Shown: piece after piece, positions 1 to 64,000 of the stretch
How the letters are laid out: the number at the start of each line of letters is the position of its first letter
Position numbering within the stretch: position 1 is the first letter of the stretch
Source of the DNA: Nitrosopumilus sp.
Lineage (GTDB): Archaea; Thermoproteota; Nitrososphaeria; Nitrososphaerales; Nitrosopumilaceae
Length of the DNA stretch: 64,000 bases
Reading direction: 5' to 3'
Assembly: GCA_965207075.1 (NCBI GenBank)
Contig: CBDBLO010000002.1
Span: 2,214 to 66,213 of the forward strand
Notes under the pieces: model-generated
What the model was told of the DNA's origin: nothing
The model's database searches: none
The model's input: only the letters and a program-made list of their open reading frames with translations
Position numbers and translations under genes: made by a program

Positions 1-120
1 GTCCAGTATGAACCGCTCAGTGTCGGCTCTGTGCTCATCGTAGTCCGACAGGCTGGACGCCAAGAACATACCGCCAACTATACCAACCGCCGCGAGGCCT
101 ATTATGATCTTGCCTATCAT
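1..120 (-). CDS. 5' part of a membrane-anchored/secreted protein, truncated by the window edge
   Basis: Manual translation MIGKIIIGLAAVGIVGGMFLASSLSDYDEHRADTERFILD; N-terminal hydrophobic helix; TTATAA box at 145-150, 25 bp upstream. Confidence 0.65.
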   Translation of the reverse strand, partial: MIGKIIIGLAAVGIVGGMFLASSLSDYDEHRADTERFILD

Positions 121-552
121 TTACAGTGGTACGGCAACGCCATCTTATAATTATTGAGCATGGGCTCTCCCAAAAGCCCGCCCTCCCGCCGCGCCATAAC
201 TCACGGGACAAACAGCTCGACGCCGGCACGCGGCCGACGGCCCAACGCGGCCGATCCAAACACAGGAACAGCCAAGCGGCAAGTGGCGCCGTCAGCGATT
301 TCCCTCCCTCCTCCCCCTCCTCCCCCCCCCCCCCCCAGACTCACAAGCGCGGGCCGCGGTGACATCTGGGGCATCGCGGCGCCGTCCGGCGCGCACCGCA
401 TGTTTCGGGCCATCCCCGGACGGCGCACACGCGCAGCCGGCAGCAAACCCATGACGGAGCCGCACGGCGTCCGAACCCGCCCTGCGCCGCAGTTATTCGA
501 CGTTTGTACCAAAATCCAACCGCTAAACCCTTAAATAGAAATCTGAAACCAC

Positions 553-840
553 GTGAGTCAATTACTGATGAGGGGCATGCTTGGAATATCCTTGGTACTG
601 ATAGCAGTAGCGGCGGCAGTGGCGATCATACCGGCCGCCGGCGTCGCGCTTGCGGCCGGCGACGAGCCCGGCGAGTACATCGACCGCCGCGTGCTCATCT
701 GGAACCTGTTCTTTAGGATGATGACAGTCGCGTTCACGGTCGGGGCAGTCGTATCCGGCACGATAATCTGGCAGGTGTGGCGCTTCCGGGAGTCACACCC
801 CAAGGCAAAGCCTACTCCGTACGAGGGGACTGACTGGTAG
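553..840 (+). CDS. Small membrane protein at the head of the cox operon, resembling the transmembrane part of cytochrome oxidase subunit II
   Basis: Two to three hydrophobic helices; stop abuts the coxB start (TAG ATG at 838-843); the start could also be ATG 568. Confidence 0.75.
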   Translation: MSQLLMRGMLGISLVLIAVAAAVAIIPAAGVALAAGDEPGEYIDRRVLIWNLFFRMMTVAFTVGAVVSGTIIWQVWRFRESHPKAKPTPYEGTDW

Positions 841-1275
841 ATGGCCGGACATCACTCAAACTGGCCCGAGTGGATATACATCGGGATCGTGGTGGCGCTC
901 ATGACATGGGTCGGGGCCGAGGCCTGGGAGGTCGAGCGCCTCATCGAGCACGTCCCGGCCGACGCGGAGATCATAAAGGTGACGGGGCAGCAGTGGTTCT
1001 GGACCTTTGAGCACGAGGACGGCACAAAGGAGATAGGCGAGCTGCACCTGGAGGCGGGCAAGGCCTACAAGTTCGAGGTGGTGGCCACTGACGTCATACA
1101 CTCGTTTAACATACACGACTACGTGGTGCTGATAGACGCGGTCCCGGGCAGGGTGAACACGGTGTGGTTTGCGCCCGACGCGCCCGGAGTGCACGACATA
1201 CAGTGCCGCGAGTACTGCGGGCTGATACACTACAACATGCGCGGCACGCTGTACGTGGAGGAGCCGTCGTCATGA
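841..1275 (+). CDS. coxB: Heme-copper oxidase subunit II (CuA domain)
   Basis: GQQWFWTF, DVIHSF and CREYCGLIHYNM CuA motifs. Confidence 0.95.
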   Translation: MAGHHSNWPEWIYIGIVVALMTWVGAEAWEVERLIEHVPADAEIIKVTGQQWFWTFEHEDGTKEIGELHLEAGKAYKFEVVATDVIHSFNIHDYVVLIDAVPGRVNTVWFAPDAPGVHDIQCREYCGLIHYNMRGTLYVEEPSS

Positions 1276-1396
1276 CGCGGAGAGGATGTGGGATGGAGAC
1301 GAGTATGGACATGATGATGATGAGGGTTATAGCAGTACGGGCCGGGCGTCCGGCCGATGCCACCGATTATAATGTGGCGGGAGGTGCACGCGCATC

Positions 1397-2923
1397 ATGG
1401 TTCTAGAGCTGCAAAAGCCGCGCCCCATATGGCAGATAATGTTCTCGACCCACCACACCGACGTGGGGCTCCTGTACCTCATAACGTCCTTGGCGTTCCT
1501 GTTTCTGGGCGGAGCGCTGGCGCTCGCAATCAGGGCGGAGCTGTTCCTGCCGGGGGCCCAGATCATAGGCGACGCGATGACGTTCAACCGCATATTCACG
1601 GTCCACGGCACCACGCTGATCTTTTTGTTCATCATACCCTTCGCGTCTGCAGTCGGCAACTACTTTGTCCCGATAATGGTCAGGTACAAGGACATGGCGT
1701 ACCCAAAGCTCAACGCGATCGCGTTCTGGATGATACCTCCCTCCGGCGCCCTGATATGGCTCGGCTTTGCGGACTTTACGTGGTACGCGACGCCCCCCTA
1801 CTCGATAATCAGCGCCCCGGGGCCGGCTGCCGACATGTGGATATTCGGCCTCAAGATCCTTGGCGTATCCTCCGTGCTGGGCGCGATAAACTTCGTCGTC
1901 ACCATACTAAAGTGCAAGCATCCGGACATGTCGATAGGGCAGGTCCCGCTGCTGGCGTGGTCCTTCCTCTCCTCGTCGCTCATCATACTGGTCGCAATCC
2001 CGACCTTTGCGGCCGCGCTGCTGATGCTGCTCACCGACCGCCTCGGCGTGAGCGGCTTCTTCAACCCCGCGCTCGGCGGCGACCCGATAGCGTACGCGCA
2101 CCTGTTCTGGTTCACGTTCCACCCCGAGGTGTACGTGCTTGTGATCCCGGCGATCGGGATGATGTACGAGATAATACCGAGGTTCTCCAGGAGGCCGATC
2201 TACAGCTACAGCTCCGGGGTGTTCGCGTTCGTCCTTCTGTCGATAGTCGGGTTCTCCTCGTGGGCCCACCACATGTACGCGACGGGCATGTCGTTTACCG
2301 AAAAGACCGTGTTCATGGTCGGCACGCTGGCGGCGGTTCCCGCGTCTGCCATGCACGTGTTCAACTTTATCGCCACGATGTGGAACGGCCGCATCAGGTT
2401 CTCCACCCCCATGATGTGGGCAGTCGGCGGGATCGCGCTCTTCTTCTCGGCGGGTGCCGGCGGCGTCGTCAACAGCGCAATGCCGCTGGACTTTACCACG
2501 CACGACACCTACTGGGTGGTCGGACACTTCCACCTCTTTGTGATGGGTACCATAGCGTTCGGGTCCATCGGGTACCTCTACTACATGTTCCCGTACGTGA
2601 CCGGAAGGATGTACAACGAGACGATGGGCAAGATACACTTTGTAATGTCGTTCATCGGCACCATCCTGGTGTTCTTTACGCAGCACGTGCTCGGGCTGTA
2701 CGGGATGCCGCGGCGCATATTTGACTACCCGCCCATACCGGAGTGGATCGCGATGAACCAGATCGCGTCGATAGGGGCTATGATAATCGGGGTCAGCATG
2801 GTGGTGTTCCTGGCAAACATGATACACAGCTCCGCAAAGGGCGAGCCGGCAAACACGGACGACCCGTTCGGCGTGGGCGGCAGGTACTATTACCCGTTTG
2901 AGGCAAAGAACCCCTCGCATTGA
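1397..2923 (+). CDS. coxA: Heme-copper oxidase subunit I
   Basis: HGT, WFTFHPEVY, WAHHM and GHFH metal-ligand motifs; many TM helices. Confidence 0.97.
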   Translation: MVLELQKPRPIWQIMFSTHHTDVGLLYLITSLAFLFLGGALALAIRAELFLPGAQIIGDAMTFNRIFTVHGTTLIFLFIIPFASAVGNYFVPIMVRYKDMAYPKLNAIAFWMIPPSGALIWLGFADFTWYATPPYSIISAPGPAADMWIFGLKILGVSSVLGAINFVVTILKCKHPDMSIGQVPLLAWSFLSSSLIILVAIPTFAAALLMLLTDRLGVSGFFNPALGGDPIAYAHLFWFTFHPEVYVLVIPAIGMMYEIIPRFSRRPIYSYSSGVFAFVLLSIVGFSSWAHHMYATGMSFTEKTVFMVGTLAAVPASAMHVFNFIATMWNGRIRFSTPMMWAVGGIALFFSAGAGGVVNSAMPLDFTTHDTYWVVGHFHLFVMGTIAFGSIGYLYYMFPYVTGRMYNETMGKIHFVMSFIGTILVFFTQHVLGLYGMPRRIFDYPPIPEWIAMNQIASIGAMIIGVSMVVFLANMIHSSAKGEPANTDDPFGVGGRYYYPFEAKNPSH

Positions 2924-2949
2924 TGATGATGATGGTAGTGTGGTAAGAG

Positions 2950-3951
2950 ATGGCAGACGGCAGAAGCAGCGGGACGCAGCAGCAGGTGTACATGACCACG
3001 CCGGCCAGGACCGGCAAGATGATGGCCATAATGCTGGGCATATGCATAGTTGGAGGCGCCATCTTCTTCGGGATGTGGGACTATTGGATATCCGAGCCGG
3101 CCCCGATCGTGGCGATAATGGCGGCCTCCACCGCGGCGCCCGTCGCGGAGCAGGCGGAGCAGACGGGCCAAACCATAACCTCGGACCTAGTCTTCATCGA
3201 GGCTGACGACTTTATCACGATGGCCTTCAACGCGCTGCCCGGCGAGGAGGGCAACAACCCGACCATAAACATGAACGTGGGCGACAAGGTCGTGTTCAAC
3301 GTGGTAAGCGACGGCATCTCGCTGCACGCGTTTGGCGTCACGCAGGAGGAGGAGGGCACCGCTGGCATCATACCCGGCACCGAGATCGGCAGCCCCAACA
3401 GCCCGATGCTGAAGGGGGACAGCGGCACCGCTGAGTTCGTGGCCGGCGAGGAGGGCACCTACTATTACATATGCACGGTCCCCGGGCACAGGGCACAGGG
3501 CATGGAGGGCACCATTGTGGTGGGCCCCGCGCCCGAGTCTGGGGACGACGGCAGCGGAGGAGGAGGAGGAGAGGCGGCCCCCCCGACCGGCATATCGCAC
3601 GAGTTTGAGTTTGACTATGTAGAGTCCGACGACTTTAGGACGTTCGGGTTCAACGGGCTTGAGGGCGAGGAGGGGGCAAACCCCGAGATTGTGGTCAACT
3701 CCGGCGACGAGATTACGGTCACCACGGTCAACGTGGGCGTCTCGTTCCACTCGTTCGGGGTGGTGGCAGACCCCGCCGACTTTGCAAACGTGCTGTGGGG
3801 CTCGGAGATAGGGTCCATGACAAGCCCGCTGAAGAACGGCGAGAGCGGCTCAGTCACGTTCACGGCCGGGGCGCCGGGCAAGTACTATTACATCTGTACC
3901 GTTCCAGGCCACGCCCTGCAGGGGATGCAGGGGGTCCTGACTGTCGAGTAG
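2950..3951 (+). CDS. Membrane-anchored two-domain blue (type 1) copper protein
   Basis: N-terminal TM helix; two cupredoxin domains each with H...YYYICTVPGH..(Q)GM. Confidence 0.9.
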   Translation: MADGRSSGTQQQVYMTTPARTGKMMAIMLGICIVGGAIFFGMWDYWISEPAPIVAIMAASTAAPVAEQAEQTGQTITSDLVFIEADDFITMAFNALPGEEGNNPTINMNVGDKVVFNVVSDGISLHAFGVTQEEEGTAGIIPGTEIGSPNSPMLKGDSGTAEFVAGEEGTYYYICTVPGHRAQGMEGTIVVGPAPESGDDGSGGGGGEAAPPTGISHEFEFDYVESDDFRTFGFNGLEGEEGANPEIVVNSGDEITVTTVNVGVSFHSFGVVADPADFANVLWGSEIGSMTSPLKNGESGSVTFTAGAPGKYYYICTVPGHALQGMQGVLTVE

Positions 3952-3953
3952 CC

Positions 3954-4583
3954 TTGGCTGCCATAAAGTACCTTGCACTATCGAGCATGATCGTGCTGTA
4001 CTCGCTCATGTTCCTTGGCGGGTACATATCGGCCGCGGGCCTGGGGCTCACGTGCCCCGAGTGGCCGCTGTGCCCGGACGGCATAATGCCCTCAGAAGAA
4101 TACCTGATAGAATGGATACACAGGCTGGCCGCCGCCACCACGGGCGCGCTCGTGGTCGCCACCATGATCGCCGGCTTCCTGCACAGGGGGGCCGATGCCA
4201 AGATCAGGGTCACGAGCTCGCTTGCGACCGTCTTTGTCATAGTCCAGATCACGCTCGGGGCGCTCGTCATCGACCTAAAGCTGCACGCCGTCTTGGTCGC
4301 GATACACCTGGGGATAGGGATACTGCTGTTTGCAATGGTGCTGCTGACGACGCTGTTTGCGTTCCGCATACAGTCGCCCGCAAAGGCCGTTGCGCATGGC
4401 CGCAGCGGTGGTAGCGGTAGCAGCAACGGCAACAATAGCAGCAGTGACGACAACTATGGCACTGGCGACAGTGGCGATAGCAGCAACGGCAACGCCAACC
4501 GCAACGGCCGCGGACTACGCCGGAACTCCGGCGGCGGCGCCAAGATGATGCAGGATGCCGCAACGGCGGACGTTGCGCACTGA
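3954..4583 (+). CDS. ctaA: Heme A synthase (COX15/CtaA family), short form with a low-complexity C-terminal tail
   Basis: GLTCPEWPLC, EWIHR and HAVLVAIHL motifs; TTG start at 3954 is in frame with ORF 3795..4583. Confidence 0.85.
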   Translation: MAAIKYLALSSMIVLYSLMFLGGYISAAGLGLTCPEWPLCPDGIMPSEEYLIEWIHRLAAATTGALVVATMIAGFLHRGADAKIRVTSSLATVFVIVQITLGALVIDLKLHAVLVAIHLGIGILLFAMVLLTTLFAFRIQSPAKAVAHGRSGGSGSSNGNNSSSDDNYGTGDSGDSSNGNANRNGRGLRRNSGGGAKMMQDAATADVAH

Positions 4584-4648
4584 CTAGGTACTGGAGGGAC
4601 GACGACGGCCGCCGCCGCCGCCGGCCCCGCACGCATACCACATACAGA

Positions 4649-5278
4649 TCACCGGCCAAACGGAGGATGCCTGCCGCCGGCCCCGCCGTCTCCTCCCCCC
4701 TCTCGCCGCCGCCATCGCCGCTGCATCTTCGGAAGGTAGATGTACGCCATCACGCCTGCAAAGCAGAACGCCCCGACTGTAATGGATATGATAAAGATGT
4801 ACCCAAACGGGCTCTGCGTGCCCATGTTGAACGTATACGTGGTTACCCCGGGCTTGTCCACCATGTCATAGAGGTCCACCTTTACGATGTGGTTTCCCTG
4901 ATACCGCCACGTGTGCCCAAAGTCCCAGTGCCCCCCCTCTATGGCCGTGGGCGGGACCGCGTCCACCTGCTGCCCGTTGTAAAAGAACCTGATTCCCATC
5001 GTGAACCTGTCTACCTCCTCAAAGTCCGTGTCGGTCACCCGGACCAGAAACATCGACGGCTCGTCGATCTGGGGAAACTCGGGGGCCGTCGCAACCTGCA
5101 CCCTGTACCCCGCCATAAACTCCTCGGCCGAGTTGAACATGGAGTGTCCCGACGCCTCCTGCGCGCCCGGCACCAAGGCGCACGCCGCGCACAGCAGAGC
5201 GATCGCGGCCACGCCCCGGACGAGGGCGGACCCCGGGGCCTTCTTCTTCTGCCGCCCTCCCGCCGGTTTTGTCATCAT
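4649..5278 (-). CDS. Secreted/membrane-anchored hypothetical protein
   Basis: Signal-like N-terminus, beta-rich middle, C-terminal TM helix (YIFIISITVGAFCFAGVMAYIYL). Confidence 0.75.
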   Translation of the reverse strand: MMTKPAGGRQKKKAPGSALVRGVAAIALLCAACALVPGAQEASGHSMFNSAEEFMAGYRVQVATAPEFPQIDEPSMFLVRVTDTDFEEVDRFTMGIRFFYNGQQVDAVPPTAIEGGHWDFGHTWRYQGNHIVKVDLYDMVDKPGVTTYTFNMGTQSPFGYIFIISITVGAFCFAGVMAYIYLPKMQRRWRRREGGGDGGAGGRHPPFGR

Positions 5279-5331
5279 ACTCTGGGATCGTCTTCAAAAG
5301 CTTTAAATCCTTATTGGCAAGAGTCGGATCG

Positions 5332-5943
5332 TTGACACTTGTCACGAAATCCACCGAGATAAAGGTGCCAGTCGACAGCGTCTTTACCTATTTTGCGCGG
5401 CCCGAGCACGTCTCGGATCAGATGAAGAGCGAGACGGTGGGCATGACCGTGATCCCCATGGACATCAAGGAGGGGATGGGGGTCGGAACCACGTTTCGCG
5501 TGATAGGCGACTTTGGAGGCAAGCGGCTGGAATGGGACTGCGAGACCACCGAGTTTGTGCGCAACAAGCGCATATCCGCAGAGCAGACTGAGGGCCCGTT
5601 CAAGAAATGGGCCATCACAAACGAGTTTGAGGAGCTCGGGGCCAACCTGACCAGGGTTACCATGTCAGTGGACTATGAGATGCCCTTTGGCCCGCTGGGC
5701 GCCATCCTGAACAAGGCAAAGTTTGCAAAGTCCGCCGAGAGGGGCATGGAGACGGCCCTGTACAGCGTCCGCGGACTCTTGGAGGGCAACGGCTCGATTC
5801 CCGTATACATCACGCTTGACGCGTACCAAAAGCTGCTCGAGGAGAAGAAAAAGATGAACGACGTGCCGGTCTCCACCGCGCTGACGGCCATCATACAAAA
5901 GTACAACCAGATAGAGCAGAAAGAGCTTGCCGTCACAGGATAG
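5332..5943 (+). CDS. SRPBCC/polyketide cyclase family protein
   Basis: START-like pattern (EIKVPVDSVF...GVGTTF...GPFKKW...TRVTMSVDYE); TTG start ~25 bp after TTTAAAT (5302). Confidence 0.8.
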   Translation: MTLVTKSTEIKVPVDSVFTYFARPEHVSDQMKSETVGMTVIPMDIKEGMGVGTTFRVIGDFGGKRLEWDCETTEFVRNKRISAEQTEGPFKKWAITNEFEELGANLTRVTMSVDYEMPFGPLGAILNKAKFAKSAERGMETALYSVRGLLEGNGSIPVYITLDAYQKLLEEKKKMNDVPVSTALTAIIQKYNQIEQKELAVTG

Positions 5944-6078
5944 GCAGCGCCGTGCGTTTCTGACGTTTTCAAACCGCGAGTATCTAGCCCGCTTGCGACG
6001 CCCGTGTCCCGCCTCCGGCGTCCCGCGCCCCGGCGGATCTGAAGATTATAATAGTAATTTTGCGCCGTCTGTAACGGT

Positions 6079-6152
6079 GGGTCTATGGCGCAGCCAGGTA
6101 GCGCTCAGGACTCTTAATCCTGCTGTCGTGGGTTCGAATCCCTCTAGACCCG
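6079..6152 (+). tRNA. tRNA-Lys(CTT)
   Basis: Acceptor GGGTCTA/TAGACCC, D-stem GCGC/GCGC, anticodon stem CAGGA/TCCTG around CT-CTT-AA, T-loop TTCGAAT; no intron, CCA not encoded. Confidence 0.95.
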
Positions 6153-6185
6153 CTCCTATCGTAGCCTAGCGCGCCCCGAACCCGG

Positions 6186-6953
6186 TCATATGCTGCGCCG
6201 GTGCAGGTACAACGCGTAAATGACGATGGCGTGGGACGCGTTCCACAGCGGCCCCGACACGTCGCCAAACTCGTACGCGCCAAGCGTGTACGCATAGTTG
6301 TACGCCAGATCCCCGACCGTTCCGACCGCGATGCCGGCAAGCAGCGCCCGCCATGCCGGCGTCATGGCGGTGCCGACAAACACCGAAAACGCCACCAGGG
6401 TCAGCGCAAGAACCACCGAGGACGCGCCGACAAACACCAGGTTGTAGTAGAACAGGCCCGCCGGCGCATGGTCGACGCTGTGCAGGAACATTGCAGAGTA
6501 TGCCAGCACGATCAGCGCCGGCACCGATGCCAGCATCCCCTTCTGCCGCACGGTGAACCTATCTGCAAAGTACCTCACGTTGATTGTGATGTGGGCTGCC
6601 AGCAACACATACGCGCAGAGAAAGAGCGCCTCGCCGGCCCGTGCGAACTGCGCAAGCCCGTGCGCGTCGACAAAGTGGAAAAATATGACCTCGCCTGCAA
6701 AGACCGCCGCATACGACGCGCCCAGTACGAGAAACGACCTGCCAAAGACCCTGGAGTTGCCGTAGTGCCTCGCCGTCACAAGGCAGAACGCCGCGACCGG
6801 CAGCGGGGCCAGCACGATTGACAGCCTGATCACCATGTCGTTGCCGCCGCCCGCGGCATGGTGCACCGCCGCCGCATGCAGCACAAACGATCCGCACAGT
6901 ATGGCAACCGGGACTAGCGCGTCCCTCCTTCCCACCGTCCTTGACATCATCAT
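6186..6953 (-). CDS. Multi-pass membrane protein (sensor-like, ~7 TM)
   Basis: Series of hydrophobic helices; overlaps the upstream gene by 4 bp (ATGA). Confidence 0.75.
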   Translation of the reverse strand: MMMSRTVGRRDALVPVAILCGSFVLHAAAVHHAAGGGNDMVIRLSIVLAPLPVAAFCLVTARHYGNSRVFGRSFLVLGASYAAVFAGEVIFFHFVDAHGLAQFARAGEALFLCAYVLLAAHITINVRYFADRFTVRQKGMLASVPALIVLAYSAMFLHSVDHAPAGLFYYNLVFVGASSVVLALTLVAFSVFVGTAMTPAWRALLAGIAVGTVGDLAYNYAYTLGAYEFGDVSGPLWNASHAIVIYALYLHRRSI

Positions 6954-7582
6954 TTTGACTGCCTGGCCCTTGTCTGCACGATGGAGTTGAACGCAAAGCT
7001 CCTGCTCAGTATGGCGTCGTCAAGCCCGGCGCTCACGCTGATCCACGAGTCGCGCATGTCAAACGCCACCTTGCGCAGCGTGGCGGAGAACTCCTTGACG
7101 CTTCTGCCGTCCCTTGCCTCCGCACGGCCCGCCACGGCCAGCAGCCCGCCGTCCAGCAGGTCCCTTATCCTGCTGTAGGTGGACGCCTTTGGCAGCCCGG
7201 ACGCCGCTATGACGTCCGGCACGGTCATGGGGCGCCTCATCATGTCGAGTATGGCCCTTTTGGCCGGATCCCCGTATGACTCGAATACGTACCTTGTAAC
7301 CGCATCGTGCGTGATGTTCAGCGTGGCACCGCCGCCGCCCCTGCCCCCCTTCTCCAGTGACATGATCTTCCGAAACGCCTTGGATTCGACGTTGGCAGCG
7401 TGCCTGCCAAAGAACTTGCGCAGCACCAGGTCGAGCTTTGCAAAGTCACCGGCCGCCTCGCGCACGCCCAGGCCGTACATGCCCCGGACCTCCCTCTCGA
7501 CGTTCCTGTAGGTCACCCTGCCCAGGTCCTCCTCCAGCACGCTTCGCACGCCGTCCGCGATTATGACGTCAAGCGGGTTCAT
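6950..7582 (-). CDS. Winged-HTH transcriptional regulator
   Basis: MTVPDVIAASGLPKASTYSRIRDLLDGGLL HTH followed by a beta wing. Confidence 0.75.
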   Translation of the reverse strand: MNPLDVIIADGVRSVLEEDLGRVTYRNVEREVRGMYGLGVREAAGDFAKLDLVLRKFFGRHAANVESKAFRKIMSLEKGGRGGGGATLNITHDAVTRYVFESYGDPAKRAILDMMRRPMTVPDVIAASGLPKASTYSRIRDLLDGGLLAVAGRAEARDGRSVKEFSATLRKVAFDMRDSWISVSAGLDDAILSRSFAFNSIVQTRARQSK

Positions 7583-7685
7583 ACAACAAGTCCCACCCCG
7601 GCGCTATAAAACATTGTGTGTGGAAATAGTCCATTATTTCCAATTTTTAAGAAACAGATAAATACAGACACGCCCCAGCTACCGC

Positions 7686-7937
7686 ATGAGATCGAAGACA
7701 GTCCTGATGGCGGGGGTGCTCGCGGTGTTCGTGGCGGGCATGGCCGCGGCGGCGACGGCGTACTCGTTTGACGGATCGGAGTCGCCGGACGCGTCAGTCC
7801 CCAGGTATTCAGAAACGTGCGCGCACGGCCACAACGGCTTTGACTGCAAGCCGCCAAACCATACAGCGGACATTGCCTCACTCGAGCAGAGGGTGACGCA
7901 GCTGGAGCAAGACGTGCAGAACCTGGGACGCAGGTGA
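7686..7937 (+). CDS. Small secreted protein with C-terminal coiled coil
   Basis: Signal peptide MRSKTVLMAGVLAVFVAGMAAAA; LEQRVTQLEQDV heptads. Confidence 0.65.
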   Translation: MRSKTVLMAGVLAVFVAGMAAAATAYSFDGSESPDASVPRYSETCAHGHNGFDCKPPNHTADIASLEQRVTQLEQDVQNLGRR

Positions 7938-8428
7938 GTCCCATCCACTTTTTTATCAGTGGCTGTCGCGGGCCGGTGAAAGGTGCGCCGCCACGGGGCT
8001 CCAAAGGATCGGGCAGTCCAAGGCGGAGGCGGCAAGGCCGTGCCCGGCCTGCGGCCTCGTGTTTGCACGTGGGGGAAGCAGGATACCGGCCGAGGTATGA
8101 GGCGCCGGAGAACACGGCAGCCACGCAAGCCTGAAATTGCCAGCCCCTTCCTGAGGCGGCCAAGATGCTGCGAGTCCTGTCATTGGGCCTGAGAGGGCCC
8201 TCGGCCGTGGCGCCCGGCGAGTACCGCAGAAAAGTAGCGCGAACGGCTCTCCTGCAGAGGCGCGGAGGCTGCGCGGCCTCCATGACACGCCTGCCCGACA
8301 GCATCCATTACGACTACCGGTTGATGGCAATCGGGCGCCTTGGATTGGCACCGGCGTTTTTCCCACCCCAGCAAGGGAGCCGCGCGACCGCAAGTCTTTT
8401 TAGCCCACTTTGCGACGTAGTGTCAACT

Positions 8429-9799
8429 GTGAATTACAACATACGCACGACGCTGGTGCTAGCATCTGTAATAGTCGCCGCGACAGCGGCCGCACTTTCC
8501 ATGCCGCTTGATCCTACTGCTGCTGCCGGAACGGCCGCCTACGCCCAGACCCAGGGGCTGACAGAGATAAAGATAGGGGCGCTGCTGGAGTACGGGCCGA
8601 GCTACGACGACACCAGCAGCCAGAGGGCCATGGATCTGTCCATACAGGACATAAACAACGATCCCGTCATAAGCACCAAATACAGCGTGACGCTCGTGCC
8701 GCTGGACGTCACGGGCCTCAACTCGACGGAGATCGCCGGGGTGGTTCAGACCGCGGTCCAGGCCCAGGGAATAACCCACTTCGTGGGCCACTCCAGCTCG
8801 ACTGTCACGCCCGCCAAGCAGGTGCTTGACGCGATACCCGACGCGGCCATTGTATCCTACGGGTCGTCGGCCCCGATAATCCCGCTTCCAGGCGGCGCCA
8901 TCAACCTCGTGGAGGCCGGGGACAGCCTGTTCAGGCTGATTCCAAACGACTCGCACCAAGCGGCGAGCGTGATCGACCTCGTACTGAACAAGGACGGCAA
9001 GACAAATGTCGTGATAGTCGTCCGCGAGTCGTGGCATCCGATCGTCAACTTCCTTATAGCGCCGGAGCTCGCCGGCTCCTTTGAACACCGGATACCGTAC
9101 ACGGAGGCCGAGAGGTTCTCCGATCCGGCCGCGGCCGTATCCAGCCACGCGGCAGTCGCGCAGACAGTCGACGGCATCGTGGGCCGCCTCGTAGCCGCCG
9201 AGGGCGCCGACAAGGTGGCGGTGATGTTCATAGGATTCCCGCTTGACTTTGAATACCACGTAAAGGGCGTGCTGTCGGCCGGCGACGGCCTCGCAAACGT
9301 CCACGACGTAAAGTGGTACAGCACGGCCACCATCACGGGAGAGTCCGCCGCCGTACGCGACGCGGACGTGGCGGAGTTTGCAAAAAAGGTGGAGCTCTCC
9401 GGAACCCGCTACACCGTGCTTGACAACCCCGTCAACGCCGATCTCTGCAACACGCTGCTGCAGCAGGGGGTGATCTGCGACCGGTACGAGTACGGGCCGT
9501 TCGCCGCATACGACGCGATACACCTCCTGGTAGACGCCATCGTAACGCGCGACGGGCTGGCAGACGGCAGCATACCGGGCGACGAGAGAACCGCCAGGGA
9601 CCTGATACTCGACGTGTCTAGCGGCAGGGGATTCCACCACCTCGTGTACGAGGGAAGGGCCATAGGCGACGGCGCGCTGGGAGAATACACGCTCAACGCG
9701 GCAGGCGACCTTGAGACGCCCGTCACGTATACGGTGCTGAAATCCACCACGAACCCCGACAGCCCGTGGGTGCCCGCCAAGCCCATAATATGCCGCTAA
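8429..9799 (+). CDS. Type I periplasmic-binding-fold protein (branched-chain amino acid/ANF-receptor-like)
   Basis: EIKIGALL, AMDLSIQDIN, VSYGSSAP, LFRLIPND and AAYDAIHLL motifs; GTG start at 8429 gives a clean signal peptide. Confidence 0.8.
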   Translation: MNYNIRTTLVLASVIVAATAAALSMPLDPTAAAGTAAYAQTQGLTEIKIGALLEYGPSYDDTSSQRAMDLSIQDINNDPVISTKYSVTLVPLDVTGLNSTEIAGVVQTAVQAQGITHFVGHSSSTVTPAKQVLDAIPDAAIVSYGSSAPIIPLPGGAINLVEAGDSLFRLIPNDSHQAASVIDLVLNKDGKTNVVIVVRESWHPIVNFLIAPELAGSFEHRIPYTEAERFSDPAAAVSSHAAVAQTVDGIVGRLVAAEGADKVAVMFIGFPLDFEYHVKGVLSAGDGLANVHDVKWYSTATITGESAAVRDADVAEFAKKVELSGTRYTVLDNPVNADLCNTLLQQGVICDRYEYGPFAAYDAIHLLVDAIVTRDGLADGSIPGDERTARDLILDVSSGRGFHHLVYEGRAIGDGALGEYTLNAAGDLETPVTYTVLKSTTNPDSPWVPAKPIICR

Positions 9800-9861
9800 A
9801 ATCCACTATTGCTTGATGTAACATCAGGATGTTTTAAGTATCCCTTGCATGAACTCCCTCC

Positions 9862-11091
9862 ATGACCGCAATGGTGCTGGAGTGCCGCGAGTGCAAGAAG
9901 AGGTACGGCACGGAGTTCCGCTACGTGTGCGACGAGTGCTTTGGGCCGCTCGACGTGAGGTACGAGGGGCTGCCGAGGCTCGAGCCCGGGACGTTTGAGG
10001 GGCGCGAGCAGACATACTGGAGGTACAGGGAGCTGCTGCCCGTCGAGGACGCGTCAAACATCATAAGCATAGGGGCCGGCATGACCCCGCTGATCAAGGC
10101 CGACGCGCTGGCCGAGCGGCTGGGCCTCAGGAACGTCTACATCAAGAACGACTCGGTGAATCCGACGTTCTCCTTCAAGGACAGGCCGGCCGGGGTCGCG
10201 GTCTCAAAGGCAAAAGAGTTCGGGATGTCCAGGGTCGGGTGCGCCTCGACTGGCAACCTGGCGTCTGCGACTGCCGCGCACGCGGCAAGGGGCGGCATGC
10301 CGTGCCACATATTCGCGCCAAGCAACATAGAGATGGCAAAGATCGCCCAGGCGCTCTCCTACGGGGCCGACTACATATCGGTGGACGGCACGTACGACGA
10401 CGCGAACAGGATAGCGGCCCAGGCCGGGGACAGGCTGGGCATCGGCGTGGTCAACATCAACATGAGATCATACTACGTGGAGGGCTCAAAGACCCTGGCA
10501 TACGAGGTAGCCGAGCAGCTGGGCTGGCGCGTGCCGGACAACCTTGTGGTGCCGGTCGGAAGCGGGGCCATGCTCAACGCCATATGCAAGGGGTTCGAGG
10601 AGCTGGAGTCCGCGTCGCTCGTGCCGGGCGGGGGCGTGCGGGGCATGAGGGTGCACGCGGCCCAGCCGACTGGGTGCGCGCCCGTGGTGGACGCGTTTGC
10701 AAACAACCAGGATGCAGTCGTGCCAGTCGAGTCCCCCGACACCATAGCAAAGAGCCTGGCGATAGGCGACCCGGGCGACGGCAGGTACGTCCTCAAGCGG
10801 CTAAGGCAGTACGACGGCACGGCTGTGGAGACGTCAGACAGCGAGATCATAGACGCCATACTGCTCCTTGCAAAGACCGAGGGCATATTCACGGAGCCGG
10901 CCGGCGGGGTTGCAGTCGCCACGCTGCAGAAGATGGCGGAGCAGAAAATGATTGATCCCGGCGACTCCGTGGTGTGCTATGTGACCGGCAACGGGCTCAA
11001 GGCGACGGAGGCCGTGATGAGGTCGCTCAAGAAACCGGAGACCGTAAAGGCCGACGCGCAGGCCATAATAGCGGAGGTCGCAGGCAGGTAA
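9862..11091 (+). CDS. thrC: Threonine synthase (PLP-dependent)
   Basis: CxxC...CxxC N-terminus, NPTFSFKDR, ASTGN, VPVGSG and EPAGG motifs. Confidence 0.92.
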   Translation: MTAMVLECRECKKRYGTEFRYVCDECFGPLDVRYEGLPRLEPGTFEGREQTYWRYRELLPVEDASNIISIGAGMTPLIKADALAERLGLRNVYIKNDSVNPTFSFKDRPAGVAVSKAKEFGMSRVGCASTGNLASATAAHAARGGMPCHIFAPSNIEMAKIAQALSYGADYISVDGTYDDANRIAAQAGDRLGIGVVNINMRSYYVEGSKTLAYEVAEQLGWRVPDNLVVPVGSGAMLNAICKGFEELESASLVPGGGVRGMRVHAAQPTGCAPVVDAFANNQDAVVPVESPDTIAKSLAIGDPGDGRYVLKRLRQYDGTAVETSDSEIIDAILLLAKTEGIFTEPAGGVAVATLQKMAEQKMIDPGDSVVCYVTGNGLKATEAVMRSLKKPETVKADAQAIIAEVAGR

Positions 11092-12554
11092 TGGCGCCAG
11101 AGCCTGCGGGAGGGGCGGCTGCCATAACGTTCGTGGTACCGTCCGTGCTGAACCCCGGCGGGGGCGGCGAGCAGAGGATCGACATGGATGTAACGTCGCT
11201 TGCCGACGCGTTTGCAAGGGCAGTCGAGGCCAAGGGCCCCGACTTTGCAAGGCGCGTCATGGAGCCGGACGGCAGGACGCCGCGGCAGCTGATCAACGTG
11301 TACATCAACGGCAAGAACGCAAAGTTCTCCGGCGGCATGGATGCCAAGCTCGGGGACGGGGACGAGGTGTATATACTGCCGGCCGTCGCTGGGGGCAGCG
11401 GCGGCGGCACCGAGAATGGCAGTAGCAGCAGCGCCGCGGCCGCGCAGGCGACCGTATCAGAGGGGCTGACCCCGCGGGAGCTGGAGCGCTTCTCGCGCCA
11501 GGTGATGCTCGAGGAGATAGGATACAACGGGCAGATAAAGCTGAGGCAGGCCAAGATATGCATAGTCGGATCCGGCGGGCTCGGGAACCCCATCGCCACC
11601 AGGCTGGCCGCCATGGGCGCGGGGGCGCTCAGGATAATCGACCGCGACACGATAGAGCTGACAAACCTGCACAGGCAGACCTTGTTTGACGAGGACGACG
11701 TGGGGCAGGTAAAGGTGGAGGTAGCCGCGCGCAAGCTGCGCAAGCTGGCCCCCCACTGCGAGATCGAGCCGGTCCCCATGTCGGTGGGCGCGGCCAACGC
11801 GGCCGATGCCGTGGCGGGGTGCGACGTGGTAGTCGACGCGCTCGACAGCGTGGAGGCCAGGTACGCGCTCAACGCGGCGTGCGTCAGGCTGGGCATACCG
11901 TTCGTTACGGGGGCGGCAGTAGGCGTCTCGGGGCAGGCATTCACCGTCATGCCCGGAAGCTCGGCGTGCTACCACTGCGTCTTTCCCGGCCTGGACGAGG
12001 ACTCGATGCCGACCTGCAGCGTGGAGGGGGTCCACCCGTCGATACTCTCGATTGTCGGCGGAATAGAGGTGGCAGAGGCAGTCAATGTAATTTTGGGCAG
12101 GAAGCCGTCGCTCTCAGAGCGGATACTGCACGTAGACCTGGAGGAGATGGAGTTCCACAAGACCCGGACGTTCAGGGCGCCGGAGTGCCCCGTGTGCGGC
12201 GTCGGTGGCGGCAGCGACACCGGGAAAACGGATCCCGGGACATTGGAGCAGCAGCAGCAGAAAAAAGATCCCGACGGCCTCGTACTCGAGGAGCTGTGCG
12301 GCCGCAACAGGGGCAAGCGCACGTTTGCGATAACGCCTCCCGCCGCGCTCGACGTGGACCTTGGCGCCATATCCGACGCGGCGCGCCAAAAAGGATTCAC
12401 CGTGGAGAACCAGGGGGACCTGGGGCTGTCACTGCGCACAGACGAGCTGTCCGTCAGCATAATGAAGAAGGGCTCGGCCGTCGTGGTCGGGACAGAGGAC
12501 GAGGCGGGGGCCGCCAAGCTGTACAACGAGCTGCTCGGACGCGGTAGCCGGTAG
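11091..12554 (+). CDS. ThiS/MoaD ubiquitin-like domain fused to a ThiF/MoeB E1-like adenylyltransferase
   Basis: beta-grasp ending ILPAVAGG; RFSRQ, GSGGLG, DRDTIELTNLHRQ, CYHC and CPVC; start overlaps the thrC stop (TAATG). Confidence 0.9.
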   Translation: MAPEPAGGAAAITFVVPSVLNPGGGGEQRIDMDVTSLADAFARAVEAKGPDFARRVMEPDGRTPRQLINVYINGKNAKFSGGMDAKLGDGDEVYILPAVAGGSGGGTENGSSSSAAAAQATVSEGLTPRELERFSRQVMLEEIGYNGQIKLRQAKICIVGSGGLGNPIATRLAAMGAGALRIIDRDTIELTNLHRQTLFDEDDVGQVKVEVAARKLRKLAPHCEIEPVPMSVGAANAADAVAGCDVVVDALDSVEARYALNAACVRLGIPFVTGAAVGVSGQAFTVMPGSSACYHCVFPGLDEDSMPTCSVEGVHPSILSIVGGIEVAEAVNVILGRKPSLSERILHVDLEEMEFHKTRTFRAPECPVCGVGGGSDTGKTDPGTLEQQQQKKDPDGLVLEELCGRNRGKRTFAITPPAALDVDLGAISDAARQKGFTVENQGDLGLSLRTDELSVSIMKKGSAVVVGTEDEAGAAKLYNELLGRGSR

Positions 12555-12623
12555 GGGCCGGCAGGGGCCGCGGCCGGCGCGCGCCGCGGGCACCACACGA
12601 AGTACGAGTCCACGCCGCGCGCG

Positions 12624-13391
12624 TCACAGCAAAAACTCCGCCGCGTTCCTGCCCTCCTCGGTAAGCGAGACCCACCTGGTCCTGCCTACCTTCTCCACGT
12701 GCAGAAAGTTCCACTCGTCGGTGAGCGGCTCCACGATGTTCTTTGCCAGGCTCGCAAACCTAGCCGACTCCCTGTTCTCCTCGCGCGAGTTGACCGTGAT
12801 TATCCCGAGCTCCTCGGCCCTCTCGGCCATCTCGCCCTTCCTTATGCGCCCCCCCTCGGCCTTACTGACTATCGCAAGGGCCCTTACGAGCTCCTGCCGC
12901 GGCGTCTGTATCCTGTACTTGGGAAGCGTGGTGATGGACTTGAGGCCGCTGGACATCTGCTCGGGCGCCCGCCCCGGGGACTCGGCGGCCGACGACGTGT
13001 ACCCCTCCGGCTCCGCATAGTACGGCGTGATGCTCGCCGTGTCGTTCCACATCATGCACGCCATCATGCACGCTATGGACTGTATCTTGGAGCCGGACGA
13101 CACGTTTACGTATATGTCGTTGCCGCCCCCCTCCGCTATTATCCCCCTTACGGCCTTTAGCATGCCAAAGAGGTTCTTCCGATCGGCGTACTCGGCCCTC
13201 ACCTCTATCCCCTCCCCCCCGAGGCGCTCCCTGATCTCGGCCTCGAAGGGCTCCGCCTTGTCCTCGGAGCGGTTGCTGTGCACGAGCAGCCACACCGCGT
13301 CGGCCCTCAGGCGTATGGCAGGCAGCACTATCCTGTCGACCTCGAACCCCAGAGGGGCTATGTGCACCCGCAGCTTTGACTCTGTCTCCAT
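12624..13391 (-). CDS. HFX_2341/DUF6293-like regulator (Rossmann/CARF-like N-domain plus wHTH)
   Basis: VHIAPLGFEVDRIV...YVNVSSGSK; C-terminal HTH with TRWVSLTEEG wing. Confidence 0.7.
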   Translation of the reverse strand: METESKLRVHIAPLGFEVDRIVLPAIRLRADAVWLLVHSNRSEDKAEPFEAEIRERLGGEGIEVRAEYADRKNLFGMLKAVRGIIAEGGGNDIYVNVSSGSKIQSIACMMACMMWNDTASITPYYAEPEGYTSSAAESPGRAPEQMSSGLKSITTLPKYRIQTPRQELVRALAIVSKAEGGRIRKGEMAERAEELGIITVNSREENRESARFASLAKNIVEPLTDEWNFLHVEKVGRTRWVSLTEEGRNAAEFLL

Positions 13392-13540
13392 ACTGTGCAG
13401 GCTGTGCACAGCATGGACAATTTAAAGCCAGGCGGCGCGCCGCCGGCTACGCGGCGCCGTCAAAAATGAACATTTTTTACTCCCGGACGGCGGCGCGTTT
13501 TAGAAGGTTTATAAGCGAAATTGAGGTATCAGACTTGAGG

Positions 13541-14146
13541 ATGTCAGAGACCATAAAGCGCAGATCTGACGGCTTATCACGCAGGGACTTTTTGAAGCTT
13601 ATAGGGGCGGCGGGGACCGGGCTCGCGTTCGCTCCGTTCGTGCCGTTTGGCAACTTTATGCCCAACCCCAACCAGGCCTCACTCGAGAGGGTGCCGGCCA
13701 TGCTGCCGGACGGCACCCAGGCCAACATCAACACGTTCCCGGTGAACCACTCGGAGGTGATCACGTACCCGGCCACCGGCGACCCGGCCCTGGACGCGGA
13801 GGCGTTCCGCAAGTGGCAGCTCATAAGGCTGCCGGCCGAGATGGGCGGCGAGGCCGGCGACGTCTCGGCGCTGCGGGCGTTCAGCATGATATGCCTGCAC
13901 CTGTGGTGCCTCTGGAAGTACTGGCCCGACGACGGCAGGAAGAGGGGCGAGTGCCCGTGCCACGGCAGCATGTACGACGCGTCGACCGGCATAGCGTACA
14001 TAGGGCCCGCCTCCGTGCAGGCCTCGCCGTCAAACACGCTGCCAAAGCTGACGCTCGATTTGGACGCCGACGGGCTAGTGTACATACTTCCCCCCACGTT
14101 TACCGCCAACGAGAACGGAGTAGTAGGATATGGCCGCTTCGCCTGA
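13541..14146 (+). CDS. petC: Rieske Fe-S subunit of the bc-type complex
   Basis: Tat signal SRRDFLK; CLHLWC and CPCHGS Rieske boxes. Confidence 0.93.
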   Translation: MSETIKRRSDGLSRRDFLKLIGAAGTGLAFAPFVPFGNFMPNPNQASLERVPAMLPDGTQANINTFPVNHSEVITYPATGDPALDAEAFRKWQLIRLPAEMGGEAGDVSALRAFSMICLHLWCLWKYWPDDGRKRGECPCHGSMYDASTGIAYIGPASVQASPSNTLPKLTLDLDADGLVYILPPTFTANENGVVGYGRFA

Positions 14147-15782
14147 GGGAGTGACGCTCTTCCCGAGGAGGACGGGCGCCGTCGCCTTCTTCTACTGGCT
14201 GTGGGAGGGGGTGGACCGCACCATATTCACCGCGATAAAGTTCTCCTTTCCGGCCAGGTTCGTCAGCCCGTTCGGGTTCCTCGGGATGCTCACGTTCATC
14301 ACGTTCATCATACTGGGCGTCTCTGGCGCCCTGCTGATGTTCTACTACCAGCCGATACTGGACAGGGCGTGGGACAGCGTCCAGTTCATAAACGACGAGG
14401 TCCCCTTCGGGTTCCACATACGCAACATACACTACCACGGCTCGAATGCCATGGTGCTGCTCGCGGTCCTGCACATGTACTACCAGTACTTTAGCGGCCG
14501 CTACAAGATAAGGAACGAGGTGCTCTGGATGACAGGCGTCATACTGGGCGTCGTTACCATACTGGAGGCGTTCACGGGATATGACGTGATATTCAGCGAG
14601 AGGGCGGAGCTGGCAATCAGCATAGCGGCCTCGCTGACGACCTCGATACCCGTGGTCGGGCCGCTGATACGCGACGCCGCGCTCGGCAGCGGGTTCTCGG
14701 ACTTTGTGCTGCGGTTCTACGCGCAGCACGTGTTCATACTGCCCGTGGTCATGCTCGGGCTCATGGCAGTCCACTTCCCGAGGTTTTTGGTCTTCGACGT
14801 GCCGATGGTCATGGCCATCGGCGGGGCCATACTGATCACGGGAGGGGTCTTCCCGATTGATCTGGGCTTCAAGTTCCAGCCCGACGTCCCGCCCGGCGTG
14901 ACGGTCCCCGAGTGGTACCTGACCGGAATATACGCGTTCATGCGCACCCAGTACGACAAGTTCGTTACAGGGCTCCTGTGGCCCCTGCTGTTCATAGTAT
15001 CGTTCGTGCTGATACCGTTCATAGACAGGTACAAAAAGTTCTCGTGGCGGGACCGCCCGATTATAACGGCGTTCGGCATCACCAGTCTGGCCCAGATAAT
15101 GGTGACCACCTACTGGGGGTTCTACATCACGCCGGACGTGTCGGTCCCGCTGGTCGAGAGGCTGGTCATCGACCCGATCTTCTTTTATGGTACCATGATA
15201 CTGCTCGTGCCGCTCGGATTCGGGTTCACATATATGATGATAAAGCTCGCAAACGAGGCCGAGCGCAAGGCAAAGCTCGCAAAGAGCTCGGGCCCGCAAA
15301 AGGTGGCTACAATAAGCCTGTCAGAGAAGTGGATCAACTGGGTGCTGGTGGCCCTGCTCGCGTTCCAGGTCTTTTTGAACATCGCGGCGTACAACGCGGC
15401 CCTGACGGGCATGAACAACATCTCGCTCTTCTTCATCGGGCTGATACTCATCGTGTTTGCCGGGTTCTTCCACGTGTACAGGTACGGGATGAGCCAGGAG
15501 AAGGCCGCGCCGCCGCCGATGCCGCCGATGCCGGAGGCGGCCGGCGCGCCGCAGCTGGGGGCGCCGGCGGGAGCGGCAGCTGAGATAGAGGCGGGGGACG
15601 CGGCGGCCGCCGAAAGGCTCGACTCTGAGCCGCAGCAGAAGAAGAAGGAGCTTGAGGCCCCGCCGGAGATACCCGCGGCCGGCGCTGCTGCCGGCGCGTC
15701 AAAGCCGGAGGCCAAGGGGGCCGGGGCGGACAACGCCGCGGCCGCCGATACGGCGCAGAAGGGCAAGGAACAACAGCCGTAG
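14130..15782 (+). CDS. petB: Cytochrome b of the bc-type complex, with an Ala/Pro-rich tail
   Basis: RNIHYHGSN, LHM, RFYAQH, AVHF heme ligands and PEWY motif. Confidence 0.93.
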   Translation: MAASPEGVTLFPRRTGAVAFFYWLWEGVDRTIFTAIKFSFPARFVSPFGFLGMLTFITFIILGVSGALLMFYYQPILDRAWDSVQFINDEVPFGFHIRNIHYHGSNAMVLLAVLHMYYQYFSGRYKIRNEVLWMTGVILGVVTILEAFTGYDVIFSERAELAISIAASLTTSIPVVGPLIRDAALGSGFSDFVLRFYAQHVFILPVVMLGLMAVHFPRFLVFDVPMVMAIGGAILITGGVFPIDLGFKFQPDVPPGVTVPEWYLTGIYAFMRTQYDKFVTGLLWPLLFIVSFVLIPFIDRYKKFSWRDRPIITAFGITSLAQIMVTTYWGFYITPDVSVPLVERLVIDPIFFYGTMILLVPLGFGFTYMMIKLANEAERKAKLAKSSGPQKVATISLSEKWINWVLVALLAFQVFLNIAAYNAALTGMNNISLFFIGLILIVFAGFFHVYRYGMSQEKAAPPPMPPMPEAAGAPQLGAPAGAAAEIEAGDAAAAERLDSEPQQKKKELEAPPEIPAAGAAAGASKPEAKGAGADNAAAADTAQKGKEQQP

Positions 15783-15800
15783 GGGCCGGGGCGGCGGCCG

Positions 15801-16163
15801 CTAGCCTGCCGCCGCATACCGCGCGAAGACTATGCGGCTGTCAATCTCCTTGTGCTGCTCTATTGCCGACGCCCTGAACTTTACCTCGTGCTCGGACTCG
15901 GGCTCAAACGCGATCACGGCGGTAAACTCGGCCCTGCGGCCCCCCTCCTTCATCGAGTCCCTGCTGATGAACAGCCTGGCCACGTTCTGGGAGATCGGCC
16001 TGCCGTTTGAGGACTTGTACGTGATGTGCTCGTTGGAGTCAGATATCTGGGCGCTGACGACCACCCCGTCGTACTTGCCGGGGTACGAGACTGTAATGAC
16101 GCCCCTGATCTCCGCGTTGGGCCGTATCTCCACGGGGTCGATCTCCAGGGATATGTCGCCCAT
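15801..16163 (-). CDS. Hypothetical beta-rich protein
   Basis: MGDISLEIDPVEIRPNAEIRGVITVSY...; plausible codon usage, convergent on cytochrome b. Confidence 0.65.
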   Translation of the reverse strand: MGDISLEIDPVEIRPNAEIRGVITVSYPGKYDGVVVSAQISDSNEHITYKSSNGRPISQNVARLFISRDSMKEGGRRAEFTAVIAFEPESEHEVKFRASAIEQHKEIDSRIVFARYAAAG

Positions 16164-16504
16164 GGGCGTCACTCCACGCCTCCAAATAATAACCATCCAC
16201 GCGGCGCGGGGAGGCCGCCGAGGCCCAATTCGGTTGTTAGTCAGTCCTCCAGCGGCCTGCCATCTTCTGCTAGCCTGAAACCCAGCAGCTTTACCTGGTT
16301 TCCCTCCAAGAGCTGAAAGTACAACCAGCATACGCGATTGCTCACGTAATAGGTCTCATTCTTAGGACAGGCGACTACCGATGTCAGTCCGTCAATACCT
16401 GAAGCCTCCTCGATGTCGTGTATGAGCGACATGACAATCGCCCTCCTCGGATACATGTGGCTTTCCAGATTGCCGTCAAAAGCTGGATCGCTCTGTGATT
16501 TTCA

Positions 16505-16672
16505 TCAGTATCCGAGTGACTCGTGCTTTTGTAATATCTCTTTGTAGCTGGTCTTGATCGGCTTGTTATTCTTCCTTAGTATGTTGTTCACGAACGCCGT
16601 ATCCTCTGGCGACCAGCTCATTCCCTTCTCCGTCACGCCATCCGTCCGGCTCCTTGGTTGTGTGTCAGTCAT
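16505..16672 (-). CDS. Small hypothetical protein (possible antitoxin)
   Basis: MTDTQPRS...HESLGY in a lower-GC patch; its stop overlaps a downstream ATG (TGATG). Confidence 0.35.
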   Translation of the reverse strand: MTDTQPRSRTDGVTEKGMSWSPEDTAFVNNILRKNNKPIKTSYKEILQKHESLGY

Positions 16673-16870
16673 GTTATGTGATGCAGCATTTTGATATATA
16701 ATAGTTATCAACCTTATTGACGCTACGGTGGCGGCATCTAGAAACCCCAACAACGTCAGCCCAAATATGGGGCTTGTGTCAGTTGCCATATCCCCCTCAT
16801 GCCTAGCAACCGAACTGGAAGCGGAATCCACAAAATCAAGCTTTAATTGTGAGGGGACGGGACTCTGCTC

Positions 16871-17293
16871 ATGTCAGACGACGGCAACGGCGCCGCGGCC
16901 AAGGAGTGGGACGAGCTGTGGGGGGAGTATTCAAGGTCCCTTGAGAACTGGAAGAGGATGTACGAGCAGGCCCAGGCCGCAAGCGCCGAGATGCAGTCCA
17001 GGTTCAACGACGTCTGGAAGAAGACGACGGTGGACACCAGCTCCGACACGATGAAGCTCTTTGCGGAGAACTGGCAGGACGCCATGCGCGACGCGGGCAT
17101 AAAGTCGTTCAGGGAGTTCAGCGAGGGATGGCAGAGGGCCCTCAGCGAGTCGGGAACCGGCGGGTTTACGCAGTTTGCAGAGAACTGGCAAAAGTCCCTG
17201 GGCACTGCGGGCCTCGAGCAGATGAATTCGTACGGCGAGATGCTCAAGCGGTTTGCCGAGACCTGGAATGCGATGTGGCCGAAGAGGGTCTGA
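16871..17293 (+). CDS. Helical repeat protein (F-x-E-x-W-Q repeats); C-terminus rewritten by a TnpB element insertion
   Basis: FAENWQ/FSEGWQ/FAENWQ/FAETWN repeats; TTTAAT box upstream; stop TGA lies inside the element's left TIR. Confidence 0.75.
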   Translation: MSDDGNGAAAKEWDELWGEYSRSLENWKRMYEQAQAASAEMQSRFNDVWKKTTVDTSSDTMKLFAENWQDAMRDAGIKSFREFSEGWQRALSESGTGGFTQFAENWQKSLGTAGLEQMNSYGEMLKRFAETWNAMWPKRV

Positions 17294-18869
17294 TACGGAA
17301 TTCAAAAAATGCCCTAAATAGGGTTGGTGAGAAATTCATTTTCCACCACCCGCAAGCGGCGGGCGGATGGCACACCCTCGGGTCGATTCGGGATTCGCGC
17401 CTGAACGTGCTCCGAGTTTTAAAAATTTTAGGTACAATGCCTCAGTCGATCCGGGTGTGTGCGCGGCGGGCGCGCAGATAAAGATATAACGGTAATTTAC
17501 CGTACAAATACTATGTTTACGTACCGAAAGTACCGCGTGCGCGCGTTGCTGACCGCGGAGCAGAGGGGGGAGATCCGGCGCCTGCGCGACGGACAGCGCC
17601 AGGCATACAACTGGGCCGTCTCAAGGCTGAGGGAGGGGTGGCCCCGGAACGACGAGTACGGGCTCTACAGGGAGCTCACCGCACAGAGGAGCAGGCACGA
17701 CTGGCTCCGCGCCGTCCCGGCTGTCATACAGCGCGCCGGAATCCGCGACGCGTTCACGGCCTCCAGGCTGTCGGCGCGGTACGGCCGCGGCGAGCCAAAG
17801 TACCGCTCCAGGAAACGCGGCCCGGGCGCGCTCAGGTGCCCGTTGGCGCCCCGCATGGTGGATCCGTGCCGCATCAGGCTCCCCTGCTTTGGCGCGGTAC
17901 GCGCGTGCATCCCGGATGAGATCATGGAATACGAGCCGCGCGCATACGAGTTCGTCCCGCACAAGGGCGGCTATCTGCTGTACGTGTCGTGCCGCGTCGC
18001 CGTGCAGGGTCAGCGGCCGCCGTCCGACGGGCCGGGCGCCTCGCGCGTGACGGTCAAGGGCGTCGACCGCGGTACGGTCGAGCCAACCGTCGTCGTCACG
18101 CTGAACCCGGACGGCAGCACGAGGAGCAAGGACACGTATGACACGGCGGCGCCCTTCCGCGACGACAGGGCCGGGCATCAGAGGAGGCAGTCCAGAATGA
18201 GCAGGAGGATGAACAGGCGCTCCGGGAGATACAGGCGGCTCCGCGCCAAGACGAGGGGGCAGCTGCGGAGAGTACGAAACCGCCGGACATACGCGGAGTG
18301 CGTGGCCGCAAAGCACGTCGTGGACGACTACAGCCCCCACACCATAGTGCTCGAGAGCCTGAACCTGTCCGGGATGACCCGCCGCGGCGGCCCTTGCAAA
18401 AAGGGCATGAACCGCGAGATGCGCTTTGTCCGACACCATGCAGTCGAGCAGCGCATCCGCAACCGCGCAGAGATGCGCGGGATCCGCGTAACCGCGACCA
18501 GCCCGCATTACACCTCGCAGACATGCTCGCGCTGCGGCCGCGTGGACGCGAAATCCAGGGTCACGCGCGACATGTTCAAGTGCACAGGGTGCCATTACAT
18601 TCAGCACGCGGATGTCAATGCCGCGTTGAACATCGGAAGGCAGGGACTGCCGACGCCTTCTGACGAGGACACGCAAGAGGCAGTCCCCGACGGAGGTTGG
18701 AACCCCTTCGTGAGACGCGAACTGGACGTGCGCCTCAATTGTTTTGTCGAGGGCCCCGCAAGGGGGCGCGAGAACCAAGTGCCTGCACGTCACCTTGCCC
18801 ACATGGGCATGGAGAAAGAACGTCAAAGGACCAATGGGGCCCGCAAGGGCTGAAGTTGGTACCAACCCC
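17286..18869 (+). mobile_element. TnpB-only element 1 with 19-bp imperfect TIRs and a 9-bp TSD
   Basis: TSD GGCCGAAGA at 17277-17285 and 18870-18878; left end GGGTCTGATACGGAATTCA; right end reverse complement GGGGTTGGTACCAACTTCA. Confidence 0.9.
17513..18853 (+). CDS. tnpB: TnpB RNA-guided endonuclease
   Basis: N-terminal HTH (YRVRALLTAEQ); RuvC D (GVDRG), E (VLESL), D (ADVNAA); zinc finger CSRC/CTGC. Confidence 0.93.
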   Translation: MFTYRKYRVRALLTAEQRGEIRRLRDGQRQAYNWAVSRLREGWPRNDEYGLYRELTAQRSRHDWLRAVPAVIQRAGIRDAFTASRLSARYGRGEPKYRSRKRGPGALRCPLAPRMVDPCRIRLPCFGAVRACIPDEIMEYEPRAYEFVPHKGGYLLYVSCRVAVQGQRPPSDGPGASRVTVKGVDRGTVEPTVVVTLNPDGSTRSKDTYDTAAPFRDDRAGHQRRQSRMSRRMNRRSGRYRRLRAKTRGQLRRVRNRRTYAECVAAKHVVDDYSPHTIVLESLNLSGMTRRGGPCKKGMNREMRFVRHHAVEQRIRNRAEMRGIRVTATSPHYTSQTCSRCGRVDAKSRVTRDMFKCTGCHYIQHADVNAALNIGRQGLPTPSDEDTQEAVPDGGWNPFVRRELDVRLNCFVEGPARGRENQVPARHLAHMGMEKERQRTNGARKG

Positions 18870-18925
18870 GGCCGAAGAGCAACTATTAGAGACAAGAATA
18901 AAAGCACCACTATGGTACGCCCGCC

Positions 18926-19723
18926 GTGAGCGAGGAACCGGCGGAGTGCCACATAGAGCTTGAGAGTTTCGAGGATCTGGCAAGGCTTGCGTGCTCGTAC
19001 CAGGCCCATCCGAGGAGGATCTTCAGTTTCGTAAGGGATGACGGTGGCGACGGGGGCGGGAACGGTGCGGACGTAGGCGACGGGGATGGCAACGGCGGTA
19101 ACGGCATCGGCAACAACAGCAGTGGCGACGGGGGCGGCAACAACGACGGAGGCACCCGCGTCGCGGCGACCGTGTTCAACCTAGCAAACACCCTCGTAGT
19201 CATGTACGCCCCGCTTCCAAAGGACGGCAGGTACGTGTCATATGTAATCGACGGAGGAAGGGAGCGCGCCGACGTGGTGGACGCGGCGTCAAATTCCGCA
19301 AGCTATGCGCCCATAATACACGTAAACAGCGAGCCGTGCCTGACGCACATGGAGGCCGACCCGCCGGCAGACGACATACCCGACGTGCTCCACCCGATAG
19401 AGCTTGCGGACCTGGGCAGCCTGGCGAGGCTCACGTACGATCCGGACTTCCCAGACGAGCCGGATCCCGTCATATACGCGGTGCCGGTGGGCGGGCTGTG
19501 GGCCCTGGGGTACGTGGTGGCCTACGACATGGAGGAGTCCCACTACGTGTTCTACCACGTGATGCGCGACGCAAAGCCCGACAAGCCGTTCCTTAGGTAC
19601 GGGCACGACAGGGCGCAGGAGCCCGAACTGTCAGACAGGATAGAGCACGGGTACGTGTACATGCCGATAGTGACCGTCAGGGACCAGCATCCCATCTTCG
19701 GCTTTGACGCGCACCACCGGTGA
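18926..19723 (+). CDS. Hypothetical protein with an internal Gly/Asn/Asp-rich insertion
   Basis: Internal duplication (IELESFEDLARL / IELADLGSLARL); coding-like codon usage. Confidence 0.75.
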   Translation: MSEEPAECHIELESFEDLARLACSYQAHPRRIFSFVRDDGGDGGGNGADVGDGDGNGGNGIGNNSSGDGGGNNDGGTRVAATVFNLANTLVVMYAPLPKDGRYVSYVIDGGRERADVVDAASNSASYAPIIHVNSEPCLTHMEADPPADDIPDVLHPIELADLGSLARLTYDPDFPDEPDPVIYAVPVGGLWALGYVVAYDMEESHYVFYHVMRDAKPDKPFLRYGHDRAQEPELSDRIEHGYVYMPIVTVRDQHPIFGFDAHHR

Positions 19724-19736
19724 CCGCTGCTGCCGC

Positions 19737-20438
19737 TTATGACGGCGCGGCCAAATCCCTGATGCGGGCCTCGGACTCGGAGATCATGCGCTGCAGGGCC
19801 TGCACGTACACGTCCGCCGCGCGGGCCATCTCCACCGTATGCGTCTCTCCCCCCTCGTGCCGGACCACTGCAAAGCAGAGCGCCCCCACGTCCTTGGCCG
19901 ACACGGCCGGCTCGCCGCCGCGGCGCCTCTTGTCGTTTGCCATGTCGAGGAACGCGGGCAGCCGCCTCCTGACCTCTACTGACAGCTCGTCGCGCGAGCG
20001 CAGCCTGCCGCCGCGGAAGGTGAGTCCCGCCGCGTCAACCTCGTACGAGGGGTCGTCCGCGTACCCGTCCGATACGCCGATCATTATCCGGACTTTGGGG
20101 GCCCGCCCGTGCGTCTTTACCATGCGGCGCGCCGCCCCTACTGCACGCGTGTACACCGCGGAGTGCCACGGGCCGGAATGCTGCGCGTCGAACCACCCGA
20201 GGAATTCGGAGGCCGACGCGTCCCGTCCCCCCCTTGCACGTATGGCGGCCTCAAAGGAGTCGCGCGCGGCGTGCCTGCCCATGCACGGCAGCAGCCCAAA
20301 GTCGGTGCCCGCCGTGTGGAATATGCCGTCGACCGCGGCGTTCGCGGCCCTCAGGTACTGCTCAAAGTGGCGCCCGGTATAGTACGGATCCGGGTTGTGC
20401 AGCCTGATCTGCTTGGCGCGCATGCGGCATTCCTGCAT
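19737..20438 (-). CDS. Hypothetical protein
   Basis: 3' part of ORF 19737..20720 reads as real protein from MQECRMRAKQIRL. Confidence 0.55.
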   Translation of the reverse strand: MQECRMRAKQIRLHNPDPYYTGRHFEQYLRAANAAVDGIFHTAGTDFGLLPCMGRHAARDSFEAAIRARGGRDASASEFLGWFDAQHSGPWHSAVYTRAVGAARRMVKTHGRAPKVRIMIGVSDGYADDPSYEVDAAGLTFRGGRLRSRDELSVEVRRRLPAFLDMANDKRRRGGEPAVSAKDVGALCFAVVRHEGGETHTVEMARAADVYVQALQRMISESEARIRDLAAPS

Positions 20439-20499
20439 TGCGTCGGACTGGGTCGCGTGCACGACTCTGTGATGTCGCGGGTGCGTATATTGATATCCG

Positions 20500-20973
20500 T
20501 CACAACCCGAGCGCCCGCTCCCACTGCCTGTTGTATTCGGCAAGCAGCCCGGCCTGCACGCGGCGGAGGGCGTGTCCCTGGGACGCGGCGGCGGCCGCGG
20601 CGGCCCTCGCGTGCTGTATGGCGCTCTCCGAGCAGGCGTCCTGCCATCTCCCGGCCCAGTACAGGCCGGCCCCCTTGAGCAGCTCCGTGTCCAGGCCGAC
20701 TGCCCGGTGGCACAGGTCAAGGTAGGAGGCCGCCGCGCGTATCGCGGACCCCTGCAGGACTACGGCCGACTCGGTCCAGCCCGCCAGGGCCGCGCGGTAC
20801 AGGTCCCACGAGCGCTCGAGGTCCGGGGTGGCGGCGGGGAACGTCGGCAGCAGCGGCCCGGGTGCTACGGCGGCGGTGGCCGCGGCGCCCTGCCGGATCG
20901 GTGATGACGATTTCTTGCCGGGGGACTTCTTTGCCTTCTTCTTGCCGCCCTTCTCCTTCTTGCCGCCGGCCAT
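20500..20973 (-). CDS. Hypothetical helical protein with a Lys-rich N-terminus
   Basis: MAGGKKEKGGKKK, then amphipathic helices with spaced Trp. Confidence 0.55.
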   Translation of the reverse strand: MAGGKKEKGGKKKAKKSPGKKSSSPIRQGAAATAAVAPGPLLPTFPAATPDLERSWDLYRAALAGWTESAVVLQGSAIRAAASYLDLCHRAVGLDTELLKGAGLYWAGRWQDACSESAIQHARAAAAAAASQGHALRRVQAGLLAEYNRQWERALGL

Positions 20974-21105
20974 ACCCGCGGTGCCACATACAGAACCTTA
21001 AACTTTGTCCTGCTGCACGCGCATCACAGCCGTCCGCAACCGCGGCCGTCGCCGCAGCCTGCAAAAAAAACGACACTATTATGGAAGGCCCCGCCCACAC
21101 CCCGC

Positions 21106-21342
21106 ATGGACGACGCGGGCACCCGCGGCAGCGGCACGATCAGGGAGGAGGAAAAGGGCAGGCGGTTCCTAGAGCTTATAGACAGGCAGAATACGCTCCA
21201 GCAGGCCATCGCGTCAAAGCTGACGCGCCTGATAAGCGAGCACGGCTGGGACTCGGACGCGCTGCGCGCGGAGCTGGCAGGCCTGGTCGCGGAACACTCG
21301 CGGGTCACCGGGGAGATAAACGGGCTGGACGCGGGCGCGTGA
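21106..21342 (+). CDS. Small coiled-coil hypothetical protein
   Basis: FLELIDRQNTLQQAIASKL heptads. Confidence 0.65.
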   Translation: MDDAGTRGSGTIREEEKGRRFLELIDRQNTLQQAIASKLTRLISEHGWDSDALRAELAGLVAEHSRVTGEINGLDAGA

Positions 21343-21554
21343 GCCGGGCGCCGCCATGCCGCGTGCAGACGGGCCGCCGAGATGGAGGGGCGCGCCGTGG
21401 ATGTGGGAGAGGACACGCGCCGCAGGCAGCCACCCCGATGCGGCCCCGGGGTTGCGGCCCGTGCCGCATCTTGGCGCGATCGCGGCCGGCTTTATACCCC
21501 TACATTTTACAAAATAAGATATAGTTTTATAGGTATGTAGGGGTAGCAGCATAC

Positions 21555-22439
21555 ATGGTGCGGGTACGAAAAAGGCGGCTCGGGGGCAGCACCTACCATT
21601 ACCTTGAACATAGTATGAGGGACGGGGGCAGGATACGAAAAAAGGAGCGCTATGTCGGAAGGGCGCTCCCACCCAACATGGACGAGATCATGCAGGACTT
21701 TGTGCACGAGATATACAATGAGCGGTGGCGTGCGGACATTGACACCATAAGAAGGAACTTTGCCAAGGAACGCAGGATCATGCCAAGGACGGTCCGGGAA
21801 AAAGAGGCCCGGTCCTTTGCAGTGCGGTTCACGTACGACACGCAGAAAATAGAGGGCTCCACGCTCACCAGGAGGGAGGTTGCAGACCTGCTCGAGAAGG
21901 GCATCACCCCAAAAAACAGGCCGATGGCAGACGTGCAGGAAGCCGAACTGCACAACAAACTATTCCACAGGATGCTCGGGTTCAAGGGCGACTTGACACT
22001 GCAGCTGCTGCTTGACTGGCACTGGGACCTCTTTGGCGTGACCAAGCCGGACATTGCCGGAGACATAAGGAGATACCGGGTGGGCATAACCGGAAGCGAG
22101 TTTGTCCCGCCCCCGCCGTACGAGGTGCGGCCGATGCTGGCCGAGATGTTCGAGTGGTACGAGAGCAACAAGTCCAGAGTTCACCCGGTCATGCTCGCCG
22201 CGTTGGTTCACCTCAAGATAGTGACGATACACCCGTTTGGCGACGGCAACGGCAGAATCACAAGGCTCGCGATGAACTTCATACTGAACAGGAACAAGTA
22301 TCCCATGCTCGACATCCCGTATGAGGGGAGAAGCGGTTACTACAACTCGCTGGAGAGGGCGCAGGTGGGGAAAGACGAGCTTGCGTCTATCCAGTGGCTT
22401 GCAAAAAAGTACATAAAAGCGTACAGCGCTTACCTGTAG
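21555..22439 (+). CDS. Fic family protein
   Basis: Canonical Fic motif HPFGDGNGRITR; TQKIEGSTL N-terminal motif. Confidence 0.92.
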   Translation: MVRVRKRRLGGSTYHYLEHSMRDGGRIRKKERYVGRALPPNMDEIMQDFVHEIYNERWRADIDTIRRNFAKERRIMPRTVREKEARSFAVRFTYDTQKIEGSTLTRREVADLLEKGITPKNRPMADVQEAELHNKLFHRMLGFKGDLTLQLLLDWHWDLFGVTKPDIAGDIRRYRVGITGSEFVPPPPYEVRPMLAEMFEWYESNKSRVHPVMLAALVHLKIVTIHPFGDGNGRITRLAMNFILNRNKYPMLDIPYEGRSGYYNSLERAQVGKDELASIQWLAKKYIKAYSAYL

Positions 22440-22559
22440 TTGCAACAAACTCCTAGCTTTGCAGACATCTTGCCGTCTGATTACCGGATTCAGGGGGCCC
22501 TGACATTACTGCGCTATTATGAGCATGCAAAGATCCGTCGGGATCCGCATTCCCCGGAT

Positions 22560-22751
22560 ACCGGCTCCACCGCCCCTTGCGCATTCCACGCCGTCTCTCC
22601 GAGGAGTCCGCGCCTGCGCCTTTGGCCTATAACCTCTGGAGAGCATCAGGGCCCTTCCCGACTACAGCATGGCGTTGTATGCGGCGTTGTGAGCCCACCC
22701 CCACTCGCCGATCTCGTTTCTTATCTGATGAAGATCAGTGCTTGAGTTCCC
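22560..22751 (-). pseudogene. HEPN-domain toxin remnant
   Basis: Translation IGEWGWAHNAAYNAML*SGRALMLSRGYRPK with an in-frame TAG at 22662-22664; no start codon; directly follows the MNT gene. Confidence 0.65.
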
Positions 22752-23351
22752 CTATGATCCTTGCTTGACAAGTCGTCTAAACTCATCTGAATCACCGACA
22801 ATCATAATGACCGGGGTCTCTGCCAGCTCCCTGACCAGCGGGATACCCAGCCCCGCCTTTTCCAGAAACTCATCTTCCGTCCACAGCACGAGGCTGACCT
22901 GCCTGCCCGTCTCCCTCTCCGTCCGCATTACAGACTTCAGTACGGCGCCCTCATCAACGCCGCCTATCACGAGCAGATCAATGTCGCTTGACGCAACCTC
23001 CACGCCCTTTGCAAAGGATCCATAAATCAGGGCAAAGCGTATCCTTTCCCTTTCCTTCTTGCTGATCCCGGCAAGCAGCTGCGCGCCGAGGCCCTCCGTC
23101 TTTAGGAATATTCTCTTCAGCTCGTCTGCGATGGAGGCGCCCTCGTCCAGCCTGTACAGAACCATCCTTCCCACTCTCCTTTTCTTCAAGAGGCCCAGCT
23201 GTTCAAGGTTTTCCAGCTCCCTTTGAACGAGTATCGGGGTAGCGTGAATCGTCCCGGCCATCCCCCTAATGTGATACTCCGAGCCGGAGTTCAGCAAGAA
23301 CTGGGACAGTATGCCCACGCGGGTCTTTGAGGTGAACAGCCTCTCCAACAT
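22752..23351 (-). CDS. wHTH plus minimal nucleotidyltransferase (MNT) antitoxin
   Basis: LFTSKTRVGIL...ELENLEQLGLL HTH; YGSFAKG...SDIDLLVIG Pol-beta motif. Confidence 0.85.
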   Translation of the reverse strand: MLERLFTSKTRVGILSQFLLNSGSEYHIRGMAGTIHATPILVQRELENLEQLGLLKKRRVGRMVLYRLDEGASIADELKRIFLKTEGLGAQLLAGISKKERERIRFALIYGSFAKGVEVASSDIDLLVIGGVDEGAVLKSVMRTERETGRQVSLVLWTEDEFLEKAGLGIPLVRELAETPVIMIVGDSDEFRRLVKQGS

Positions 23352-23517
23352 TGTATGCTTTTAATATACATATGTATATAAAAATTATACAATACGTCAC
23401 CGAGCGGTTGGCCGAAGAACGGACGGCAATCATTGCAGGTAAGAGATCAACGCGTGCCGCAGCGGACGTGCCGGACGGCTCGGCCGGTGCCGGGCTGCTG
23501 CCAGGACCTGTCGAGCC

Positions 23518-24450
23518 TCAGAGCGCCGAGTCTACCATCAGCGCTATGAACAGCACCGCCAAATACGGGCTTGAGAACTTGAAGAGCGTCCATGACGCGC
23601 GCTCCATGGGTTTGGCAATCACCCACGCGGACAGCGCGATCATCAAGACCCCGGAGGCCACGGCCGTCCACAGGTACGCGGGCCCCACCATGGCGGTGCC
23701 GTCCTCCATTACAAGGAAGAACGGTACGATGGAGAACGCCACCATCACGACCGTGGACAGCGCAATGGCCCTGGCCGACGTCCCCTCCGACTGCACCGCC
23801 GTCAGCATCGGGACGCCCACCCTGTTGTAGTCCTCCTTGAAGTGCAGCGTCAGCGCCCAGATGTGCATGGGTATCCATATGAACACGAGGCCCGCCATCG
23901 CAAGCCCCATGGTCCACAGGTCCGACGTCGTGACTGCCACCCAGCCTATCATGGGCGGGGCACCCCCGCACAGCCCGCCGAGTATTATGTTGGTGCGGGA
24001 CGTGCGCTTTAGCGCGTAAGAGTACACCAGCACGTTGTTGAGCAGGCCGAACGCGATGAACCCGGCCGCCCACACCCCCTGCTCCACGGTCGTGGTGAGC
24101 GCGATCGCGGCGGCCAGCACCAGGGACGCGGCGGCCAGCACGAGTCCAAAGTTCCTGGCCTTTGTGGCCGGGTGTATCCTCTTTGAGGGGAGCGGCCTGT
24201 TCTTTGTGCGCTCCATTATGGCGTCGATGTCCCTGTCGTGGTAGTTTGTAAGCGTGTTCGCGGCAGCCGACCCCGCCGCCACAGAGAACAGCACCAAAGC
24301 CCAAGTGGCCGGCGACACTTCCACCCCGTAGATGTTCGACGCCGTCAGCGTGGCCCCGAACGCGGTGAACACCAGCAGATACCATATCTTGGGCTTTGTA
24401 AGCTCATAGTATACGGCCACCCTGGACTGGGACTTTTCGTGCTGCTGCAT
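23518..24450 (-). CDS. cyoE: Protoheme IX farnesyltransferase
   Basis: ELTKPKI, YHDRDIDAIMERTKNRPLP, LKR..NI.LGG.CG.PP and DYNRVGVPML motifs. Confidence 0.95.
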   Translation of the reverse strand: MQQHEKSQSRVAVYYELTKPKIWYLLVFTAFGATLTASNIYGVEVSPATWALVLFSVAAGSAAANTLTNYHDRDIDAIMERTKNRPLPSKRIHPATKARNFGLVLAAASLVLAAAIALTTTVEQGVWAAGFIAFGLLNNVLVYSYALKRTSRTNIILGGLCGGAPPMIGWVAVTTSDLWTMGLAMAGLVFIWIPMHIWALTLHFKEDYNRVGVPMLTAVQSEGTSARAIALSTVVMVAFSIVPFFLVMEDGTAMVGPAYLWTAVASGVLMIALSAWVIAKPMERASWTLFKFSSPYLAVLFIALMVDSAL

Positions 24451-24456
24451 TGCTCC

Positions 24457-24933
24457 TCAGTCATCCCCGGCGCCGCTTCTCATATATGGCATTGCCTTTG
24501 CGCGCGACTTCATCTCCACAAAGGACTCGGAGGACAGCACCCCGTCGATGCGGCCTATCCTTTCGGACACGACCTTGTGCATCTGGTCAAGCGACTCGGA
24601 GTACATCGTGACGAGCATGTCGAACCTGCCGGTCACCTCCGATACGGCGGCGACGCCGTCTATCCTGAACAGCTCGTCTATTATGTGGTCGCGGCGGTTG
24701 GTGTCCATCTTGATCCCGGTCACCGCCTTGACGCCGTACCCGAGGGCCCCGCCGTTGACCTTGATGGTATACCCCTCGATCAAACGGTTCCTGACCAGCC
24801 GCTTTATCCTGGAGTACACCACCGACGGGTTTGCGCCTATCTTCTCGGAGAGGCGCGGCACGGACACCGACGAGTCCGCCGAAAGCTCCCTTAGAATGGA
24901 GACGTCCAGCTCGTCGACCCCCGCGGCAGGCAT
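24457..24933 (-). CDS. Lrp/AsnC family regulator
   Basis: DELDVSIL...LSEKIGANPSVVYSRIKRL; VTGRFDML RAM domain. Confidence 0.9.
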   Translation of the reverse strand: MPAAGVDELDVSILRELSADSSVSVPRLSEKIGANPSVVYSRIKRLVRNRLIEGYTIKVNGGALGYGVKAVTGIKMDTNRRDHIIDELFRIDGVAAVSEVTGRFDMLVTMYSESLDQMHKVVSERIGRIDGVLSSESFVEMKSRAKAMPYMRSGAGDD

Positions 24934-25109
24934 GAGTCCGAGTGCCCTGCGGTTCTTATAAAGTAAGAGGGGGCTGCTTTTCCAAGGCGCGCGGGGGGCG
25001 GCCCTGACTGCCCGCTGTGGCAGAACCGGGGGGCTGTCGCGCTGGGCGGGGCCGCGCGCCGGGCCCATCCACGGTGACGGCGGCGGCGGCGGCGGGGGAT
25101 GCCTTGATG

Positions 25110-25186
25110 GTATGACTCGAACCCGACGCACGCAGGTGTCACAGCTGGAGGACCAGAATGCGCACGAGCCTTGGATCGGCACCATA
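25110..25186 (+). mobile_element. Probable right-end remnant of an IS630-type element
   Basis: CAGAATGCGCACGAGCCTTGGATCGGCACCATA aligns by eye with CGGAACGCGCGCAAACCCTGGATCGGCACTATA at the end of the IS630 remnant (48433-48465, minus strand); ends in TA. Confidence 0.5.
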
Positions 25187-25269
25187 GCCCACAAACGCGC
25201 ATGCCTGCCGCGCGATCGTGCGCCCTGCGTCATCCGCCTGCGTGTCCGTCTTCCCCGGCCCAGCCGGGT

Positions 25270-26784
25270 TCACATCAGAAGCAAGAAGACAGCAGCCGGA
25301 ATTACCACGTATTCGGATCTTGCCTCCAAGTCATACTTTGAGACAACCAGCCCACTTTTGGTACCAGGGCTGCTGTCAAGAAAGCTCACCAGCCCGGACA
25401 GTTCCCTGAAATCAATCCTTTTTCTATACTTGACCTCTATGGGGACCTCTATATCATCCACGCCATACAGTACGAAATCCACTTCCCTGTTCCTCTTGTC
25501 CTTCCAGTAAAACACGTGGTTGTAATAGTCAAAAGTCTGCTTTTTGTTGCTCAGGGCAAAGGCCCACCTAATCAGGTGATCTGCCGTCACGCCCTCGACA
25601 ATCCTTCCCTGGTTGTCCTCCTGATCCACGTAGTCCAGGCTGGCCCCGAAGTTGTCTTTTGCACTTGCCAGGCCGTTGAACACATGGAGGAAGTACGGGT
25701 CGCGGAAGTAGAGCTTCTTGTCACTTCTGATCATTGGGATCTTTTTATCGTCCCCGTACCTGTGTATGACCGACAGGGCAAACATATCCTTTAGCGTGTA
25801 TGCGTAACTTGAGGCGGTGTCCGCGCTTCCAATGTCTGCCTCTTTTGACAGACTGTTCCACGACGCGTGGCTGCCCTGGCTCTTGATTGCCGCCCTGCAG
25901 AACTGCTTTAATTTTGACTCGTTCTTTTGAAATGCGGACCATTGCCCCACGATACTGTCCAGATAGGCCCTGTATGAGTTCTCATTTATGCTGCCCGTCC
26001 TTATCTTCTCGTTGACAATTTTTGGTATCCCTCCAGTTATCATATATTCGCGCAAGAGATCGTCCAGTTCGTCCCGATGCGCACCCACTTGGTAAATTCG
26101 GTCGTCAATTTCCTTGCCCAGCAGCCTTTTAAATACGCCTCTCCTGTCCCGGGCCGGCAGCAGGTGTTTTTTTAACACGTCCCTGATCCTGTCACTCCTC
26201 ATTGATGCGTACTCTGAAAACTTCATCGGGAGCAGGACCTTGTCATGATTGTCAGAAACTTCCCCCCTGCGTCCGGGCAGTCTCTCCGCCGCGTTTCTTA
26301 TGTCGACTGAGTGCGATCCCGTAACCATGACCGTGCAGTTTTCGAGCTTGCCGCTGTCAATCAGCCATTTGATTCCTTTTTGCCAATTGGGCACTGATGA
26401 GATCTCGTCTAGGAACAAATAGCAGCGGTTCTCCCCGCGCAGCCCGCTGCTTATCTTCATGTACCTCTCTATAATCCCCACCAGATCCTGCGCCGTGCCT
26501 ACCAGATCCAGCGTATAGTAGAATATGTTCCATGGGCATATGCCCTTGTCCAGGAATTCCCTTATCTGCAGCTTGACAAGCGTTGTCTTACCCACCTGTC
26601 TTGGACCCCGCAACGAGTACACTACTGGATTGGAAGGCTCAAAGTCATACCTGATGGCGCGCAGCAGCCCGGGCACGTATCTTGTTGCCGATTCCTCCCA
26701 ATCCCTGATTTTCTGATCGCTCCGTATGCTTGAAGGGTCCCTCCACCACGGATTGGCGCCCCACATGGAGCTTTCCTGTGCCAT
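25270..26784 (-). CDS. AAA_14 plus DUF4143 ATP-binding protein
   Basis: GPRQVGKTT Walker A, LFLDEI Walker B, YMITGGIP, KLYFRDP, EVDFV...PIEVK PD-(D/E)xK-like tail. Confidence 0.88.
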   Translation of the reverse strand: MAQESSMWGANPWWRDPSSIRSDQKIRDWEESATRYVPGLLRAIRYDFEPSNPVVYSLRGPRQVGKTTLVKLQIREFLDKGICPWNIFYYTLDLVGTAQDLVGIIERYMKISSGLRGENRCYLFLDEISSVPNWQKGIKWLIDSGKLENCTVMVTGSHSVDIRNAAERLPGRRGEVSDNHDKVLLPMKFSEYASMRSDRIRDVLKKHLLPARDRRGVFKRLLGKEIDDRIYQVGAHRDELDDLLREYMITGGIPKIVNEKIRTGSINENSYRAYLDSIVGQWSAFQKNESKLKQFCRAAIKSQGSHASWNSLSKEADIGSADTASSYAYTLKDMFALSVIHRYGDDKKIPMIRSDKKLYFRDPYFLHVFNGLASAKDNFGASLDYVDQEDNQGRIVEGVTADHLIRWAFALSNKKQTFDYYNHVFYWKDKRNREVDFVLYGVDDIEVPIEVKYRKRIDFRELSGLVSFLDSSPGTKSGLVVSKYDLEARSEYVVIPAAVFLLLM

Positions 26785-26798
26785 GTCCTACTCATATG

Positions 26799-26893
26799 GA
26801 ACTTCTTTATATGTTATAGATTAACCACCCTGAACTTCTTTATATGTTATAGATTAACCACCCTGAACTTCTTTATATGTTATAGATTAACCA
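26799..26893. repeat. 33-bp tandem repeat, 2.9 copies, containing a TATA-like box
   Basis: GAACTTCTTTATATGTTATAGATTAACCACCCT at 26799, 26832 and 26865 (last copy 29 nt); no spacers. Confidence 0.95.
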
Positions 26894-27221
26894 TTCTCGC
26901 AGGAGCGGCATGCCGGAAACGGCGGCGTCGATAGCCCGGCAGGATGCCTGATCCCGGGGGCCTGCACGGGAGAGTCCAAGAAATCTGCAAACTCCCCGGA
27001 CGCGTCCCTCGTACAGGCAAAATCAAGGTCCTCGGAGAATCTGAAGTCCGCAAAGTATGCCTTCTTCAGGGCCGTCCCCCCCCCCCCCCGAAGACCATCT
27101 CGCCCAGCCTTGGAAAACTCGAGATTCTGTACAGCAGGACCGTTGGGACATAGTCCTTTTCAAATATTCCAACCGGCACCCGGTTCCTGCGCGCCGGCTT
27201 CCTGAGTGTGATCTCGTCCAT
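26887..27221 (-). pseudogene. AbiEii-type nucleotidyltransferase toxin, frameshifted and truncated
   Basis: MDEITL...IFEKDYV...MVF-[G14]-TALKKAYFADFRFSEDLDF; the 14-nt C run at 27076-27089 breaks the frame. Confidence 0.75.
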
Positions 27222-27292
27222 CAGCTGCCCCTCCAAGACAGCAAGTCGCCGTCCGACAGCCCGACTGTCATGCGGTAACGGGGCGACGTCTT
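27221..27292 (-). pseudogene. Probable C-terminal remnant of an AbiEi antitoxin
   Basis: KTSPRYRMTVGLSDGDLLSWRGS*, with its stop overlapping the toxin ATG (TGATG); cut by element 3. Confidence 0.4.
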
Positions 27293-28778
27293 GGGAATTA
27301 TACGCATTAGTTCATCGCCGTCATTACCGCTGTAATGGCGGCCCCGAACCGAGCATATTTTGGGCGTTGTTTCTCCGCTCCGTTTTGGAGTGGTGACGAG
27401 CCGATGCTTGGTTTTCGCATCCCCCCTCCGCGGGGGAGCCCGCGGCCAAAAACCTGCCGCGGCGCGCGTCCAGTTCGCGCCTCACGAAGGCCATTCCCGC
27501 CTCCGGAGGGCCTGCCTCCTGCGTGGTGTCGGCGGGGCGCAGGCCGGCCCTCCCGATTATTATGGCGGCGCTTACGTCCGCCTGCTGAGTGTAATGGCAC
27601 GACACGCACCTGAACGTGTCCCGCGTCACGCGGGAGTCACTGTCCGTATGGCCGCACCCCGGGCACTTCTGGGACGTGTAGTGTGGCGCGACATGCTCCA
27701 GAACGACCCCCTCCATCTCGGCGCGGTTCCTGATCCTTTGCTCTATGGCGTGGTGGCGCACAAAGCGCATCTCGCGGTTCAGGCCCCTCTTGCGGGAGCC
27801 GCCCCTGCGGGTCATGCTTGATAGCTTGAGATCCTCCATGACGATTGCGCGTGGGCGGCCGGTCAGGCAGATCTCCTTTGCGGCGACGCACTCCGCGTAC
27901 GTGCGGCGGTTGAGAGCGCGCCTGAGCCTTTTGTTGAGCATGCAGAGGTGGTCACGGTACCGCCCGGACCTCCTGTTCTGTTTTGAGAGGCGGCTCTGAT
28001 GCCTTTGGTACGAGGTGCGGCCGTCCTTGAACGCGGAGGCCGTATCGTACGAGTCGGCGGCCAGCGGCCTGCCGCGGAGGTCCAGAGTTACCACAACGGT
28101 GGGCTCGACCGCGCCGCGGTCCACGCCCTTGATCGTCGTGCCGGGGCCCGTAGAGCGGGCGGCGGGAACTCCGACGCGGCAGGATACGTACAGCGTGTAT
28201 CTGTCGCCCACGATCCGGACGAACTCGTACGACCTGGGCTCTCCTGCAAGCAGCGCGTCGGGGACGTCGCACCTGACGGTTCCGAACCGTGGGAGCTTTA
28301 TCAGGCGCCTGTCAACGACGGTGGGCGCCAGGGGACACTTGAGCGCCGCGCCGCGGCCAGATTTTCTGGTCCTGTATCTCAGTTCTGATATGGTGTTGCG
28401 GCCGCGCCTCAGCATTGACTTGGCCGCCGTAAACGCGTCCCTGATTCCGGCGCTTTGGATGGCTCGGGGTACGGAGCGCATCCATTCGTCGCCGCCGCGC
28501 TTGTGCTGGGTGAACCTTGCGGACAGGCCGTACTCGTCGTTGGGATCCCACCCCTCCCTGAGGTTGGAGACGGCCCAGTTGTACGCGTGGCGCTGTCCGT
28601 GTCGCATCCTGGTGACATCCGCCTTCTGCTCCGCGCTCAGGCGGACGGGAACGCGGTACTTTCGATACGTAAACATGAGATTATTACGGTACTATACGGT
28701 AATAACGTTTTCGGGCGGGCAGGCGGCGGGGACAGTGGCAGTAGTGTGGGCGGCAGTGAACTAATGTATATAATTCCC
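27293..28778 (-). mobile_element. TnpB-only element 3 with 22-bp TIRs
   Basis: GGGAATTATACGCATTAGTTCA (27293-27314) vs reverse complement of 28757-28778 GGGAATTATATACATTAGTTCA (20/22); flanks GACGTCTT / GATGTGTT match 6/8 (possible decayed 8-bp TSD). Confidence 0.85.
27324..28676 (-). CDS. tnpB: TnpB RNA-guided endonuclease (divergent paralogue)
   Basis: MFTYRKYRV start; RuvC GVDRG / VMEDL / ADVSAA; CPGC/CVSC zinc finger. Confidence 0.93.
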   Translation of the reverse strand: MFTYRKYRVPVRLSAEQKADVTRMRHGQRHAYNWAVSNLREGWDPNDEYGLSARFTQHKRGGDEWMRSVPRAIQSAGIRDAFTAAKSMLRRGRNTISELRYRTRKSGRGAALKCPLAPTVVDRRLIKLPRFGTVRCDVPDALLAGEPRSYEFVRIVGDRYTLYVSCRVGVPAARSTGPGTTIKGVDRGAVEPTVVVTLDLRGRPLAADSYDTASAFKDGRTSYQRHQSRLSKQNRRSGRYRDHLCMLNKRLRRALNRRTYAECVAAKEICLTGRPRAIVMEDLKLSSMTRRGGSRKRGLNREMRFVRHHAIEQRIRNRAEMEGVVLEHVAPHYTSQKCPGCGHTDSDSRVTRDTFRCVSCHYTQQADVSAAIIIGRAGLRPADTTQEAGPPEAGMAFVRRELDARRGRFLAAGSPAEGGCENQASARHHSKTERRNNAQNMLGSGPPLQR

Positions 28779-28976
28779 GATGTGTTGTTCTGGATCATAT
28801 CCCATAAGACGAGGCATCTAGGGTTATAGCTGTTTTGTTCTTGGAACGAAACTTCCGTTTAAAGGAAGTATTGCTACATAAAATATTACAGCCGGTTGGA
28901 GGGGTAGGTAGCAACGGTGATCACGCGTCCGCCGCTGGCCGGGCCTCGGGGCAGCCGGGCGCCCGCCCCCCTCTCT

Positions 28977-30632
28977 TCACGGGCCGCGCCCGTTTGCGCC
29001 GTCCCCCGTGCCGCCGCACAGGGCCCCGATCGCGTCCCGGATCTCCCTCGCGTGCCTGTCGCTCATGCAGACGATCCTCGCGACCTCGCCGATCAGCGCG
29101 TCTGGGTCCGGGGAGCCCCCCGCGCGCAGCATCTGCTGCAGCCTGTTACGCACCGCGCGCACCTCGGCCTGGTCGTCCCTGCCCGGGCCGGCGGCGTCCC
29201 TGGCACCGCCGCGACCCGCCCCGGACGCGGCGGCGCCCCGGTGCCCGCTGAATATGTTGAGCATGTGGGCCGCCTTTGCGTACTCCGCCCGCACGGTCTC
29301 CCCGTATAAAATGGACTGCTTCTCGTACACGTCCTTTGGCTTGTGCCCTATCACGTGGTCGGCCACGTCCATCCGGCAGCCGCACTCTATGAGCGTGGAC
29401 TTTAGGAGGGAGCGCATCTCGTGCGAGTCCACGCGCCACGAGTTCTTGCCGGTCTTCTGCTGCACGCCGGAGCCCCAGGCCAGCCTCGAGAACGCGTTGG
29501 TCACCCACCCGCTCCCGATCGGCTTTAGCGCGCTCGACAGGAACAGCGGGAGATCCCCGCTCATGCCGCCCCCCGTCCTTGAGCGGCGCCAGTCCAGGTA
29601 CTCCTGCACGGCGGCCACCGCGTCCCGCTCCAAAAACCCCAGGTGCGTGTACCCCGTCTTCAGGCGCGTCAGAGTGACGGGCACGGGGCACCTGTCCAGG
29701 TCCCATCCGTGGTGGTCCTCCGTCCCGAAGTGGCGCGCCATCTGACCCCAGGCCTCAAAGTTGAACCGGTCTATCAGCGTGGAGACGTCAAGCCCCCTGT
29801 GCAGCTTGCAGAGCATCGCGGCCTTTTCCGTTATGGTGGGGCGCGCGGCAGTCAGCATCCTGCGCACGTCCCCGAGCGTGAGCGTCTGGATCGTCTCCGT
29901 GTTGTCGTACGTGGCGGCCGGGTCGAATGAGACCTCGATCCCCTGCTCGTTGCGCTTGAAATATGACAGTATGGCGTTGCGGGTCGAGGCCATCGTCGAC
30001 GCCCTCTTTCCCCGGTGCGCCGGGTCCATCAGGTACCTCTTCACTATGACGGCAACGTCCGAGCGTACTGCCAGCGGCCTGGCAAGCAGCTCTATCAGAT
30101 CCTCGACGCTCTCAAAGGCGGCCTGGCTCACGCGGGTATGGGAGCCGCCTGCCAGCATGCGCCCCCCGGAGCACCTCTTCCTGCCGCCTCCCCGGTGCCT
30201 TGCCACGTGGACTTCGTGCGTGCCGCTTGTGAGCCACCTGTTGAAGCGCCACAGGTGCCTCGCGTACGACGAGCGCGTGGTGTTGGCCGAGCCGCCGACG
30301 TTGGTCCTTGTACTGCCGCGGAGCTGGCCCAGCCAGAACGAGACGGTCCTCAGGCTCAGGAACTCGTCGGGTATGTGCCCGTCCTCCACCCTGTCAAGGG
30401 CGCCGGTTTTTGCGACGGCGGCAAGCCCGCGGCTCACAACCGAGATGGCGGTGGAGTCGTTTGCCGGCAGGCGGGGCCTGTGCTCGCTGTAGACCTCCCT
30501 GCAGGTGAGCCTCCTGCCGGGCTCGAAAGACCCGAATATGCCCACCAGCCTCTTTGGGACCTTGGCTCGCTCATAGTCGGCGGCAGTCGGCCTGCGTATG
30601 ACCGCGTACGTGATCTCGGGCCTGCCGTTCAC
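28977..30632 (-). CDS. Tyrosine recombinase/integrase with N- and C-terminal extensions
   Basis: Catalytic set R (LHRGLD), K (RLKTG), HxxR (SHEMR), H (VIGH), Y (DVYEK). Confidence 0.85.
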   Translation of the reverse strand: MNGRPEITYAVIRRPTAADYERAKVPKRLVGIFGSFEPGRRLTCREVYSEHRPRLPANDSTAISVVSRGLAAVAKTGALDRVEDGHIPDEFLSLRTVSFWLGQLRGSTRTNVGGSANTTRSSYARHLWRFNRWLTSGTHEVHVARHRGGGRKRCSGGRMLAGGSHTRVSQAAFESVEDLIELLARPLAVRSDVAVIVKRYLMDPAHRGKRASTMASTRNAILSYFKRNEQGIEVSFDPAATYDNTETIQTLTLGDVRRMLTAARPTITEKAAMLCKLHRGLDVSTLIDRFNFEAWGQMARHFGTEDHHGWDLDRCPVPVTLTRLKTGYTHLGFLERDAVAAVQEYLDWRRSRTGGGMSGDLPLFLSSALKPIGSGWVTNAFSRLAWGSGVQQKTGKNSWRVDSHEMRSLLKSTLIECGCRMDVADHVIGHKPKDVYEKQSILYGETVRAEYAKAAHMLNIFSGHRGAAASGAGRGGARDAAGPGRDDQAEVRAVRNRLQQMLRAGGSPDPDALIGEVARIVCMSDRHAREIRDAIGALCGGTGDGANGRGP

Positions 30633-30685
30633 ACACCACGCGTTGCGCCAACCTTACTTAATGCGCCGTGTCAAGAAACACTCGC

Positions 30686-30847
30686 AACTGGATAAATTTT
30701 TTTTGACAGGCTCGCCGCCGCACGGGTTCGCCCGCCGTGCGTGGGGCACCCGCGGCTCGGGGTCCGCGCCCGGCTGCTGGGGGTGGGGGGAGCGGGTGGA
30801 GGCGCGAACCCATACAGGCCATCATCATCATCAGCACCAACAACGCG
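30686..30847 (+). promoter_or_regulatory. Disrupted promoter/leader of S-layer copy A
   Basis: CTCGC-AACTGGA-TAAATTTTTTTTGACAGGC vs CACGC-TTATAAG-TAAATTTTTTTGACAGGC upstream of copy B; 108-bp insertion between ACAGGC repeats; ATG replaced by GCG (30845). Confidence 0.75.
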
Positions 30848-30887
30848 CAAAAGCGAGACCTACAGAAAATATACTAGCATAACGCTA

Positions 30888-33800
30888 ATGGCAATCATGG
30901 TCGCCGGGGGGCTGACCTTTGCCGTACCGGGCGCGGACCCCGTGTTTGCAGAAGTGAGCACGTCGAACCCGAACCTGTACGTATCGGCAGAGGGACAGGA
31001 CCCCGACAACATGTTTGCCGAAGGAAACATAATCGAAGTAATAATTAGAGACGATTCAATAGGAGATACAGACGAAGGAGAGGCGGAGCCCGAAGTTACC
31101 GTAAACGGAGCGGACCTCCGGATGCTGCAGACTGCCAACGGCTACTGGACGGCGTACTTTGCCGAGGTGGACGCGCTGGCGGGCGCAGCTGAAAGCCTCC
31201 CCTACGGTGTATACTGTAGCGAGACTGCCGCGTCAGCGGTGACAGGTCTTCCGCTCAGCGACGGCAACGGCGTATACCTGCCGCCCGGCTCCAACTGTAA
31301 TGATTCCAACACCAGCGCCAACGGCCACCCCCTGATAAGGGAGCCGCGCGACCTGACCAACTATGACGGCAACTCGCTGGGACAGCTTGGACTGTCCAAC
31401 GCGAACCTTTGGCCCTTCATCCAGGTATACGACTTTACGTCACTGACTGACGTCGACATCGTCTACAACAAGGGCGGCGATCGCCAGACCGTCACCCTGA
31501 CGTTTGACGACCCGTCAGAATCCCACTCGCTAGACCGCACCAAGTACCCGCAGGGCGCTCACGTGCACATCGAGCTGATGGACTATGCACTGAACATAGA
31601 CCCGACAGACGAGGACACGTGGGTGTTCGACACCCAGAACGGTGGGGCGTACTACAACGTGTTTGACGAGGACGGAAACCCGAGCTCTGAGATCAACGCA
31701 GTTGGCTCGGAGGCCGGCATCGACGAGACCGTAAGCATAAACCGCGGCGCACAGGGCAACGACGTGATCGACTGCCAGGTGACAAAGGACTTTGGAATAC
31801 AGGAGGAAGATAACGCGAGCCGCGACTACCTCGTGGTCGATGACTATGGCGCCTGCGTGCCCAACGTGGGCCTGGTCGCCGGCGCGGACGACGTGTTCAC
31901 GCCCGGCAACTTTGCCATCGGATTCGTGGAGGACGGCTCCAACAACAACGTATTCATCAACTGGGCCGAGGACCAGAGGTCCAACATCGTCGTAAAGAAA
32001 GACGCGCTGAGGGGCAACAGCTTCGAGGTGGACTACAGCTCTCCGGACGCAAAGTCCGGGGTCATAGGACACTTCTTTGCCGAGCTCGCGCTCGACGTGC
32101 CTGACGACACCTGGAACTCTGGCGAACGCATACCCATAACGCTTACCGACGAGGACGCCAACGTCAACCCACTCGCAGAGGACAACCTCGAGGTGGCCAA
32201 CCCGTACAGCCTGCTGGTGCCATCCATCAGGATCGGCTCGCCGGTCACGCTGGCGTCGGCCACAGGCGACGTGGTATGGTTTGACTTGGCAGATCCGCTT
32301 CCGCCTGACACCACAGATCCGGTGATCAGACTCACCGGACCCTCGGAGATCAGGCTGAACGTGGGCGACACCTATACCGAGCGGGGCGCCACGTGTACTG
32401 ACGCGAGGGACGGCAACCTAACGGTCTCCCAGACGTCGGCTGCACCCAACACTAACGTGGCAGGCACGTACACGCTGATGTACACTTGTACCGACACTGC
32501 AGGAAACTCGGCTTCCGTTACCAGAGTGGTAACCGTCGACGATCCTGACAGACCCGATACTGACATGCCCGTGATTACCGTGAACCCGGGCACCGACACC
32601 ATAACTGCCGGTGACACCTGGACCGACGCGGGAGCCAGCTGTACGGATGCCAGGGACGGGCCACTGACCGTGACCACGACTGGCACCGTCACCAACACTG
32701 CACCGGGCACCTACACCATAACGTACGCCTGTGAGGACAATGCAGGAAACTCCGCAACCGAGACTAGGACCGTAACCGTAAATGCCAGACAGGCTACGAT
32801 ATCACTGACCGTCGACCCAGGCCAATGGGATGACGGGGTTATCGAGCTGGACATAAGCGGAACCACGGTCAACGTCGCCGACGGCATCGTTACACTGACG
32901 TCAGATACCATTCCCAACTTTGGCGAGTATGACGTTACAGTAACCAGCAACGTGATATCAGGGATGATACCCTTTGCCAACGTTACGGTGTCCGGCACCC
33001 ACACGTTTACGGCAACGACTTCTGACGGCTCAATTAGTGGCAGCGACACGGCAAACATACCGCCGGCTATGTCACTCACCAACGTGGTTCACATAGACTC
33101 ATGGATCGATGCTGACGATGTTCCTACCGCGGATCGTGACTACATTACGCTACGGGTCGCAGGTACGGAATCCGTGTCTGGCCCTGTTACCTTGTCAGTA
33201 CTTGATGAGGACGGCGAGCTAACTGACAAGCTTGGCTTACCTGTACAGTTTGGCGACAACGGCCAAGTGCGTATCAACATCACGGATACATCCATACAAG
33301 GACCAACCCAGTTTGTCCTGACAACCACCTACGCTGGCGTAACTTCAACCTCAAACAGCTGGACTGCGAACATGCCCGTACTGCTTACCCTAGACGACAT
33401 CATCGTAAACGAATGGGACAATGGTTCACTCATACTGAACATCACAGGTACCAAGCAAGCAATCGTACCGAATGGCGGAGGCAGCGACAATGTCGATGTC
33501 CGCGTATCTGGTACTACTACAATCGTAGGTAGCGTTGAGGGTTACAGTGACGGTGTGGTAAACGGCACAGTAACACTTGCCGACACCGACTGGGCATTAT
33601 CCGGCACTACCGTACAGTTCGAACTGGTGGAAGACACAAATACTCCGACGATTTTCACGTCAGATCCCGTAGCCAGGGACATACCCTCGATCCTGACCAA
33701 CCTGCAAGTTACCACAACCGGTAGCAATGCGGGCCAGTGGAACGACGGGAACTTTGAGGTAAGGGTGACAGGATCCAGCGACGGCATTCCCGAGGATACC

Positions 33801-36800
33801 CTGATTAACTTGGAAGCGGACAACGGAGAGGCATGGATCCCAGTTGTAACCGGTGCTAATACACCAGGTTTACTACAGATACTGGCTGGCGGCGACATAC
33901 GCGCCACGGTATCCATAGATGACATCAACCTGTCCGGAAACACCGTGTTCAGACTGGTGACTGCTACCAATGGCGCTACATCCAACAACTCGACTGCCAT
34001 AAACATCCCATCCGTATTTACCTCTCTGCCGGTCATCACGGCAGATTCTGACGGCTGGGGTGGCGACAATAACATCGACATAAACGCACTGGGAACCTCC
34101 GGTCTGGCCGATGCCACGACCCTGCAACTGCGGGTGTCGACAGGCGGCGCATTTACGGACGTAGGGGCCACCAGTACCATTGCCGCCGATGCAAATGGCG
34201 CTATCAACCACACTGGATCCTTGACCGACCTATCACTGTCCGGAACATCAGCCACGTTCATACTGCAAGCCACTACCAGTGGTATTATTGTAATGTCAGA
34301 CAACGTGACCGTAAGCATACCTGCGGCACTGACCCTGGCAGACGTGAGCTTTGGTAATGCAGGATGGACGGGTGAAGAAGGCTCTCAAGTACTCAACCTG
34401 TTTGTAACAGGCAGCACCACGCTGACGGTTGGTAACGGGGCATCACTAGAATACTACAACGAAGCCACTGAAACTTGGGTTCCTGTTCCGGTCGACGGCG
34501 ATGGCCCCGCTCTCGTGGGTACAATACCTGACGACGGCGCCATAGCAGATGCGCAGGTAATCCTAGATGATCCAGAGCTGGCGGGCGACACAGTCCAGCT
34601 CAGACTGGTCTCAACTGATGATACAACCACGGCAGCATCGGCACCCATAACAAGGACCATTCCGGCACTGCCGCCATCAAGCAGCAGCGTCGACATGGCA
34701 CCCACGCCGATATCCTTCTCCGCACAGAACGGATTCCCGCCCATAACTAGGGCAGTAATCAACGACATCAGCGAGATACCGGCCGTGCACAACGTGCAGG
34801 CCTCATCACCGGTGGCAATATACACCTGGTCAGATGACGACAAGACCGTAGAGGCGTTCAGCGACAGGCTCAGACTATCCGAGCCTTCCGAGAGGAACAC
34901 CATAACGGGCAACTCGAAGATCGTCATATACGGATGGGAGCCACCCACGTTTGCCGACGGCGTCACAACGCTGTTCAACTGGAACTTTGGTTCCATACTG
35001 AGCGACAGCATCGCGGCCGGCACGATCATAACCGAGATCAGGCTTGCAAACGCAGCCCACACCGAAAGTGTGCTACTGGGCGACGGTGAATCCGGCCTGG
35101 TGGACATCACTGCCATGAAGGACGACATCGAGGCCCTCGGAGATACCGTAGACCTGGTCATCATGATGGACAACACCAACATCGACCACGTGTGCGGCGA
35201 CATTACGTTGGTTGCTGACTTCTTCACGTTCGGACAGAACGACGATGACGGTAGGGTGAACAACGCCATATACCGCATCGAGGTCGAGGAGGCCAGCAGC
35301 AACTCTGCCGACTTTGAGGGCACCGTGGAGTACACCATGCTCAACCAGCTGAACATCGACGATCCGGCCACGTACACGGGCCTGAGGACCATCTCAGACC
35401 AAGTGTCGATCATAGTCCACGAGGACTTTACCGACGAGGACTCCGTGAGGGTCAACTATCTCGACTTGGGCGCCGACGGCGTATCAACCCAGATAGCGAT
35501 CCAGCAGGCGGCCCCGACGCACAGCGCCGTGGTCTCCTTTGACGCGGAGAGCTACAAGGTTGCCGACACCGTTACGATAACGCTGGAGGATGCCGACCTC
35601 AACGTCCAGAACGACGTGATAGACATCTACACGTTCTCATCTGAACTCACGGACTACATCGGAGACGACAAGGCCTACATCCTCGACGTCACATTTGACG
35701 ACGAGCTATGGACCTCCGGAGAATGTGAGGGAGCCGACGGATTTGCATCCACCGGCTTCACGCTGCAGGAGACTGCGGCAGGCTCCGGCGTCTTTACGGG
35801 CGACTTCCAGATACCCGAATACTACTGCCAGTCGAGCACCACCACCATGGTCTCCGTAACCGGCGTGGACATTGAAGTCAACTATCAGGACTTCCGTGAC
35901 GCGTCCGGCGAGGAGATCGAGGTCGGAGCGGGAGCGGCGGTTCGTGCCAACACTGGTACGGTATCGCTTGACCGCACCGTATACCCGGTGCCGTTCGCGG
36001 CAGACGTGTTCGAGCACACCACAGGCACGCTCGGCCAGCACGATCTGACGGTCCACGTCACCATAGACGATCCGGACTTTGACATATCGGCTGCCGGCGA
36101 GGACGTGATATCCAACGCCACCGAGTACCTGACCGTACAGGTCATACGCGGCTCGGCATCCCAGACGATCGACCTTGACGACGCGCAGATCCTCGAGACC
36201 GCGCCCGACAGCGGCGCATTCGAGCTTGACCTGCCACTCGCGTACGACGCCGGTCCGGACGGATCGATACTGCAAGGAGACATCCTGCAGGTCGAGTACC
36301 GCGACCCGACTGACGCGTCAGGCGAGGAGAACACCGTCACAGACTCTGCTACCTTCGACCTGCGCAACGGCGTGCTCCAGTCCGACAAGTCCGTCTACAT
36401 CATCGGCTCAGACATGATCCTGACGCTGATAGAGCCGGACCTTGACCTGGAGAACGACGGCGCCGAGTCCTACACGCTCGACCTGATCGAGTGGGACTCT
36501 GACGCAGCGACGCTCGGCATGGACAACCCAGTGTTCGATCCAGAGCCATCCGAGCTCCGTGAGACTGGAGACTCCACCGGAATATTCCAGGTGATAGTCG
36601 AGATTCCCGCGGAGATCGACGGCGACCGCCTCGAGAGGGGTGAGGAGATCGAGCTCGAGTACGTTGACTGGGGTCCGTCAGGCGCCGACTATGTCGGCGA
36701 CGAGAGTGAGGACGTCGGACTGACGGTATTCACCTCCAACTTTGGCGCGACCATCGAGCTGGACCAGAAGGTGTACACGTGGACCGACAAGGTCTACATC

Positions 36801-37874
36801 ACCATCGTGGCGCCAGACCACAACTTCGACTCCGCACTTGTCGACGAGATAGGCGACTCCAACCTCGACCCGATACAGGTATCCACGCGCAGTGCCGACA
36901 TCGACAACTACAAGCTTGTCGAGACCGGTCCTGACACGGGAATCTTCACGGGTGAGGTGATCCTTATCGGATTCGACCACAACGCGGACGGCGACACCGA
37001 GACTGGTACCGAGGCAGGTTATGACAACCCGCAGCGTGACACCAGCCCAGACGGCAGCGGACCCACCAACGGCTACCTCCAGACTGACGATGACGACGGC
37101 ATCACCGTCTCATTCGAGTACTCTGAGGACGAGACCGTAGTGGGCTCTGCTCTCATCAGGTGGAACATAGGCGAAGTGCAGTGGCTCGAGTCATCGTACC
37201 CGGCATCCGGCACAGGAGTGGTCAGGGTCATCGACCCAGACATGAACTGGAACCCGGAGGCAGTGAACAACTTTGTGGTTGACGTGTGGTCAGACGCCGA
37301 CAACGGCGGAATCGACCTCACCGTAACCGAGACCAACGAGGCGACCGGAATATTCGAAGGCACGGTGTTCTTCACCATAACCGACGAGTCGTCCGGGCAC
37401 CGCCTCCGCGTCGCAGAGGGCAACACTGTAACGGCCGAGTATGAGGACAACACGCTACCAGACCCGTACACGACAGCAGACGAGCTCGACATAACGGCAA
37501 CCACGCTGATCGGCACCATCGTGCCTCCGCTGGAGAGGGCGCCCGCAACCAACCTTAGGATTGTGGATGCCTTCGGCAACAGCCTAGACACGGTGTCTGC
37601 AGACCAGCAGGTGCAGATCGTGGCAGACCTGGCCAACGGCCAGGACCGCTCCCAGGCCTTTGCCTATCTGGTACAGGTCCAGGACGCAAACGGTGTCACG
37701 GTCGCGCTCTCCTGGATATCCGGAACGCTGGAGGCAGGACAGTCACTGAGTCCGTCAACATCATGGATTCCATCCGAGGCGGGAACCTACACGGCAACCG
37801 CGTTCGTATGGGAGTCAGTTGACAACCCGACTGCCCTATCGCCGCCGGTCACAACCGACATCACCGTAAGCTAG
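30888..37874 (+). CDS. Large thaumarchaeal-type S-layer protein, copy A (probably a silent cassette)
   Basis: Reading frame open to 37874 (ORF track starts at GTG 30741); N-terminus YRKYTSITLMAIMVAGGLTFA, acidic beta-rich body, DUF5011-like Ig repeats, C-terminal ...SWIP..AGTYTATAFVWES; 30888 is the first ATG inside the homologous region. Confidence 0.85.
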   Translation: MAIMVAGGLTFAVPGADPVFAEVSTSNPNLYVSAEGQDPDNMFAEGNIIEVIIRDDSIGDTDEGEAEPEVTVNGADLRMLQTANGYWTAYFAEVDALAGAAESLPYGVYCSETAASAVTGLPLSDGNGVYLPPGSNCNDSNTSANGHPLIREPRDLTNYDGNSLGQLGLSNANLWPFIQVYDFTSLTDVDIVYNKGGDRQTVTLTFDDPSESHSLDRTKYPQGAHVHIELMDYALNIDPTDEDTWVFDTQNGGAYYNVFDEDGNPSSEINAVGSEAGIDETVSINRGAQGNDVIDCQVTKDFGIQEEDNASRDYLVVDDYGACVPNVGLVAGADDVFTPGNFAIGFVEDGSNNNVFINWAEDQRSNIVVKKDALRGNSFEVDYSSPDAKSGVIGHFFAELALDVPDDTWNSGERIPITLTDEDANVNPLAEDNLEVANPYSLLVPSIRIGSPVTLASATGDVVWFDLADPLPPDTTDPVIRLTGPSEIRLNVGDTYTERGATCTDARDGNLTVSQTSAAPNTNVAGTYTLMYTCTDTAGNSASVTRVVTVDDPDRPDTDMPVITVNPGTDTITAGDTWTDAGASCTDARDGPLTVTTTGTVTNTAPGTYTITYACEDNAGNSATETRTVTVNARQATISLTVDPGQWDDGVIELDISGTTVNVADGIVTLTSDTIPNFGEYDVTVTSNVISGMIPFANVTVSGTHTFTATTSDGSISGSDTANIPPAMSLTNVVHIDSWIDADDVPTADRDYITLRVAGTESVSGPVTLSVLDEDGELTDKLGLPVQFGDNGQVRINITDTSIQGPTQFVLTTTYAGVTSTSNSWTANMPVLLTLDDIIVNEWDNGSLILNITGTKQAIVPNGGGSDNVDVRVSGTTTIVGSVEGYSDGVVNGTVTLADTDWALSGTTVQFELVEDTNTPTIFTSDPVARDIPSILTNLQVTTTGSNAGQWNDGNFEVRVTGSSDGIPEDTLINLEADNGEAWIPVVTGANTPGLLQILAGGDIRATVSIDDINLSGNTVFRLVTATNGATSNNSTAINIPSVFTSLPVITADSDGWGGDNNIDINALGTSGLADATTLQLRVSTGGAFTDVGATSTIAADANGAINHTGSLTDLSLSGTSATFILQATTSGIIVMSDNVTVSIPAALTLADVSFGNAGWTGEEGSQVLNLFVTGSTTLTVGNGASLEYYNEATETWVPVPVDGDGPALVGTIPDDGAIADAQVILDDPELAGDTVQLRLVSTDDTTTAASAPITRTIPALPPSSSSVDMAPTPISFSAQNGFPPITRAVINDISEIPAVHNVQASSPVAIYTWSDDDKTVEAFSDRLRLSEPSERNTITGNSKIVIYGWEPPTFADGVTTLFNWNFGSILSDSIAAGTIITEIRLANAAHTESVLLGDGESGLVDITAMKDDIEALGDTVDLVIMMDNTNIDHVCGDITLVADFFTFGQNDDDGRVNNAIYRIEVEEASSNSADFEGTVEYTMLNQLNIDDPATYTGLRTISDQVSIIVHEDFTDEDSVRVNYLDLGADGVSTQIAIQQAAPTHSAVVSFDAESYKVADTVTITLEDADLNVQNDVIDIYTFSSELTDYIGDDKAYILDVTFDDELWTSGECEGADGFASTGFTLQETAAGSGVFTGDFQIPEYYCQSSTTTMVSVTGVDIEVNYQDFRDASGEEIEVGAGAAVRANTGTVSLDRTVYPVPFAADVFEHTTGTLGQHDLTVHVTIDDPDFDISAAGEDVISNATEYLTVQVIRGSASQTIDLDDAQILETAPDSGAFELDLPLAYDAGPDGSILQGDILQVEYRDPTDASGEENTVTDSATFDLRNGVLQSDKSVYIIGSDMILTLIEPDLDLENDGAESYTLDLIEWDSDAATLGMDNPVFDPEPSELRETGDSTGIFQVIVEIPAEIDGDRLERGEEIELEYVDWGPSGADYVGDESEDVGLTVFTSNFGATIELDQKVYTWTDKVYITIVAPDHNFDSALVDEIGDSNLDPIQVSTRSADIDNYKLVETGPDTGIFTGEVILIGFDHNADGDTETGTEAGYDNPQRDTSPDGSGPTNGYLQTDDDDGITVSFEYSEDETVVGSALIRWNIGEVQWLESSYPASGTGVVRVIDPDMNWNPEAVNNFVVDVWSDADNGGIDLTVTETNEATGIFEGTVFFTITDESSGHRLRVAEGNTVTAEYEDNTLPDPYTTADELDITATTLIGTIVPPLERAPATNLRIVDAFGNSLDTVSADQQVQIVADLANGQDRSQAFAYLVQVQDANGVTVALSWISGTLEAGQSLSPSTSWIPSEAGTYTATAFVWESVDNPTALSPPVTTDITVS

Positions 37875-37909
37875 TATATACACAAAAACACACAGAAAAA
37901 AATTTCCCC

Positions 37910-37928
37910 TTTTTTCTTTTTTTATTTT
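37910..37928 (+). terminator. Archaeal oligo-T terminator of S-layer copy A
   Basis: TTTTTTCTTTTTTTATTTT just downstream of the stop. Confidence 0.75.
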
Positions 37929-38259
37929 GGACTAACAGCGGATGCTGTGACCGTCAGGTTGTAGCATGCGCAAATCCGCGCTATGCTGTATCCAGAGACT
38001 TGGTCGACGAGCAGCAAAAATGGTAATCAAGTACGTGACGTCCCTTGCTGCATGTAGGACGATAACGAAATATGGAATAATTTCCGACCAGCTAACGTGA
38101 AAGATCTACGAGTGCGTCCGACCATGTTAAAGCGGGTTCATCCACCGCGCCGTTCTGCGACGAGTTTTCTTTGCGCGTTTTATTTTCTGCATGTGGGCAA
38201 CCGACGGTTTTTGGGCTGGGCTTGGACATAACCTCTGAAGTCATGGAAGGATTGCACTA

Positions 38260-39364
38260 GAGTGACGATCATTGAAAATTTCGCTTCACACGCAGCGGTA
38301 CAGAAATTTGTAGATGTCAAGCCTGATTGGGCACGTCCTGAAATATTCGGACACAGCATGCGTCAGATCCTCCCGCGTCTCGTAGTGTTCTGAGGTGACA
38401 AGCCTGTACTTTGCATCCTTCCATACGGACTCGACTGCGCTGAGCTTCGGTGTGGCGGTGGGCAGGTACAGGATCTCCACCCCGTCGTGTTCCTTCAGGT
38501 ACTTTTTCACCTCCCTGTGCTTGTGCTGGCTTGCGTTGTCCGCTACGAGCAGGACCCTGCCCCACTTGCGGCGCACCTTCCTGAGATACCGTACGAACGT
38601 CGGGCCGTCGAACTTCTCATACTGCCGCATCAGTCTCGTTCCATCCTCTGCAAGCGTGCCGAACACGACGGTCCGATCCCTCCTGCCGTGCCGGCTGACA
38701 GTCACGGAATCCCCGACGCGCGACCACAGCTTCCTTCCGTTCGTCCCCGTTCTGAGAAATATGGACTCGTCCTGCACCGCGATCGTCAATCCGCGCCTTT
38801 TTGCACCCGATATCGTGCCTGCGGCGTCGGCCTGCCACTGCCTTACCGCGTCGGCGTCGGCAGCCGAGGCGTACAGGGTGGTCGACCTCTTGGACGAGAA
38901 CCCGAGGCGTCGCAGGATCCTGCGCACGCTGCACAGGCTGTACCGGATGTACAGCCTCTCCCGTATCCAGTTCCGCAGCTTTCTCGGGGTGAGCGTGTTC
39001 CTGCCTGCAAGCCTGTCGGCCACCCTCCTGATCTGGCCGTACCTTGCGCGTGAAGCCCTGCCCCTCCCGGGAGCGTCCCGGAGGCCACCGATGCCGTCCT
39101 CGTTGAACCGGGCAACCCACAGTTGCACCGTTCGCTGGTCCACGTCTGCAAAATCAGACGCGGTCCTTGTCGAGTGGCCCTTGAGCACACCCAGGACAGC
39201 CATCATCCTGTTGCGGATCCTGACGTCCCTCTCTGCACGCATGGCCTCCTTCAGCTCCCAGATCTTCTTGCTGTTCTCGATCATGGATGGGGCGGCGATC
39301 CGGCGATCAATAAGCTTTTCTGCGGTTGTCCATCATGAGGCGAAATTTTCAATGAGCGTCACTC
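38260..39364 (-). mobile_element. IS630/Tc1-mariner family IS
   Basis: TIRs GAGTGACGATCATTGAAAATTTCGC / GAGTGACGCTCATTGAAAATTTCGC (1 mismatch); TA on both sides (38258-59, 39365-66) in a CTAG context. Confidence 0.93.
38286..39284 (-). CDS. IS630 transposase (intact, single frame)
   Basis: Two HTH regions; DDE triad QDES / ADNAS / AVESVW. Confidence 0.93.
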   Translation of the reverse strand: MIENSKKIWELKEAMRAERDVRIRNRMMAVLGVLKGHSTRTASDFADVDQRTVQLWVARFNEDGIGGLRDAPGRGRASRARYGQIRRVADRLAGRNTLTPRKLRNWIRERLYIRYSLCSVRRILRRLGFSSKRSTTLYASAADADAVRQWQADAAGTISGAKRRGLTIAVQDESIFLRTGTNGRKLWSRVGDSVTVSRHGRRDRTVVFGTLAEDGTRLMRQYEKFDGPTFVRYLRKVRRKWGRVLLVADNASQHKHREVKKYLKEHDGVEILYLPTATPKLSAVESVWKDAKYRLVTSEHYETREDLTHAVSEYFRTCPIRLDIYKFLYRCV

Positions 39365-39609
39365 TAGTGGACGCTCTGACAGCTTGAATGCGCCGCGGTT
39401 AAATGATGCGTCCATCTACCCATGAGATGATATGGGCAGCCACCCCCGTATTCAACACCGCCGTTATCCGCAATCCGTCGCCGGCCGGATACAACGGCGG
39501 CCGCCATAGCAACATTATGGCCAAGTTTTACGCCCAAACGCCGGCAAATCAGAATAGAGGTGCCATGCTTGTGCAATCATGTGACGGTCACAGCATCCGC
39601 TGTTAGTCC

Positions 39610-39628
39610 AAAATAAAAAAAGAAAAAA
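39610..39628 (-). terminator. Oligo-T terminator of S-layer copy B
   Basis: Reverse complement of the copy A terminator. Confidence 0.75.
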
Positions 39629-39663
39629 GGGGAAATTTTTTTCTGTGTGTTTTTGTGTATATA

Positions 39664-42600
39664 CTAGCTTACGGTGATGTCGGTTGTGACCGGCGGCGAT
39701 AGGGCAGTCGGGTTGTCAACTGACTCCCATACGAACGCGGTTGCCGTGTAGGTTCCCGCCTCGGATGGAATCCATGATGTTGACGGACTCAGTGACTGTC
39801 CTGCCTCCAGCGTTCCGGATATCCAGGAGAGCGCGACCGTGACACCGTTTGCGTCCTGGACCTGTACCAGATAGGCAAAGGCCTGGGAGCGGTCCTGGCC
39901 GTTGGCCAGGTCTGCCACGATCTGCACCTGCTGGTCTGCAGACACCGTGTCTAGGCTGTTGCCGAAGGCATCCACAATCCTAAGGTTGGTTGCGGGCGCC
40001 CTCTCCAGCGGAGGCACGATGGTGCCGATCAGCGTGGTTGCCGTTATGTCGAGCTCGTCTGCTGTCGTGTACGGGTCTGGTAGCGTGTTGTCCTCATACT
40101 CGGCCGTTACAGTGTTGCCCTCTGCGACGCGGAGGCGGTGCCCGGACGACTCGTCGGTTATGGTGAAGAACACCGTGCCTTCGAATATTCCGGTCGCCTC
40201 GTTGGTCTCGGTTACGGTGAGGTCGATTCCGCCGTTGTCGGCGTCTGACCACACGTCAACCACAAAGTTGTTCACTGCCTCCGGGTTCCAGTTCATGTCT
40301 GGGTCGATGACCCTGACCACTCCTGTGCCGGATGCCGGGTACGATGACTCGAGCCACTGCACTTCGCCTATGTTCCACCTGATGAGAGCAGAGCCCACTA
40401 CGGTCTCGTCCTCAGAGTACTCGAATGAGACGGTGATGCCGTCGTCATCGTCAGTCTGGAGGTAGCCGTTGGTGGGTCCGCTGCCGTCTGGGCTGGTGTC
40501 ACGCTGCGGGTTGTCATAACCTGCCTCGGTACCAGTCTCGGTGTCGCCGTCCGCGTTGTGGTCGAATCCGATAAGGATCACCTCACCCGTGAAGATTCCC
40601 GTGTCAGGACCGGTCTCGACAAGCTTGTAGTTGTCGATGTCGGCACTGCGCGTGGATACCTGTATCGGGTCGAGGTTGGAGTCGCCTATCTCGTCGACAA
40701 GTGCGGAGTCGAAGTTGTGGTCTGGCGCCACGATGGTGATGTAGACCTTGTCGGTCCACGTGTACACCTTCTGGTCCAGCTCGATGGTCGCGCCAAAGTT
40801 GGAGGTGAATACCGTCAGTCCGACGTCCTCACTCTCGTCGCCGACATAGTCGGCGCCTGACGGACCCCAGTCAACGTACTCGAGCTCGATCTCCTCACCC
40901 CTCTCGAGGCGGTCGCCGTCGATCTCCGCGGGAATCTCGACTATCACCTGGAATATTCCGGTGGAGTCTCCAGTCTCACGGAGCTCGGATGGCTCTGGAT
41001 CGAACACTGGGTTGTCCATGCCGAGCGTCGCTGCGTCAGAGTCCCACTCGATCAGGTCGAGCGTGTAGGACTCGGCGCCGTCGTTCTCCAGGTCAAGGTC
41101 CGGCTCTATCAGCGTCAGGATCATGTCTGAGCCGATGATGTAGACGGACTTGTCGGACTGGAGCACGCCGTTGCGCAGGTCGAAGGTAGCAGAGTCTGTG
41201 ACGGTGTTCTCCTCGCCTGACGCGTCAGTCGGGTCGCGGTACTCGACCTGCAGGATGTCTCCTTGCAGTATCGATCCGTCCGGACCGGCGTCGTACGCGA
41301 GTGGCAGGTCAAGCTCGAATGCGCCGCTGTCGGGCGCGGTCTCGAGGATCTGCGCGTCGTCAAGGTCGATCGTCTGGGATGCCGAGCCGCGTATGACCTG
41401 TACGGTCAGGTACTCGGTGGCGTTGGATATCACGTCCTCGCCGGCAGCCGATATGTCAAAGTCCGGATCGTCTATGGTGACGTGGACCGTCAGATCGTGC
41501 TGGCCGAGCGTGCCTGTGGTGTGCTCGAACACGTCTGCCGCGAACGGCACCGGGTATACGGTGCGGTCAAGCGATACCGTACCAGTGTTGGCACGAACCG
41601 CCGCTCCCGCTCCGACCTCGATCTCCTCGCCGGACGCGTCACGGAAGTCCTGATAGTTGACTTCAATGTCCACGCCGGTTACGGAGACCATGGTGGTGGT
41701 GCTCGACTGGCAGTAGTATTCGGGTATCTGGAAGTCGCCCGTAAAGACGCCGGAGCCTGCCGCAGTCTCCTGCAGCGTGAAGCCGGTGGATGCAAATCCG
41801 TCGGCTCCCTCACATTCTCCGGAGGTCCATAGCTCGTCGTCAAATGTGACGTCGAGGATGTAGGCCTTGTCGTCTCCGATGTAGTCCGTGAGTTCAGATG
41901 AGAACGTGTAGATGTCTATCACGTCGTTCTGGACGTTGAGGTCGGCATCCTCCAGCGTTATCGTAACGGTGTCGGCAACCTTGTAGCTCTCCGCGTCAAA
42001 GGAGACCACGGCGCTGTGCGTCGGGGCCGCCTGCTGGATCGCTATCTGGGTTGATACGCCGTCGGCGCCCAAGTCGAGATAGTTGACCCTCACGGAGTCC
42101 TCGTCGGTAAAGTCCTCGTGGACTATGATCGACACTTGGTCTGAGATGGTCCTCAGGCCCGTGTACGTGGCCGGATCGTCGATGTTCAGCTGGTTGAGCA
42201 TGGTGTACTCCACGGTGCCCTCAAAGTCGGCAGAGTTGCTGCTGGCCTCCTCGACCTCGATGCGGTATATGGCGTTGTTCACCCTACCGTCATCGTCGTT
42301 CTGTCCGAACGTGAAGAAGTCAGCAACCAACGTAATGTCGCCGCACACGTGGTCGATGTTGGTGTTGTCCATCATGATGACCAGGTCTACGGTATCTCCG
42401 AGGGCCTCGATGTCGTCCTTCATGGCAGTGATGTCCACCAGGCCGGATTCACCGTCGCCCAGTAGCACACTTTCGGTGTGGGCTGCGTTTGCAAGCCTGA
42501 TCTCGGTTATGATCGTGCCGGCCGCGATGCTGTCGCTCAGTATGGAACCAAAGTTCCAGTTGAACAGCGTTGTGACGCCGTCGGCAAACGTGGGTGGCTC

Positions 42601-45600
42601 CCATCCGTATATGACGATCTTCGAGTTGCCCGTTATGGTGTTCCTCTCGGAAGGCTCGGATAGTCTGAGCCTGTCGCTGAACGCCTCTACGGTCTTGTCG
42701 TCATCTGACCAGGTGTATATTGCCACCGGTGATGAGGCCTGCACGTTGTGCACGGCCGGTATCTCGCTGATGTCGTTGATTACTGCCCTGGTTATGGGCG
42801 GGAATCCGTTCTGTGCGGAGAAGGATATCGGCGTCGGTACCATGTCGACGCTGTTGCCAGATGGCAGTGCCGGAACGACCCTTGATAGGGAGTTTGATAC
42901 TGCTATGGCGGGGTCACTACCTGTTTGCAGTCTGAACTGGACTGTGTCGCCCGCCAGTTCTGTATCATCTAGGGTTACCACCGCGTCAGATATGTCACCC
43001 GCTGTGCCGCTTGCAGCAGGGGTAAGAGGGATCCATGTTTCGCCGTTGGTGGATACCGCTAGTGTTGCGCCTGTACTCAATTTGCTGTTGCCTGTTACAA
43101 ACAGGTTGAGGCTATGATCAGTATCAGTTGTGTTAGTCCATCCTGCATTGCCGAAACTCACGTCTGCCAGGGTCAGTGCCGCAGGTATGCTTACGGTCCT
43201 GTTGCCTGACTCTGCCACATTGCCGCCGACAGTGACTGCCAGTTTGAACGTGGTCGTTATTCCGGACATTGCGATGTCGTTCAGGGTTGCATTGTAGTCG
43301 AAATTGCCGCCTGTAAGGGCGGTGTCAAAGGCATTACCTACGTCAACAAACTCATTAGCTTTCACCGCCTGCAATTGCAGAGACGTACCCGAAGCACCCA
43401 AGCCAGAGGTTCCCTTTACGTTTATCGTAAGGGCGCCAGCATCCGTCCAGTCACCAATCGGCGTGACGGTCGGCAGGGATGTGAGTATGTGCGGGATGCG
43501 CACGGCTGTCGAGTTGTTTGACGCGGCATCGTTGGCATATTCATTGGATTGGTCAGTGCCAGTCACCAGCCTAAACACGGTATCTCCGGACAGAGATATG
43601 TCCGTTATGGATACCGTGGCGCGTATGTCGCCGCCAGACAGTATCCGCAGTCCCGTAGTTGTGCCATCTACAACCGTCGTCCATTGATCGTCGATGTCTG
43701 CCTGCAGGTCAATCTCGGTATCCTCTGCAATGCCGTCGCTGAGTCCTGTCACCCTTACCTCAAAGTTCCCGTCGTTCCACTGGCCCGCGTTGCTGCCGGT
43801 TGTGACAACTTGCAGGTTGGTCAGTATCGGGGGTATGTCTCTGGATAGGGGATCTGATGTGAAAGTCGTCGCCGCACCTCCGGAGTTTTCCACCAGTACA
43901 AACTGTACGGTAGTGCCGGATAATGCGAGGTCGTCGGCGCCAAGTGTTACCGTGCCGTTTACCACGCCGTCATCGAAACCAGAAACCGAAACCGTACCTA
44001 CGGCTGCTCCAGTATCAACTAGATGGACAGTGAATGCGCCACCGCCGTCGGTATTCGGTACGATTGCTTGCTTGCTACCTGTTATGTTCAGTATGAGCGA
44101 ACCCGTGGTTGCACCTGCGATCCATTCATTTACGATGATGTCGTCTAGGGTAAGCAGTACGGGCATGGGCGCAGTCCAACTGTTTGAAGCTACAGGTACG
44201 CCAGCGTAGGTGGTTGTCAGGACAAACTGGGTTGGGCCTTGTATGGCAGTATTCGTTATGTTGATACGCGCTTGGTTGTTGACAAACTGTACAGGTTGGT
44301 TAAGCGTGGCTGTATCAAGCTCGCCGTCCTCATCAAGTACTGACAAGGCAACGGCGCCAGACACGGATTCCGTACCTGCGACCCGTAGCGTAATGTAATC
44401 ATCACCAGTGTCAGGATTAATCCATTCATCTACGGGAACCACGTTGGTAAGGGATATCGCCGGCGGTATGTTTGCCGTGTCGCTGTTACTAATTGAGCCG
44501 TCAGAAGTCGTTGCCGTAAACGTGTGGGTGCCGGACACCGTAACGTTGGCAAAGGGTATCATCCCTGATATCACGTTGCTGGTTACTGCAACGTCATACT
44601 CGCCAAAGTTGGGAATGGTGTCTGACGTCAGTGTAACGGTGCCGTCGGCGACGTTGACCGTGGTTCCGCTTATGTCCAGCTCGATAACTCCGTCATCCCA
44701 TTGGCCTGGGTCGACGGTCAGTGATATCGTAGCCTGTCTGGCATTTACGGTTACGGTCCTAGTCTCGGTTGCGGAGTTTCCTGCATTGTCCTCACAGGCG
44801 TACGTTATGGTGTAGGTGCCCGGTGCAGTGTTGGTGACGGTGCCAGTCGTGGTCACGGTCAGTGGCCCGTCCCTGGCATCCGTACAGCTGGCTCCCGCGT
44901 CGGTCCAGGTGTCACCGGCAGTTATGGTGTCGGTGCCCGGGTTCACGGTAATCACGGGCATGTCAGTATCGGGTCTGTCAGGATCGTCGACGGTTACCAC
45001 TCTGGTAACGGAAGCCGAGTTTCCTGCAGTGTCGGTACAAGTGTACATCAGCGTGTACGTGCCTGCCACGTTAGTGTTGGGTGCAGCCGACGTCTGGGAG
45101 ACCGTTAGGTTGCCGTCCCTCGCGTCAGTACACGTGGCGCCCCGCTCGGTATAGGTGTCGCCCACGTTCAGCCTGATCTCCGAGGGTCCGGTGAGTCTGA
45201 TCACCGGATCTGTGGTGTCAGGCGGAAGCGGATCTGCCAAGTCAAACCATACCACGTCGCCTGTGGCCGACGCCAGCGTGACCGGCGAGCCGATCCTGAT
45301 GGATGGCACCAGCAGGCTGTACGGGTTGGCCACCTCGAGGTTGTCCTCTGCGAGTGGGTTGACGTTGGCGTCCTCGTCGGTAAGCGTTATGGGTATGCGT
45401 TCGCCAGAGTTCCAGGTGTCGTCAGGCACGTCGAGCGCGAGCTCGGCAAAGAAGTGTCCTATGACCCCGGACTTTGCGTCCGGAGAGCTGTAGTCCACCT
45501 CGAAGCTGTTGCCCCTCAGCGCGTCTTTCTTTACGACGATGTTGGACCTCTGGTCCTCGGCCCAGTTGATGAATACGTTGTTGTTGGAGCCGTCCTCCAC

Positions 45601-46680
45601 GAATCCGATGGCAAAGTTGCCGGGCGTGAACACGTCGTCCGCGCCGGCGACCAGGCCCACGTTGGGCACGCAGGCGCCATAGTCATCGACCACGAGGTAG
45701 TCGCGGCTCGCGTTATCTTCCTCCTGTATTCCAAAGTCCTTTGTCACCTGGCAGTCGATCACGTCGTTGCCCTGTGCGCCGCGGTTTATGCTTACGGTCT
45801 CGTCGATGCCGGCCTCCGAGCCAACTGCGTTGATCTCAGAGCTCGGGTTTCCGTCCTCGTCAAACACGTTGTAGTACGCCCCACCGTTCTGGGTGTCGAA
45901 CACCCACGTGTCCTCGTCTGTCGGGTCTATGTTCAGTGCATAGTCCATCAGCTCGATGTGCACGTGAGCGCCCTGCGGGTACTTGGTGCGGTCTAGCGAG
46001 TGGGATTCTGACGGGTCGTCAAACGTCAGGGTGACGGTCTGGCGATCGCCGCCCTTGTTGTAGACGATGTCGACGTCAGTCAGTGACGTAAAGTCGTATA
46101 CCTGGATGAAGGGCCAAAGGTTCGCGTTGGACAGTCCAAGCTGTCCCAGCGAGTTGCCGTCATAGTTGGTCAGGTCGCGCGGCTCCCTTATCAGGGGGTG
46201 GCCGTTGGCGCTGGTGTTGGAATCATTACAGTTGGAGCCGGGCGGCAGGTATACGCCGTTGCCGTCGCTGAGCGGAAGACCTGTCACCGCTGACGCGGCA
46301 GTCTCGCTACAGTATACACCGTAGGGGAGGCTTTCAGCTGCGCCCGCCAGCGCGTCCACCTCGGCAAAGTACGCCGTCCAGTAGCCGTTGGCAGTCTGCA
46401 GCATCCGGAGGTCCGCTCCGTTTACGGTAACTTCGGGCTCTGCTTCGCCCTCGTCCGTGTCTCCTATTGAGTCATCTCTTATGATTACTTCGATTATGTT
46501 TCCTTCGGCAAACATGTTGTCGGGGTCCTGTCCCTCTGCCGATACGTACAGGTTCGGGTTCGACGTGCTCACTTCTGCAAACACGGGGTCCGCGCCCGGT
46601 ACGGCAAAGGTCAGCCCCCCGGCGACCATGATTGCCATTAGCGTTATGCTAGTATATTTTCTGTAGATTTCGTTTTGCAT
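39664..46680 (-). CDS. Large thaumarchaeal-type S-layer protein, copy B (probably the expressed copy)
   Basis: 2338 aa; complete signal peptide MQNEIYRKYTS...; near-identical to copy A outside the central segment. Confidence 0.92.
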   Translation of the reverse strand: MQNEIYRKYTSITLMAIMVAGGLTFAVPGADPVFAEVSTSNPNLYVSAEGQDPDNMFAEGNIIEVIIRDDSIGDTDEGEAEPEVTVNGADLRMLQTANGYWTAYFAEVDALAGAAESLPYGVYCSETAASAVTGLPLSDGNGVYLPPGSNCNDSNTSANGHPLIREPRDLTNYDGNSLGQLGLSNANLWPFIQVYDFTSLTDVDIVYNKGGDRQTVTLTFDDPSESHSLDRTKYPQGAHVHIELMDYALNIDPTDEDTWVFDTQNGGAYYNVFDEDGNPSSEINAVGSEAGIDETVSINRGAQGNDVIDCQVTKDFGIQEEDNASRDYLVVDDYGACVPNVGLVAGADDVFTPGNFAIGFVEDGSNNNVFINWAEDQRSNIVVKKDALRGNSFEVDYSSPDAKSGVIGHFFAELALDVPDDTWNSGERIPITLTDEDANVNPLAEDNLEVANPYSLLVPSIRIGSPVTLASATGDVVWFDLADPLPPDTTDPVIRLTGPSEIRLNVGDTYTERGATCTDARDGNLTVSQTSAAPNTNVAGTYTLMYTCTDTAGNSASVTRVVTVDDPDRPDTDMPVITVNPGTDTITAGDTWTDAGASCTDARDGPLTVTTTGTVTNTAPGTYTITYACEDNAGNSATETRTVTVNARQATISLTVDPGQWDDGVIELDISGTTVNVADGTVTLTSDTIPNFGEYDVAVTSNVISGMIPFANVTVSGTHTFTATTSDGSISNSDTANIPPAISLTNVVPVDEWINPDTGDDYITLRVAGTESVSGAVALSVLDEDGELDTATLNQPVQFVNNQARINITNTAIQGPTQFVLTTTYAGVPVASNSWTAPMPVLLTLDDIIVNEWIAGATTGSLILNITGSKQAIVPNTDGGGAFTVHLVDTGAAVGTVSVSGFDDGVVNGTVTLGADDLALSGTTVQFVLVENSGGAATTFTSDPLSRDIPPILTNLQVVTTGSNAGQWNDGNFEVRVTGLSDGIAEDTEIDLQADIDDQWTTVVDGTTTGLRILSGGDIRATVSITDISLSGDTVFRLVTGTDQSNEYANDAASNNSTAVRIPHILTSLPTVTPIGDWTDAGALTINVKGTSGLGASGTSLQLQAVKANEFVDVGNAFDTALTGGNFDYNATLNDIAMSGITTTFKLAVTVGGNVAESGNRTVSIPAALTLADVSFGNAGWTNTTDTDHSLNLFVTGNSKLSTGATLAVSTNGETWIPLTPAASGTAGDISDAVVTLDDTELAGDTVQFRLQTGSDPAIAVSNSLSRVVPALPSGNSVDMVPTPISFSAQNGFPPITRAVINDISEIPAVHNVQASSPVAIYTWSDDDKTVEAFSDRLRLSEPSERNTITGNSKIVIYGWEPPTFADGVTTLFNWNFGSILSDSIAAGTIITEIRLANAAHTESVLLGDGESGLVDITAMKDDIEALGDTVDLVIMMDNTNIDHVCGDITLVADFFTFGQNDDDGRVNNAIYRIEVEEASSNSADFEGTVEYTMLNQLNIDDPATYTGLRTISDQVSIIVHEDFTDEDSVRVNYLDLGADGVSTQIAIQQAAPTHSAVVSFDAESYKVADTVTITLEDADLNVQNDVIDIYTFSSELTDYIGDDKAYILDVTFDDELWTSGECEGADGFASTGFTLQETAAGSGVFTGDFQIPEYYCQSSTTTMVSVTGVDIEVNYQDFRDASGEEIEVGAGAAVRANTGTVSLDRTVYPVPFAADVFEHTTGTLGQHDLTVHVTIDDPDFDISAAGEDVISNATEYLTVQVIRGSASQTIDLDDAQILETAPDSGAFELDLPLAYDAGPDGSILQGDILQVEYRDPTDASGEENTVTDSATFDLRNGVLQSDKSVYIIGSDMILTLIEPDLDLENDGAESYTLDLIEWDSDAATLGMDNPVFDPEPSELRETGDSTGIFQVIVEIPAEIDGDRLERGEEIELEYVDWGPSGADYVGDESEDVGLTVFTSNFGATIELDQKVYTWTDKVYITIVAPDHNFDSALVDEIGDSNLDPIQVSTRSADIDNYKLVETGPDTGIFTGEVILIGFDHNADGDTETGTEAGYDNPQRDTSPDGSGPTNGYLQTDDDDGITVSFEYSEDETVVGSALIRWNIGEVQWLESSYPASGTGVVRVIDPDMNWNPEAVNNFVVDVWSDADNGGIDLTVTETNEATGIFEGTVFFTITDESSGHRLRVAEGNTVTAEYEDNTLPDPYTTADELDITATTLIGTIVPPLERAPATNLRIVDAFGNSLDTVSADQQVQIVADLANGQDRSQAFAYLVQVQDANGVTVALSWISGTLEAGQSLSPSTSWIPSEAGTYTATAFVWESVDNPTALSPPVTTDITVS

Positions 46681-46709
46681 GTTATTGATGGCCTGTCAAA
46701 AAAATTTAC

Positions 46710-46715
46710 TTATAA
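46710..46715 (-). promoter_or_regulatory. TATA box of S-layer copy B
   Basis: TTATAA 30 bp upstream of ATG 46680. Confidence 0.75.
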
Positions 46716-47073
46716 GCGTGATGGACGATTGGTTCATGAGATAGGCACGGATTCACGGCTGCAGGTATGATGCTGCACGGTTGGTTTTATGTTTGTACCA
46801 ATATGGCGGCCGTCGGAGGGTCTGGGGGCGGTGGGACGGCCATATGCTGCCGTCCGGCGGCCGGCCGGACATCCATCAGCCACTCCAAGCATCCGCCCCG
46901 CGGACAGCCGACCTGCCACCGCGGGAAGAGCCGGGCACGTCACACTTGGACTTGCAGGTCTTGGCGGCTCCGCCCTTTGCGGGGGGAGGGGTGGACGTAC
47001 ATGCCGCGCCACGGCCCATGCATCTGCCTACCGCAAAAGGGGGGCACGGCGGGCGCCCGCAAAAAGCGTCGGA

Positions 47074-48411
47074 TCAGGGCGGCTGCACCGATCCCGGGTT
47101 GATCAGGAACGGGCTGACCAGCCTGTACCAGCTCTCACTTAGGCGCTCATACTCGGACTGGCACTGGCTGGCCCTCGCCTCCGTAAGAAAGCCGCGATTG
47201 ACAAAGTCCGAAAATGCATGCACGTCGCTTCCATACATCCAGCACGCTACGTTGTAGAACCTCTGGGAAGCCAGCGAGTGGGGGCCTGCAAGCTGCCCTT
47301 CGGTCGGGAATATGTCGCTTTGGCCCAGGGACCACGCGCGCAGGGTCGAGAAAAGAATGTTGCCGGCCTGATCAGGCGGGATGTATTCCAGCGCGATTAC
47401 CGTGGCAAACTGATCTACTGCGTCCTCCTCGTTTCCCGTAACCGGCAGGTCGTATACGTCGATCAGGGCGTGCCCCAGCTCGTGCAGCATGATCCACGTA
47501 ACGAAGCCGTTGACCCCATGGGACAGTTCCGCACTCGTGCCGTAGTACGGCGCCAACCGCCCTTCAAGAAACGTGACTAGTTCGTAGCAGACGACTATGC
47601 GCTTGTAGTCCGGATAATAAAACGCGTTGGGCTCGTCGCATTCGTCCATTGTGAGATAGACGTCGTAGGGCAGGGCAAGCGTCTGGCTCAGGCGCCCCGT
47701 GAAGTTCTCGAGAAACAGCCGGTCCTGATAATATGACTTCGGCGCCAGGTTGTGCTGGCTCGCTGCGGCGTAATAGATCGGGACAAAGTCGCCCGAATCG
47801 GTGACTGGCACCACGATCTGCCCGCCCAGGGTGCCCTTCAGGTCCACGATCTCCGCCTCCAGCGCCGTTATTTTCAGTGAGAGGCCCTCTATGATATTTC
47901 TCAGGTTGTCGATGACGCTGGCCAGCAGGGCGATACTCGACGGCGGGACCGGTGTCGTTGGCGGCTGCGGGACCGGTGTCGTTGGCGTATCTGGCTGCCC
48001 CGTCTGGGACCTGGTCGAGACCGTGACAATCTGCGAGACCCCCGAGTTCCCGGCGCCGTTGAAGGCCAGCACGGCGAACTGGTACGTGGTGCCCGGCTCA
48101 AGGCCGCGTACTGTGTAAAAGGTGCCGGCGCTGCCGGTGTCGGAGACCAGCACGGTGAGTATGGACTCGGTCGCGACTGCCCTGGAGAGTATCTTGTAAC
48201 CGGTTATGGTGCGGTCGCCGGGGTTGTCCCAGGTCAGCGTGACTGTACTTGAGGTGGACGAGGCTGCAAGGTTTGAGGGGGGGCGCGGGACTTCGCCCGA
48301 ACTCTGGGCGTATGCCGGAATTGCCAGAGCGGCGCCCGCAACGGCGCATAATGTCACTACTGCCGCCGCCACCACTATGACTTTTTGCGCTGCACGCAAC
48401 GCGCTTGTCAC
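47074..48411 (-). CDS. Secreted FN3 plus coiled coil plus DUF4344-like zinc metallopeptidase
   Basis: Signal peptide; FN3 (PSNL...VTLTW...GY.I...GLEPGTTYQF.V.A); HELGH...NEEDAVD zincin motif. Confidence 0.85.
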   Translation of the reverse strand: MTSALRAAQKVIVVAAAVVTLCAVAGAALAIPAYAQSSGEVPRPPSNLAASSTSSTVTLTWDNPGDRTITGYKILSRAVATESILTVLVSDTGSAGTFYTVRGLEPGTTYQFAVLAFNGAGNSGVSQIVTVSTRSQTGQPDTPTTPVPQPPTTPVPPSSIALLASVIDNLRNIIEGLSLKITALEAEIVDLKGTLGGQIVVPVTDSGDFVPIYYAAASQHNLAPKSYYQDRLFLENFTGRLSQTLALPYDVYLTMDECDEPNAFYYPDYKRIVVCYELVTFLEGRLAPYYGTSAELSHGVNGFVTWIMLHELGHALIDVYDLPVTGNEEDAVDQFATVIALEYIPPDQAGNILFSTLRAWSLGQSDIFPTEGQLAGPHSLASQRFYNVACWMYGSDVHAFSDFVNRGFLTEARASQCQSEYERLSESWYRLVSPFLINPGSVQPP

Positions 48412-48432
48412 TCAATTATTGATATAAAAAGA

Positions 48433-48745
48433 TATAGTGCCGATCCAGGGTTTGCGCGCGTTCCGAAGTCTTGCTGTCGAGGTACTTGTGTGCGTAAAGG
48501 CCAAATCGTATTGTTCCAAGGTACGTTGATACTGCCCTGCGCATGTTGTCAAAAGCCTCGTAATATTCTGAATTTAACAGGTAGTTTTTCCTCCGAGCCA
48601 GAATTGCTCCGAGGCGTCGAGGTACTGCGGTGCCTTGGGCAGGCAGGCGAACCCGACGTTTTTGTTTTTGCCGAATGCCTTCCTCGCCAGCTTCGAGCGG
48701 TACGTTGCGAATCCCGGTTCGGGAGTGCCCCATCACGCCTGCCGT
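48433..48745 (-). pseudogene. 3' remnant of a second IS630-family transposase, with right end
   Basis: Two frames give ATYRSKLARKAFGKNKNVGFACLPKAPQYLDASEQFW / NYLLNSEYYEAFDNMRRAVSTYL, matching the C-terminus of 38286..39284 (QHKHREVKKYL...YLPTATPKLSAVESVW...VTSEHY...HAVSEYF). Confidence 0.75.
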
Positions 48746-48814
48746 GCCCGCAGAGTCACACGCTACGGGCTTGCCACCGATCTCGCCGGCATTGCAGGCG
48801 CCTGATGCGGCTGC

Positions 48815-48939
48815 GTCATCTGCACCGTGTGCACGGCCGGTATCTCCGGGATGTCGTTGGTTACCGTTTTGGTTGTGGGCGGGAACCCGTCACGCGTGGA
48901 GAGGGATGCCGGCGTCGGTGTCATGTCGGCGCTGCGGCC
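48815..48939 (-). pseudogene. Degenerate start of the S-layer constant C-terminal region after a TAG
   Basis: GRSADMTPTPASLSTRDGFPPTTKTVTNDIPEIPAVHTVQ vs GNSVDMVPTPISFSAQNGFPPITRAVINDISEIPAVHNVQ in copy B. Confidence 0.8.
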
Positions 48940-51900
48940 CTATGGCAGTGCCGGAACGACCCTTGATACGGGTGCCGATACTGCCGTGTTTGCGCCAGAA
49001 TCTGCGTCCAGCCTGAACTGGACGGATTTGCCTGCCAGCGTCGTGTCGGTTAGAGCTACCACCGCGTCAGATATGTCACCCGCTGCGGTGCTTGCAGGGC
49101 CAACGTCGGTCCATGTCTCGCCGTCGTTGGAAGACACCTGGAGCATTGCGCCTGCAGCCAATTTACCGTTGCCTGTTACAAACAGGTTGAGCCTATGATT
49201 ATCAGCAGTCGTGTTGGTCCAGCCTGCGTTGCCGAAACTCACGTCTGTCAGGGTCAGCGCCGCAGGTATGCTTACGGTCCTGTTACCCGACTCTGCCACA
49301 GTACTGCCGGTAGTCTCAGTGGCTACCAGTTTGAACGCGGTCGTTGTTCCGGACAGCGAGACGTCGCTCAGGATTGCACTGTAGTCGATGTTGCCGCCTG
49401 CAAGGGCGCCGGTAAAGGCGCCACCCACGTCATCAAACGCATTATCTTTCACCGCCTGCAGTTGCAGAGACGTGCCCGAAGCGCCCAGACCGGAGGCTCC
49501 CCTTACGTTTATCGCAAGTTCGCCACCGGCCGTCCAGTCACCGACTGGCGTGACGGTCGGCAGGGATGCGAGTACGTGCGGGATGCGCAGGGCCGTCGAG
49601 TTGGATGATGCGGCGTCGTTGGCGTAGTCATTGCCTCTGTCGGTGCCAGTCACCAGCCTGAACACGGTATGTCCGTACAGGGATATGTCCGTTATGGATA
49701 CCGTGGCGCGTATGTCGCCGCCAGACAGTATCCGCAGTCCCGTAGCTGAGTATGGCACGACCGTCTCCCAGCCATCGCCGTCGTTTGCCTGCAGGTCAAT
49801 CTCGGTAGCCTCGGAAATACCGCTGCTGAGTCCCGTCACCCTTACCTCAAAGTTCCCGCCGTTCCACTGGCCCGCATTGCTGCCGGCTGTGGCAACTTGC
49901 AGGTTGGCCAGTATCGGGGGGATAGGTCTGGACAGGGGGTTTGATGTGAAGATCGTACCCGGTGCCCCGGTGTCTTCCACCAGTACGAACTGTACGGTGG
50001 TGCCGGATAATGAGAGGTCGTCGGAGCCAAGCGTTACCGTGCCGTTTACCACACCATCACTGTAACCAGAAACGGTACCTACGGTTGTATCAGTGCCAAG
50101 TATGTTGACGTCGATGCTGTCGTCGATAGCCGGCACGATTGCCTGCCTGCTGCCCGTTATCTCCAGTGCAAGATTACCCCCGCCGTCCCACTCACCTACG
50201 GTGACGCCGTCCAGGGTGAGCAGCACGGGCATGCTAGCAGTCCAGCTGTTTGAAGCTGCAGTTACGCCAGCATAGGTGGTCGTCAGGACAAACTGGGTTG
50301 ATCCCTGTATGGCAGTATTCGTTATGTTGATACGCGCCTGGTTGTTGGCATCAAACTGTACAACTACGTTAAGCGCGGCAGTATCCAGCTCGCCGTCCTC
50401 GTCGAGTACCGACAAGGTAACGGCGCCAGACACGGACTCCGTACCTGCGACCCGTAGCGTAATGTAATCGTTAGTAGAGGCAGGGTCGTTATCAGTGTCA
50501 GCATCGATCCATGAGCCTATGGGGATCACGCTGGCAAGGAAGATGGCCGGCGGTATGTTTGCCGTGTCGCTGCCCGTGGTTGCACCGTCAGAAGACGTCG
50601 CCGTAAACGTGTGGGTGCCGGACACCGTAACGTTGGCAAAGGGTATCGTCCCGGATATCACGTTGTCGGTTACTGGAACGCCGTACTCGCCAAAGTTGGG
50701 AATGGTGTCTGACGTCACTGTGACGTCGCCGTCGGTGACGTTGACCGTGGTTCCGCTTATCGCCAGCTCGAGAACTCCGTTATCCCAGTCGCCTGGAACG
50801 ACGTTTAGCGATATCGTAGCCTGTCTGGCATTTACGGTTACGGTCCTGGTCTCGGTTGCGGAGTTTCCTGCATTGTCCTCACAGGCGTACGTTATGGTGT
50901 AGGTGCCCGCCCTGGTGTTGTCGACGATGCCAGTCGTGGTCACGGGCAGTGTCCCGTCCCTGGCGTCGACACAGGTGGCTCCCGCGTCGGTCCACTGGCC
51001 GCCGGCAGTTATGGTGTCGGTGCCCGGGTTCACGGTAATCACTGGGTCGTCAGTATCAGGTGCGGCAGGATCGCCGACAGTTACGACCCTGGTAGCGGTC
51101 GCCGTGTTTCCGGCAGCGTCAGTACAAGAGTACTCCAGCGTGTACGTGCCTGCCCGAGTAGTGTCAGGATCAGCCGACGTCTGGACTACCTCAAGGGTGC
51201 CGTCCTCCGCGTCAGTACACGTGGCGCCGGCCTCCGTATAGGGGTCGCCCACGTTCAGCCCGACCTCTGGAGCCCCGTTGAGTCTGATCACCGGATCACC
51301 CTTGATCAGGAACTGGCCGGCCAGCCTGTACCAGCTCTCACTCATGCGCTCATACTCGGACGGGCACTGGCCGGCCCTCGCCTCCGTAAGAAGGCCGCTG
51401 TCGACAAAGTTCGAAAATGCATGCACGTCGCTTCCATATATCCAGCACGCTACCTTGTGTAGCCTATGGGAAGCCAGCGGGTCGGAGCCTACAAGATGCG
51501 GTTCAGGAAGGGATACGTCGTTTTGGCCCAGGGACCACGCGCGCAGAGTCGAGGAAAGAACGTTGCCGGCCTGATCAGGCGGGATGTATTCCAGTGCGAT
51601 TACCGTGGCAAACTGATCCACCGCGTCCTCCTCGTTTCCCGTAACCGGCAGGTCATACACGTCAATCAGGGCACGTCCCAGCTCGGACAGCATGACCCAC
51701 GTAACGAAATCGCTGACGCCCCGGGACAGTTCCGCATTCGTACCGTAGTACGGCGCCAGCCGCCCTTCAAGGAACGTGACGAATTCGTAGCAGAGGACTA
51801 TGCGCGCGTAATACGGATAATAAACCGCCTCGGGTTCGCCGCATTCATCCATTGTGAGATAGACGTCGTAGGGCAGGGCAAGCGTCTGGGTCAGGCGCCC

Positions 51901-52560
51901 CGTGAGATTCTCAAGAAACAACTGATCCTCATAATATGATTTCTGCGCCAGGTTGTGCTGGCTCGTCGCGGCGTAATAAACCGGGACAAAGTCGCCCGAG
52001 TCGGTGACTGGCGCCACGATCCGCCCGCCCAGAGTCCCCCTCAGATCCACGATTTCTGCCTCCAACGCCGTTATTTTCAGCGAGAGGCCCTCTATGATAC
52101 CTGTCAGACTCTCGATGATGCTGGCCAGTGCAGTGGCATCAGACGGCGGGGCTGTCTGGGCCTTGGGCGAGACCGTGACAATCTGCGAGGGTACCGAATT
52201 CCCGGCGTTATTGACGGCCAGCACGGCGAACTGGTACGTGGTGCCCGGCTCAAGGCCGCTTACGGTGTAGGAGGTGCCGGCGCGGCCGGTGTCGGAGACC
52301 AGTACGGTGAGTATGGACTCGGTCGCGGTGTTCCTGGAGAGTATCTTGTACCCGGTTATGGTGCTGTCGCCGGGGTTATCCCAGGTCAGCGTGACGGTGC
52401 TTGAGGTGGACGTGGCCGCAAGGTTTGAGGGGCGCGCGGGGTTTTCCAAACTTTGGGCATGCGCCGGGATTGCCAAGGCGGCGCCCGCAACGGCGCAGAA
52501 TGCCACTGCCACCACCGCCGCCACCATGACCTTCCGCGCTGCACGCAACGCGCTTGTCAC
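48940..52560 (-). CDS. Chimeric secreted protein: FN3 plus inactive DUF4344-like domain plus S-layer Ig repeats and variable segment (cassette C)
   Basis: First ~420 aa parallel 47074..48411 (HELGH becomes SELGR); from DPVIRL (~51297) onward collinear with the S-layer central region. Confidence 0.85.
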   Translation of the reverse strand: MTSALRAARKVMVAAVVAVAFCAVAGAALAIPAHAQSLENPARPSNLAATSTSSTVTLTWDNPGDSTITGYKILSRNTATESILTVLVSDTGRAGTSYTVSGLEPGTTYQFAVLAVNNAGNSVPSQIVTVSPKAQTAPPSDATALASIIESLTGIIEGLSLKITALEAEIVDLRGTLGGRIVAPVTDSGDFVPVYYAATSQHNLAQKSYYEDQLFLENLTGRLTQTLALPYDVYLTMDECGEPEAVYYPYYARIVLCYEFVTFLEGRLAPYYGTNAELSRGVSDFVTWVMLSELGRALIDVYDLPVTGNEEDAVDQFATVIALEYIPPDQAGNVLSSTLRAWSLGQNDVSLPEPHLVGSDPLASHRLHKVACWIYGSDVHAFSNFVDSGLLTEARAGQCPSEYERMSESWYRLAGQFLIKGDPVIRLNGAPEVGLNVGDPYTEAGATCTDAEDGTLEVVQTSADPDTTRAGTYTLEYSCTDAAGNTATATRVVTVGDPAAPDTDDPVITVNPGTDTITAGGQWTDAGATCVDARDGTLPVTTTGIVDNTRAGTYTITYACEDNAGNSATETRTVTVNARQATISLNVVPGDWDNGVLELAISGTTVNVTDGDVTVTSDTIPNFGEYGVPVTDNVISGTIPFANVTVSGTHTFTATSSDGATTGSDTANIPPAIFLASVIPIGSWIDADTDNDPASTNDYITLRVAGTESVSGAVTLSVLDEDGELDTAALNVVVQFDANNQARINITNTAIQGSTQFVLTTTYAGVTAASNSWTASMPVLLTLDGVTVGEWDGGGNLALEITGSRQAIVPAIDDSIDVNILGTDTTVGTVSGYSDGVVNGTVTLGSDDLSLSGTTVQFVLVEDTGAPGTIFTSNPLSRPIPPILANLQVATAGSNAGQWNGGNFEVRVTGLSSGISEATEIDLQANDGDGWETVVPYSATGLRILSGGDIRATVSITDISLYGHTVFRLVTGTDRGNDYANDAASSNSTALRIPHVLASLPTVTPVGDWTAGGELAINVRGASGLGASGTSLQLQAVKDNAFDDVGGAFTGALAGGNIDYSAILSDVSLSGTTTAFKLVATETTGSTVAESGNRTVSIPAALTLTDVSFGNAGWTNTTADNHRLNLFVTGNGKLAAGAMLQVSSNDGETWTDVGPASTAAGDISDAVVALTDTTLAGKSVQFRLDADSGANTAVSAPVSRVVPALP

Positions 52561-52975
52561 TCAGTTATTGATATAAAAACATACATCGGCAGACCGGCGC
52601 CGGATTCGGATCCGCGGGACGTCGCGCCGATTTACGCGCCGGCCTCAGCTGGCAGATCATTTTTGCGCGCGCTCCAACCTTGCTCAAGATCTTTGGCCTG
52701 ATTGGAGATGCTTCGGGCCTTGGGGGCTCACGTCCGGTACGAGCCGCCGTGGCCCGTCTGCATCCGGCTCCTCGCTGCCGGCCCGCCATGCGGGCGGCCG
52801 TCACGGGTCCGACATGGCGCGATACCGTCGTGCGGGATCTGGAAGGCGGCACAAATCCTCCGATCCTGCGCGTTGCGCCGCACCGCACGCGCGGCCGGGT
52901 CTGCCGCGATCAGGACGCGTCTGCGAAGGACCCAAGATCGCGCAGCATAATAACAAAGACGCGCATAACGAGGGC

Positions 52976-53362
52976 ATGAACCGCCGCGCCGACATAACCG
53001 TCTCCGGACTGGTGCAGGGCGTGGGCTTCCGACACATGGCAAGGGGCGCGGCCCGCCAATGCCTGCTCAGGGGCGAGGTCGAGAACCTGGAGGACGAGAC
53101 CGTGCGCATAACCTGCGAGGGCGATGAGGGGGACATCGAAAGGTTTGTCGAGGCGGTGCGCAGCGCAGAAAAGCCAATCGGGGTCGACGACGTCCAGGTA
53201 GAGTATTCCGAGCCCACGGGCAGGTTCAAGAACTTTAGGATAATAATCGGGGATCAGCTCACGGGGATGTCAGAGGGGATCGGCGTGAGCGCAGCATACC
53301 TTCGCATGGCGCTCGACAAGTGGGACCTTGCGCGGGACAGGCAGGACGGCGTAATCGGCTAG
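52976..53362 (+). CDS. acyP: Acylphosphatase with C-terminal extension
   Basis: VSGLVQGVGFR...GEVENLED.TV.I..EG signature. Confidence 0.88.
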   Translation: MNRRADITVSGLVQGVGFRHMARGAARQCLLRGEVENLEDETVRITCEGDEGDIERFVEAVRSAEKPIGVDDVQVEYSEPTGRFKNFRIIIGDQLTGMSEGIGVSAAYLRMALDKWDLARDRQDGVIG

Positions 53363-53558
53363 GTACGCTCCCCCCCCCCCACCTGCATGCACGGCACGAT
53401 GGTGCGCGGTTCCGGCGGCTGGAAGGCGGGATGGCAGGGACGGAGGCAGGATCCATAGGTGTCGCGCGGCGCGCCCCGCGCGGCGCGTTTGGCGGCCGCG
53501 CCTGCGGCATGGCAAACGGCCCACAATGTTTTAGAGCGCCGCGCCGTACAGGCGCGCG

Positions 53559-54299
53559 ATGGACCTCTTCCTGGACATCGAGACCGCGCCGGACATGACC
53601 GCATCGGAGTACGCGGACGCAGGCAGGCGCATGGAACAGGGCATACTCACGAAACAGTCGGATCCCGACACGTACTGGAAGGCGAAAAAGGGGGCCCTCA
53701 ACGCGGTGGACGGCAAGGTCATACTGATTACATACCGGCTCGGCGAGCACGGCCCCGTGCGCCGCCTCGCGGAGTGGGAGTCGGACGAAAAAACCATACT
53801 CGCCGAATTCTACGGGATGCTCTCAAAGTTCCAGAGGATCAGGGGCTTCCGGATCATAGGGCACAACCTGACCCGGTTCGACCTGCCGTTCCTGTACGCC
53901 AGGATGCTGCACCACAACATAGACGGCGAACGCGAGGTATACCGCAGGCTGGTGGAGGGGGTGGTGGTATGCGACACGCTGCAGATGCATCTGCCGCTCA
54001 ACGACTACGACATAGCGGGGCTCAGGCACGACACGCTGATGCACGCGTACGGGCTGCCCGTCAAGGGGACCTCCGGGGGCGACGAGATACGGCACTACTT
54101 TGACGGCGAGTACGAAAGGATACTGGAGTACTCGGAGAGGGAGTTCCTGTACGCCGAGCTGTTCGCGCGCATGAGGGAGGGGGGCATGGTATCAGCCGAG
54201 AGGCTGAAGGATGCTGTGGAGGAGATGCAAAAGAGGAGGCAGCAACAAAACGGGGGGGAGAACGGTGCGCAGGACGCGGACGGCGTAGCCGGCGCTTGA
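53559..54299 (+). CDS. PolB-like 3'-5' exonuclease (RNase H fold)
   Basis: FLDIETAP (ExoI), EKTIL.EF, IIGHNLTRFDLPFL (ExoII). Confidence 0.8.
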   Translation: MDLFLDIETAPDMTASEYADAGRRMEQGILTKQSDPDTYWKAKKGALNAVDGKVILITYRLGEHGPVRRLAEWESDEKTILAEFYGMLSKFQRIRGFRIIGHNLTRFDLPFLYARMLHHNIDGEREVYRRLVEGVVVCDTLQMHLPLNDYDIAGLRHDTLMHAYGLPVKGTSGGDEIRHYFDGEYERILEYSEREFLYAELFARMREGGMVSAERLKDAVEEMQKRRQQQNGGENGAQDADGVAGA

Positions 54300-54383
54300 C
54301 GGCCGCGGCCTGCAATCGGAATACAGTACAGGCGGCGGAGGCGGAGGCGGTTACTGCCATGCGGGAGGCCGCAAAGACTTTTT

Positions 54384-55286
54384 TTGACCGCATGCCGGCG
54401 CGGCCACATGTGGCGCACCCCGACTGGAACGCAGAAAAAGCCGTCTGATACGCACGCCGAGAACATCGCAAGGAACCCGGACGACTACCGCGTGCTGGAG
54501 AGGGTCCCCCTGCGTTATGACGACGTCCCGATAAGGTTTGCAGAACCTCGCGATGACGACACCACCGTCGTTATCGTGGACTTTGAGACCACGGGGCTCA
54601 GCCACGACGCGGATAAGGTCATAGAGATCGGCATGGTGCGGTGCCGTTACGACCCGGAGGGAAGGCTCGCCGGAATAGACGAGGCACTCGACATGTTCGA
54701 GGATCCCGGCGAGCCCATATCCGACAACATAACCGAGCTGACCGGGATAACGGACGACATGGTGCGGGGCAAGCGCATCGACACGGATAAAGTGCGCGAC
54801 ATGATCCGCGGCGATCCCGTAATGGCGGCCCACAACGCAAAGTTCGACCGCCCGTTCTTTGACCGCATCGTGCCAAACGACCACAGGTGGAAGTGCACCA
54901 TGGAGGAGATACCGTGGTGGGATCTGGGGCACGGCACGCGGGGGCTGGGCGAGCTCCTGATGCGCGAGGGGTGGTTCTTTGACCACCACAGGGCGCACGC
55001 GGACTGCCTTGCGACCGCGTGGCTGCTGAGCGTGGTGCCGGGCAGCCTGCACCTCATGCTGGAGCCGTCCGTAAGGGTGGTCGCCCACGGCAACAGCTTT
55101 GACGTCAAGGACGAGCTAAAAGGCCGGGGATACAAGTGGAACCAGACGGAGAGGTACTGGTGGACCAGCACCAAGGATGGCGCGGACGAGGAGCTGGAGT
55201 ACCTGCGCAACCTGTACCCGGACGGCTACAAGGCCAAGGCGACGGAGATCGACCCGCGCACGGCGTACAGGCTGCCAGGTGGCTGA
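54384..55286 (+). CDS. DnaQ/epsilon-like DEDDh 3'-5' exonuclease
   Basis: IVDFETTGL, AAHNAKFDRPF and HHRAHADC motifs; start uncertain (TTG 54384 or ATG 54408). Confidence 0.88.
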   Translation: MTACRRGHMWRTPTGTQKKPSDTHAENIARNPDDYRVLERVPLRYDDVPIRFAEPRDDDTTVVIVDFETTGLSHDADKVIEIGMVRCRYDPEGRLAGIDEALDMFEDPGEPISDNITELTGITDDMVRGKRIDTDKVRDMIRGDPVMAAHNAKFDRPFFDRIVPNDHRWKCTMEEIPWWDLGHGTRGLGELLMREGWFFDHHRAHADCLATAWLLSVVPGSLHLMLEPSVRVVAHGNSFDVKDELKGRGYKWNQTERYWWTSTKDGADEELEYLRNLYPDGYKAKATEIDPRTAYRLPGG

Positions 55287-56740
55287 CCCCGGGGACGTCC
55301 GGCGCACCCGTGGCCCGGGGATCACGCGCCAGCCCTGTCCCTTAATTCGCGCAACTTTGCAGCGGTATCGGCATTGTCGGCCTCGTGCTTGGATATATGA
55401 TCCCTGTACGCGGAAATTTCGGCCCCAATATCGTCTATCTCCGACGCGTTTGCGGAGTTCGCCTCCCTGTGCAGAGGGGCGTTACATAATCCCAGAAGGC
55501 GCTCTATCTCATGGTCATTGTGCCTCTGGCATTATTCCAACGCGCGTATGTCGCTGTCAATCCCTCGAATCATTTGACCGCTCCTCGTATGATTCCGCAA
55601 GGCGCCTTGCCATCTCGGCCAGTTCGGCGTGTCCCATCTTTTCTGCAAGGTCCCCGACCTTGCGGCACCTGTTGATTTCAAGGGCATAGTTTGCCATGCC
55701 GTATGTCGCGTCGTTCGGCATAAAAATATTGCCGCAGGCAGTCGGTCGCGTACAGGCTGGCCATGCAGAGGGTCAAGAAGTGGTCCGAGGTGGGGTGGGG
55801 GACCACGAGCCGGAAAAGAGGGGCGGCAGGAAAAGGACGCGGGGCCAGAAGATCATTGGGGTGTACGCGGTCTTTGCCACCGACCTTGCCGCGGCGACCG
55901 TGCGGGGCCGCAGGCCGGCAGGCCGTCATGCGCGGCCAGAGAACAGCTCGCGCACCAGGAACACGTGCTCTAGAAGGGCACTGCCCAGCATCTTTTTGCC
56001 AAAGCCGGCCGAGTCCGGGATGTCCCGCACGTATGACGCGGCCCTGCGTCCGGGATCGGGCACGCCGCCTCCACGTATGCTTTTTACCTGCTCCAGTATG
56101 TCATGCAACATGCGCGCCGCCTCGGACTTTGTAACCTCCCCGTCCAGACACCTGCGCACATGCACGGAGTATGCGCACAGCAACAGCAGCACGTCCGTGA
56201 CGTGCTCGGTCTTTCTGTACCTGTGCTTTTTTGCCAGGTACGTCCCCTGAAAGTTGTTGTAGCGCTTGGCCTGCCTGTCAGTGACACTGACTGCGGACTT
56301 TAGGTTCAGGAGCCCGAAAACGGAGCCGGTGACGCTTGCAATAATGTCAGGTATGCCATACCTCGGCTCGCGTGCAAAATGCTCCGTCTTGAAACCAGTC
56401 ATGACCTCAAACGCGCCAAGTGACACTTCAAGATCCCGCCTTGTGGAGGATTTTAACAAAAGACCTAGGTCGTAGACCTGCTTTGCGATCTCAGTCTGCT
56501 TAGAGGGCCGGAGCCCGATCGTCCCAAGCGCCAGGGTCGTAAGCTTGTCGCCCAGCAGGGAGCCCTTCGAGAGTATGCGCATGTCATGGGCGGTCTCGAA
56601 GCCAAAGAGCTCGAACCCGGATCTCTTCAGCTCCGAGTCCGGGTGCACGTCCACATCGCAGAAAAAGTCCACCTTGACATACCTTCTCCCGCCCAGGCAG
56701 GAGTCGTAGTATACCCGGTACGAGACCAGGTTGTCAAGCG

Positions 56741-58217
56741 GGGGTTGGTACGGAATTCAAAAAATGTTCTAAATGGGGGTTGGTGCCAAATTCATTTTCC
56801 ACCACTCGCAAGCGGCGGGCGTGCAGAAAGATATAAACGGTAATTTACCGTACAAATACTATGTTTACATACCGAAAGTACCGCGTGCGCGCGTTGCTGA
56901 CCGCGGAGCAGAGGGGGGAGATCCAGCGCCTGCGCGACGGGCAGCGCCAGGCGTACAACTGGGCCGTCTCAAGGCTGAGGGAGGGGTGGTCCCGGAATGA
57001 CGAGTACGGGCTCTACGGGGAGCTCACCGCGCAGAGGAGCAGGCACGACTGGCTCCGCGTCATCCCGGTTGTCATACAGCGCGCCGGAATCCGCGACGCG
57101 TTCACGGCCTCCAAGCTGTCGGCGCGGTACGGCCGCGGCGAGCCAAAGTACCGCTCCCGGAAGCGCGACCCGGGCGCGCTCAGGTGCCCGTCGGCTCCCC
57201 GCGTGGTGGATCCGTGCCGCATCAGACTCCCCGGCTTTGGCGCGGTACGCGCGCGCATCCCGGAGGAGATCATGGAATACGAGCCGCGCGCATATGAGTT
57301 CGTCCCGCACAAGGGCGGCTATCTGCTGTACGTGTCGTGCCGCGTCGCCGTGCAGGGGCAGCGGCCGCCGTCCGGCGGGCCGGGCGCCTCGCGCGTGACG
57401 GTCAAGGGCATCGACCGCGGTACGGTCGAGCCAACCGTCGTCGTCACGCTGAACCCGGACGGCAGCACGAGGAGCAAGGACTCGTATGACACGGCGGCGC
57501 CCTTCCGCGACGACAGGGCCGGGCATCAGAGGAGGCAGTCCAGAATGAGCAGGAGGATGAACAGGCGCTCCGGGAGATACAGGCGGCTCCGCGCCAAGAC
57601 GAGGGGGCAGCTGCGGAGAGTACGAAACCGCCGGACATACGCGGAGTGCGTGGCCGCAAAGCACGTCGTGGACGACTACAGCCCCCACACCATAGTGCTC
57701 GAGAGCCTGAACCTGTCCGGGATGACCCGCCGCGGCGGCCCTTGCAAAAAGGGCATGAACCGCGAGATGCGCTTTGTCCGACACCATGCAGTCGAGCAGC
57801 GCATCCGCAACCGCGCAGAGATGCGCGGGATCCGCGTAACCGCGACCAGCCCGCATTACACCTCGCAGACGTGCGCGCGCTGCGGCCGCGTGGACGCGAA
57901 ATCCAGGGTCACGCGCGACATGTTCAAGTGCACAGGGTGCCATTACATTCAGCACGCGGACGTCAATGCCGCGTTGAACATCGGAAGGCAGGGACTGCCA
58001 ACGCCTTCTGACGAGGACACGCCGGAGGCAGTCCCCGACGGAGGTTGGAACCCCTTCGTGAGACGCGAACTGGACGTGCGCCTCAATTGTTTTGTCGAGG
58101 GCCCCGCGAGGGGGCGCGAGAACCAAGTGCCTGCACGTCACCTTGCCCACCTGGGCATGGAGAAAGAACGTCAAAGGACCAATGGGGCCCGCAAGGGCTG
58201 AATTTGGTACCAACCCC
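56741..58217 (+). mobile_element. TnpB-only element 2 with 19-bp TIRs and a 9-bp TSD
   Basis: TSD TGTCAAGCG at 56732-56740 and 58218-58226; TIRs GGGGTTGGTACGGAATTCA / GGGGTTGGTACCAAATTCA (17/19). Confidence 0.95.
56861..58201 (+). CDS. tnpB: TnpB RNA-guided endonuclease (close copy of 17513..18853)
   Basis: GIDRG / VLESL / ADVNAA RuvC triad; CARC/CTGC zinc finger. Confidence 0.93.
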   Translation: MFTYRKYRVRALLTAEQRGEIQRLRDGQRQAYNWAVSRLREGWSRNDEYGLYGELTAQRSRHDWLRVIPVVIQRAGIRDAFTASKLSARYGRGEPKYRSRKRDPGALRCPSAPRVVDPCRIRLPGFGAVRARIPEEIMEYEPRAYEFVPHKGGYLLYVSCRVAVQGQRPPSGGPGASRVTVKGIDRGTVEPTVVVTLNPDGSTRSKDSYDTAAPFRDDRAGHQRRQSRMSRRMNRRSGRYRRLRAKTRGQLRRVRNRRTYAECVAAKHVVDDYSPHTIVLESLNLSGMTRRGGPCKKGMNREMRFVRHHAVEQRIRNRAEMRGIRVTATSPHYTSQTCARCGRVDAKSRVTRDMFKCTGCHYIQHADVNAALNIGRQGLPTPSDEDTPEAVPDGGWNPFVRRELDVRLNCFVEGPARGRENQVPARHLAHLGMEKERQRTNGARKG

Positions 58218-58543
58218 TGTCAAGCGGATACGGATTCCGTGGAACGTACTCCTCGCACAGGATTCCGGGCGGGGCGCCGCTTATGCCGCCCATGACGCCC
58301 CTTGTCTCGTCGACGGTCAGCCCTGTCAGAAGGTCAACGTCCACGCTCAGCCTCCTGGCCGCGCCGTCGGCCGTGTGGAACGGCATGCACATGCCCCCCC
58401 CCCTCGTGACGCAGTCCGCCCTCCGCGCTATGCGCGCGTGCACCTCAAAATCCATGATGAATTTTTCAATGGCCAGCTTGTCCCTGAACCCGTACCGTTC
58501 CGATATGGACGAGATGCTGTCCTCCTCAAGCAGCGCGGAATAC

Positions 58544-60472
58544 TCAGGACTGTCCAGCGCGTCCGCCTCCCAGGTATCCGTCGACGCCGTCCAGCAGTTT
58601 TCTGCGCCTTGCAAGCGACCGGAGTCTCTTTTCCGACGCAAGGCCGCTCCGGAGCAGCTCCGACAGTATCCCGTCCAGCTCGTCGCCGTACATGGTCAGC
58701 GTTCCCCTGCGCACCTCGGAGTAGAGGTCGAGCCAGGCTTTTTCCGGGGGGGCCCACGTGGTCGCCGGCCGCTCCGCGTACTCCCGTATTATTATGAGCC
58801 TGCTGCCGACGCCGGAGATTCCAAGGACGGCATCCACCTCGGCCGGCCTTGGCTCCAGCAGCGCGACGAACCTCCCCCCCGCGTGGTCCTGTACGGCCTC
58901 CAGTACCTGCTGCCCCGCCCCGGGCACCGTGTGGATGACGTAGACCATCTTGCCATACGCGTTGTGCAGAAAGGGGGCCAGCGTGCTCAGGCCGGTAAAC
59001 TGAAAGCCGTGTCTTATGGCGTCGGCCAGGTGGCCGTGCAGGTCCACGAGCTCGCCTGCGGGGGAGTAGGCGGGCGTCAGCACCGCGCCGCCGCCGCCGC
59101 CATTTCTCGGTCCGGTTCTCCTTGGAGCCGGGTCGGCCACGAGCCTGCCTACGAGCTCGCCCCACCTCCTGTTTCTGTCGCGGACAAAGTCGGCATACCT
59201 TGCCGGGTTGCCGGCCACAAGCTCCGACTCTACGCGTACCAGGCTCAGGAGCAACAGCGGGTTCTTGAAGATCATAAACATCTCGCTTGACCTGTTGACT
59301 GTGATCTTGAGGCCGTCGTCGGCAAAGTCCAGGCCGTATATGCCGCCGTCCTTGGCGTCCTCGAACGCGACGTCCATCCTCCCCGCCTCGCCCCGGACGG
59401 CAAAGCGGCCCGTCCTGCGCAGCAGTGACCTGGCGTTTGCGGCGCTCATCCTTGCGTCCAAGAGGGGGGTACTCCCCGCGTCATCCGCGAATATGCGGCG
59501 TATGTCAAGCGAGTCCTGTCTCCTTGACGGCGAGTCACGGATGCATTTCAGCACGGCCGGGTCCTTCCCAAAGCCCTTGACGGCCTCTTCGTATTCCAGC
59601 GAGTCCTCCAAGAACCCCGTCTTGTGAAAGTTTACCGGAACGTGGTCGATGGATATCTCCCCGACCACTCTGGCCATCTCCGGATGGCTCCTTATGCCGA
59701 ACTTGTCAAAGGCCCTTATGAGGCGCCCTCTCCGGTAGAGGTGCATCCCGTAGTCGCCCTTGATCGACCGCCTCCTCAAGAGTCCGACCCAGCCGGCTAT
59801 CCGGCCGCCGCTTGGGAGCCTTACGTCGACGTCCTGCCGCGTGCCTTCCTCGAGTTCCGGTTCGGCGGGCCTGCAGTCCTTGGAGTTGACCGTTATGCGG
59901 GCCCTGCCGTCCCTGAGGTACGGACCGTACCTTATTGCAAACCGTTTCTTAAAGTTCGAGAGCTGGTTGGAATACAGCGGAACCTTGAGCTTGCTGATCG
60001 TTATCTTGGTGCCGTGCCAGTCGCCGGACTTGTCGGACTCCTCGATCTCAAAGTTGGTCCAGTCCCTTGACCCGTCCCCCAGCCACTGATCCTCGTCATA
60101 TCTGGCCACAAGTTTTGTCCCCGGGCCCGGCCTGGACGTAACTATCGAGAATGCCTTGCCGAGGCTGGAGCAGGCCCCCTTCATTCCCATGCCGAACCTG
60201 CCCAGACTGCCGTCCTTTTTTGTCTCCCTTGCGACGGTCAGCGCGTCCCGCAGCTGGGGCAGGTTCATCCCCAAGCAGTCGTCTGTCACCGTAACCTGCC
60301 TCCTGCCAAAGTCCAGCTGCAGGCGGATGCGGCACGTCTCGCCCTCGATTCTTGCGTCAATCGAGTTGTCCACCAGCTCTGCGACCGCCTGTTCGGTCCT
60401 GTATCCGACGAGGCCCAACTTCTTGATCAGGCTCTTGTCAGGGGTGATGTCTACGGGAATCGTCCGCGCCAT
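58544..60472 (-). CDS. GHKL (MORC/MutL-like) ATPase fused to a C-terminal AbiEi-like domain
   Basis: AVAELVDNSID, VTDDCLGM, GRFGMGMK, HGTKITI GHKL boxes; C-terminal PEKAWLDLY resembles AbiEi antitoxin C-termini. Confidence 0.8.
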   Translation of the reverse strand: MARTIPVDITPDKSLIKKLGLVGYRTEQAVAELVDNSIDARIEGETCRIRLQLDFGRRQVTVTDDCLGMNLPQLRDALTVARETKKDGSLGRFGMGMKGACSSLGKAFSIVTSRPGPGTKLVARYDEDQWLGDGSRDWTNFEIEESDKSGDWHGTKITISKLKVPLYSNQLSNFKKRFAIRYGPYLRDGRARITVNSKDCRPAEPELEEGTRQDVDVRLPSGGRIAGWVGLLRRRSIKGDYGMHLYRRGRLIRAFDKFGIRSHPEMARVVGEISIDHVPVNFHKTGFLEDSLEYEEAVKGFGKDPAVLKCIRDSPSRRQDSLDIRRIFADDAGSTPLLDARMSAANARSLLRRTGRFAVRGEAGRMDVAFEDAKDGGIYGLDFADDGLKITVNRSSEMFMIFKNPLLLLSLVRVESELVAGNPARYADFVRDRNRRWGELVGRLVADPAPRRTGPRNGGGGGAVLTPAYSPAGELVDLHGHLADAIRHGFQFTGLSTLAPFLHNAYGKMVYVIHTVPGAGQQVLEAVQDHAGGRFVALLEPRPAEVDAVLGISGVGSRLIIIREYAERPATTWAPPEKAWLDLYSEVRRGTLTMYGDELDGILSELLRSGLASEKRLRSLARRRKLLDGVDGYLGGGRAGQS

Positions 60473-60770
60473 GATTACGAGCAATATGTGAGAATATTAT
60501 ATATTTTCTCTGTTTTCGCTCGTAGAATCATAATGTTAAATGCAATCTTATTATGAGAATAACGCCGAAATTCTCGTAAATTGCTCGTTAAGCCGGACGC
60601 GGCTGCCGCCTTTTTTGGGCTACAGGCAGGCAGGCAGGCAGAGGCGGCGGCATTCACAGGCAGCCGGACGCGCGCAGAACCGCCAAGTTGAGCTGGACGC
60701 CGTCCGGGGCGCGGCCCCGCATGATCCGCGGCCGTCCCGCCGCGCCCCGCCGCCGTCGGGAACCTCCGCG

Positions 60771-61724
60771 TCACACCCTGGGCATGCAGCACTTTTTGTA
60801 CTTCTTACCGGAGCCGCAGGGGCAGGGCTCGTTCCTGCCCGTCTTCCGGCTTGCGGGAAGGGACAAGGGCGCGTCCGCGGGCCCGCCGTGGCCCGGGCCG
60901 TAGAGATAGTCGTCGCGGTACGAGAATATGTCCATGGGATCCATCGAATTGTCCACCCGCGACGTTGGGAGGCTACCCGCATAAACTTGGTCGAGGGTAG
61001 ACACGTCATAAAAGTCACTGCGGATGAATCTGGTCTCCACCGCGTCCTTTAGGTATTCGTACAGGTCCGGATCCCTCAGATCGAGCAGCGAGTCGACCAG
61101 CATCATTCTCGTACCGTCGTCCGCCTCCCTTTGCGCCGCGTCCTTTATCGACGCGACTATTCCGGGCCTTGCCTCTGGGTGCTTTGAGGCCGTGATAACC
61201 AGCGCCTCTGCCGCGGCACACCGCACGTACGTGTCGGCACCGACATGCCGCATGAGCGCCGTCGTTGATGGTATGGCCCCGGTCCCCATGTGCGCCAGTA
61301 TGTATGGCGCGTCATCCGTCAGCCAGTCGCCGGTCTCCTCGTAGTGATCGAGGATGGCCGCGTTTACGGCCAGCTGCGCTCGGTAGTGGCCGATCTTGGC
61401 CAAGAGGTGAATTGCGCACACCGGCGCCCACGCGTTGTGGGCTTTCCAGTACTCGTCGTACGTCGCAATCCGGGCCAGGTGCGGGAACGTCTCCTCCCTT
61501 GCGTCCAAGATGCCCCTGACAACCTCCTCGTCCGCGTGCATCCCCTCCGACTCCAGTACCCTGATCCTGGCTGCGGTGTCCAACGGGTAGCGTCGAATGC
61601 CGCAACGGATTAACGTTGCCACGCGGCGGTTCTGGCAAATCCTCGGCATCCGCGGCGGCGACTGGTACCCCTTCTTCGGCGTCACTTTTGACTCGCGCCC
61701 AGTACACGCCGCGTCACGCGGCAA
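60771..61724 (-). CDS. HEAT-like (DUF1186-type) protein with a C-terminal SEC-C zinc motif
   Basis: KTGRNEPCPCGSGKKYKKCC; helical repeats; true start probably downstream of the ORF-track start. Confidence 0.8.
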   Translation of the reverse strand: MPRDAACTGRESKVTPKKGYQSPPRMPRICQNRRVATLIRCGIRRYPLDTAARIRVLESEGMHADEEVVRGILDAREETFPHLARIATYDEYWKAHNAWAPVCAIHLLAKIGHYRAQLAVNAAILDHYEETGDWLTDDAPYILAHMGTGAIPSTTALMRHVGADTYVRCAAAEALVITASKHPEARPGIVASIKDAAQREADDGTRMMLVDSLLDLRDPDLYEYLKDAVETRFIRSDFYDVSTLDQVYAGSLPTSRVDNSMDPMDIFSYRDDYLYGPGHGGPADAPLSLPASRKTGRNEPCPCGSGKKYKKCCMPRV

Positions 61725-62385
61725 ACCTGGACGCGTCCATCACGTTGAGCGCCAGAAGCGACAGGCCTCCGTCGGGCTCCCTTCGGAACACGTTGAGCGC
61801 GGCGTTCGCGATCTCGGCGCGCAGCAGCCGCTCGGGCGATATCCCGGCTATCTCGCCGAGCATGGCCTTTATCGGGTCCATGTGCGTGACGAGCACGGCG
61901 TTTCCGTTATCATCATCATTACTATCGGCGCCGCCCCCGCTGCCCGCAGCGGCATCACCGCCGCCCGACACCACTTCGGACACTATCCCGGTGACGCGCC
62001 TCCTGACCTGCTCGAAGGTCTCCACCCCCTTGTGCGCGATCTCGACGTCCCCCCCGTAGAACTTTGCGAATATGTCGTCGTGGCCCGACACCACCTCCTC
62101 AAACGTCATGCCGGTGAACTTGCCCATGTCAATCTCCGTCAGCCTCTCGTCGACTGTAACGGGCACCCCGCACTCCTCGGATATCATCCGCGCCGTCTCG
62201 GCGGCCCTCTTAATCGGGCTCGAGTATATCGCAGACACGCCTGCCGACGCGAGCATCTTGGCCGCGCGCTCCGCCTGCCTCACGCCCTCCGGCGTCAGCG
62301 GGACGCCGTCCATGCGGCCGGCAAGCATCCTCTCCACGTTGTTCCGGGCCTGCCCGTGCCGGACCATTATGACGTGCCGCACCAA
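61714..62385 (-). CDS. Histidine phosphatase (phosphoglycerate mutase family)
   Basis: MVRHGQARNN, SSPIKRAAETA, LTEIDMG and LVTHMDP motifs; TTG start. Confidence 0.9.
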   Translation of the reverse strand: MVRHVIMVRHGQARNNVERMLAGRMDGVPLTPEGVRQAERAAKMLASAGVSAIYSSPIKRAAETARMISEECGVPVTVDERLTEIDMGKFTGMTFEEVVSGHDDIFAKFYGGDVEIAHKGVETFEQVRRRVTGIVSEVVSGGGDAAAGSGGGADSNDDDNGNAVLVTHMDPIKAMLGEIAGISPERLLRAEIANAALNVFRREPDGGLSLLALNVMDASRFAA

Positions 62386-62436
62386 GATATCCGCCCTCGA
62401 ATAGAGATAATAATAAGTCATATGTTTTCCCGTTGA

Positions 62437-63117
62437 ATGGCCAAGACCGTCGGAATCATAGGGGGCACCGGGGGAATGGGCAAGGGGTTTGCCATCAGAT
62501 GGGCCCAGAACCATCCCATACTGGTGGGCTCGAGGGACGCGGCAAGGGCCGCGGATGCGGCCGCGTCATACCAGAAGGAGGCCGACGCCATATACGGCAC
62601 ACAGACCAGCATAACCGGCGGCGCCAACCCCGAGGTGGCCGAGAACAGCGACATTTTGATACTCTCCATACCGTACGGCAACATCGACGCCACGTGCCCG
62701 GGGATACTTTCGCGCGTCAGGGACGGCTGCACCGTGGTGTCGCCCATAGTCCCCATGGAGAAGACCGACACGGGGTTCGAGTTCATACCGTTCAGGGACA
62801 GCGGCGCAAAGACGTCGCACGAGTCCGTCGCCGCCCACATGAAAGACGGCGGCAGGAGCCTGGTGTCGGCGTTCCACGTGATATCCGAAAAAAAGCTTGC
62901 AAACCCCTCAGTTACGCTAGACTATGACATATTCGTGTGCGGCGACGACGAGCGGGCCACGGACGAGATATGCGGGTTCATATCGGAGGTGGAGGGGCTG
63001 CGGCCCATACTGCTGGGCCCCGGCAAGCTGGCGTACATGGCCGAGATCGCCACCCCGCTTTTGCTCAACGCCATGATACGCAACAAGATGAGAAACCCCG
63101 GCATAAAGCTGGTATGA
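62437..63117 (+). CDS. npdG: F420-dependent NADP+ oxidoreductase
   Basis: GIIGGTGGMG Rossmann motif, VGSRD, VSAFHVI, DIFVCGDD. Confidence 0.88.
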   Translation: MAKTVGIIGGTGGMGKGFAIRWAQNHPILVGSRDAARAADAAASYQKEADAIYGTQTSITGGANPEVAENSDILILSIPYGNIDATCPGILSRVRDGCTVVSPIVPMEKTDTGFEFIPFRDSGAKTSHESVAAHMKDGGRSLVSAFHVISEKKLANPSVTLDYDIFVCGDDERATDEICGFISEVEGLRPILLGPGKLAYMAEIATPLLLNAMIRNKMRNPGIKLV

Positions 63118-63157
63118 CCAGCGGCACGGGGCAGAGAGGCTGGCTCGACAAGATGAT

Positions 63158-63445
63158 ATGGCGCATGGCGATATCAGAATCATCATGAGCGGGGGCGGGG
63201 GCAGCGAGTACAGGCGCAGGGGCAGAAACTGGTATACGGCAGTCGGGGCGCTGTTCGTCATAATGGCGTGCATAGTTTTGGTGCAGCAGCTGCTGGTGTG
63301 GGGCCCCGAGTTCGTGTCGGACTTTCTGACAAACGCCGAGGTGACCAACGAGAAGGTGTCCGCCGGCATGCTCGGGTTCGGCGCCTTTATGATCGCGATG
63401 GGATTCAGGCGCAACGCGCCCACAAGGGGGCCCGGCACGCAGTGA
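63158..63445 (+). CDS. Small two-TM membrane protein
   Basis: Two hydrophobic helices; overlaps the next gene (GTGA). Confidence 0.65.
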   Translation: MAHGDIRIIMSGGGGSEYRRRGRNWYTAVGALFVIMACIVLVQQLLVWGPEFVSDFLTNAEVTNEKVSAGMLGFGAFMIAMGFRRNAPTRGPGTQ

Positions 63446-63855
63446 CTGTACAGCACACCAGGGAGCAGGTGGAGCGGTTCCTGGAGGCGCAGAAGACTAT
63501 GCGCCTTGCCACCGTACGCGGGGACGGAACGCCGCACGTGGTGCCGGTGTGGTACATGTACGAAAACGGGGCCTTTTACGTCGGCACCCACACCAGGACC
63601 GCAAAGGCCAAGAACGTGGAGAGGACGGGCAGGGCCGCGTTCTGCGTCGACGTCGGGGTGCACTCCCCGGACATATTCGGGGTGTCCGGACACGGCAGGG
63701 CCTCGCTTCTCAGGGACGACGTTGTTGCCATCGCGTCCAGGATACTATCCAGATACTATGACACGATGGACGACCCTGCCGCGCAGGAGCTGCTGGAGGA
63801 CACCGACTGCATCATACGCATCGTGCCGGACGGCATGGCTAGCTGGAGCTATTGA
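63442..63855 (+). CDS. Pyridoxamine 5'-phosphate oxidase-like (flavin/F420-binding split barrel)
   Basis: RLATVRGDGTPHVVPVWY...AKAKNV motif. Confidence 0.88.
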   Translation: MTVQHTREQVERFLEAQKTMRLATVRGDGTPHVVPVWYMYENGAFYVGTHTRTAKAKNVERTGRAAFCVDVGVHSPDIFGVSGHGRASLLRDDVVAIASRILSRYYDTMDDPAAQELLEDTDCIIRIVPDGMASWSY

Positions 63856-64000
63856 TCATAAAGTCCTCGAGCTTTGACATGGCCGACTCCAGCACCGGTA
63901 TGTCGGGCAGGTACACGACACGGAAGTGCCCCGAGCCGTACCGCTCGCCGAACCCCGAGCCGTGGACCGTGAGCACGCCCTTTCTCTCGAGCAGCGACAT
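63839..64000 (-). CDS. 3' end of a class I/II aminotransferase (window edge)
   Basis: LLERKGVLTVHGSGFG..YGSGHFRVVYLP C-terminal motif. Confidence 0.8.
   Translation of the reverse strand: MSLLERKGVLTVHGSGFGERYGSGHFRVVYLPDIPVLESAMSKLEDFMINSSS

Follow-up and report, generated by a model that had tools for sequence, protein, structure and literature searches.

Insertions at the 3' end of a gene through which the host ORF acquires another tail and stop codon are familiar from the Correia elements of Neisseria, the palindromic elements of Rickettsia and archaeal MITEs. Among the carriers of TnpB, the canonical IS200/IS605 and IS607 elements encode a TnpA of the Y1 type or a serine recombinase and move by peel-and-paste with TnpB homing; the ends of IS200/IS605 are asymmetric hairpins, and no duplication is produced upon insertion. 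A TnpB in an element with DDE-type ends is already known since 2023, when DDE-associated and solo TnpBs with inverted terminal repeats were described (Altae-Tran et al., PNAS; PMC10691335).

Here, we have analysed two copies of a TIR-flanked, TnpB-only element in a stretch of 64,000 nucleotides from Nitrosopumilus sp. (the window), and in particular copy 2, which sits at the end of a host gene. Its TnpB belongs to the same family as those of IS200/IS605 and IS607, sharing the RuvC triad and the zinc finger, and the predicted structure of its 3' region is consistent with an omega-RNA as in these elements. In contrast to IS200/IS605, both window copies have 19-bp inverted repeats and a 9-bp duplication, which rules out the canonical IS200/IS605 architecture, and, unlike canonical IS200/IS605 and IS607, they carry no tnpA gene.

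Copy 2 extends from 17286 to 18869 (1584 bp), and copy 1, with a length of 1477 bp, has consensus TIRs and lacks a 107-bp segment of the leader (Table 1); in the sequence they share, the two are ~96-97% identical. Each copy is enclosed by a perfect 9-bp direct repeat, GGCCGAAGA for copy 2 and TGTCAAGCG for copy 1 (56732-56740 and 58218-58226), and in the pairwise alignment the similarity between the copies stops exactly at the duplication boundaries. A 10-bp duplication is formally possible, because the G after each right repeat is also the first base of the left TIR. The 19-nt motif GGGGTTGGTACSRAATTCA was found six times in the window, compared with 0.02 matches expected from shuffles, and the six sites are the four element ends and two inner left-end repeats. 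The features of a DDE-type transposon that are seen here comprise the 19-nt inverted motif at both ends of both copies and a 9-bp duplication confirmed against the empty site. A reading in which the 9-mers and TIRs arose by chance or through faulty assembly, and KRV has been the end of the gene all along, has next to no probability. The shortness of the repeats is the sole point in its favour, and against it stand the perfect 9/9 repeat at two independent copies with homology ending exactly there, the sixfold occurrence of the motif, the fact that no element-free orthologue ends in KRV and, above all, the empty sites in independent assemblies, by which it is already refuted. The initial annotation had regarded the two copies as independent transpositions of the same element to different targets, and the different 9-bp repeats and the empty alleles with a single 9-mer bear this out. 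Its label of a "second copy" stands insofar as the element is repeated, but does not hold in the sense of a young copy, copy 2 being the older one and present population-wide.

Table 1. Positions of the host gene, of the parts of copy 2 and of copy 1 in the window (strand "." where none applies).
Feature	Position	Strand	Remarks
Host gene, 140 aa	16871..17293	+	all-helical, W-rich F-x-E-x-W-Q repeats; no assigned function
Left copy of target-site duplication, GGCCGAAGA	17277..17285	.	encodes part of W-P-K-R; single copy in empty alleles
Outer left TIR of copy 2, degenerate, GGGTCTGATACGGAATTCA	17286..17304	+	changes against the consensus at positions 4, 5 and 8
TGA, present stop of the host ORF	17291..17293	+	G>A at TIR position 8
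In-frame TAA, back-up stop with a consensus TIR	17315..17317	+	tail RGWYGIQKMP; same stop position in the left end of copy 1
Inner (subterminal) TIR-like repeat of copy 2	17320..17338	+	3 mismatches to the motif vs 1 in copy 1
107-bp leader segment, contains TTTTAAAAATTTT	17366..17472	+	flanked by GCGGCGGGCG direct repeats at 17356-17365 and at 17463-17472
tnpB, 446 aa, intact ORF	17513..18853	+	HTH, RuvC motifs GVDRG / LESLN / HADVNAALNI, CxxC...CxxC zinc finger
Probable omega-RNA scaffold	18660..18869	+	overlaps the tnpB 3' end, runs to the right end; guide would begin at 18870
Right TIR of copy 2, GGGGTTGGTACCAACTTCA	18851..18869	-	one change private to the window; L008-L010 and L012 have the consensus
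Right copy of target-site duplication, GGCCGAAGA	18870..18878	.	repeat of 17277..17285
Former end of the host ORF, now orphaned, ..GC AAC TAT TAG (S-N-Y-stop)	18879..18889	+	contiguous with the gene in the X10 and X11 empty alleles
Copy 1 of the element	56741..58217	+	consensus TIRs, duplication TGTCAAGCG

The host gene is conserved in Nitrosopumilaceae, where its orthologues reveal identities of 53-96%. Its protein matches no Pfam family, and NCBIfam matches were found only below the threshold; the AF2 model is helical and of low confidence, with a pLDDT of 50, and is therefore too poor for a fold search. The last two codons and the stop of this gene now lie inside the element: the ORF ends in ATG TGG CCG AAG AGG GTC TGA, i.e., MWPKRV and stop, and joining the flanks in silico yields MWPKSNY with a TAG at 18887-18889. 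Element-free close orthologues end in K[ST][NRST]Y, sometimes followed by xRQ(D), with tails of 3-7 residues, and the more distant ones display tails of 1-10 variable residues without conservation. Among the 25 orthologue sequences read, KRV is confined to element-bearing alleles. With a dN/dS of 0.04-0.24 among the occupied alleles, the host gene is under purifying selection. These results agree with the initial annotation in several respects, as it had predicted a pre-insertion end WPKSNY with a TAG near 18888 (the exact allele is found in protein P0064 and in the public runs X10 and X11), a new end WPKRV supplied by the left TIR (read directly in the ORF), the survival of the host gene and KSNY-like tails in element-free relatives. 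The swap of the tail from SNY to RV is an ordinary side effect of a transposon insertion, and this rewriting of the C-terminus shows no sign of adaptive value.

tnpB is the only family-matched, conserved ORF of the element, a long antisense ORF (17621-19009) having been left out of the scan. Its product scores 142.9 bits with NCBIfam guided_TnpB (NF040570; cut-off 100), 67.6 with Pfam Cas12f1-like_TNB (1e-18; cut-off 26.3) and 23.2 with HTH_OrfB_IS605 (cut-off 21). The RuvC D-E-D motifs and a C4 zinc finger (CSRCG...CTGCH) are present in the translation, and the stretch with RuvC-III and the zinc finger aligns with solved TnpB and Cas12f chains from the PDB. The gene is intact in all seven copies, with a dN/dS mostly of 0.1-0.5. 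Judging from its sequence, the region between the 3' part of tnpB and the right end is probably an omega-RNA scaffold; the predicted fold of this candidate has a z of -2.7, and compensatory changes occur in 9 of 35 consensus pairs (six sequences, relatives at 57% identity). Rfam gave no match within 16800-19100, and no TAM is derivable from the two or three usable junctions (ATGT/ and AGGT/). A TnpB scan of genome and metagenome collections returned only relatives at 57-61% identity. These relatives have inverted ends as well, one of them with an 8-9-bp duplication, and are uninformative on the left TIR of copy 2.

Occupied and empty alleles were recovered from sponge, coral and marine metagenomes as assembled contigs, which lose rare variants. 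The syntenic relative L001 has an empty site, ATGTGGCCCAAGAGCACCTATCAGAGACAGTGA, with one 9-mer, and empty sites were also found in six public runs (X1, X2, X3, X8, X10 and X11). Those of X10 and X11 read exactly ...GGCCGAAGAGCAACTATTAG, and variants ending in KTNY occur in X1, X2, X3, X8 and X11. Empty and occupied alleles coexist within the same samples, the empty ones being mostly deeper, e.g., 118 vs 25 in X10. All five related metagenome contigs (L008-L012) have the element at the same site, with the same duplication and the altered left TIR, and site, duplication and left TIR are likewise identical in every occupied contig of eight further runs (X1/X3, X5, X6 and X8-X12). The occupied alleles also have in common a private A-to-T residue change (GGFTQF), and every copy at this site carries the 107-bp segment, run X11 with a variant that is 6.5% diverged. 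The copy 2 insertion thus has a single origin and is old. Gene conversion between the window copies was considered for their common variants and is not needed, because derived states in the L008-L012 clade account for the common sites equally well. The junction of copy 1 was seen in runs X1 and X3 only; its empty site was sought in the other runs, and outside X1 the flank was absent or too diverged.

The left TIR of copy 2, GGGTCTGATAC, differs from the consensus GGGGTTGGTAC at three positions, and enumeration of all combinations of the three changes revealed that the TGA is made only by the G>A at position 8; that the left TIR departs from the consensus and that one change creates the stop had rightly been pointed out before. 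It had also been proposed that the stop may reflect selection after insertion. In that case, the element would have arrived with a consensus TIR and imposed a mildly harmful 10-residue tail, and G>A would then have been fixed for a short tail. We did not find this borne out and consider it very unlikely. The position-8 change is indeed sufficient for the TGA and present in all occupied alleles, three changes within 11 bp of the TIR appear many beside a difference of only 2.6% in the CDS, and the aromatic tail RGWYGIQKMP, longer than those of the close orthologues and at the upper limit of natural lengths, leaves room for weak selection. However, with a consensus TIR the host frame would close regardless, nine codons later and with a tail within the natural range, and unconserved tails of 7-10 residues do occur in the more distant orthologues. 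Besides, the stop does not require the changes at positions 4 and 5, and three derived changes are likewise found in the inner repeat, which plays no part in the host frame, the mismatches to the 19-nt motif in outer TIR and inner repeat amounting to 3 + 3 in copy 2 vs 0 + 1 in copy 1. The first ~71 bp of the leader differ by ~14% between the copies, and the TIR of copy 2 is therefore not exceptional among its surroundings. No intermediate allele and no positive evidence of selection were seen among the occupied alleles; the three changes are identical in every one of them, which means that there is no variation for testing selection.

On sequence grounds, the changes look like a general decay of the transposase sites at the left end. 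The left-end repeats show six derived changes over 38 bp, which is above the simple-neutral expectation from ~5% synonymous divergence between the copies and may reflect more than drift, or a donor end that had long diverged. If the donor of copy 2 belonged to a subfamily whose IRL is divergent and whose leader has the 107-bp segment, the TGA would have arrived ready-made, without any later change. The left end does differ from copy 1 as a block, consisting of the TIR, the inner repeat, leader positions and the 107-bp segment, the same left junction is found in all occupied alleles, including the diverged variant of X11, and insertion sequences often have an IRL and an IRR that are unequal. 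Nevertheless, we regard such a donor as unlikely, since a GGGTCTGATAC-type end was found at no second site in five contigs and 12 runs, and since the changes make both left-end repeats less similar to the right TIR of the same element, as decay predicts.

The best explanation, to which we assign a probability of about 0.8, is that copy 2 goes back to one insertion, of fairly old date, of a non-autonomous DDE-type TnpB element and that the new stop is a by-product of this insertion, not an adaptation. A cut-and-paste element with inverted repeats and a 9-bp target duplication, encoding a putative RNA-guided nuclease, TnpB, as its only gene and a probable omega-RNA scaffold at its 3' end, would have been mobilised in trans by a DDE transposase. 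Its point of insertion is three codons upstream of the stop in a small gene conserved in Nitrosopumilaceae. The change from SNY to RV would be tolerated because the conserved core ends in ...MWPK and later residues are free to vary. The host gene has been kept under purifying selection, and the insertion would since have been passed on, by descent and by recombination, as a single haplotype block, with empty alleles persisting in the population. The three outer left TIR changes, whose neutrality we infer, would be part of a decay that affects the left-end transposase-binding repeats more generally, or belong to a variant donor end; the right end, adjoining the probable omega-RNA, and the tnpB ORF are still intact.

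A more speculative and rather improbable extension is that the occupied allele is spreading by TnpB-assisted homing, whereby a left-decayed DDE-type element would persist and introgress across strains, its nuclease cutting empty alleles and mismatched ones being resistant. Compared with each occupied relative, the window is diverged by 0.3-1.9% in a block at 16950-19499, comprising the 3' part of the host gene, the element and ~600 bp to its right, vs 3.5-8% in the surrounding flanks; in the far-left flank, four of the occupied strains are more distant from the window than L001, whose site is empty. A guide starting at 18870 (GGCCGAAGAGCAACTATTAG), as predicted, would match the SNY empty allele perfectly and mismatch the TNY empty alleles, which dominate among the empty alleles in the window's own samples, at positions 10-11.

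The record of this insertion is unusually complete, since wild archaeal populations contain the occupied allele together with several empty ones, among them the very sequence that preceded the insertion, and the occupied allele moves as a block across diverged strains; the locus is therefore usable for testing TnpB homing on transposons that make duplications. Moreover, it illustrates that cut-and-paste elements with TnpB can stay at the end of a gene for a long time without killing it, and that tnpB and the right, guide-side end are kept while the transposase sites on the left decay.

No partner transposase for the GGGGTTGGTAC-type ends and no further matching end were found within the window, and the loci inspected show no DDE gene next to the TnpB relatives, except for an unrelated IS1595-type element in L010. 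In its architecture, copy 2 resembles the DDE-associated TnpB branches, where tnpB also lies inside an element with symmetrical inverted terminal repeats and its 3' end is less than 250 bp from the transposon end (PMC10691335); in copy 2, this distance is 16 bp. It likewise resembles the solo TnpBs of that study in being a solo copy, presumably served by a transposase made elsewhere, and it differs from those systems in its host lineage, which is thaumarchaeal (Nitrosopumilaceae). With the 3'-end insertions of IS and MITEs it has in common that translation runs in frame into the terminus of the element, which provides the final codons together with the stop, the gene staying functional. Unlike the MITE cases, copy 2 is a coding element of 1.6 kb and, in contrast to both IS and MITE cases, the pre-insertion allele of its site is still present in the same natural populations.

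Two copies of one TnpB-only element lie in the window, with about 96-97% identity over shared sequence, and copy 2 is inserted at the 3' end of the host gene. Both are bounded by 19-nt terminal inverted repeats (TIRs, GGGGTTGGTACSRAATTCA) and contain an extra third copy of the motif about 35 bp inward of the left end; six matches to this motif occur in the window, versus 0.02 expected from shuffles. As the initial annotation proposed, these are independent insertions at different targets, each with its own perfect 9-bp duplication. Since the base following the right repeats is G, the same as the start of the left TIR, the duplication could also be 10 bp long, with ends offset by one base. The leader of copy 2 is 107 bp longer than that of copy 1, with the extra stretch located between GCGGCGGGCG direct repeats. 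At 18855 in the right TIR, the window has G versus T elsewhere, a small window-private, strain-specific change.

Features in the window and on related contigs
Feature	Position	Size	Remark
Upstream segment	16222-16829	~600 bp	lower GC
Host gene	16871-17293	140 aa	W-rich F-x-E-x-W-Q repeats
Low-divergence block	16950-19499		host 3' part, element, ~600 bp rightward; divergence 0.3-1.9%
Far flanks			divergence 3.5-8%
Copy 2	17286-18869	1584 bp	pairwise similarity ends exactly at borders
Direct repeats, copy 2	17277-17285, 18870-18878	9 bp	GGCCGAAGA
Host stop today	17291-17293		TGA, inside left TIR
Stop in consensus-TIR frame	17315-17317		TAA
Inner left repeat, copy 2	17320-17338		
Stop after joining flanks	18887-18889		TAG
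Third TnpB element	27285-28786		
Copy 1	56741-58217	1477 bp	pairwise similarity ends exactly at borders
Direct repeats, copy 1	56732-56740, 58218-58226	9 bp	TGTCAAGCG
Inverted-repeat element, L010	3861-6344		IS1595-type DDE gene at 5545-6344
Family TnpBs, L013	3141-4484, 6001-7404		
Family TnpB, L014	6001-7392		

The host ORF today ends ...MWPKRV*, while joining the flanks via one 9-mer gives ...MWPKSNY*, the pre-insertion end that had been predicted. Exactly this end (WPKSNY*) is encoded by element-free alleles ...AAGAGCAACTATTAGACAAGAATAAAAGCACC in two public sequencing runs, X10 and X11, examined like the other runs as Logan contigs; further empty alleles encode KTNY* (...AAGACAAATTATTAG in X8 and X11, ...AAGACTAACTACTAG in X1, X2 and X3). 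The sequence of empty contigs departs from that of the window precisely between 17285 and 17286 and runs on into the right flank. Within the same runs they are usually deeper than occupied ones (118 vs 25 in X10, 364 vs 67 in X1), and as both occur together, the insertion is polymorphic in natural populations. The syntenic TARA scaffold L001, in which cytochrome b is followed by a small ORF, the host gene and a 264-aa gene, is likewise without the element and reads ATGTGGCCCAAGAGCACCTATCAGAGACAGTGA, with a single 9-mer.

No Pfam family was matched by the host protein, for which a helical structure is predicted with low confidence. Ten Nitrosopumilaceae homologues (53-96% identity) have a common core closing at MWPK or MWPR, followed by 1-10 unconserved residues (S, S, H, N, K, NIGLLPEEKE, GSMNKD, AGGFPRE, STYQRQ). 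Among 15 members read of the 90%-identity cluster, the tails were KTNY (five), KSSYLRQD (three), KSTYQRQ (two) and KSSYSRQ, KSRY, KTRY, KSNY (protein P0064) and KRV (one each). The contig behind the only KRV member carries the element, and KRV was absent from every element-free orthologue read among these homologues and cluster members. The gene has survived, as had been claimed, and is still constrained (dN/dS 0.04-0.24 among occupied alleles). Tail length also shifts via stop gain and loss, as the stop after the old tail is TAG in the window versus CAG in L001, whose downstream intergenic region (6435-6595; window 18890-18925) is 161 bp longer; the shorter form is common to the window, occupied alleles and SNY/TNY empty alleles. 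Position 17269 is T in the window and C in all other alleles, occupied and empty, a small strain-specific change.

Five related metagenome contigs (L008-L012) encode TnpBs 98% identical to that of copy 2, and all five carry the element at the copy-2 site, after the same gene and with the same left 9-mer, L011 stopping short of the right end. Their left TIR GGGTCTGATAC is the same throughout, positions 17289, 17290 and 17293 are unchanged in occupied contigs from X5, X6 and X8-X12, and occupied alleles have a private residue in common (GGFTQF, vs GGFAQF in all empty alleles). The same site, 9-mer, TIR and residue point to one insertion event, since inherited. Of the runs, only X1 and X3, with contigs matching the window exactly, contained the copy 1 junction. 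Copy 2 as it stands today cannot have given rise to copy 1, which has consensus TIRs and no 107-bp segment. Thus, what had been called the second copy is indeed another copy of the same element, but is the older, population-wide one.

Eight clustered variants of copy-1 type, absent from other same-site copies, occur in L012 (equivalent to window 17521-17855) and suggest that a copy-1-like element of this strain was the donor in a gene conversion. In L010, a different inverted-repeat element (end GGGGATTATATACATGGG...) lies 8 bp past the right duplication and breaks the old host ORF end; it carries or adjoins a DDE gene, and its end is similar to the TIR of the third TnpB element in the window. 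The segment upstream of the host gene, between the small ORF and the promoter, is missing in L001 and L009-L012, which have 29-47 bp there instead. It may be another inserted remnant; the two ORFs on its minus strand, of 71 and 108 aa, have no significant Pfam match.

Compared region by region with each occupied relative (L010 and L011 without right-flank regions), the window shows low divergence around the element and higher divergence in the far flanks. Over the far-left flank, four occupied strains differ from the window by 4.6-8.1%, more than the empty-site L001 does (3.9%), which means that the occupied allele has passed between backgrounds by recombination. TnpB homing would yield such movement, but ordinary recombination produces the same pattern, and X10 and X11 hold perfectly matching empty alleles alongside occupied ones, which speaks against efficient drive. 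Spread by homing seems improbable.

The left TIR of copy 2 departs from consensus at positions 4, 5 and 8, and enumeration of all combinations confirmed that only one change, G>A at position 8, creates the TGA. That this stop was selected, as had also been suggested, is not borne out. The consensus frame would read KRGWYGIQKMP before its own stop, so the gene would survive either way, with a tail within the natural length range. The inner left repeat, without a role in the host frame, has three mismatches as well (one in copy 1), and the TIR is no outlier, since the leader's first ~71 bp as a whole differ by ~14% between copies versus 2.6% in the CDS. Intermediate TIR states, which could lend selection positive support, were absent from L008-L012 and from the occupied run contigs. 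The left end may instead have decayed in a resident copy through lost constraint on its transposase sites, while tnpB and the right end, consensus in orthologous copies, stayed intact; a variant donor end fits all of this too. Six derived changes in 38 bp exceed the expectation from ~5% synonymous divergence, so weak selection, or an older, more diverged donor end, may still have contributed. Replacement of the tail is an ordinary side effect of the insertion, though one documented unusually well here.

The 446-aa TnpB is the sole family-matched, conserved gene within the element (Pfam Cas12f1-like_TNB and HTH_OrfB_IS605; NCBIfam guided_TnpB, 142.9 bits, cut-off 100). It matches solved TnpB and Cas12f structures and shows RuvC motifs and a zinc finger. 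The ORF is intact in all seven copies and still constrained, with dN/dS mostly 0.1-0.5 and values >1 in few pairs, based on very few substitutions. The final ~210 nt before the right end resemble an omega-RNA scaffold, with a stable fold (z = -2.7) and compensatory changes at 9/35 consensus pairs across relatives at 57-61% TnpB identity; if so, the guide would start at 18870, within the duplicated 9-mer.

Inverted ends with a fixed-length duplication are characteristic of DDE-type cut-and-paste transposition. As the element encodes no transposase, it would be mobilised in trans; no partner was found in the 64-kb window or next to TnpB relatives in the loci examined. The relatives at 57-61% identity have related inverted ends (GGTGCTGGTGCGAATTCG, GGTACTGCTGCGAATTCG), one with an 8-9-bp duplication. 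Further family TnpBs on contigs L013 and L014 (54-58% identity) are solo genes without an adjacent transposase in defence-island-like surroundings (STAND/AAA ATPase, D12 methyltransferase, Dnd/PAPS-reductase cluster), at least one with its own inverted ends (..CGTTTCCAAT..). In architecture, the element here matches the TnpBs, both DDE-associated and solo, whose inverted terminal repeats were reported by Altae-Tran et al. 2023 (PMC10691335); elements of this type have been known from that year on.

Follow-up and report, generated by a model that had tools for sequence, protein, structure and literature searches.

The biology of TnpB and its omegaRNA is known from the IS200/IS605 and IS607 groups, in which scarless excision occurs beside a fixed motif that doubles as the TAM. 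A well-described example is the TnpB-omegaRNA system of ISDra2, an IS200/IS605 element (PDB 8H1J and 8EXA; Nakagawa et al. 2023, PMC10097598). ISDra2 has neither TIRs nor a TSD, and its Y1 TnpA excises the element scarlessly beside a fixed TTGAT target, which is the TAM. Its RNA is in the sense orientation, overlaps the 3' part of the ORF, and extends to the element's right end, from where it continues as a flank-derived guide. The loop of stem 1 pairs with nucleotides directly 5' of that guide, and the pseudoknot lies 1 nt from the guide, with its 3' strand at positions -6 to -2. The C-terminal protein domain encoded over the RNA is disordered and dispensable (PMC10097598).

TnpB-family nucleases have also been described on transposons of other kinds. 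The DDE-1 to DDE-6 TnpB branches have inverted terminal repeats and a tnpB 3' end at most 250 bp from the element end; among them are solo TnpBs framed by the ends known from relatives that encode a transposase, and such TnpBs are assumed to take their guide from the flank (Altae-Tran et al. 2023, PNAS, PMC10691335). The available text of that study merely notes the inverted repeats of DDE-associated TnpBs, and within that text the omegaRNA structure, the embedding of a TIR in the RNA, and the relation between guide and TSD are not described for the DDE branches. Fanzor1 and Fanzor2, which are carried by eukaryotic and giant-virus DDE transposons, likewise combine a TnpB-family nuclease with TIRs and TSDs, and their RNA extends across the right TIR and on into the flanking DNA. 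Fanzor1 uses its short 5' TSD within the TAM, carries the 3' TSD in the scaffold, and no longer has the 3' pseudoknot (PMC13565253). The same 2026 review calls for the characterization of prokaryotic OMEGA systems outside IS605 and IS607. The locus described here bears on how a TnpB can serve a transposon with inverted repeats and TSDs, a matter stated as open.

The window, a stretch of 64,000 nucleotides from a Nitrosopumilus sp. contig, holds three tnpB-only elements. Elements 1 and 2 are ~97% identical, and elements 1 and 3 share ~70% DNA identity.

17286-18869, plus strand: element 1, TIR-bounded, tnpB-only, and non-autonomous (three-element alignment, TIR search, empty-site contigs)
17277-17285, no strand: left TSD copy of element 1, 9 bp, GGCCGAAGA, with an ambiguous tenth base G (single copy in other strains)
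18870-18878: right TSD copy of element 1, a direct repeat of GGCCGAAGA(G)
18852-18869, plus strand: right TIR of element 1, GAAGTTGGTACCAACCCC, entirely within the predicted RNA scaffold (TIR search; similarity among relatives ends at its last base)
56741-58217, plus strand: element 2, with perfect TIR tips GGGGTTGGTAC.../...GTACCAACCCC (alignment, TIR search)
56732-56740 and 58218-58226: TSD of element 2, TGTCAAGCG(G)
27294-28777, minus strand: element 3, with a second TIR type, GGAATTATAYRCATTAGTTCA

The TIR search found the left TIR of element 1 to be degenerate (GGGTCTGATACGGAATTC) and a second TIR-like motif to be present at the left end. Across the family, the TIRs measure 18-30 bp, and the ends are of a GGGGTTGGTACC type and a GGAACTGSTGCGAATTC type. 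TSDs of 8-9 bp flank 9 of the 13 elements that have both ends; they are mutually unrelated and share no common motif (GGCCGAAGA, TGTCAAGCG, CAGGGCAA, CTCACTCG, TGTACTTG, and others). No TSD is recognizable at the ends of element 3. Empty-site contigs of other strains stop at 17285 and resume past the right TSD copy of element 1, and a contig from run X1 carries the unoccupied site of element 2, in which ...GACCAGGT runs directly into TGTCAAGCGG.... The direct repeats that an earlier, sequence-only reading had taken for TSDs are thus confirmed by natural empty alleles, each with a single copy, and the two insertion events are genuine.

IS1341-type members of IS200/IS605 have no TIR, no TSD, and asymmetric hairpin ends, and they insert 3' of a fixed tetra- or pentanucleotide, whereas the present elements carry both TIRs and TSDs. 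The TIRs and the 8-9-bp TSDs are as in a DDE-type insertion sequence (IS1595-like or IS6-like), of which the elements may be non-autonomous derivatives. No gene for a partner transposase was found in the 64-kb window or at any related locus examined.

Each element encodes a TnpB on its own strand, and that of element 1 is intact.

17513-18853, plus strand: tnpB ORF of element 1, 446 aa, with an intact RuvC D185/E281/D367 triad and a zinc finger (translation)
56861-58201, plus strand: tnpB ORF of element 2
27324-28676, minus strand: tnpB ORF of element 3, whose protein is 55% identical to the element 1 TnpB

Pfam matches to Cas12f1-like_TNB and HTH_OrfB_IS605 were obtained with the near-identical element 2 protein (P0002), and PF07282 was matched at 5.6e-16 to 6.2e-18. 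In an alignment of 25 sequences (A2), D185, E281, D367, C338, C357, and C360 never vary, and conservation of C341 reaches at least 90%; the CxxC...CxxC zinc finger sits between RuvC-II and RuvC-III. A profile of A2 matched ISDra2 TnpB (8H1J/8BF8) at an E value of ~5e-17, with homology confined to residues 4-379 of both proteins, and solved TnpB or Cas12 structures contain no counterpart of the tail past residue ~379. The extension of all three ORFs by ~70 codons after RuvC-III had been noted before, and it holds at ~67-79 codons past D367 (of 446). AlphaFold2 assigned the core a pLDDT of 85-94 and residues 381-446 one of 30-64, as for a disordered tail, with two short strands at residues 400-413. 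The C-terminal tail encoded by the last ~55 codons is thus predicted to be disordered, and it is probably dispensable. One part of it, FVRRELD..LNCF, is conserved at the protein level and modelled as a weak beta hairpin (pLDDT ~64), and A2 conserves the motifs G-T-P-F-V-R-R-E-L-D-A-R-L-N-C-F, E-N-Q, and G-M-E-K-Q-R.

We propose that this end of the gene has a second function. Positions 18691-18869 are likely to be the scaffold of the omegaRNA of the element 1 TnpB, in the same orientation as tnpB; they take in the final ~55 codons of the gene (stop codon at 18851-18853) and extend to the last base of the element. The sequence-only reading had placed a scaffold in the tnpB tail, and that placement is now well supported by covarying helices, strand-specific G-U pairs, and synonymous constraint, with further backing from a frame-shifted relative, the disordered protein tail, and the loss of similarity right after the element's final base. 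The predicted parts are as follows.

18691-18869, plus strand: predicted omegaRNA scaffold of element 1, 179 nt (model R1, 171 bits; A3 covariation; fold z-score -2.6)
58039-58217, plus strand: predicted omegaRNA scaffold of element 2 (model R1, 169 bits)
27294-27505, minus strand: predicted omegaRNA scaffold of element 3, 212 nt (model R1, 136 bits; pair counts)
18691-18710, plus strand: P1 (stem 1), CGGAGG/CCUUCG, with loop UUGGAACC at 18697-18704
18714-18824, plus strand: P2, GACG (18714-18717) with CGUC (18821-18824), closing the central domain
18725-18791, plus strand: P3, GACGUGC (18725-18731) with GCACGUC (18785-18791), a long-range helix within the most conserved block
18732-18752, plus strand: hairpin A, a variable stem, weak in element 1 (CUC...GAG)
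18751-18767, plus strand: hairpin B, GGGCCCCGCAAGGGGGC
18766-18782, plus strand: P5, a 4-bp stem closing the conserved loop GAGAACCAAG at 18770-18779
18792-18813, plus strand: hairpin C, UGCCC acau GGGCA
18830-18860, plus strand: P6, ACCAAU (18830-18835) with GUUGGU (18855-18860, within the right TIR) (per-sequence folds)
18837-18851, plus strand: hairpin D, GGCCC gcaa GGGCU, enclosed by P6

Comparative analysis used 17 tails from Nitrosopumilaceae metagenomes, whose TnpBs are about 50-61% identical to that of element 1. Seven related loci came from scans of genome and metagenome contigs and the rest from 12 exact-protein look-ups, 1 of which was empty. The tails were placed in an MFFT-style sequence alignment made without structure (A3), and some of the helices were picked after the sequences had been viewed. 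Over the 32 pairs in A3, 96.3% of cells are paired, versus 38-45% for slid partners; double (compensatory) changes occur in 13 pairs (44 cells), and none of 500 shuffles attained the observed values. This 17-sequence comparison is far beyond chance. RNAalifold, unaided, recovered P1, P2, P3, hairpin B, and P5.

Support is spread over the individual helices. All cells are paired in P1, P2, and P5: P1 combines an invariant G-U pair with a single compensatory A-U to G-C change, P2 has a compensatory A-U to G-C change in element 3, and all four pairs of P5 have compensatory changes. P3, with 94% of cells paired, shows them in 3 of its 7 pairs, and hairpin B, with stem types CCCC/GGGG, UGUC/GACA, and CUCC/GGAG, in 3 of 4. 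The positions of hairpins A, B, C, and D are constant while their stems differ, as evidenced by a hairpin at position A in 15 of 17 sequences (mean z -2.8) and at position C in 17 of 17 (mean z -2.9), these means coming from mononucleotide shuffles.

The same alignment contains 39 G-U cells, including the invariant pair G3-U19 and, in 11 sequences, G36-U118. On the opposite strand these would be A-C mismatches, and the structure is therefore assigned to the tnpB sense strand. Fold z-scores from the folding tool do not by themselves separate the strands (-2.6 versus -1.95). Pairwise conservation had been one of the original arguments for the scaffold. The block CCTTCGTGAGRCGCGAACTGGACGYGCGCC does occupy 18705-18734 and recurs, on the reverse strand, in element 3, with 28 of 30 positions identical against ~70% over the whole element; GCGARAACCAAG and CGTCACC likewise occur, and the hairpin GGCCCCGCRAGGGGGC, here hairpin B, is found at 18752-18767 and again in element 2. 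Taken alone, the 28/30 block is not beyond chance (binomial ~4e-3 per 30-nt window, with ~1300 windows), and other coding blocks are as conserved in pairwise comparison.

A model of the tails (R1), which the sequence-only reading had suggested as a check, matched exactly the three elements in the window at the scores given above; it also matched, at 28 bits, the tail of a non-seed TnpB that is 37% identical by BLASTP (38% in A2). In Rfam 15, the sole match in the window at the gathering threshold is a tRNA, and a permissive scan of 18550-18900 returned only a 12.8-bit chance match. The intervals 18691-18869, 58039-58217, and 27294-27505 are predicted to be three members of one structured-RNA family, a putative omegaRNA family that has no Rfam match and appears to be new. 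This is not a new principle; an omegaRNA at the tnpB tail was expected.

Since the RNA overlaps a reading frame, its conservation could in principle belong to the protein. A functional C-terminal TnpB peptide, with the RNA helices as a by-product of codon conservation, would be in keeping with the conserved tail motifs in A2 and the AlphaFold2 strands at residues 400-413, and we consider it highly improbable. The tail conserves its synonymous sites more strongly than does the catalytic core: codons are identical at identical amino acids with a frequency of 0.70 in the tail versus 0.50 in the ORF body (Mann-Whitney p = 3.6e-6). In addition to the 13 pairs with compensatory double changes, the conserved structure of the relatives runs on past the stop codon, across the 16-40 nt that remain before the element end. 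One relative (P0026/L010) carries the FVRRELDAR block, the best conserved, in a different frame with its nucleotides kept, and it has a compensatory change in P1 (CGGGGG/CCCUCG). The low pLDDT of the tail, the lack of a solved counterpart beyond residue ~379, and the dispensability of the disordered domain in ISDra2 (PMC10097598) also argue against a peptide function.

RNA evidence was sought in sequencing runs by way of Logan contigs, and no RNA run carrying the element was found. Two sponge metatranscriptomes with relatives of this organism (X25 and X29) have the empty allele and no contig on any element, and the runs that do contain the element resemble DNA of mixed strains. In run X2, depth rises 10-fold along element 1. 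An interpretation of this rise as RNA was rejected; depth stays level at ~82-87 over element 2 and its flanks, and at 17573, 17831, and 18084 there are contigs that switch to foreign sequence. Abundant strains with 5'-truncated copies of the element explain the rise better.

That no RNA was seen is in keeping with a role for the region in DNA or transposition, as subterminal transposase sites or a right-end DNA hairpin, or with a cis-regulator or terminator of the tnpB mRNA. The last ~30 nt are the TIR and the left end has its second TIR-like motif, so transposase-binding DNA is certainly present. As an account of the whole structure, we nevertheless regard these roles as improbable. Nothing like the ~180-nt conserved structured region is seen at the left end, the strand-specific G-U pairs of the region point to RNA over duplex DNA, and the flanks after the tails are without T-runs. 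The region also matches the known omegaRNA architecture, in that it has several stems, among them a 5' one whose loop is complementary to the 3' terminus, and stops exactly at the element boundary.

Like that of ISDra2, the predicted omegaRNA is a sense-strand RNA that overlaps the part of the ORF encoding a disordered protein tail and extends to the right end of the element; in most relatives the P1 loop is predicted to pair, as that of stem 1 does, with nucleotides directly 5' of a guide that would come from the flank (PMC10097598). The two RNAs share no sequence similarity. The scaffolds here measure 171-215 nt, versus 116 nt in ISDra2, and they belong to elements with TIRs of 18-30 bp and TSDs of 8-9 bp. 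Further differences are that the TIR is embedded in the RNA, that the predicted guide starts with the duplicated sequence, and that no fixed target motif or TAM is evident.

The 17 tails share a conserved, covarying, strand-specific RNA structure that includes the TIR, and the similarity of all relatives ceases sharply at the element boundary. The right TIR is predicted to form the 3' arms of two helices and, in most relatives, one strand of a pseudoknot. Because it supplies the 3' strand of P6 as well as that of the pseudoknot, the right TIR would double as a DNA site for the transposase and as part of the RNA. The partner strand of P6 covaries with the TIR interior, each sequence pairing better with its own TIR than with swapped TIRs (p = 0.0006). 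In 15 of the 17 sequences, the terminal 5 nt can pair with the P1 loop, which in relatives would carry the other strand of the pseudoknot, as GGAAC/GUUCC (11 sequences), GGAAU/AUUCC (3), or GGAAU/GUUCC (1). Covariation of the pseudoknot amounts to essentially one C-G to U-A event, which coincides with the switch of TIR type, plus one wobble, and the corresponding swap test (p = 0.11) is without power. Element 3 has both strands:

27497-27493, minus strand: 5' strand of the element 3 pseudoknot, GGAAU
27298-27294, minus strand: 3' strand of the element 3 pseudoknot, AUUCC

Elements 1 and 2 end in ACCCC, and three of the five canonical pseudoknot pairs are therefore lost. They retain only a shifted GGUUGG/CCAACC pairing that competes with P1 and leaves CCCC before the flank, which makes the start of the guide least certain in element 1 itself.

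Since the scaffold, with its inverted-repeat end, stops at the last base of the element, the guide would begin at the TSD. By analogy with ISDra2, it is most likely read from host DNA starting at, or one base into, the TSD. Counted from the first TSD base, the candidate guides are GGCCGAAGAGCAACTATTAG and TGTCAAGCGGATACGGATTC.

18870-18889, plus strand: predicted guide template of element 1, GGCCGAAGAGCAACTATTAG, of which the first 9 nt are the right TSD copy (scaffold end and ISDra2 analogy)

We infer that the RNA is produced and bound by TnpB, that it has this guide start and uses a TAM, and that cleavage of empty sites aids the persistence or spread of the element. Transcription would cross the right end, most likely as tnpB mRNA that is then processed as in ISDra2. 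The resulting scaffold would comprise the 5' stem P1, the nested long-range and closing helices P2, P3, and P5, hairpins A-D, and helix P6, with the additional pseudoknot in most relatives, followed by a guide of 16-20 nt from beyond the element end that begins with the 8-9-bp TSD. Such a guide would match the unoccupied or precisely excised site in full and the occupied left junction for 10 nt only, as the sequence-only reading had correctly calculated, and at the occupied right junction the TAM position would be filled by the TIR tip (..CC).

More tentatively, and with somewhat less than even confidence, we suggest that this is an archaeal TnpB working on a DDE-type TIR/TSD transposon, in which the duplication made by the transposase would become the TAM-proximal seed of the guide. 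About 30 bp would then have a triple role as right TIR, 3' arms of two helices, and pseudoknot strand, and the bases 5' of the TSD would set self apart from non-self; at the occupied right junction these bases belong to the TIR tip, whose last two letters are always CC. Cutting of unoccupied alleles, or of precise-excision products that arise by microhomology repair between the TSD copies, would drive re-copying of the element.

A real scaffold might instead be used in the manner of Fanzor1. In that case the 3' TSD would belong to the scaffold or to a spacer, the TAM would come partly or wholly from the single TSD at the empty site, and the guide would begin after the TSD. Precedent comes from the structures of Fanzor1 and Fanzor2, which have the 5' TSD in the TAM and the 3' TSD in the scaffold (PMC13565253), and (Y)TAAA, which starts 5 of 13 right flanks, could be a motif within the TSD. 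Also, the sole good terminal helix of elements 1 and 2 stops 4 nt short of the boundary, and the distance between helix and guide is thus not fixed. We nonetheless consider this arrangement unlikely. The TSDs here are long and variable, at 8-9 bp and mutually unrelated, and a TAM confined to the TSD would recur at the occupied right junction and lead to self-cleavage there. Moreover, Fanzor1 has no 3' pseudoknot (PMC13565253), whereas 15 of 17 relatives have a pseudoknot-type pairing adjoining the boundary.

If true, the reading of the TSD as guide seed would make this locus a first worked example of a prokaryotic OMEGA nuclease cooperating with cut-and-paste or cointegrate transposases. The locus and its ~17 relatives supply an RNA model supported by covariation, a defined boundary, filled and empty alleles, and two testable guide sequences. 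As a compact (~440 aa), intact archaeal protein with a defined predicted scaffold, this TnpB is also a candidate editing tool.

The six bases 5' of the TSDs of elements 1 and 2 are, as had been claimed, CGATGT and CCAGGT. The CNANGT preference that they were taken to hint at fails across nine insertion sites, at which no clear TAM is conserved 5' of the TSD. The bases 5' of the TSD are depleted of C: positions -1 and -2 are never C at the nine empty-site flanks.

The window carries three transposons whose only gene is tnpB, and element 1 is the subject here.

Elements of the window and the RNA predicted in element 1
17286-18869, forward strand: element 1, ORF 17513-18853
18691-18869, forward strand: predicted omegaRNA scaffold of element 1 (helices P1, P2, P3, P5 and P6; hairpins A-D)
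56741-58217, forward strand: element 2, ORF 56861-58201, ~97% identical to element 1
27294-28777, reverse strand: element 3, ORF 27324-28676, DNA ~70% identical to element 1, TnpB 55% identical in protein

The element proteins are TnpBs that match the Pfam families Cas12f1-like_TNB and HTH_OrfB_IS605, and the catalytic residues D185, E281, and D367, along with the zinc-finger cysteines, are invariant among 25 relatives. When the family profile was aligned with the characterized ISDra2 TnpB (PDB 8H1J), the match covered residues 4-379 in both and ended there. The clade around this TnpB is tight, with about 30 proteins that are 49-61% identical to it; the next similarity is at 37%, followed by ~30%. 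The few members with a source name or contig title come from Nitrosopumilaceae or other Nitrososphaerota, and the rest derive mostly from metagenome assemblies. A further 15 DNA loci, partly redundant, were gathered.

Elements 1 to 3 are not of the IS200/IS605 type. A search for terminal inverted repeats (TIRs) identified GGGGTTGGTAC... and ...GTACCAACCCC at the ends of elements 1 and 2, which are flanked by the 9-bp direct repeats GGCCGAAGA and TGTCAAGCG, respectively. In public sequencing runs, contigs of other strains have both sites empty and the repeat in a single copy, which shows that these are genuine target-site duplications (TSDs). Both ends could be defined for 13 elements, of which 9 have TSDs of 8-9 bp. 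Four elements (L004/L002, L008, L017, and window 27294-28777) have clear TIRs and no recognizable TSD, which could reflect recombination between copies or decay of the flanks. The first TIR type (GGAACTGSTGCGAATTC, GGAACTAGTGCAAGTTC) is found at the right ends of L001, L004, L010, L018, L020, and others, and resembles the IS6/IS26 inverted repeat, GGCACTGTTGCAAA. IS6 elements generate 8-bp duplications. The second TIR type is GGGAATTATATAC. No transposase was found in the window or at the related loci.

The sequence-only reading had placed an omegaRNA scaffold in the tnpB tail, and the features it described (~70 extra codons, the 18705-18734 block, GCGARAACCAAG, CGTCACC, the 18752-18767 hairpin, and the hexamers 5' of the TSDs) are all correct in sequence. 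A 28/30 block between sequences that are 70% identical is, on its own, within what coding constraint gives, and for this reason relatives were gathered. In an alignment of 17 candidate RNAs, termed A3, each RNA begins at CGGAGG and extends to the final base of its element, which is where similarity across all relatives ends. Within the aligned tails, conserved blocks alternate with stems that differ in sequence yet remain complementary, and RNAalifold, unaided, recovered P1, P2, P3, hairpin B, and P5. Over 32 pairs, including a pseudoknot, 96.3% of cells were paired, compared with 38-45% when the 3' partners were slid by 1-3 columns. Changes on both sides affected 13 pairs and 44 cells, and none of 500 shuffles matched the observed values for pairing, double change, or covariation. 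P5, which closes the conserved loop GAGAACCAAG, is compensatory in 4/4 pairs, and P3, inside the block that the earlier reading had considered most conserved, changes from C-G to U-A at two positions. Local segments folded singly gave a hairpin in the same place in 13-17 of the 17 sequences, with different stems. By these comparative measures, the tail is a structured RNA. The alignment also contains 39 G-U cells, including an invariant G-U in P1 and one in P3 in 11 sequences; because the opposite strand would have A-C mismatches at these cells, the tnpB sense strand is taken as that of the RNA.

A covariance model built from A3 detected exactly elements 1, 2, and 3 in the 64-kb window. It also matched, at 28 bits, the tail of the 37%-identical TnpB, which was absent from the seed. 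At that locus (L021, 2300-2536), P1, the GGAAU/AUUCC end pairing, and the GAGAACCAAG loop are kept in a longer, rearranged scaffold, and the TSD is 9 bp (CTAAATTTT).

Constraint on the tail at the RNA rather than the protein level is indicated by four independent results. Where two proteins share an amino acid at a column, the fraction of identical codons is 0.70 for the tail versus 0.50 for the ORF body (Mann-Whitney p = 3.6e-6). In P0026, the protein of locus L010, the best-conserved block (FVRRELDAR elsewhere) is in another frame with its nucleotides kept, and P1 carries the compensatory change CGGGGG/CCCUCG. The AlphaFold2 model made with the family alignment has pLDDT values of 85-94 in its core but 30-64 over residues 381-446. 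The C-terminal domain of ISDra2 TnpB, which is disordered and dispensable and overlaps the ISDra2 omegaRNA, begins at the same point as this tail (PMC10097598).

Two further observations concern the coding sequence. Locus L010 (1100-1369) contains two compensating frame changes that place ~25 tail codons in the other frame, with the RNA helices kept; this comes from a single metagenome contig and may be an assembly error. Also, synonymous conservation is almost complete among relatives at codons 355-363 (FKCTGCHYI, zinc-finger region; window 18575-18601), where either functional RNA reaches further 5' in the primary transcript or codon choice is constrained.

Three features place the right TIR within the RNA structure. 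Hairpin D has its 3' arm in the inner TIR, and in P6 the partner of the TIR interior is a segment located 4-6 nt beyond the AACGUC motif. The P6 arms covary (ACCAAU/GUUGGU in element 1, GCGG/UCGC, UCCAA/UUGGA, UUGC/GCAA, UGCAG/UUGCA, and AUAUGC/GCGUAU in element 3), and sequences paired better with their own TIRs (10.8 in a swap test) than with TIRs taken from other sequences (8.5; permutation p = 0.0006). The last five element bases pair with the P1 loop as GGAAC/GUUCC in 11 sequences, as GGAAU/AUUCC in the three that have the second TIR type, and as the wobble GGAAU/GUUCC in one more. In essence, covariation in this pseudoknot amounts to a single event, which falls together with the switch between TIR types, and the pseudoknot swap test lacks power (p = 0.11). 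The ACCCC end of elements 1 and 2 breaks three of the five canonical pseudoknot pairs, and single-sequence folding prefers an alternative pairing, GGUUGG/CCAACC, which is in competition with P1 and separates the helix from the flank by CCCC. Given this ACCCC end, the guide start is best supported in relatives and least certain in element 1.

ISDra2 has the same topology: its pseudoknot connects the loop of stem 1 (-105 to -103) with positions -5 to -3, one base from the guide. By analogy, the predicted guide plausibly starts at the flank or one base in, i.e., in the TSD, which would then probably act as the guide seed. Covariation, G-U strandedness, and codon constraint support the scaffold proposed from sequence, and the proposed guide start at the TSD is plausible by the ISDra2 comparison. 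The accompanying suggestion of a CNANGT target-adjacent motif (TAM) did not hold; only C at -6 recurs among the nine TSD sites (5/9). Across these sites, C accounts for 3 of the 45 bases in the pentamers immediately preceding the TSD, compared with 31% of bases in neighboring flanks (binomial p ~ 1e-4, post hoc), and it never occurs at position -1 or -2. The element end, which occupies the same positions at the filled right junction, is always CC. This contrast is a weak hint of a self/non-self rule, being post hoc and pooled from TnpBs that are ~50-60% identical.

A mechanism can be proposed in which the tnpB transcript would run across the right end and TnpB would retain the scaffold together with ~16-20 nt from the flank as a guide. 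Such a guide would match the empty site fully and the left junction over 10 nt only, as had been correctly computed earlier, and at the right junction the TIR tip would fill the TAM position. Cutting of empty alleles, or of precise-excision products that arise when the two TSD copies undergo microhomology repair, would favor recopying of the element by recombination.

Altae-Tran et al. (2023, PMC10691335) report that inverted repeats bound DDE-associated TnpBs as well as solo ones, and that tnpB ends within 250 bp of the element end. In Fanzor1, the 5' TSD lies in the TAM and the 3' TSD lies in the scaffold, and prokaryotic OMEGA systems beyond IS605 and IS607 have been called uncharacterized (PMC13565253). 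No family in Rfam 15 matches the scaffold. The predicted scaffold is a new omegaRNA family with an embedded TIR; an RNA of this kind was to be expected, in a setting that is uncharacterized.

The flanks have features of their own. Right flanks start with (Y)TAAA in 5 of 13 cases (L001, L008, L010, L015, and L021). These sites are AT-rich and resemble promoters, the genomes being GC-rich, and suggest that AT-rich intergenic targets are preferred. The base after GUUCC/AUUCC is always a pyrimidine (C or T) in the 15 A3 elements with that end, plus L021. It may be part of the element or scaffold, as with ISDra2 position -1, or a target preference, and consequently TSD length is uncertain by one base.

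Element-bearing runs behave like mixed-strain DNA. In runs X1 to X4, contigs join unrelated sequence to element 1 at 17573, 17831, and 18084, and depth in X2 is ~67 at the left junction of element 1 and climbs to ~1000 over its 3' half, compared with ~82-87 for element 2 and its flanks. Abundant strains seem to hold only 5'-truncated copies of element 1 that keep the RNA region and right end. Two sponge metatranscriptomes yielded no element contigs, and relatives there carry the empty allele.

An empty allele of the element 1 site in other strains (window 17277-17285 and 18870-18890) reads ...GGCCGAAGA and then CTAACTACTAGAGG in X1, X2, and X4, and a second one, from a contig of sponge metatranscriptome X29, reads ...GGCC, AAAAACCAATTATT, and AGACAAG. 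Both have at least 3 mismatches to the predicted guide and leave the host ORF end (...WPKTNY*) intact. At the element 2 site (window 58218), a low-depth X1 contig has CGTGACCAGGT and then directly TGTCAAGCGGATACGG; this is the empty site of a diverged strain, with one TSD copy. Finally, a minor strain in runs X2 and X3 has different sequence in the element 3 site, where 758 other letters join 27292 to 28823.

Follow-up and report, generated by a model that had tools for sequence, protein, structure and literature searches.

We describe a 1,486-bp mobile element with a tnpB gene (element 3, positions 27293-28778, minus strand), lying in the genome of a sponge-symbiont archaeon of the Nitrosopumilaceae, which we take, with somewhat better than even confidence, to be a non-autonomous IS1595-type element that carries a TnpB-ωRNA pair and is mobilised in trans. 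In other words, element 3 probably borrows a transposase encoded elsewhere. The significance of this element goes beyond a single insertion, as a whole archaeal TnpB clade lies inside target-duplicating ends of the cut-and-paste type.

The boundaries of element 3 were placed at the tips of its terminal inverted repeats (TIRs), because homology to two relatives ends there: a copy at another site in another genome (L001, TnpB 88% identical at the amino acid level) aligns with element 3 exactly from 28778 to 27294, and a copy at a third site (L010, TnpB 91% identical) has the same ends. The right-end (RE) TIR, on the 3' side of tnpB, spans 27293-27320 and contains a 22-nt core at 27293-27314 (GGGAATTATACGCATTAGTTCA), while its inverted partner, the left-end (LE) TIR on the 5' side, spans 28751-28778 with the core at 28757-28778 (GGGAATTATATACATTAGTTCA). 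The 22-bp TIRs of the original prediction are confirmed as the core of these 28-nt repeats, which show 86% complementarity, with arms differing at 2/22 positions in the core and 4/28 over the full length. Allowing up to three mismatches, the TIR 22-mer has just two matches in the window (the whole 64-kb stretch of DNA that was analyzed), namely the two TIRs themselves, and none in 100 shuffles. The adjoining 8-mers, GACGTCTT at 27285-27292 and GATGTGTT at 28779-28786, are possible decayed copies of a target-site duplication (TSD), and element 3 together with both of them accounts for the interval 27285-28786 that had first been delimited. The flanks match at 6/8 positions (or 7/9), and 6/8 is reached by 4% of offset controls, which is weak taken alone. 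Minor contigs that lack the element, from runs X1 and X2, have one breakpoint at 27292/27293, the exact tip on the 3' side of tnpB; on the other side the break falls 44 bp past the tip, and 28779-28822 is also missing. A decayed 8-bp TSD had been proposed earlier; the 6/8 flank match stands, while its origin by duplication is possible and unproven, since the allele without the element falls short of a clean empty site. In OZ242041 there is no empty site for element 3, and the entire surrounding 12.65-kb segment is missing there.

By fold, catalytic residues and profile score, the protein encoded by element 3 is an RNA-guided nuclease, with cleavage as its predicted activity. The tnpB ORF (27324-28676, minus strand, 450 aa) is the sole long ORF of the element with a family match and fills the entire interior; its last ~60 codons overlap the ωRNA, and its stop (27324) lies 31 nt from the element tip (27293). 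The protein scores 117.7 bits against NCBIfam NF040570 guided_TnpB (cutoff 100) and 58.9 against Pfam PF07282 (cutoff 26.3), it is matched by Pfam Cas12f1-like_TNB, and its top match in a search of solved structures is a TnpB (9nzp, 5e-11). The RuvC triad (D186/E281/D367) and the CxxC...CxxC zinc finger are both preserved, and the three acidic residues and four cysteines are invariant in 24 homologues. The presence of the motifs MFTYRKYRV, GVDRG and EMRFVRHHA, and 56% identity with the TnpBs of two sister elements in the window (elements 1 and 2), bear out the original placement of all three in one lineage. The same genome holds a fourth TnpB (P0012), for which a record look-up came back empty.

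Covariation supports the prediction that the 3' end of element 3 (~210 nt) is a structured ωRNA. The predicted scaffold (27293-27505, minus strand, ~213 nt) ends at the element tip and is matched by an nhmmer ωRNA profile from 27505 to 27293. Compensatory changes occur in 14 of the 33-34 conserved pairs of its structure (e.g. pair 13-253, CG in six sequences and UA in five), a number reached by 0/500 shuffles, and 95% of cells are paired, compared with 86% in shuffles and 37-50% in slid controls. The loop of hairpin 1, the 5' hairpin (GGGAAU, 27493-27498, minus strand), is predicted to form a pseudoknot with the last six nucleotides, AUUCCC (27293-27298), beside the guide, and the loop type (GGAAU or GGAAC) equals the TIR-tip type in 17 of the 18 complete GGAAT/GGAAC-type elements. 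An RNAalifold helix 2, built from an internal GAACUG and the TIR, was replaced by this pseudoknot, in which neither the GGAAT nor the GGAAC type shows a mismatch, and the idea of element 3 as an uncompensated end swap was abandoned together with that helix. A putative guide, AAGACGUCGCCCCGUUACCG (27273-27292, minus strand), would be read through from the flank, by analogy with TnpB ωRNA architecture.

TIRs were found in 16 copies of the Nitrosopumilaceae TnpB clade, down to 35% amino acid identity. Scoring of homologue flanks, as had been suggested at the outset, gave a perfect 8/8 match in 9/16 copies and at least 7/8 in 12/16, compared with 0.5% in controls. A TIR with an 8-9-bp TSD is therefore the rule in this clade, several of the duplications are confirmed by empty-site alleles, and the stable association of the clade with DDE-type ends that had been envisaged holds up. 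Among the relatives of element 3, the flanks match at 8/9 in L010 and at 7/8 in L001, the latter having its empty site in the window. The TSD sequences differ between all sites and do not represent a conserved target motif; 5' of the TSDs there is no conserved TAM-like motif, merely a vague G/T richness. No transposase gene lies next to the TnpB copies at ~20 clade loci. An IS66-like transposase beside the TnpB of L019 was considered as a partner and rejected, as it is part of an adjacent but separate IS that has its own, different TIRs.

Element 1 (17286-18869, plus strand) is bracketed by a perfect 9-bp TSD, GGCCGAAGA, at 17277-17285 and 18870-18878, and element 2 (56741-58217, plus strand), a near-identical copy of element 1, by another, TGTCAAGCG, at 56732-56740 and 58218-58226. 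L001 and L015 lack the insertion at the element 1 site and have one 9-mer there, and the empty state is also the major allele in runs X2-X5; for element 2, a contig of run X2 skips 1,486 bp, i.e. the element and one TSD copy. The window contains a further empty target, TGTGACGG (20497-20504, minus strand); in L001 this site carries a copy of the element 3 type and in L015 another member of the family, so that one 8-bp target has taken up two different clade members. Precise empty sites are thus known for elements 1 and 2 and for the copies in L001 and L015, each with exactly one TSD copy, and three TIR subtypes have been recently active in closely related strains.

The TIR of elements 1 and 2, GGGGTTGGTRCNNAATTCA, differs from that of element 3, and the two had originally been called unrelated. 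This did not stand: the TIR sets of the clade (GGGAAT..., GG(G)AAC... and GGGGTTGG...) are subtypes of one end family, the tips of which co-vary with the ωRNA loop. Repeated end swapping had also been proposed. The loop-tip pattern is better fitted by co-evolution of ends and RNA than by wholesale swapping, and some end replacement may have occurred, given that the TIR subtypes are not cleanly grouped in a rough TnpB tree.

The link to IS1595 came from viral contigs, which were scanned with a pattern for element-3-type ends (GGGAATTATAYRCNTNRGT). Of 108 pattern hits, 43 lay near an IS1595 transposase, compared with 0/90 for the control patterns (GGAAC-type and element 1/2 TIRs), which gave chance matches only. 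The TIR-bracketed viral proteins match Pfam DDE_Tnp_IS1595 (1e-41) and Zn_ribbon_IS1595, as well as NCBIfam IS1595 (198 bits), and their elements have perfect 8-bp TSDs and ends starting GGGAATTATATAC. The TIR flanking the transposases in five viral loci, GGGAATTATATACATTAGTCCC, is identical to the element 3 LE at 20/22 nt, and identity with IS1595-flanking TIRs amounts to 19-20/22 nt. Judged on these matches, the GGGAATTATATAC... ends are IS1595-family ends, and the early suggestion of IS1595 was well founded, as the same TIR and an 8-bp TSD bracket DDE_Tnp_IS1595 transposases in viral contigs. The viral IS1595 element has non-autonomous derivatives, among them 285-bp MITE-like copies and, in L080, a solo TnpB that is unrelated, and a PAPS-reductase-like gene is an IS1595 passenger in L028, L063 and L082. 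An initially supposed likeness between the element 1/2 TIR and IS1 ends was set aside in favour of the IS1595 result. IS1595-type transposases have been reported from Thaumarchaeota (PMC3379541). No partner transposase for element 3 itself turned up in the window, across ~190 kb of related archaeal loci or at the ~20 TnpB loci; tblastn with three IS1595 transposases gave 0 matches in the window and in those ~190 kb, and among the matches listed in a homologue search with an IS1595 transposase as query (a list filled by close relatives), none fell on the 2,185,281-bp contig of the window or on a 2,098,239-bp contig. IS1595-like fragments in the sponge runs mostly had 2-8x depth, the archaeon 50-160x. 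A phage collection held no match to the IS1595 element.

The IS1595 match is limited to the GGGAAT subtype. A metagenome scan for the element 1/2 TIR produced 120 single matches attributable to chance, none near a TnpB or IS1595, and neither the GG(G)AAC nor the GGGGTTGG subtype had an IS1595 partner in any scan. The lack of a partner for these two subtypes, along with the absence of an IS1595 gene from the archaeal sequence examined, would fit a different trans-acting enzyme making 8-9-bp staggered cuts, either a transposase from a different family or an archaeal enzyme not yet recognised, with the likeness to IS1595 being ancestral or convergent. We regard this as unlikely, since 19-20/22 nt of TIR identity is hard to reach by chance or convergence, and no other transposase has these ends (those of the IS66-like IS are different).

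A slightly smaller probability goes to element 3 being an immobile relic, i.e. an old single copy with a decayed TSD and a TnpB that is either kept or decaying, with only elements 1 and 2 active. Its imperfect flanks (6/8), its single copy in the window and the differences between its TIR arms (2/22, 4/28) are what such a relic would show, but the ORF is uninterrupted and its catalytic residues are preserved, relatives with 88-91% amino acid identity occupy other sites in other strains (one with its empty site in the window), and minor element-free contigs occur in two runs.

Nor do we give much credence to self-mobilisation, in which TnpB-ωRNA would recognise or cleave the element's own ends, for example by pairing of the GGAAC/U loop with the TIR tips, and staggered-break integration would produce the TSDs. 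The clade as a whole (35-100% amino acid identity) has been mobile recently although its TnpBs are solo at ~20 loci, several TIR subtypes are active in parallel, one 8-bp target was used by two different members, and the loop-tip covariation (17/18) would give each lineage its own end specificity. Against this, the ends equal those of bona fide IS1595 elements with a DDE transposase and the same TSD, the loop-tip pairing can equally be an intramolecular ωRNA pseudoknot, and TnpB is dispensable for, and non-catalytic in, IS608/ISDra2 transposition (PMC13565253). Somewhat less probable again is an RNA-specified TIR/TSD transposon that needs no protein transposase of its own kind, the ωRNA loop, complementary to the TIR tips and switching with them, being what would guide TnpB or some generic host enzyme to the ends and perhaps to favoured targets; if true, RNA-specified ends would explain both the co-active end subtypes and the 8-bp site used twice. 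Finally, it is scarcely credible that element 3 is an ordinary TnpB-only element of IS200/IS605 (IS1341 group), moved by a Y1 TnpA in trans by an ssDNA route and with an incidental inverted repeat, as the solo TnpB with a 3'-end ωRNA is indeed that of the IS1341 group, but IS200/IS605 elements are without TIRs or TSDs (PMC13565253, PMC3119063) where both are the rule here, each empty site contains a single TSD copy, the TSDs differ at each site rather than forming a fixed motif, and the protein falls far under the cutoffs of IS200_TnpB (41 vs 425 bits) and IS607_TnpB (55 vs 350 bits).

If element 3 is mobilised in trans as an IS1595-type element, an IS1595-family DDE transposase supplied by the genome, a virus or a plasmid would bind the TIRs, excise the element and insert it at staggered cuts, giving 8-9-bp duplications. 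With multiple recent TIR subtypes, several such transposases or one tolerant enzyme would be needed. Because the right-end tip is also the precise end of the ωRNA scaffold, transcription would pass the tip into the TSD and neighboring DNA, producing a site-specific guide. With cut-and-paste ends that duplicate the target, such a guide must begin with the TSD, and the TAM would not be a transposase-defined motif. Copies of the site without the element would next be cleaved by TnpB, favouring repair from an occupied copy, in line with proposals for IS605/IS607 TnpB. Those proteins are proposed to cleave the scarless donor joint that TnpA leaves behind and thereby to restore the element, a role tied to IS605/IS607 chemistry. 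The outermost TIR nucleotides would be in double use, forming both the end for the transposase and one strand of the ωRNA pseudoknot, and this would explain why TIR tip and RNA loop change together across the clade, as the covariation shows.

TnpB within DDE-type TIR elements has been published before, and IS1595-type ends with an 8-9-bp TSD differ from the families named in that context. IS630, ISL2 and IS1031 have 2-3-bp TSDs. The branches DDE-1 to DDE-6 of Altae-Tran et al. 2023 PNAS, described as DDE-transposase-associated, resemble element 3 in having TnpB and ωRNA within symmetrical inverted terminal repeats, with the tnpB 3' end at most 250 bp from an end (31 nt in element 3), and their solo TnpBs that share ends with DDE-carrying elements are presumed to move in trans (PMC10691335). 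The DDE families named in the texts covered are IS630, ISL2 and IS1031, whereas the element 3 clade has IS1595-type ends and 8-9-bp TSDs, with overlap possible; moreover, the DDE gene is in the element in at least part of a branch (PMC10691335), as opposed to none at ~20 loci here, and the host, a Nitrosopumilaceae archaeon, is also different. With the IS1595 family, element 3 shares the TIR start GGGAATTATATAC, a putative 8-bp TSD (9 counting the tip C) and tolerance of cargo, but autonomous members encode DDE_Tnp_IS1595 with an N-terminal zinc ribbon, in place of which element 3 has TnpB. Elements of the IS1341 group (e.g. ISDra2) similarly have an ωRNA that overlaps the 3' end of the gene and ends at the right end, with a pseudoknot beside the guide, but they are without TIRs or TSDs and have subterminal hairpins and a TnpA-defined motif (4-5 nt) that doubles as the TAM, none of which is seen in element 3. 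Fanzor1 in eukaryotic TIR transposons (Bao & Jurka 2013, PMC3627910) is likewise a TnpB homologue carried as DDE-transposon cargo, often with no transposase, but unlike element 3 it is eukaryotic or viral, a larger protein, and located in other transposon superfamilies.

Natural populations offer recent polymorphic insertions with matched empty sites and an ωRNA whose 3' end is the transposon tip, and the benefit of TnpB to a DDE transposon is therefore directly testable. The clade is also a source of archaeal TnpB/ωRNA pairs that are compact and have defined scaffolds; candidate guides for the TnpB and ωRNA of element 1 and element 3 are AAGACGTCGCCCCGTTACCG and GGCCGAAGAGCAACTATTAG.

Element 3 carries an intact tnpB within terminal inverted repeats (TIRs) at 27293-28778 (1,486 bp), in the position given by the original prediction. 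The 22-nt repeat, GGGAATTATAYRCATTAGTTCA (27293-27314), has its inverted partner at 28757-28778, with pairing that stretches to 28 nt at 86% complementarity, and a search of the 64-kb window allowing up to three mismatches returned only this pair, with none in 100 shuffles. The single long ORF between the TIRs (27324-28676, minus strand) encodes 450 aa, contains every motif that had been quoted for it, and matches Pfam Cas12f1-like_TNB and NCBIfam guided_TnpB (117.7 bits; cutoff 100). Its closest solved structure is a TnpB, and the RuvC residues D186, E281 and D367, as well as four zinc-finger cysteines, are invariant in a 24-homologue alignment.

Comparison with related loci places the boundaries of the element at the TIR tips. 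DNA homology to a relative at a different site (L001, OZ242041.1, TnpB 88% identical) extends from 28778 to 27294 exactly and then ends, and a 91% relative (L010) has the ends of element 3 at a third site, between TAAAGAGAT and TAAAAAGAT. In two sponge metagenome runs (X1 and X2), minor contigs without element 3 join 27292 to 28823; the break at 27292 coincides with the TIR tip next to the tnpB 3' end, and 28779-28822 is also missing from this allele. Because the second break lies 44 bp past the opposite tip, the target-site duplication (TSD) of element 3 itself is unconfirmed. The 8-nt flanks originally proposed as a decayed TSD, GACGTCTT and GATGTGTT, match at 6/8, which is weak alone, as 4% of offset controls equal it; the element-free allele gives no clean empty site. 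Contigs of run X6 diverge from the window at 27292 into unrelated sequence, TACCGTCTTCTTGTAC.

For this TnpB clade as a whole, TIR plus TSD is the rule. We collected 16 copies with definable ends, down to 35% amino acid identity (L018 and L019), and scored their flanks with the boundary allowed to move 1 nt. TIRs begin with GG(G) in 16/16, and the flanks match at 8/8 in nine copies, at ≥7/8 in 12 (offset controls 0.5%) and at ≥6/8 in 13 (offset controls 4%), which upholds the proposed stable association with DDE-type ends; duplications of 9 bp were seen in elements 1 and 2, L018b, L015 and L019. Elements 1 (17286-18869) and 2 (56741-58217, 1,477 bp) are near-identical to one another, with TnpBs to which that of element 3 is 56% identical, a TIR (GGGGTTGGTRCNNAATTCA) other than that of element 3, and perfect 9-bp TSDs (GGCCGAAGA and TGTCAAGCG, respectively). 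Empty sites confirm the geometry of an element plus one TSD: a minor X2 contig omits exactly 1,486 bp at element 2, i.e. the element and one TSD copy, and in the related genomes L001 and L015 the element 1 site is uninterrupted and has one 9-mer; in runs X2-X5 the major allele at this site lacks the element. The insertions of these sister elements are recent and polymorphic, and the source of the window is a high-GC (61%) Nitrosopumilaceae archaeon of sponge metagenomes. Both sister elements have two tandem left TIR copies 34-35 bp apart (17286-17338 and 56741-56794; outer copies at 17286 and 56741, inner at 17320 and 56776), with the TSD bordering the outer copy, and a similar doubled left end occurs at L006 274-361. 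The left non-coding region of element 1 has 122 bp (17366-17487) where element 2 has 14 nt, and contigs with the shorter, element-2-type region map to element 1 in four runs.

The C-terminal ~60 residues of the TnpB ORF are unexpectedly conserved, because the underlying DNA forms a shared fold, the ωRNA, in the final ~210 nt of each element. In an alignment of 12 sequences (A2), 94.6-95.4% of cells are in a standard pair, compared with 86% after shuffling and 37-50% in slid controls, and 14 of the 33-34 pairs show compensatory changes, compared with 7.6-7.9 ± 1.5 after shuffling (0/500 reach 14) and 1-6 in slid controls. Searching the window with a profile of A2 gave three matches only, at the tnpB 3' ends (27505-27293, minus strand; 18691-18867; 58039-58216), and no stand-alone scaffold copy. 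Because the scaffold runs to the very tip of the element, the TIR forms its final 20-25 nt. A first-hairpin loop GGAAU goes with a tip ...AUUCC(C), and GGAAC with ...GUUCC(C), the covarying loop-tip pair being CG in six sequences and UA in five; loop and tip types agree in 17/18 complete elements of these types, and in elements 1 and 2 a UUGG loop faces a CCAA tip. We read this pairing as the guide-adjacent pseudoknot typical of ωRNAs, as in ISDra2 structures. On this reading the left-end tip, the right-end tip and the RNA loop change together, making the TIR sets co-evolving subtypes of one end family. The TIRs of element 3 and of elements 1 and 2 do differ, as originally predicted, but they are not unrelated, since their tips covary with the ωRNA loop. 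Occasional replacement of ends among subtypes is possible: in a neighbour-joining tree of TnpB cores, whose resolution is poor, the subtypes are not cleanly grouped and the GGGAAT type is paraphyletic.

The suggested match of the ends to IS1595 proved correct. Scanning IMG/VR viral contigs with the pattern GGGAATTATAYRCNTNRGT gave 108 loci, mostly a few recurrent 22-mers. At several loci two inverted copies stand 1.1-2.1 kb apart and are flanked by perfect 8-bp TSDs (CATCGAAG, TTGAGTAT, CTCCAAAG). The protein within such pairs (289-314 aa) matches Pfam DDE_Tnp_IS1595 (1e-41) and Zn_ribbon_IS1595, scores 198 bits for NCBIfam IS1595 (cutoff 75), and has plasmid homologues annotated as IS1595 family transposases. 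An IS1595 transposase is present in 43/108 pattern loci vs 0/90 loci from two control TIR patterns, and the IS1595-linked variant GGGAATTATATACATTAGTCCC equals the left-end TIR of element 3 at 20/22 positions, both pattern-free ones included. MITE-like copies of 285 bp with element-3-pattern ends and 8-bp TSDs (CAAATTAT) were also found (L026 2223-2507; L092 2715-2999). Element 3 thus shares its ends with IS1595 elements and apparently also the IS1595-type duplication, with TnpB in the place of the transposase. L018a and L019, the most distant members of the clade, also carry the GGGAAT subtype; for subtypes GG(G)AAC and GGGGTTGG, no IS1595 partner was seen in the collections scanned. Capture of TnpB by such ends is not unique to this clade, since viral locus L080 (contig 3300043777_000086, 7525-8737) holds an unrelated 390-aa TnpB alone between IS1595-type TIRs GGGAATTATATACATGAGT and GGGACTTATATACTTAAGT (guided_TnpB 248 bits; 28% identity over ~110 aligned residues), with its stop codon inside the TIR and no clear TSD at the element flanks. 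Some viral IS1595 elements carry a second ORF as passenger (L028 1971-3852, PAPS-reductase-like; L063 5447-7405, without a Pfam match; L082 708-2831).

Membership of the IS1341 group was rejected for element 3, because IS200/IS605 and IS607 elements have neither TIRs nor TSDs (PMC13565253; PMC3119063). TnpB inside DDE-type TIR elements is already known as a kind: Altae-Tran et al. 2023 (PMC10691335) describe six DDE-transposase-associated TnpB branches, all with inverted terminal repeats, and presume that solo TnpBs with such ends are moved in trans. Unlike those branches, for which the texts consulted name IS630, ISL2 and IS1031, the clade of element 3 has IS1595-type ends with an 8-9-bp TSD, is wholly solo, resides in an archaeon, and couples the transposon tip to the ωRNA by covariation. 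Judged by titles and abstracts, none of the papers found in full text to mention both IS1595 and TnpB describes such an element. The original observation is confirmed and its interpretation supported, with corrections on TIR kinship and on the TSD of element 3.

Element 3 is of a TIR/TSD-bounded kind, with an intact tnpB and a structured ωRNA, and is probably mobilised by a DDE transposase of the IS1595 family provided in trans. The ωRNA would extend into the TSD and flank, yielding a guide (AAGACGUCGCCCCGUUACCG for element 3) with which TnpB could then cleave element-free alleles of the guide-matched site. An IS1595 partner is plausible because a thaumarchaeal fosmid is reported to carry IS1595-type transposases (PMC3379541). 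None was found in the window and related archaeal loci, and no transposase gene adjoins tnpB in ~20 clade loci. Most IS1595-like fragments in the sponge runs have a depth of 2-8x vs 50-160x for the archaeon; two IS1595-like contigs in X6 are at its depth in that run (~24x). In strains with flanks only ~7% different, several TIR subtypes are active, and the sequence upstream of the TSDs shows no conserved TAM-like motif. An IS66-like transposase at L019 was rejected as the TnpB partner, the abutting insertion sequence (6327-8316, split transposase ORF) having different TIRs of its own, GGTACACACTCAAC, and being a separate element. It is inserted straight after the right-end TSD of the TnpB element, at the very position from which the ωRNA would take its guide.

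The window has one target, T[G/C]TGACG[G/A], in its empty form (20497-20504); two related loci have it filled, and the flanks are 92-94% identical. L001 (2895-4384) holds an element-3-type copy and L015 (3923-5345) another family member with a GGGAAC-type TIR and a TnpB ~55% identical; the occupants' DNA is 65-72% identical in patches and their orientation is alike. Two independent insertions into one 8-bp site imply strong target selectivity.

Element 3 lies inside a ~12.65-kb segment (26927-39577) absent from OZ242041, where the equivalents of 39578 and 26926 adjoin in L340. This segment includes a 551-aa ORF (28977-30632) with weak tyrosine-recombinase matches and, duplicated in inverted orientation, at least 3.3 kb of a giant surface-protein gene (30741-37874, plus strand, vs 39664-46680, minus strand). 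Just within the syntenic side of the 26926/26927 boundary, a 33-nt AT-rich unit, GAACTTCTTTATATGTTATAGATTAACCACCCT, occurs in three tandem copies (26799-26897); short X7 contigs over it reach 500-700x word depth vs ~45x nearby, from which it follows that the unit recurs elsewhere. The spacer upstream of element 3 contains a run of ~12 C (27078-27090), of which the X7 version is 5 nt shorter.

Follow-up and report, generated by a model that had tools for sequence, protein, structure and literature searches.

Bacteria that live with hosts or are exposed to phages classically use programmed variation of their surface proteins. In Campylobacter fetus, the sap locus holds up to 8-9 cassettes, full-length S-layer homologues that lack a promoter and share a conserved 5' region, and recombination between inverted 5' regions sets which of them is expressed. 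The single sap promoter is carried by an invertible segment flanked by divergent cassettes; switching depends largely on general recombination. In Lactobacillus acidophilus, inversion at slpA/slpB puts a silent gene behind a single promoter (Boot et al. 1996, reviewed in PMC3666127). Inversion systems that use a tyrosine recombinase include Mycoplasma vsa/HvsR and vpma/Xer1 (PMC5634654) and Streptococcus pneumoniae hsdS ivr (PMC4948785). Chromosomal inversion switches in Archaea have been 'only minimally investigated' (PMC10028968), and archaea were excluded from the principal systematic survey of inversions that alter genes (PMC9881135). The cell-wall island of Haloquadratum walsbyi is an example of a replacement flexible genomic island for cell-surface genes (PMC4535781, PMC4033161). 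The S-layer of ammonia-oxidising archaea (AOA) is the whole cell wall, an ammonium-concentrating device and the likely surface of contact with viruses and hosts (PMC11153153). Nitrosopumilus maritimus carries two 91% identical S-layer paralogues, Nmar_1547 and Nmar_1201, which differ in an internal segment and of which one dominates on cells (PMC11153153), and a sponge-associated ammonia-oxidising archaeon expresses several S-layer-like proteins together (PMC6790972). Literature searches turned up no report of such switching in an archaeon, and an earlier reading of the present locus from its letters (the sequence-only reading) likewise knew of no archaeal equivalent.

The locus lies in a 64-kb stretch of DNA, all of which was analysed (the window), where two S-layer genes of ~7 kb, copy A (30888-37874, + strand) and copy B (39664-46680, - strand), stand tail to tail. 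They are joined by a 5' inverted repeat of 2267 nt (30850-33116/44410-46676) and a 3' inverted repeat of 3316 nt (34673-37988/39550-42865), both 99% identical. By base-by-base alignment the copies are perfectly identical at A 31086-32836 and 34749-37956, and identity stops at 37956/39582, 82 nt beyond the stop codon. The 5' constant arm of A (30860-33116, +) has its partner in B at 44410-46666. Within it, 10 synonymous A/B differences are clustered in a patch of 43 nt (31043-31085), a pattern that, to judge from the alignment, is the mark of mosaic conversion tracts. The 3' constant arm (34673-37956, +; the same as 39582-42865) includes the stop codon (37872-37874) and a T-rich terminator-like tract. 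Between the arms, the central segments (A 33117-34672, B 42866-44409) are 55-87% identical in 100-nt windows. Going by their size and identity, the A/B repeats cannot have arisen by chance.

Copy B encodes an intact protein of 2338 aa with a complete signal peptide (MQNEIYRKYTSITLMAIMVAGG...). Its promoter region (46681-46860, -) carries the TATA box TTATAAGT (cTTATAAGt, 46715-46708) ~30 nt ahead of a near-leaderless ATG at 46680, and is kept in the related loci L002/L012, L004B and L011. A phmmer search matched copy B to the N. maritimus S-layer protein NmSLP (PDB 8c8k; E = 0, 1383 bits), with homology in four stretches covering B residues 1-472 and 1430-2338; both copies are true homologues of that protein. 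The product of B is strongly acidic (pI 4.05, D+E 16%), and Pfam places Bact_surface_Ig-like domains in the S-layer protein. The signal peptide conserved in the NmSLP type, M(N/Q)NEIxRKxTSxTLMxIMVAGG, is present in B, whereas A is without its first 14 codons.

Copy A is a start-less gene. Its ORF is intact, with a frame open from 30741, a first ATG at 30888 and 2328 aa counted from Met15. At 30845-30847 it reads GCG where B has ATG, with one extra base, and its signal peptide is incomplete, the charged start being missing; Met15 and Met18 are still present in frame. The intergenic region upstream, together with the A-type leader (30633-30887, +), contains the promoter of the adjoining recombinase gene, which reads ATTAAGTAAG on the - strand. 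Ahead of the GCG it also contains a relic, TAAATTTTTTTTGACAGGC (30693-30711), and a 102-nt insert (30712-30813) with ACAGGC repeats on both sides; of the AT-rich box, A retains just the 3' part. That the insert is a repeated MITE was rejected, no second copy being present in the window or the examined loci. Since sigma-70 scanners are inapplicable to archaea, the local TATA pattern was read from the sequences ahead of 33 ORFs in the window. Other window genes carry a TTTAWAG-type TATA at about -32 to -25, and all A-type copies are without one. We infer from these features that copy A is silent. An 18-nt element, TAAATTTTTTTGACAGGC, is kept upstream in all A-type copies, and since A retains both this conserved element and Met15/Met18, weak independent expression is possible. 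The idea of a simple pseudogene was rejected by the open frame and dN/dS. Much of what the sequence-only reading had described held up in these comparisons: the identification as S-layer genes in the phmmer match to 8c8k, the convergent geometry in the ORFs and inverted repeats, the near-identical 5' and 3' parts around a divergent centre in the repeat search and alignment, the intact TATA and ATG in B alone in the comparison of the 5' ends, and the run of identity ~80 bp past the stop to 37956/39582, which proved exact.

The variable cassette of A (A_var, 33117-34672, +) encodes 519 aa of tandem Ig-like domains with 9 N-X-S/T sequons, and that of B (B_var, 42866-44409, -) encodes 515 aa with 8 sequons; the variable part thus contains 9/15 (A) and 8/14 (B) of the N-glycosylation sequons of each protein. 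Its dN/dS is 0.6-0.85. The central 690 aa are all-beta in an AF2 model, whose fold matches are Ig/Fn3 arrays. In NmSLP, the glycans are located on the outermost, N-proximal domains (PMC11153153). Upstream of B, a gene for an fn3 + DUF4344 putative metallopeptidase (47074-48411, -) is the conserved neighbour of every B-type copy. Beyond it lies a fusion gene of 1206 aa (48940-52560, -; feature 48820-52560), in which a DUF4344 N-terminal half is joined to an S-layer Ig-array that contains a third variable cassette, C_var (48947-50469); after its stop codon lie 127 nt left over from the 3' arm (48820-48946). Window B_var and C_var are nearest to the recombinase-side cassette of the relative L004. 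A JGI metagenome scan revealed no relatives of A_var, and with the B N-terminus only relatives of 32-39%, outside the clade. Public-assembly protein look-ups and metagenome scans contained no alternative A/B junctions, and the exact A and B proteins have no record in public assemblies, which thus contain no second assembly of the species.

The spacer between the copies holds an IS630-family insertion sequence (38255-39369, -; TIRs 38255-38288 and 39336-39369; transposase 38286-39284). The equivalent spacer of the relative L005 is without IS630, as are L004 and the closed genome OZ242041, and by this comparison the element is a late insertion. An inverted duplication mediated by IS630 was rejected, as the element is not common to all carriers and is absent in L005. 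The spacer IS630, the third cassette, the recombinase gene and the recurrence of the module in relatives are observations beyond the sequence-only reading.

Adjoining copy A and divergent from it is REC (28977-30632, -), a gene for a tyrosine recombinase of 551 aa. The window protein has weak Pfam matches, and PF00589 is matched by 18 of the 19 REC family members, in which R279, K325, H404, R407, H430 and Y436/Y443 are invariant. In a fold search, the AF2 model of REC matches XerA, lambda Int, Tn1549 Int and Cre; a REC profile search against PDB sequences gave no match. Eight genomes carry REC as an intact gene; its dN/dS there is 0.16-0.44, and it is under purifying selection. A REC homologue of 57% identity has AsnC-UbiA as its neighbour and no S-layer gene closer than 10 kb, so that the REC/S-layer linkage may be inherited synteny. 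Over its first ~60 nt the shared arm does not vary among 13 copies, even at synonymous sites, and no dyad-symmetric recombinase core site was found in this invariant 5' block. There is about an even chance that REC contributes to A/B exchange; for perfect repeats as long as those in the window (1.7 and 3.2 kb), general homologous recombination is enough.

The locus was then compared with related assemblies, including L004 (ERZ25069412), L005 (ERZ26693581) and OZ242041.1, a closed genome. The module of start-less copy and recombinase recurs in at least seven related genomes, where REC lies next to and divergent from the start-less copy and the intergenic promoter is conserved. All nine start-less copies found are without the canonical ATG, 7/9 stand directly beside the conserved tyrosine recombinase gene, and no other start codon is conserved among them; in OZ_A, L006A and L003x an in-frame stop lies 12 codons upstream with no start codon. 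The three full-length start-less copies tested (window, OZ242041 and L001) have no stop in 2328-2469 codons and an arm dN/dS of 0.01-0.3, and between OZ_A and OZ_B the C-terminal part has a dN/dS of 0-0.07 at dS 0.07-0.28. These three copies are under coding constraint. The comparison among related MAGs that the sequence-only reading had suggested turned up the same tail-to-tail pair in the independent assemblies L004 and L005, and in OZ242041 the pair is spaced 16 kb apart with arms 87-94% identical. The recombinase-side copy of L004 is frameshifted. The two L005 copies match one another at 98-99% in their arms yet differ by 5-10% from the window arms, which indicates that, where copies are adjacent, concerted evolution of the arms has taken place separately in two lineages. 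The centre of the expression-site gene of L011 is 79-87% identical to the start-less OZ_A and only 46-60% identical to OZ_B, so that this gene carries the cassette of another genome's start-less copy, and cassette types, as far as these alignments show, occupy different sites (expression or start-less) in different genomes; such crossing could be a foreign allele replacing one site. Between close strains, L006 and OZ have flanks 95-96% identical and gene bodies unrelated after nt ~350, and L009 and L005 have flanks 95-96% identical and gene bodies unrelated after nt ~1450.

To explain these observations, we slightly favour the view that A is a stored cassette, which inversion or gene conversion swaps with the one at the expression site. 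The locus would be a two-site system of S-layer variation, with copy B in the ancestral expression site downstream of the DUF4344 gene and copy A as an inverted full-length archive that would have lost its TATA core, ATG and charged signal-peptide start long ago and would travel with the tyrosine recombinase gene. Recombination between A and B would run through the long constant arms. Reciprocal crossing-over within the 5' arm would invert 33117-44409 and put A_var behind the B promoter, and a conversion tract across the centre would give the same cassette change without inversion; inversion and non-reciprocal gene conversion would leave identical footprints. As an outcome, about five outward-facing glycosylated Ig-like domains would change, and the lattice-forming N- and C-terminal parts would stay constant. 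We infer that exchange occurs within populations. The case for a switch is strengthened by the start-less copies, uniformly without ATG and mostly beside the recombinase gene, by the intact and constrained state of the three full-length ones, by the concerted evolution of the arms and by the crossing of cassette types between expression and silent sites among genomes. The switch proposed in the sequence-only reading is thereby supported in part: its S-layer identity, geometry and promoter/ATG asymmetry stand, and it had overlooked REC, the IS630 and the third cassette. A productive switch by site-specific inversion at shared TAAATTTTTTTGACAGGC elements was judged unlikely, because the TATA box would then stand ahead of A and a leader that has no ATG, and B would be left promoterless. 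Only tentatively can REC and the start-less cassette be regarded as a programmed DNA-inversion system that varies the glycosylated outer Ig-array in a high-GC Cenarchaeum-like AOA clade, with REC domesticated.

The intactness of copy A and the purifying selection on it would also be expected of an independently expressed paralogue, with an unrecognised promoter and a start at Met15/Met18, used in co-assembly or under specific conditions, its arms maintained by gene conversion and no switching being programmed. This explanation, which we consider rather unlikely, gains from gene callers, which begin several close homologues at Met15/Met18, from the AT-rich element conserved upstream of all A-type copies, from the major and minor paralogue of N. 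maritimus (PMC11153153) and from the six S-layer-like proteins expressed in Ca. N. ianthellae (PMC6790972). However, every A-type copy lacks a TTTAWAG-type TATA as well as the ATG and charged n-region (R/K) of the signal peptide, and the A-type leader, 60-190 nt long, is not conserved in sequence and has by inspection no Shine-Dalgarno-like motif.

An improbable explanation is that the arrangement is a by-product that plays no part in variation. REC and A would be the remnant or cargo of a module that is mobile or passed on horizontally, or the outcome of a simple inverted duplication, and A would stay open only through repair by conversion from the selected copy B. This would fit the different location of the REC-A module in OZ242041, the discordance of REC and the flanking cytB (dS 0.23 and 0.03, L005-L010), the IS630 or IS630-end relics that flank the module, the distant REC relatives in variable regions without S-layer genes and the decayed L004 copy. 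Yet A_var is open though not converted from B; centre dS exceeds 1 in the start-less copies of the window, OZ242041 and L001, which have no stop; the OZ242041 arms are not homogenised, at dN/dS <=0.3; and REC is under purifying selection in 8 genomes. Least credible of all, and very improbable, is an assembly artefact in which one S-layer gene from two co-existing strains was misjoined as an inverted pair. Long perfect repeats are difficult to assemble, short-read contigs of relatives end inside the gene, and L004 has a suspicious head-to-head junction. Against this, the 5' flanks of A and B differ and are each conserved in other genomes, a unique IS630-bearing spacer separates the copies, and an artefact is made unlikely by the same tail-to-tail pair in two independent assemblies, L004 and L005, alongside the 16-kb-spaced pair in closed OZ242041.

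If the archive-and-exchange reading is true, swapping the outer Ig-array on a constant lattice would bear on symbiont-host recognition and virus evasion in a group of globally important nitrifiers, and would extend a known bacterial mechanism to an archaeon; if the inversion is programmed, Archaea would have their first described case of programmed surface variation. The hypothesis is directly testable; long-read metagenomes of several carriers apparently exist (contig names, e.g. ctg160132_47x_c).

Compared with known systems, the locus resembles slpA/slpB in having two opposed S-layer genes on one segment with a shared 5' region and, as the promoter comparison suggests, a putatively silent copy A. 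Unlike slpA/slpB, it has an archaeal host, an unrelated protein family and a linked tyrosine recombinase; its genes converge, and exchange would not involve whole genes, since both ends are constant and only the central Ig-array differs. It shares with sap a full-length S-layer homologue apparently without a promoter and with a conserved 5' region, but its genes are placed tail to tail, the repeats do not include the B promoter, and there are two cassettes and one fused relic. As in vsa/HvsR, vpma/Xer1 and hsdS ivr, a single expression site carries the promoter and 5' end, inverted, putatively silent copies lack the 5' end, and a tyrosine recombinase gene is adjacent; in contrast to their short defined sites, the repeats here are of kilobase size, and REC belongs to a divergent ~550-aa archaeal/marine family unlike their recombinases. 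Nmar_1547 and Nmar_1201 are of the same protein family and are likewise two highly similar copies that differ internally; to our knowledge, no recombinase is linked to the minor N. maritimus copy. The Haloquadratum island similarly has highly divergent envelope alleles at one locus in close strains, exchanged through homologous recombination in conserved flanks, which matches the strain turnover seen here; unlike that between-strain variation, two cassettes are kept here in one genome as inverted repeats.

The two S-layer genes of the window, copy A on the forward strand and copy B on the reverse strand, converge tail to tail, and the sequence-only reading had placed them accurately, as a repeat finder and a global alignment agree. 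The repeat finder located the arms, i.e. the constant parts common to both genes, at 30850-33116/44410-46676 on the 5' side (2267 nt, 99%) and at 34673-37988/39550-42865 on the 3' side (3316 nt, 99%). In the global alignment, arm identity is perfect over A 31086-32836 and 34749-37956 and ends at 37956/39582, 82 nt after the stop codon and past a T-rich tract. Both reading frames are intact, and the 1.55-kb centre (A 33117-34672 vs B 42866-44409) shows only 55-87% identity. The G+C content of the window is 56-65%, and its closest public genomes are MAGs labelled Nitrosopumilus sp. and Cenarchaeum sp.; a host-associated lifestyle of the source archaeon is plausible.

The S-layer identity of the pair was likewise confirmed. 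Copy B is homologous to the solved Nitrosopumilus maritimus S-layer protein (NmSLP, PDB 8c8k; E = 0), with the signal peptide, the N-terminal domains and the C-terminal ~900 residues aligned, and its acidic character (pI 4.05) is expected for the Nitrosopumilus-type S-layer family (PMC6790972). Residues ~478-1318 of B are extra relative to NmSLP: two Pfam Bact_surface_Ig-like domains come first, then about five repeats of 100 aa. AlphaFold predicts an all-beta fold for this part, and the PDB structures that match the model best are Ig/Fn3 domain strings. Of the N-glycosylation sequons, 8 of 14 in B and 9 of 15 in A fall within the variable central cassette. As NmSLP has an outward-facing N-terminus and glycans on its outermost domains (PMC11153153), we infer that this sequon-rich cassette is surface-exposed. 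Its dN/dS is 0.6-0.85 in every comparison, the expressed copy included.

At the 5' end, B reads cacgcTTATAAGTaaatttttttgacaggccatcaataacATG, and the upstream regions of both B and REC, the tyrosine recombinase gene adjoining copy A, conform to the TTTAWAG-like box found at about -32 to -25 upstream of other window genes. Copy A keeps only TAAATTTTTTTTGACAGGC (30693-30711), followed by a leader with a G+C-rich insert of 102 nt bounded by a 6-bp duplication, ACAGGC; GCG stands at the position of B's ATG, and one extra base disrupts the old frame. In A no in-frame ATG occurs before Met15 of the signal peptide; a protein started there would lack the conserved charged n-region. The earlier claim of an intact TATA box and ATG in B alone is thus upheld, with the caveat of the AT-rich remnant in A. 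The 18-nt element TAAATTTTTTTGACAGGC, at window 30693-30711 in A, is placed in B between TATA box and ATG; it is kept upstream of all REC-adjacent start-less copies, the leader after it not being conserved, and is missing at two further start-less copies, L004A (REC 6 kb off) and L003x. Its role might be to drive a sterile transcript or to act as an accessory site.

Among relatives, B-type copies with a canonical promoter, an ATG and a DUF4344 gene upstream occur in the window, the closed genome OZ242041.1 (L002/L012), L004 and L011. Start-less A-type copies stand directly beside REC in the window, L001, L005, L006, L008, L009 and OZ242041.1 (L010), and the REC promoter region is conserved there. 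A start-less copy at L003 9380-17029 (ERZ25084387 ctg35874l; same contig as the REC-linked L001) has ATA for ATG, a frameshift near codon 150 and rve, IS110 and IS66 transposase genes as neighbours, with no REC within 10 kb. In a neighbouring lineage, OZ243037.1 (L013/L014, Cenarchaeum sp.) has a different multi-copy layout, with two same-strand S-layer paralogues ~28 kb apart at 78-90% nucleotide identity.

Several comparisons point to recombination between the copies. The arms of adjacent copies are 100% identical in the window and 98-99% in L005, whereas the arms of the window and L005 differ by 5-10%; they have been homogenised independently in each lineage. Where the copies lie 16 kb apart, in OZ242041.1, arm identity is 87-94%. 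Ten synonymous differences cluster in a 43-nt patch of otherwise identical A/B sequence, which is a mosaic conversion footprint. Cassette type does not follow position. The centre of the L011 expression-site gene is 79-87% identical to the REC-linked copy of OZ242041.1 but 46-60% to its expression-site copy, which the L011 promoter region matches; for the cassettes of window copy B and of a fusion gene (C_var), the nearest cassette is the REC-side one of L004. In close strains, flanks are 95-96% identical and REC-linked gene bodies are unrelated past nt ~350 or ~1450. The reading with the best support is an expression site paired with an archived cassette. The two would be exchanged by a reciprocal crossover within the 5' arm that inverts 33117-44409, or by gene conversion across the centre; since the 3' arms are identical, either route would exchange only the Ig-array. 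For perfect 1.7- and 3.2-kb repeats, general homologous recombination would suffice. A/B switching within the population is a prediction from this arrangement; look-ups and scans for the window species in public assemblies and metagenomes returned nothing.

REC (28977-30632, divergent from A) encodes 551 aa; like the spacer IS630 and the fusion gene described below, it had gone unnoticed in the sequence-only reading. The window protein has weak Pfam matches, while PF00589 is matched by 18 of 19 family members; R279, K325, H404, R407, H430 and Y436/Y443 are invariant in the family, and the predicted structure matches XerA, lambda integrase, Tn1549 integrase, XerH, IntI and Cre. Eight genomes carry an intact gene, with dN/dS of 0.16-0.44. 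This purifying selection, strict linkage and the conserved intergenic region suggest that REC may play a part in A/B exchange. The shared arm opens with ~60 nt that do not vary among 13 copies, but this stretch lacks dyad symmetry. A 57%-identical homologue adjoins AsnC-UbiA with no S-layer gene nearby.

Alternatively, A could be an independently expressed paralogue under concerted evolution, which we regard as rather unlikely. The canonical ATG is lost in 9/9 start-less copies, the leaders (about 60 to 190 nt) are not conserved, no conserved alternative start exists among the nine, and in three of them an in-frame stop lies 12 codons upstream and there is no start codon. [quoted passage not shown] These intact frames and this constraint rule out pseudogene status for the three.

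The arrangement might also have no adaptive role and be a by-product of a mobile REC-A module, a distinctly improbable account that draws on the module's placement in OZ242041.1 (L010/L012), on REC/cytB discordance and on IS630 relics. Relative to the window (8379-30632), L001, L005, L008 and L009, the module lies on the other side of an 18-kb housekeeping block (cytochrome b ... UbiA-AsnC) whose orientation is unchanged, so the move was a translocation, not an inversion. Between L005 and L010, dS is 0.23 for REC and 0.03 for cytB. Relics of ~60 nt resembling IS630 ends lie just past the REC 3' end (L006 7780-7839, L007 2017-2076, L010 7963-8017), and IS630 may have helped relocation. An assembly artefact is highly improbable: the window, L004 and L005 all have tail-to-tail pairs, and the pair in closed OZ242041.1 converges across a 16-kb housekeeping-gene block. 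Relatives' short-read contigs end within the S-layer gene, as expected from a repeat. At L004 14843/14844, a head-to-head junction unites the two copies, each cut at the point corresponding to window A coordinate ~36620; their arms are 92% alike. In addition, the REC-side copy is frameshifted, and a 6-kb TPR/SNF2/SWIM insert separates it from REC. Either a palindromic deletion truly occurred here or the junction is an artefact of assembly.

The A/B spacer holds a complete IS630 element (38255-39369). It is absent from the equivalent L005 spacer, which marks a late insertion and rules it out as the origin of the duplication. The 1206-aa fusion gene (48940-52560) joins an fn3 + DUF4344 peptidase half, 75% identical in aa to the neighbour gene 47074-48411, to an S-layer Ig-array including C_var, the third variable cassette (81% identity to that of B). 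Beyond the stop codon of the fusion gene lies a 127-nt remnant of the S-layer 3' arm (gene and remnant, 48820-52560), and the gene is absent from L004 and OZ242041.1. It could encode a secreted protease borne by the same stalk, or be a third donor cassette, directly oriented relative to B. Mobile elements and defence-type genes abound nearby, including three TnpB genes (17459-18853, 27324-28676 and 56861-58201), a Fic-domain gene (21555-22439), an AAA_14/DUF4143 ATPase gene (25270-26784) and a MORC-like HATPase gene (58544-60484).

Inversion switches in archaea are said to be barely explored (PMC10028968), and archaea were left out of the main scan for gene-altering inversions (PMC9881135); our literature searches found no archaeal S-layer switch. 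Of the parallels drawn in the sequence-only reading, Campylobacter fetus sap has its promoter on the invertible segment, unlike the window locus, and the Lactobacillus acidophilus slpA/slpB inversion (PMC3666127) follows the same logic. Recombinase-linked inversion systems of mycoplasma and pneumococcus (PMC5634654, PMC4948785) also resemble the locus. Compared with slpA/slpB and these recombinase-linked systems, the window locus belongs to another domain of life and involves another protein family and another recombinase family, with convergent geometry, and its variation is confined to a central cassette.
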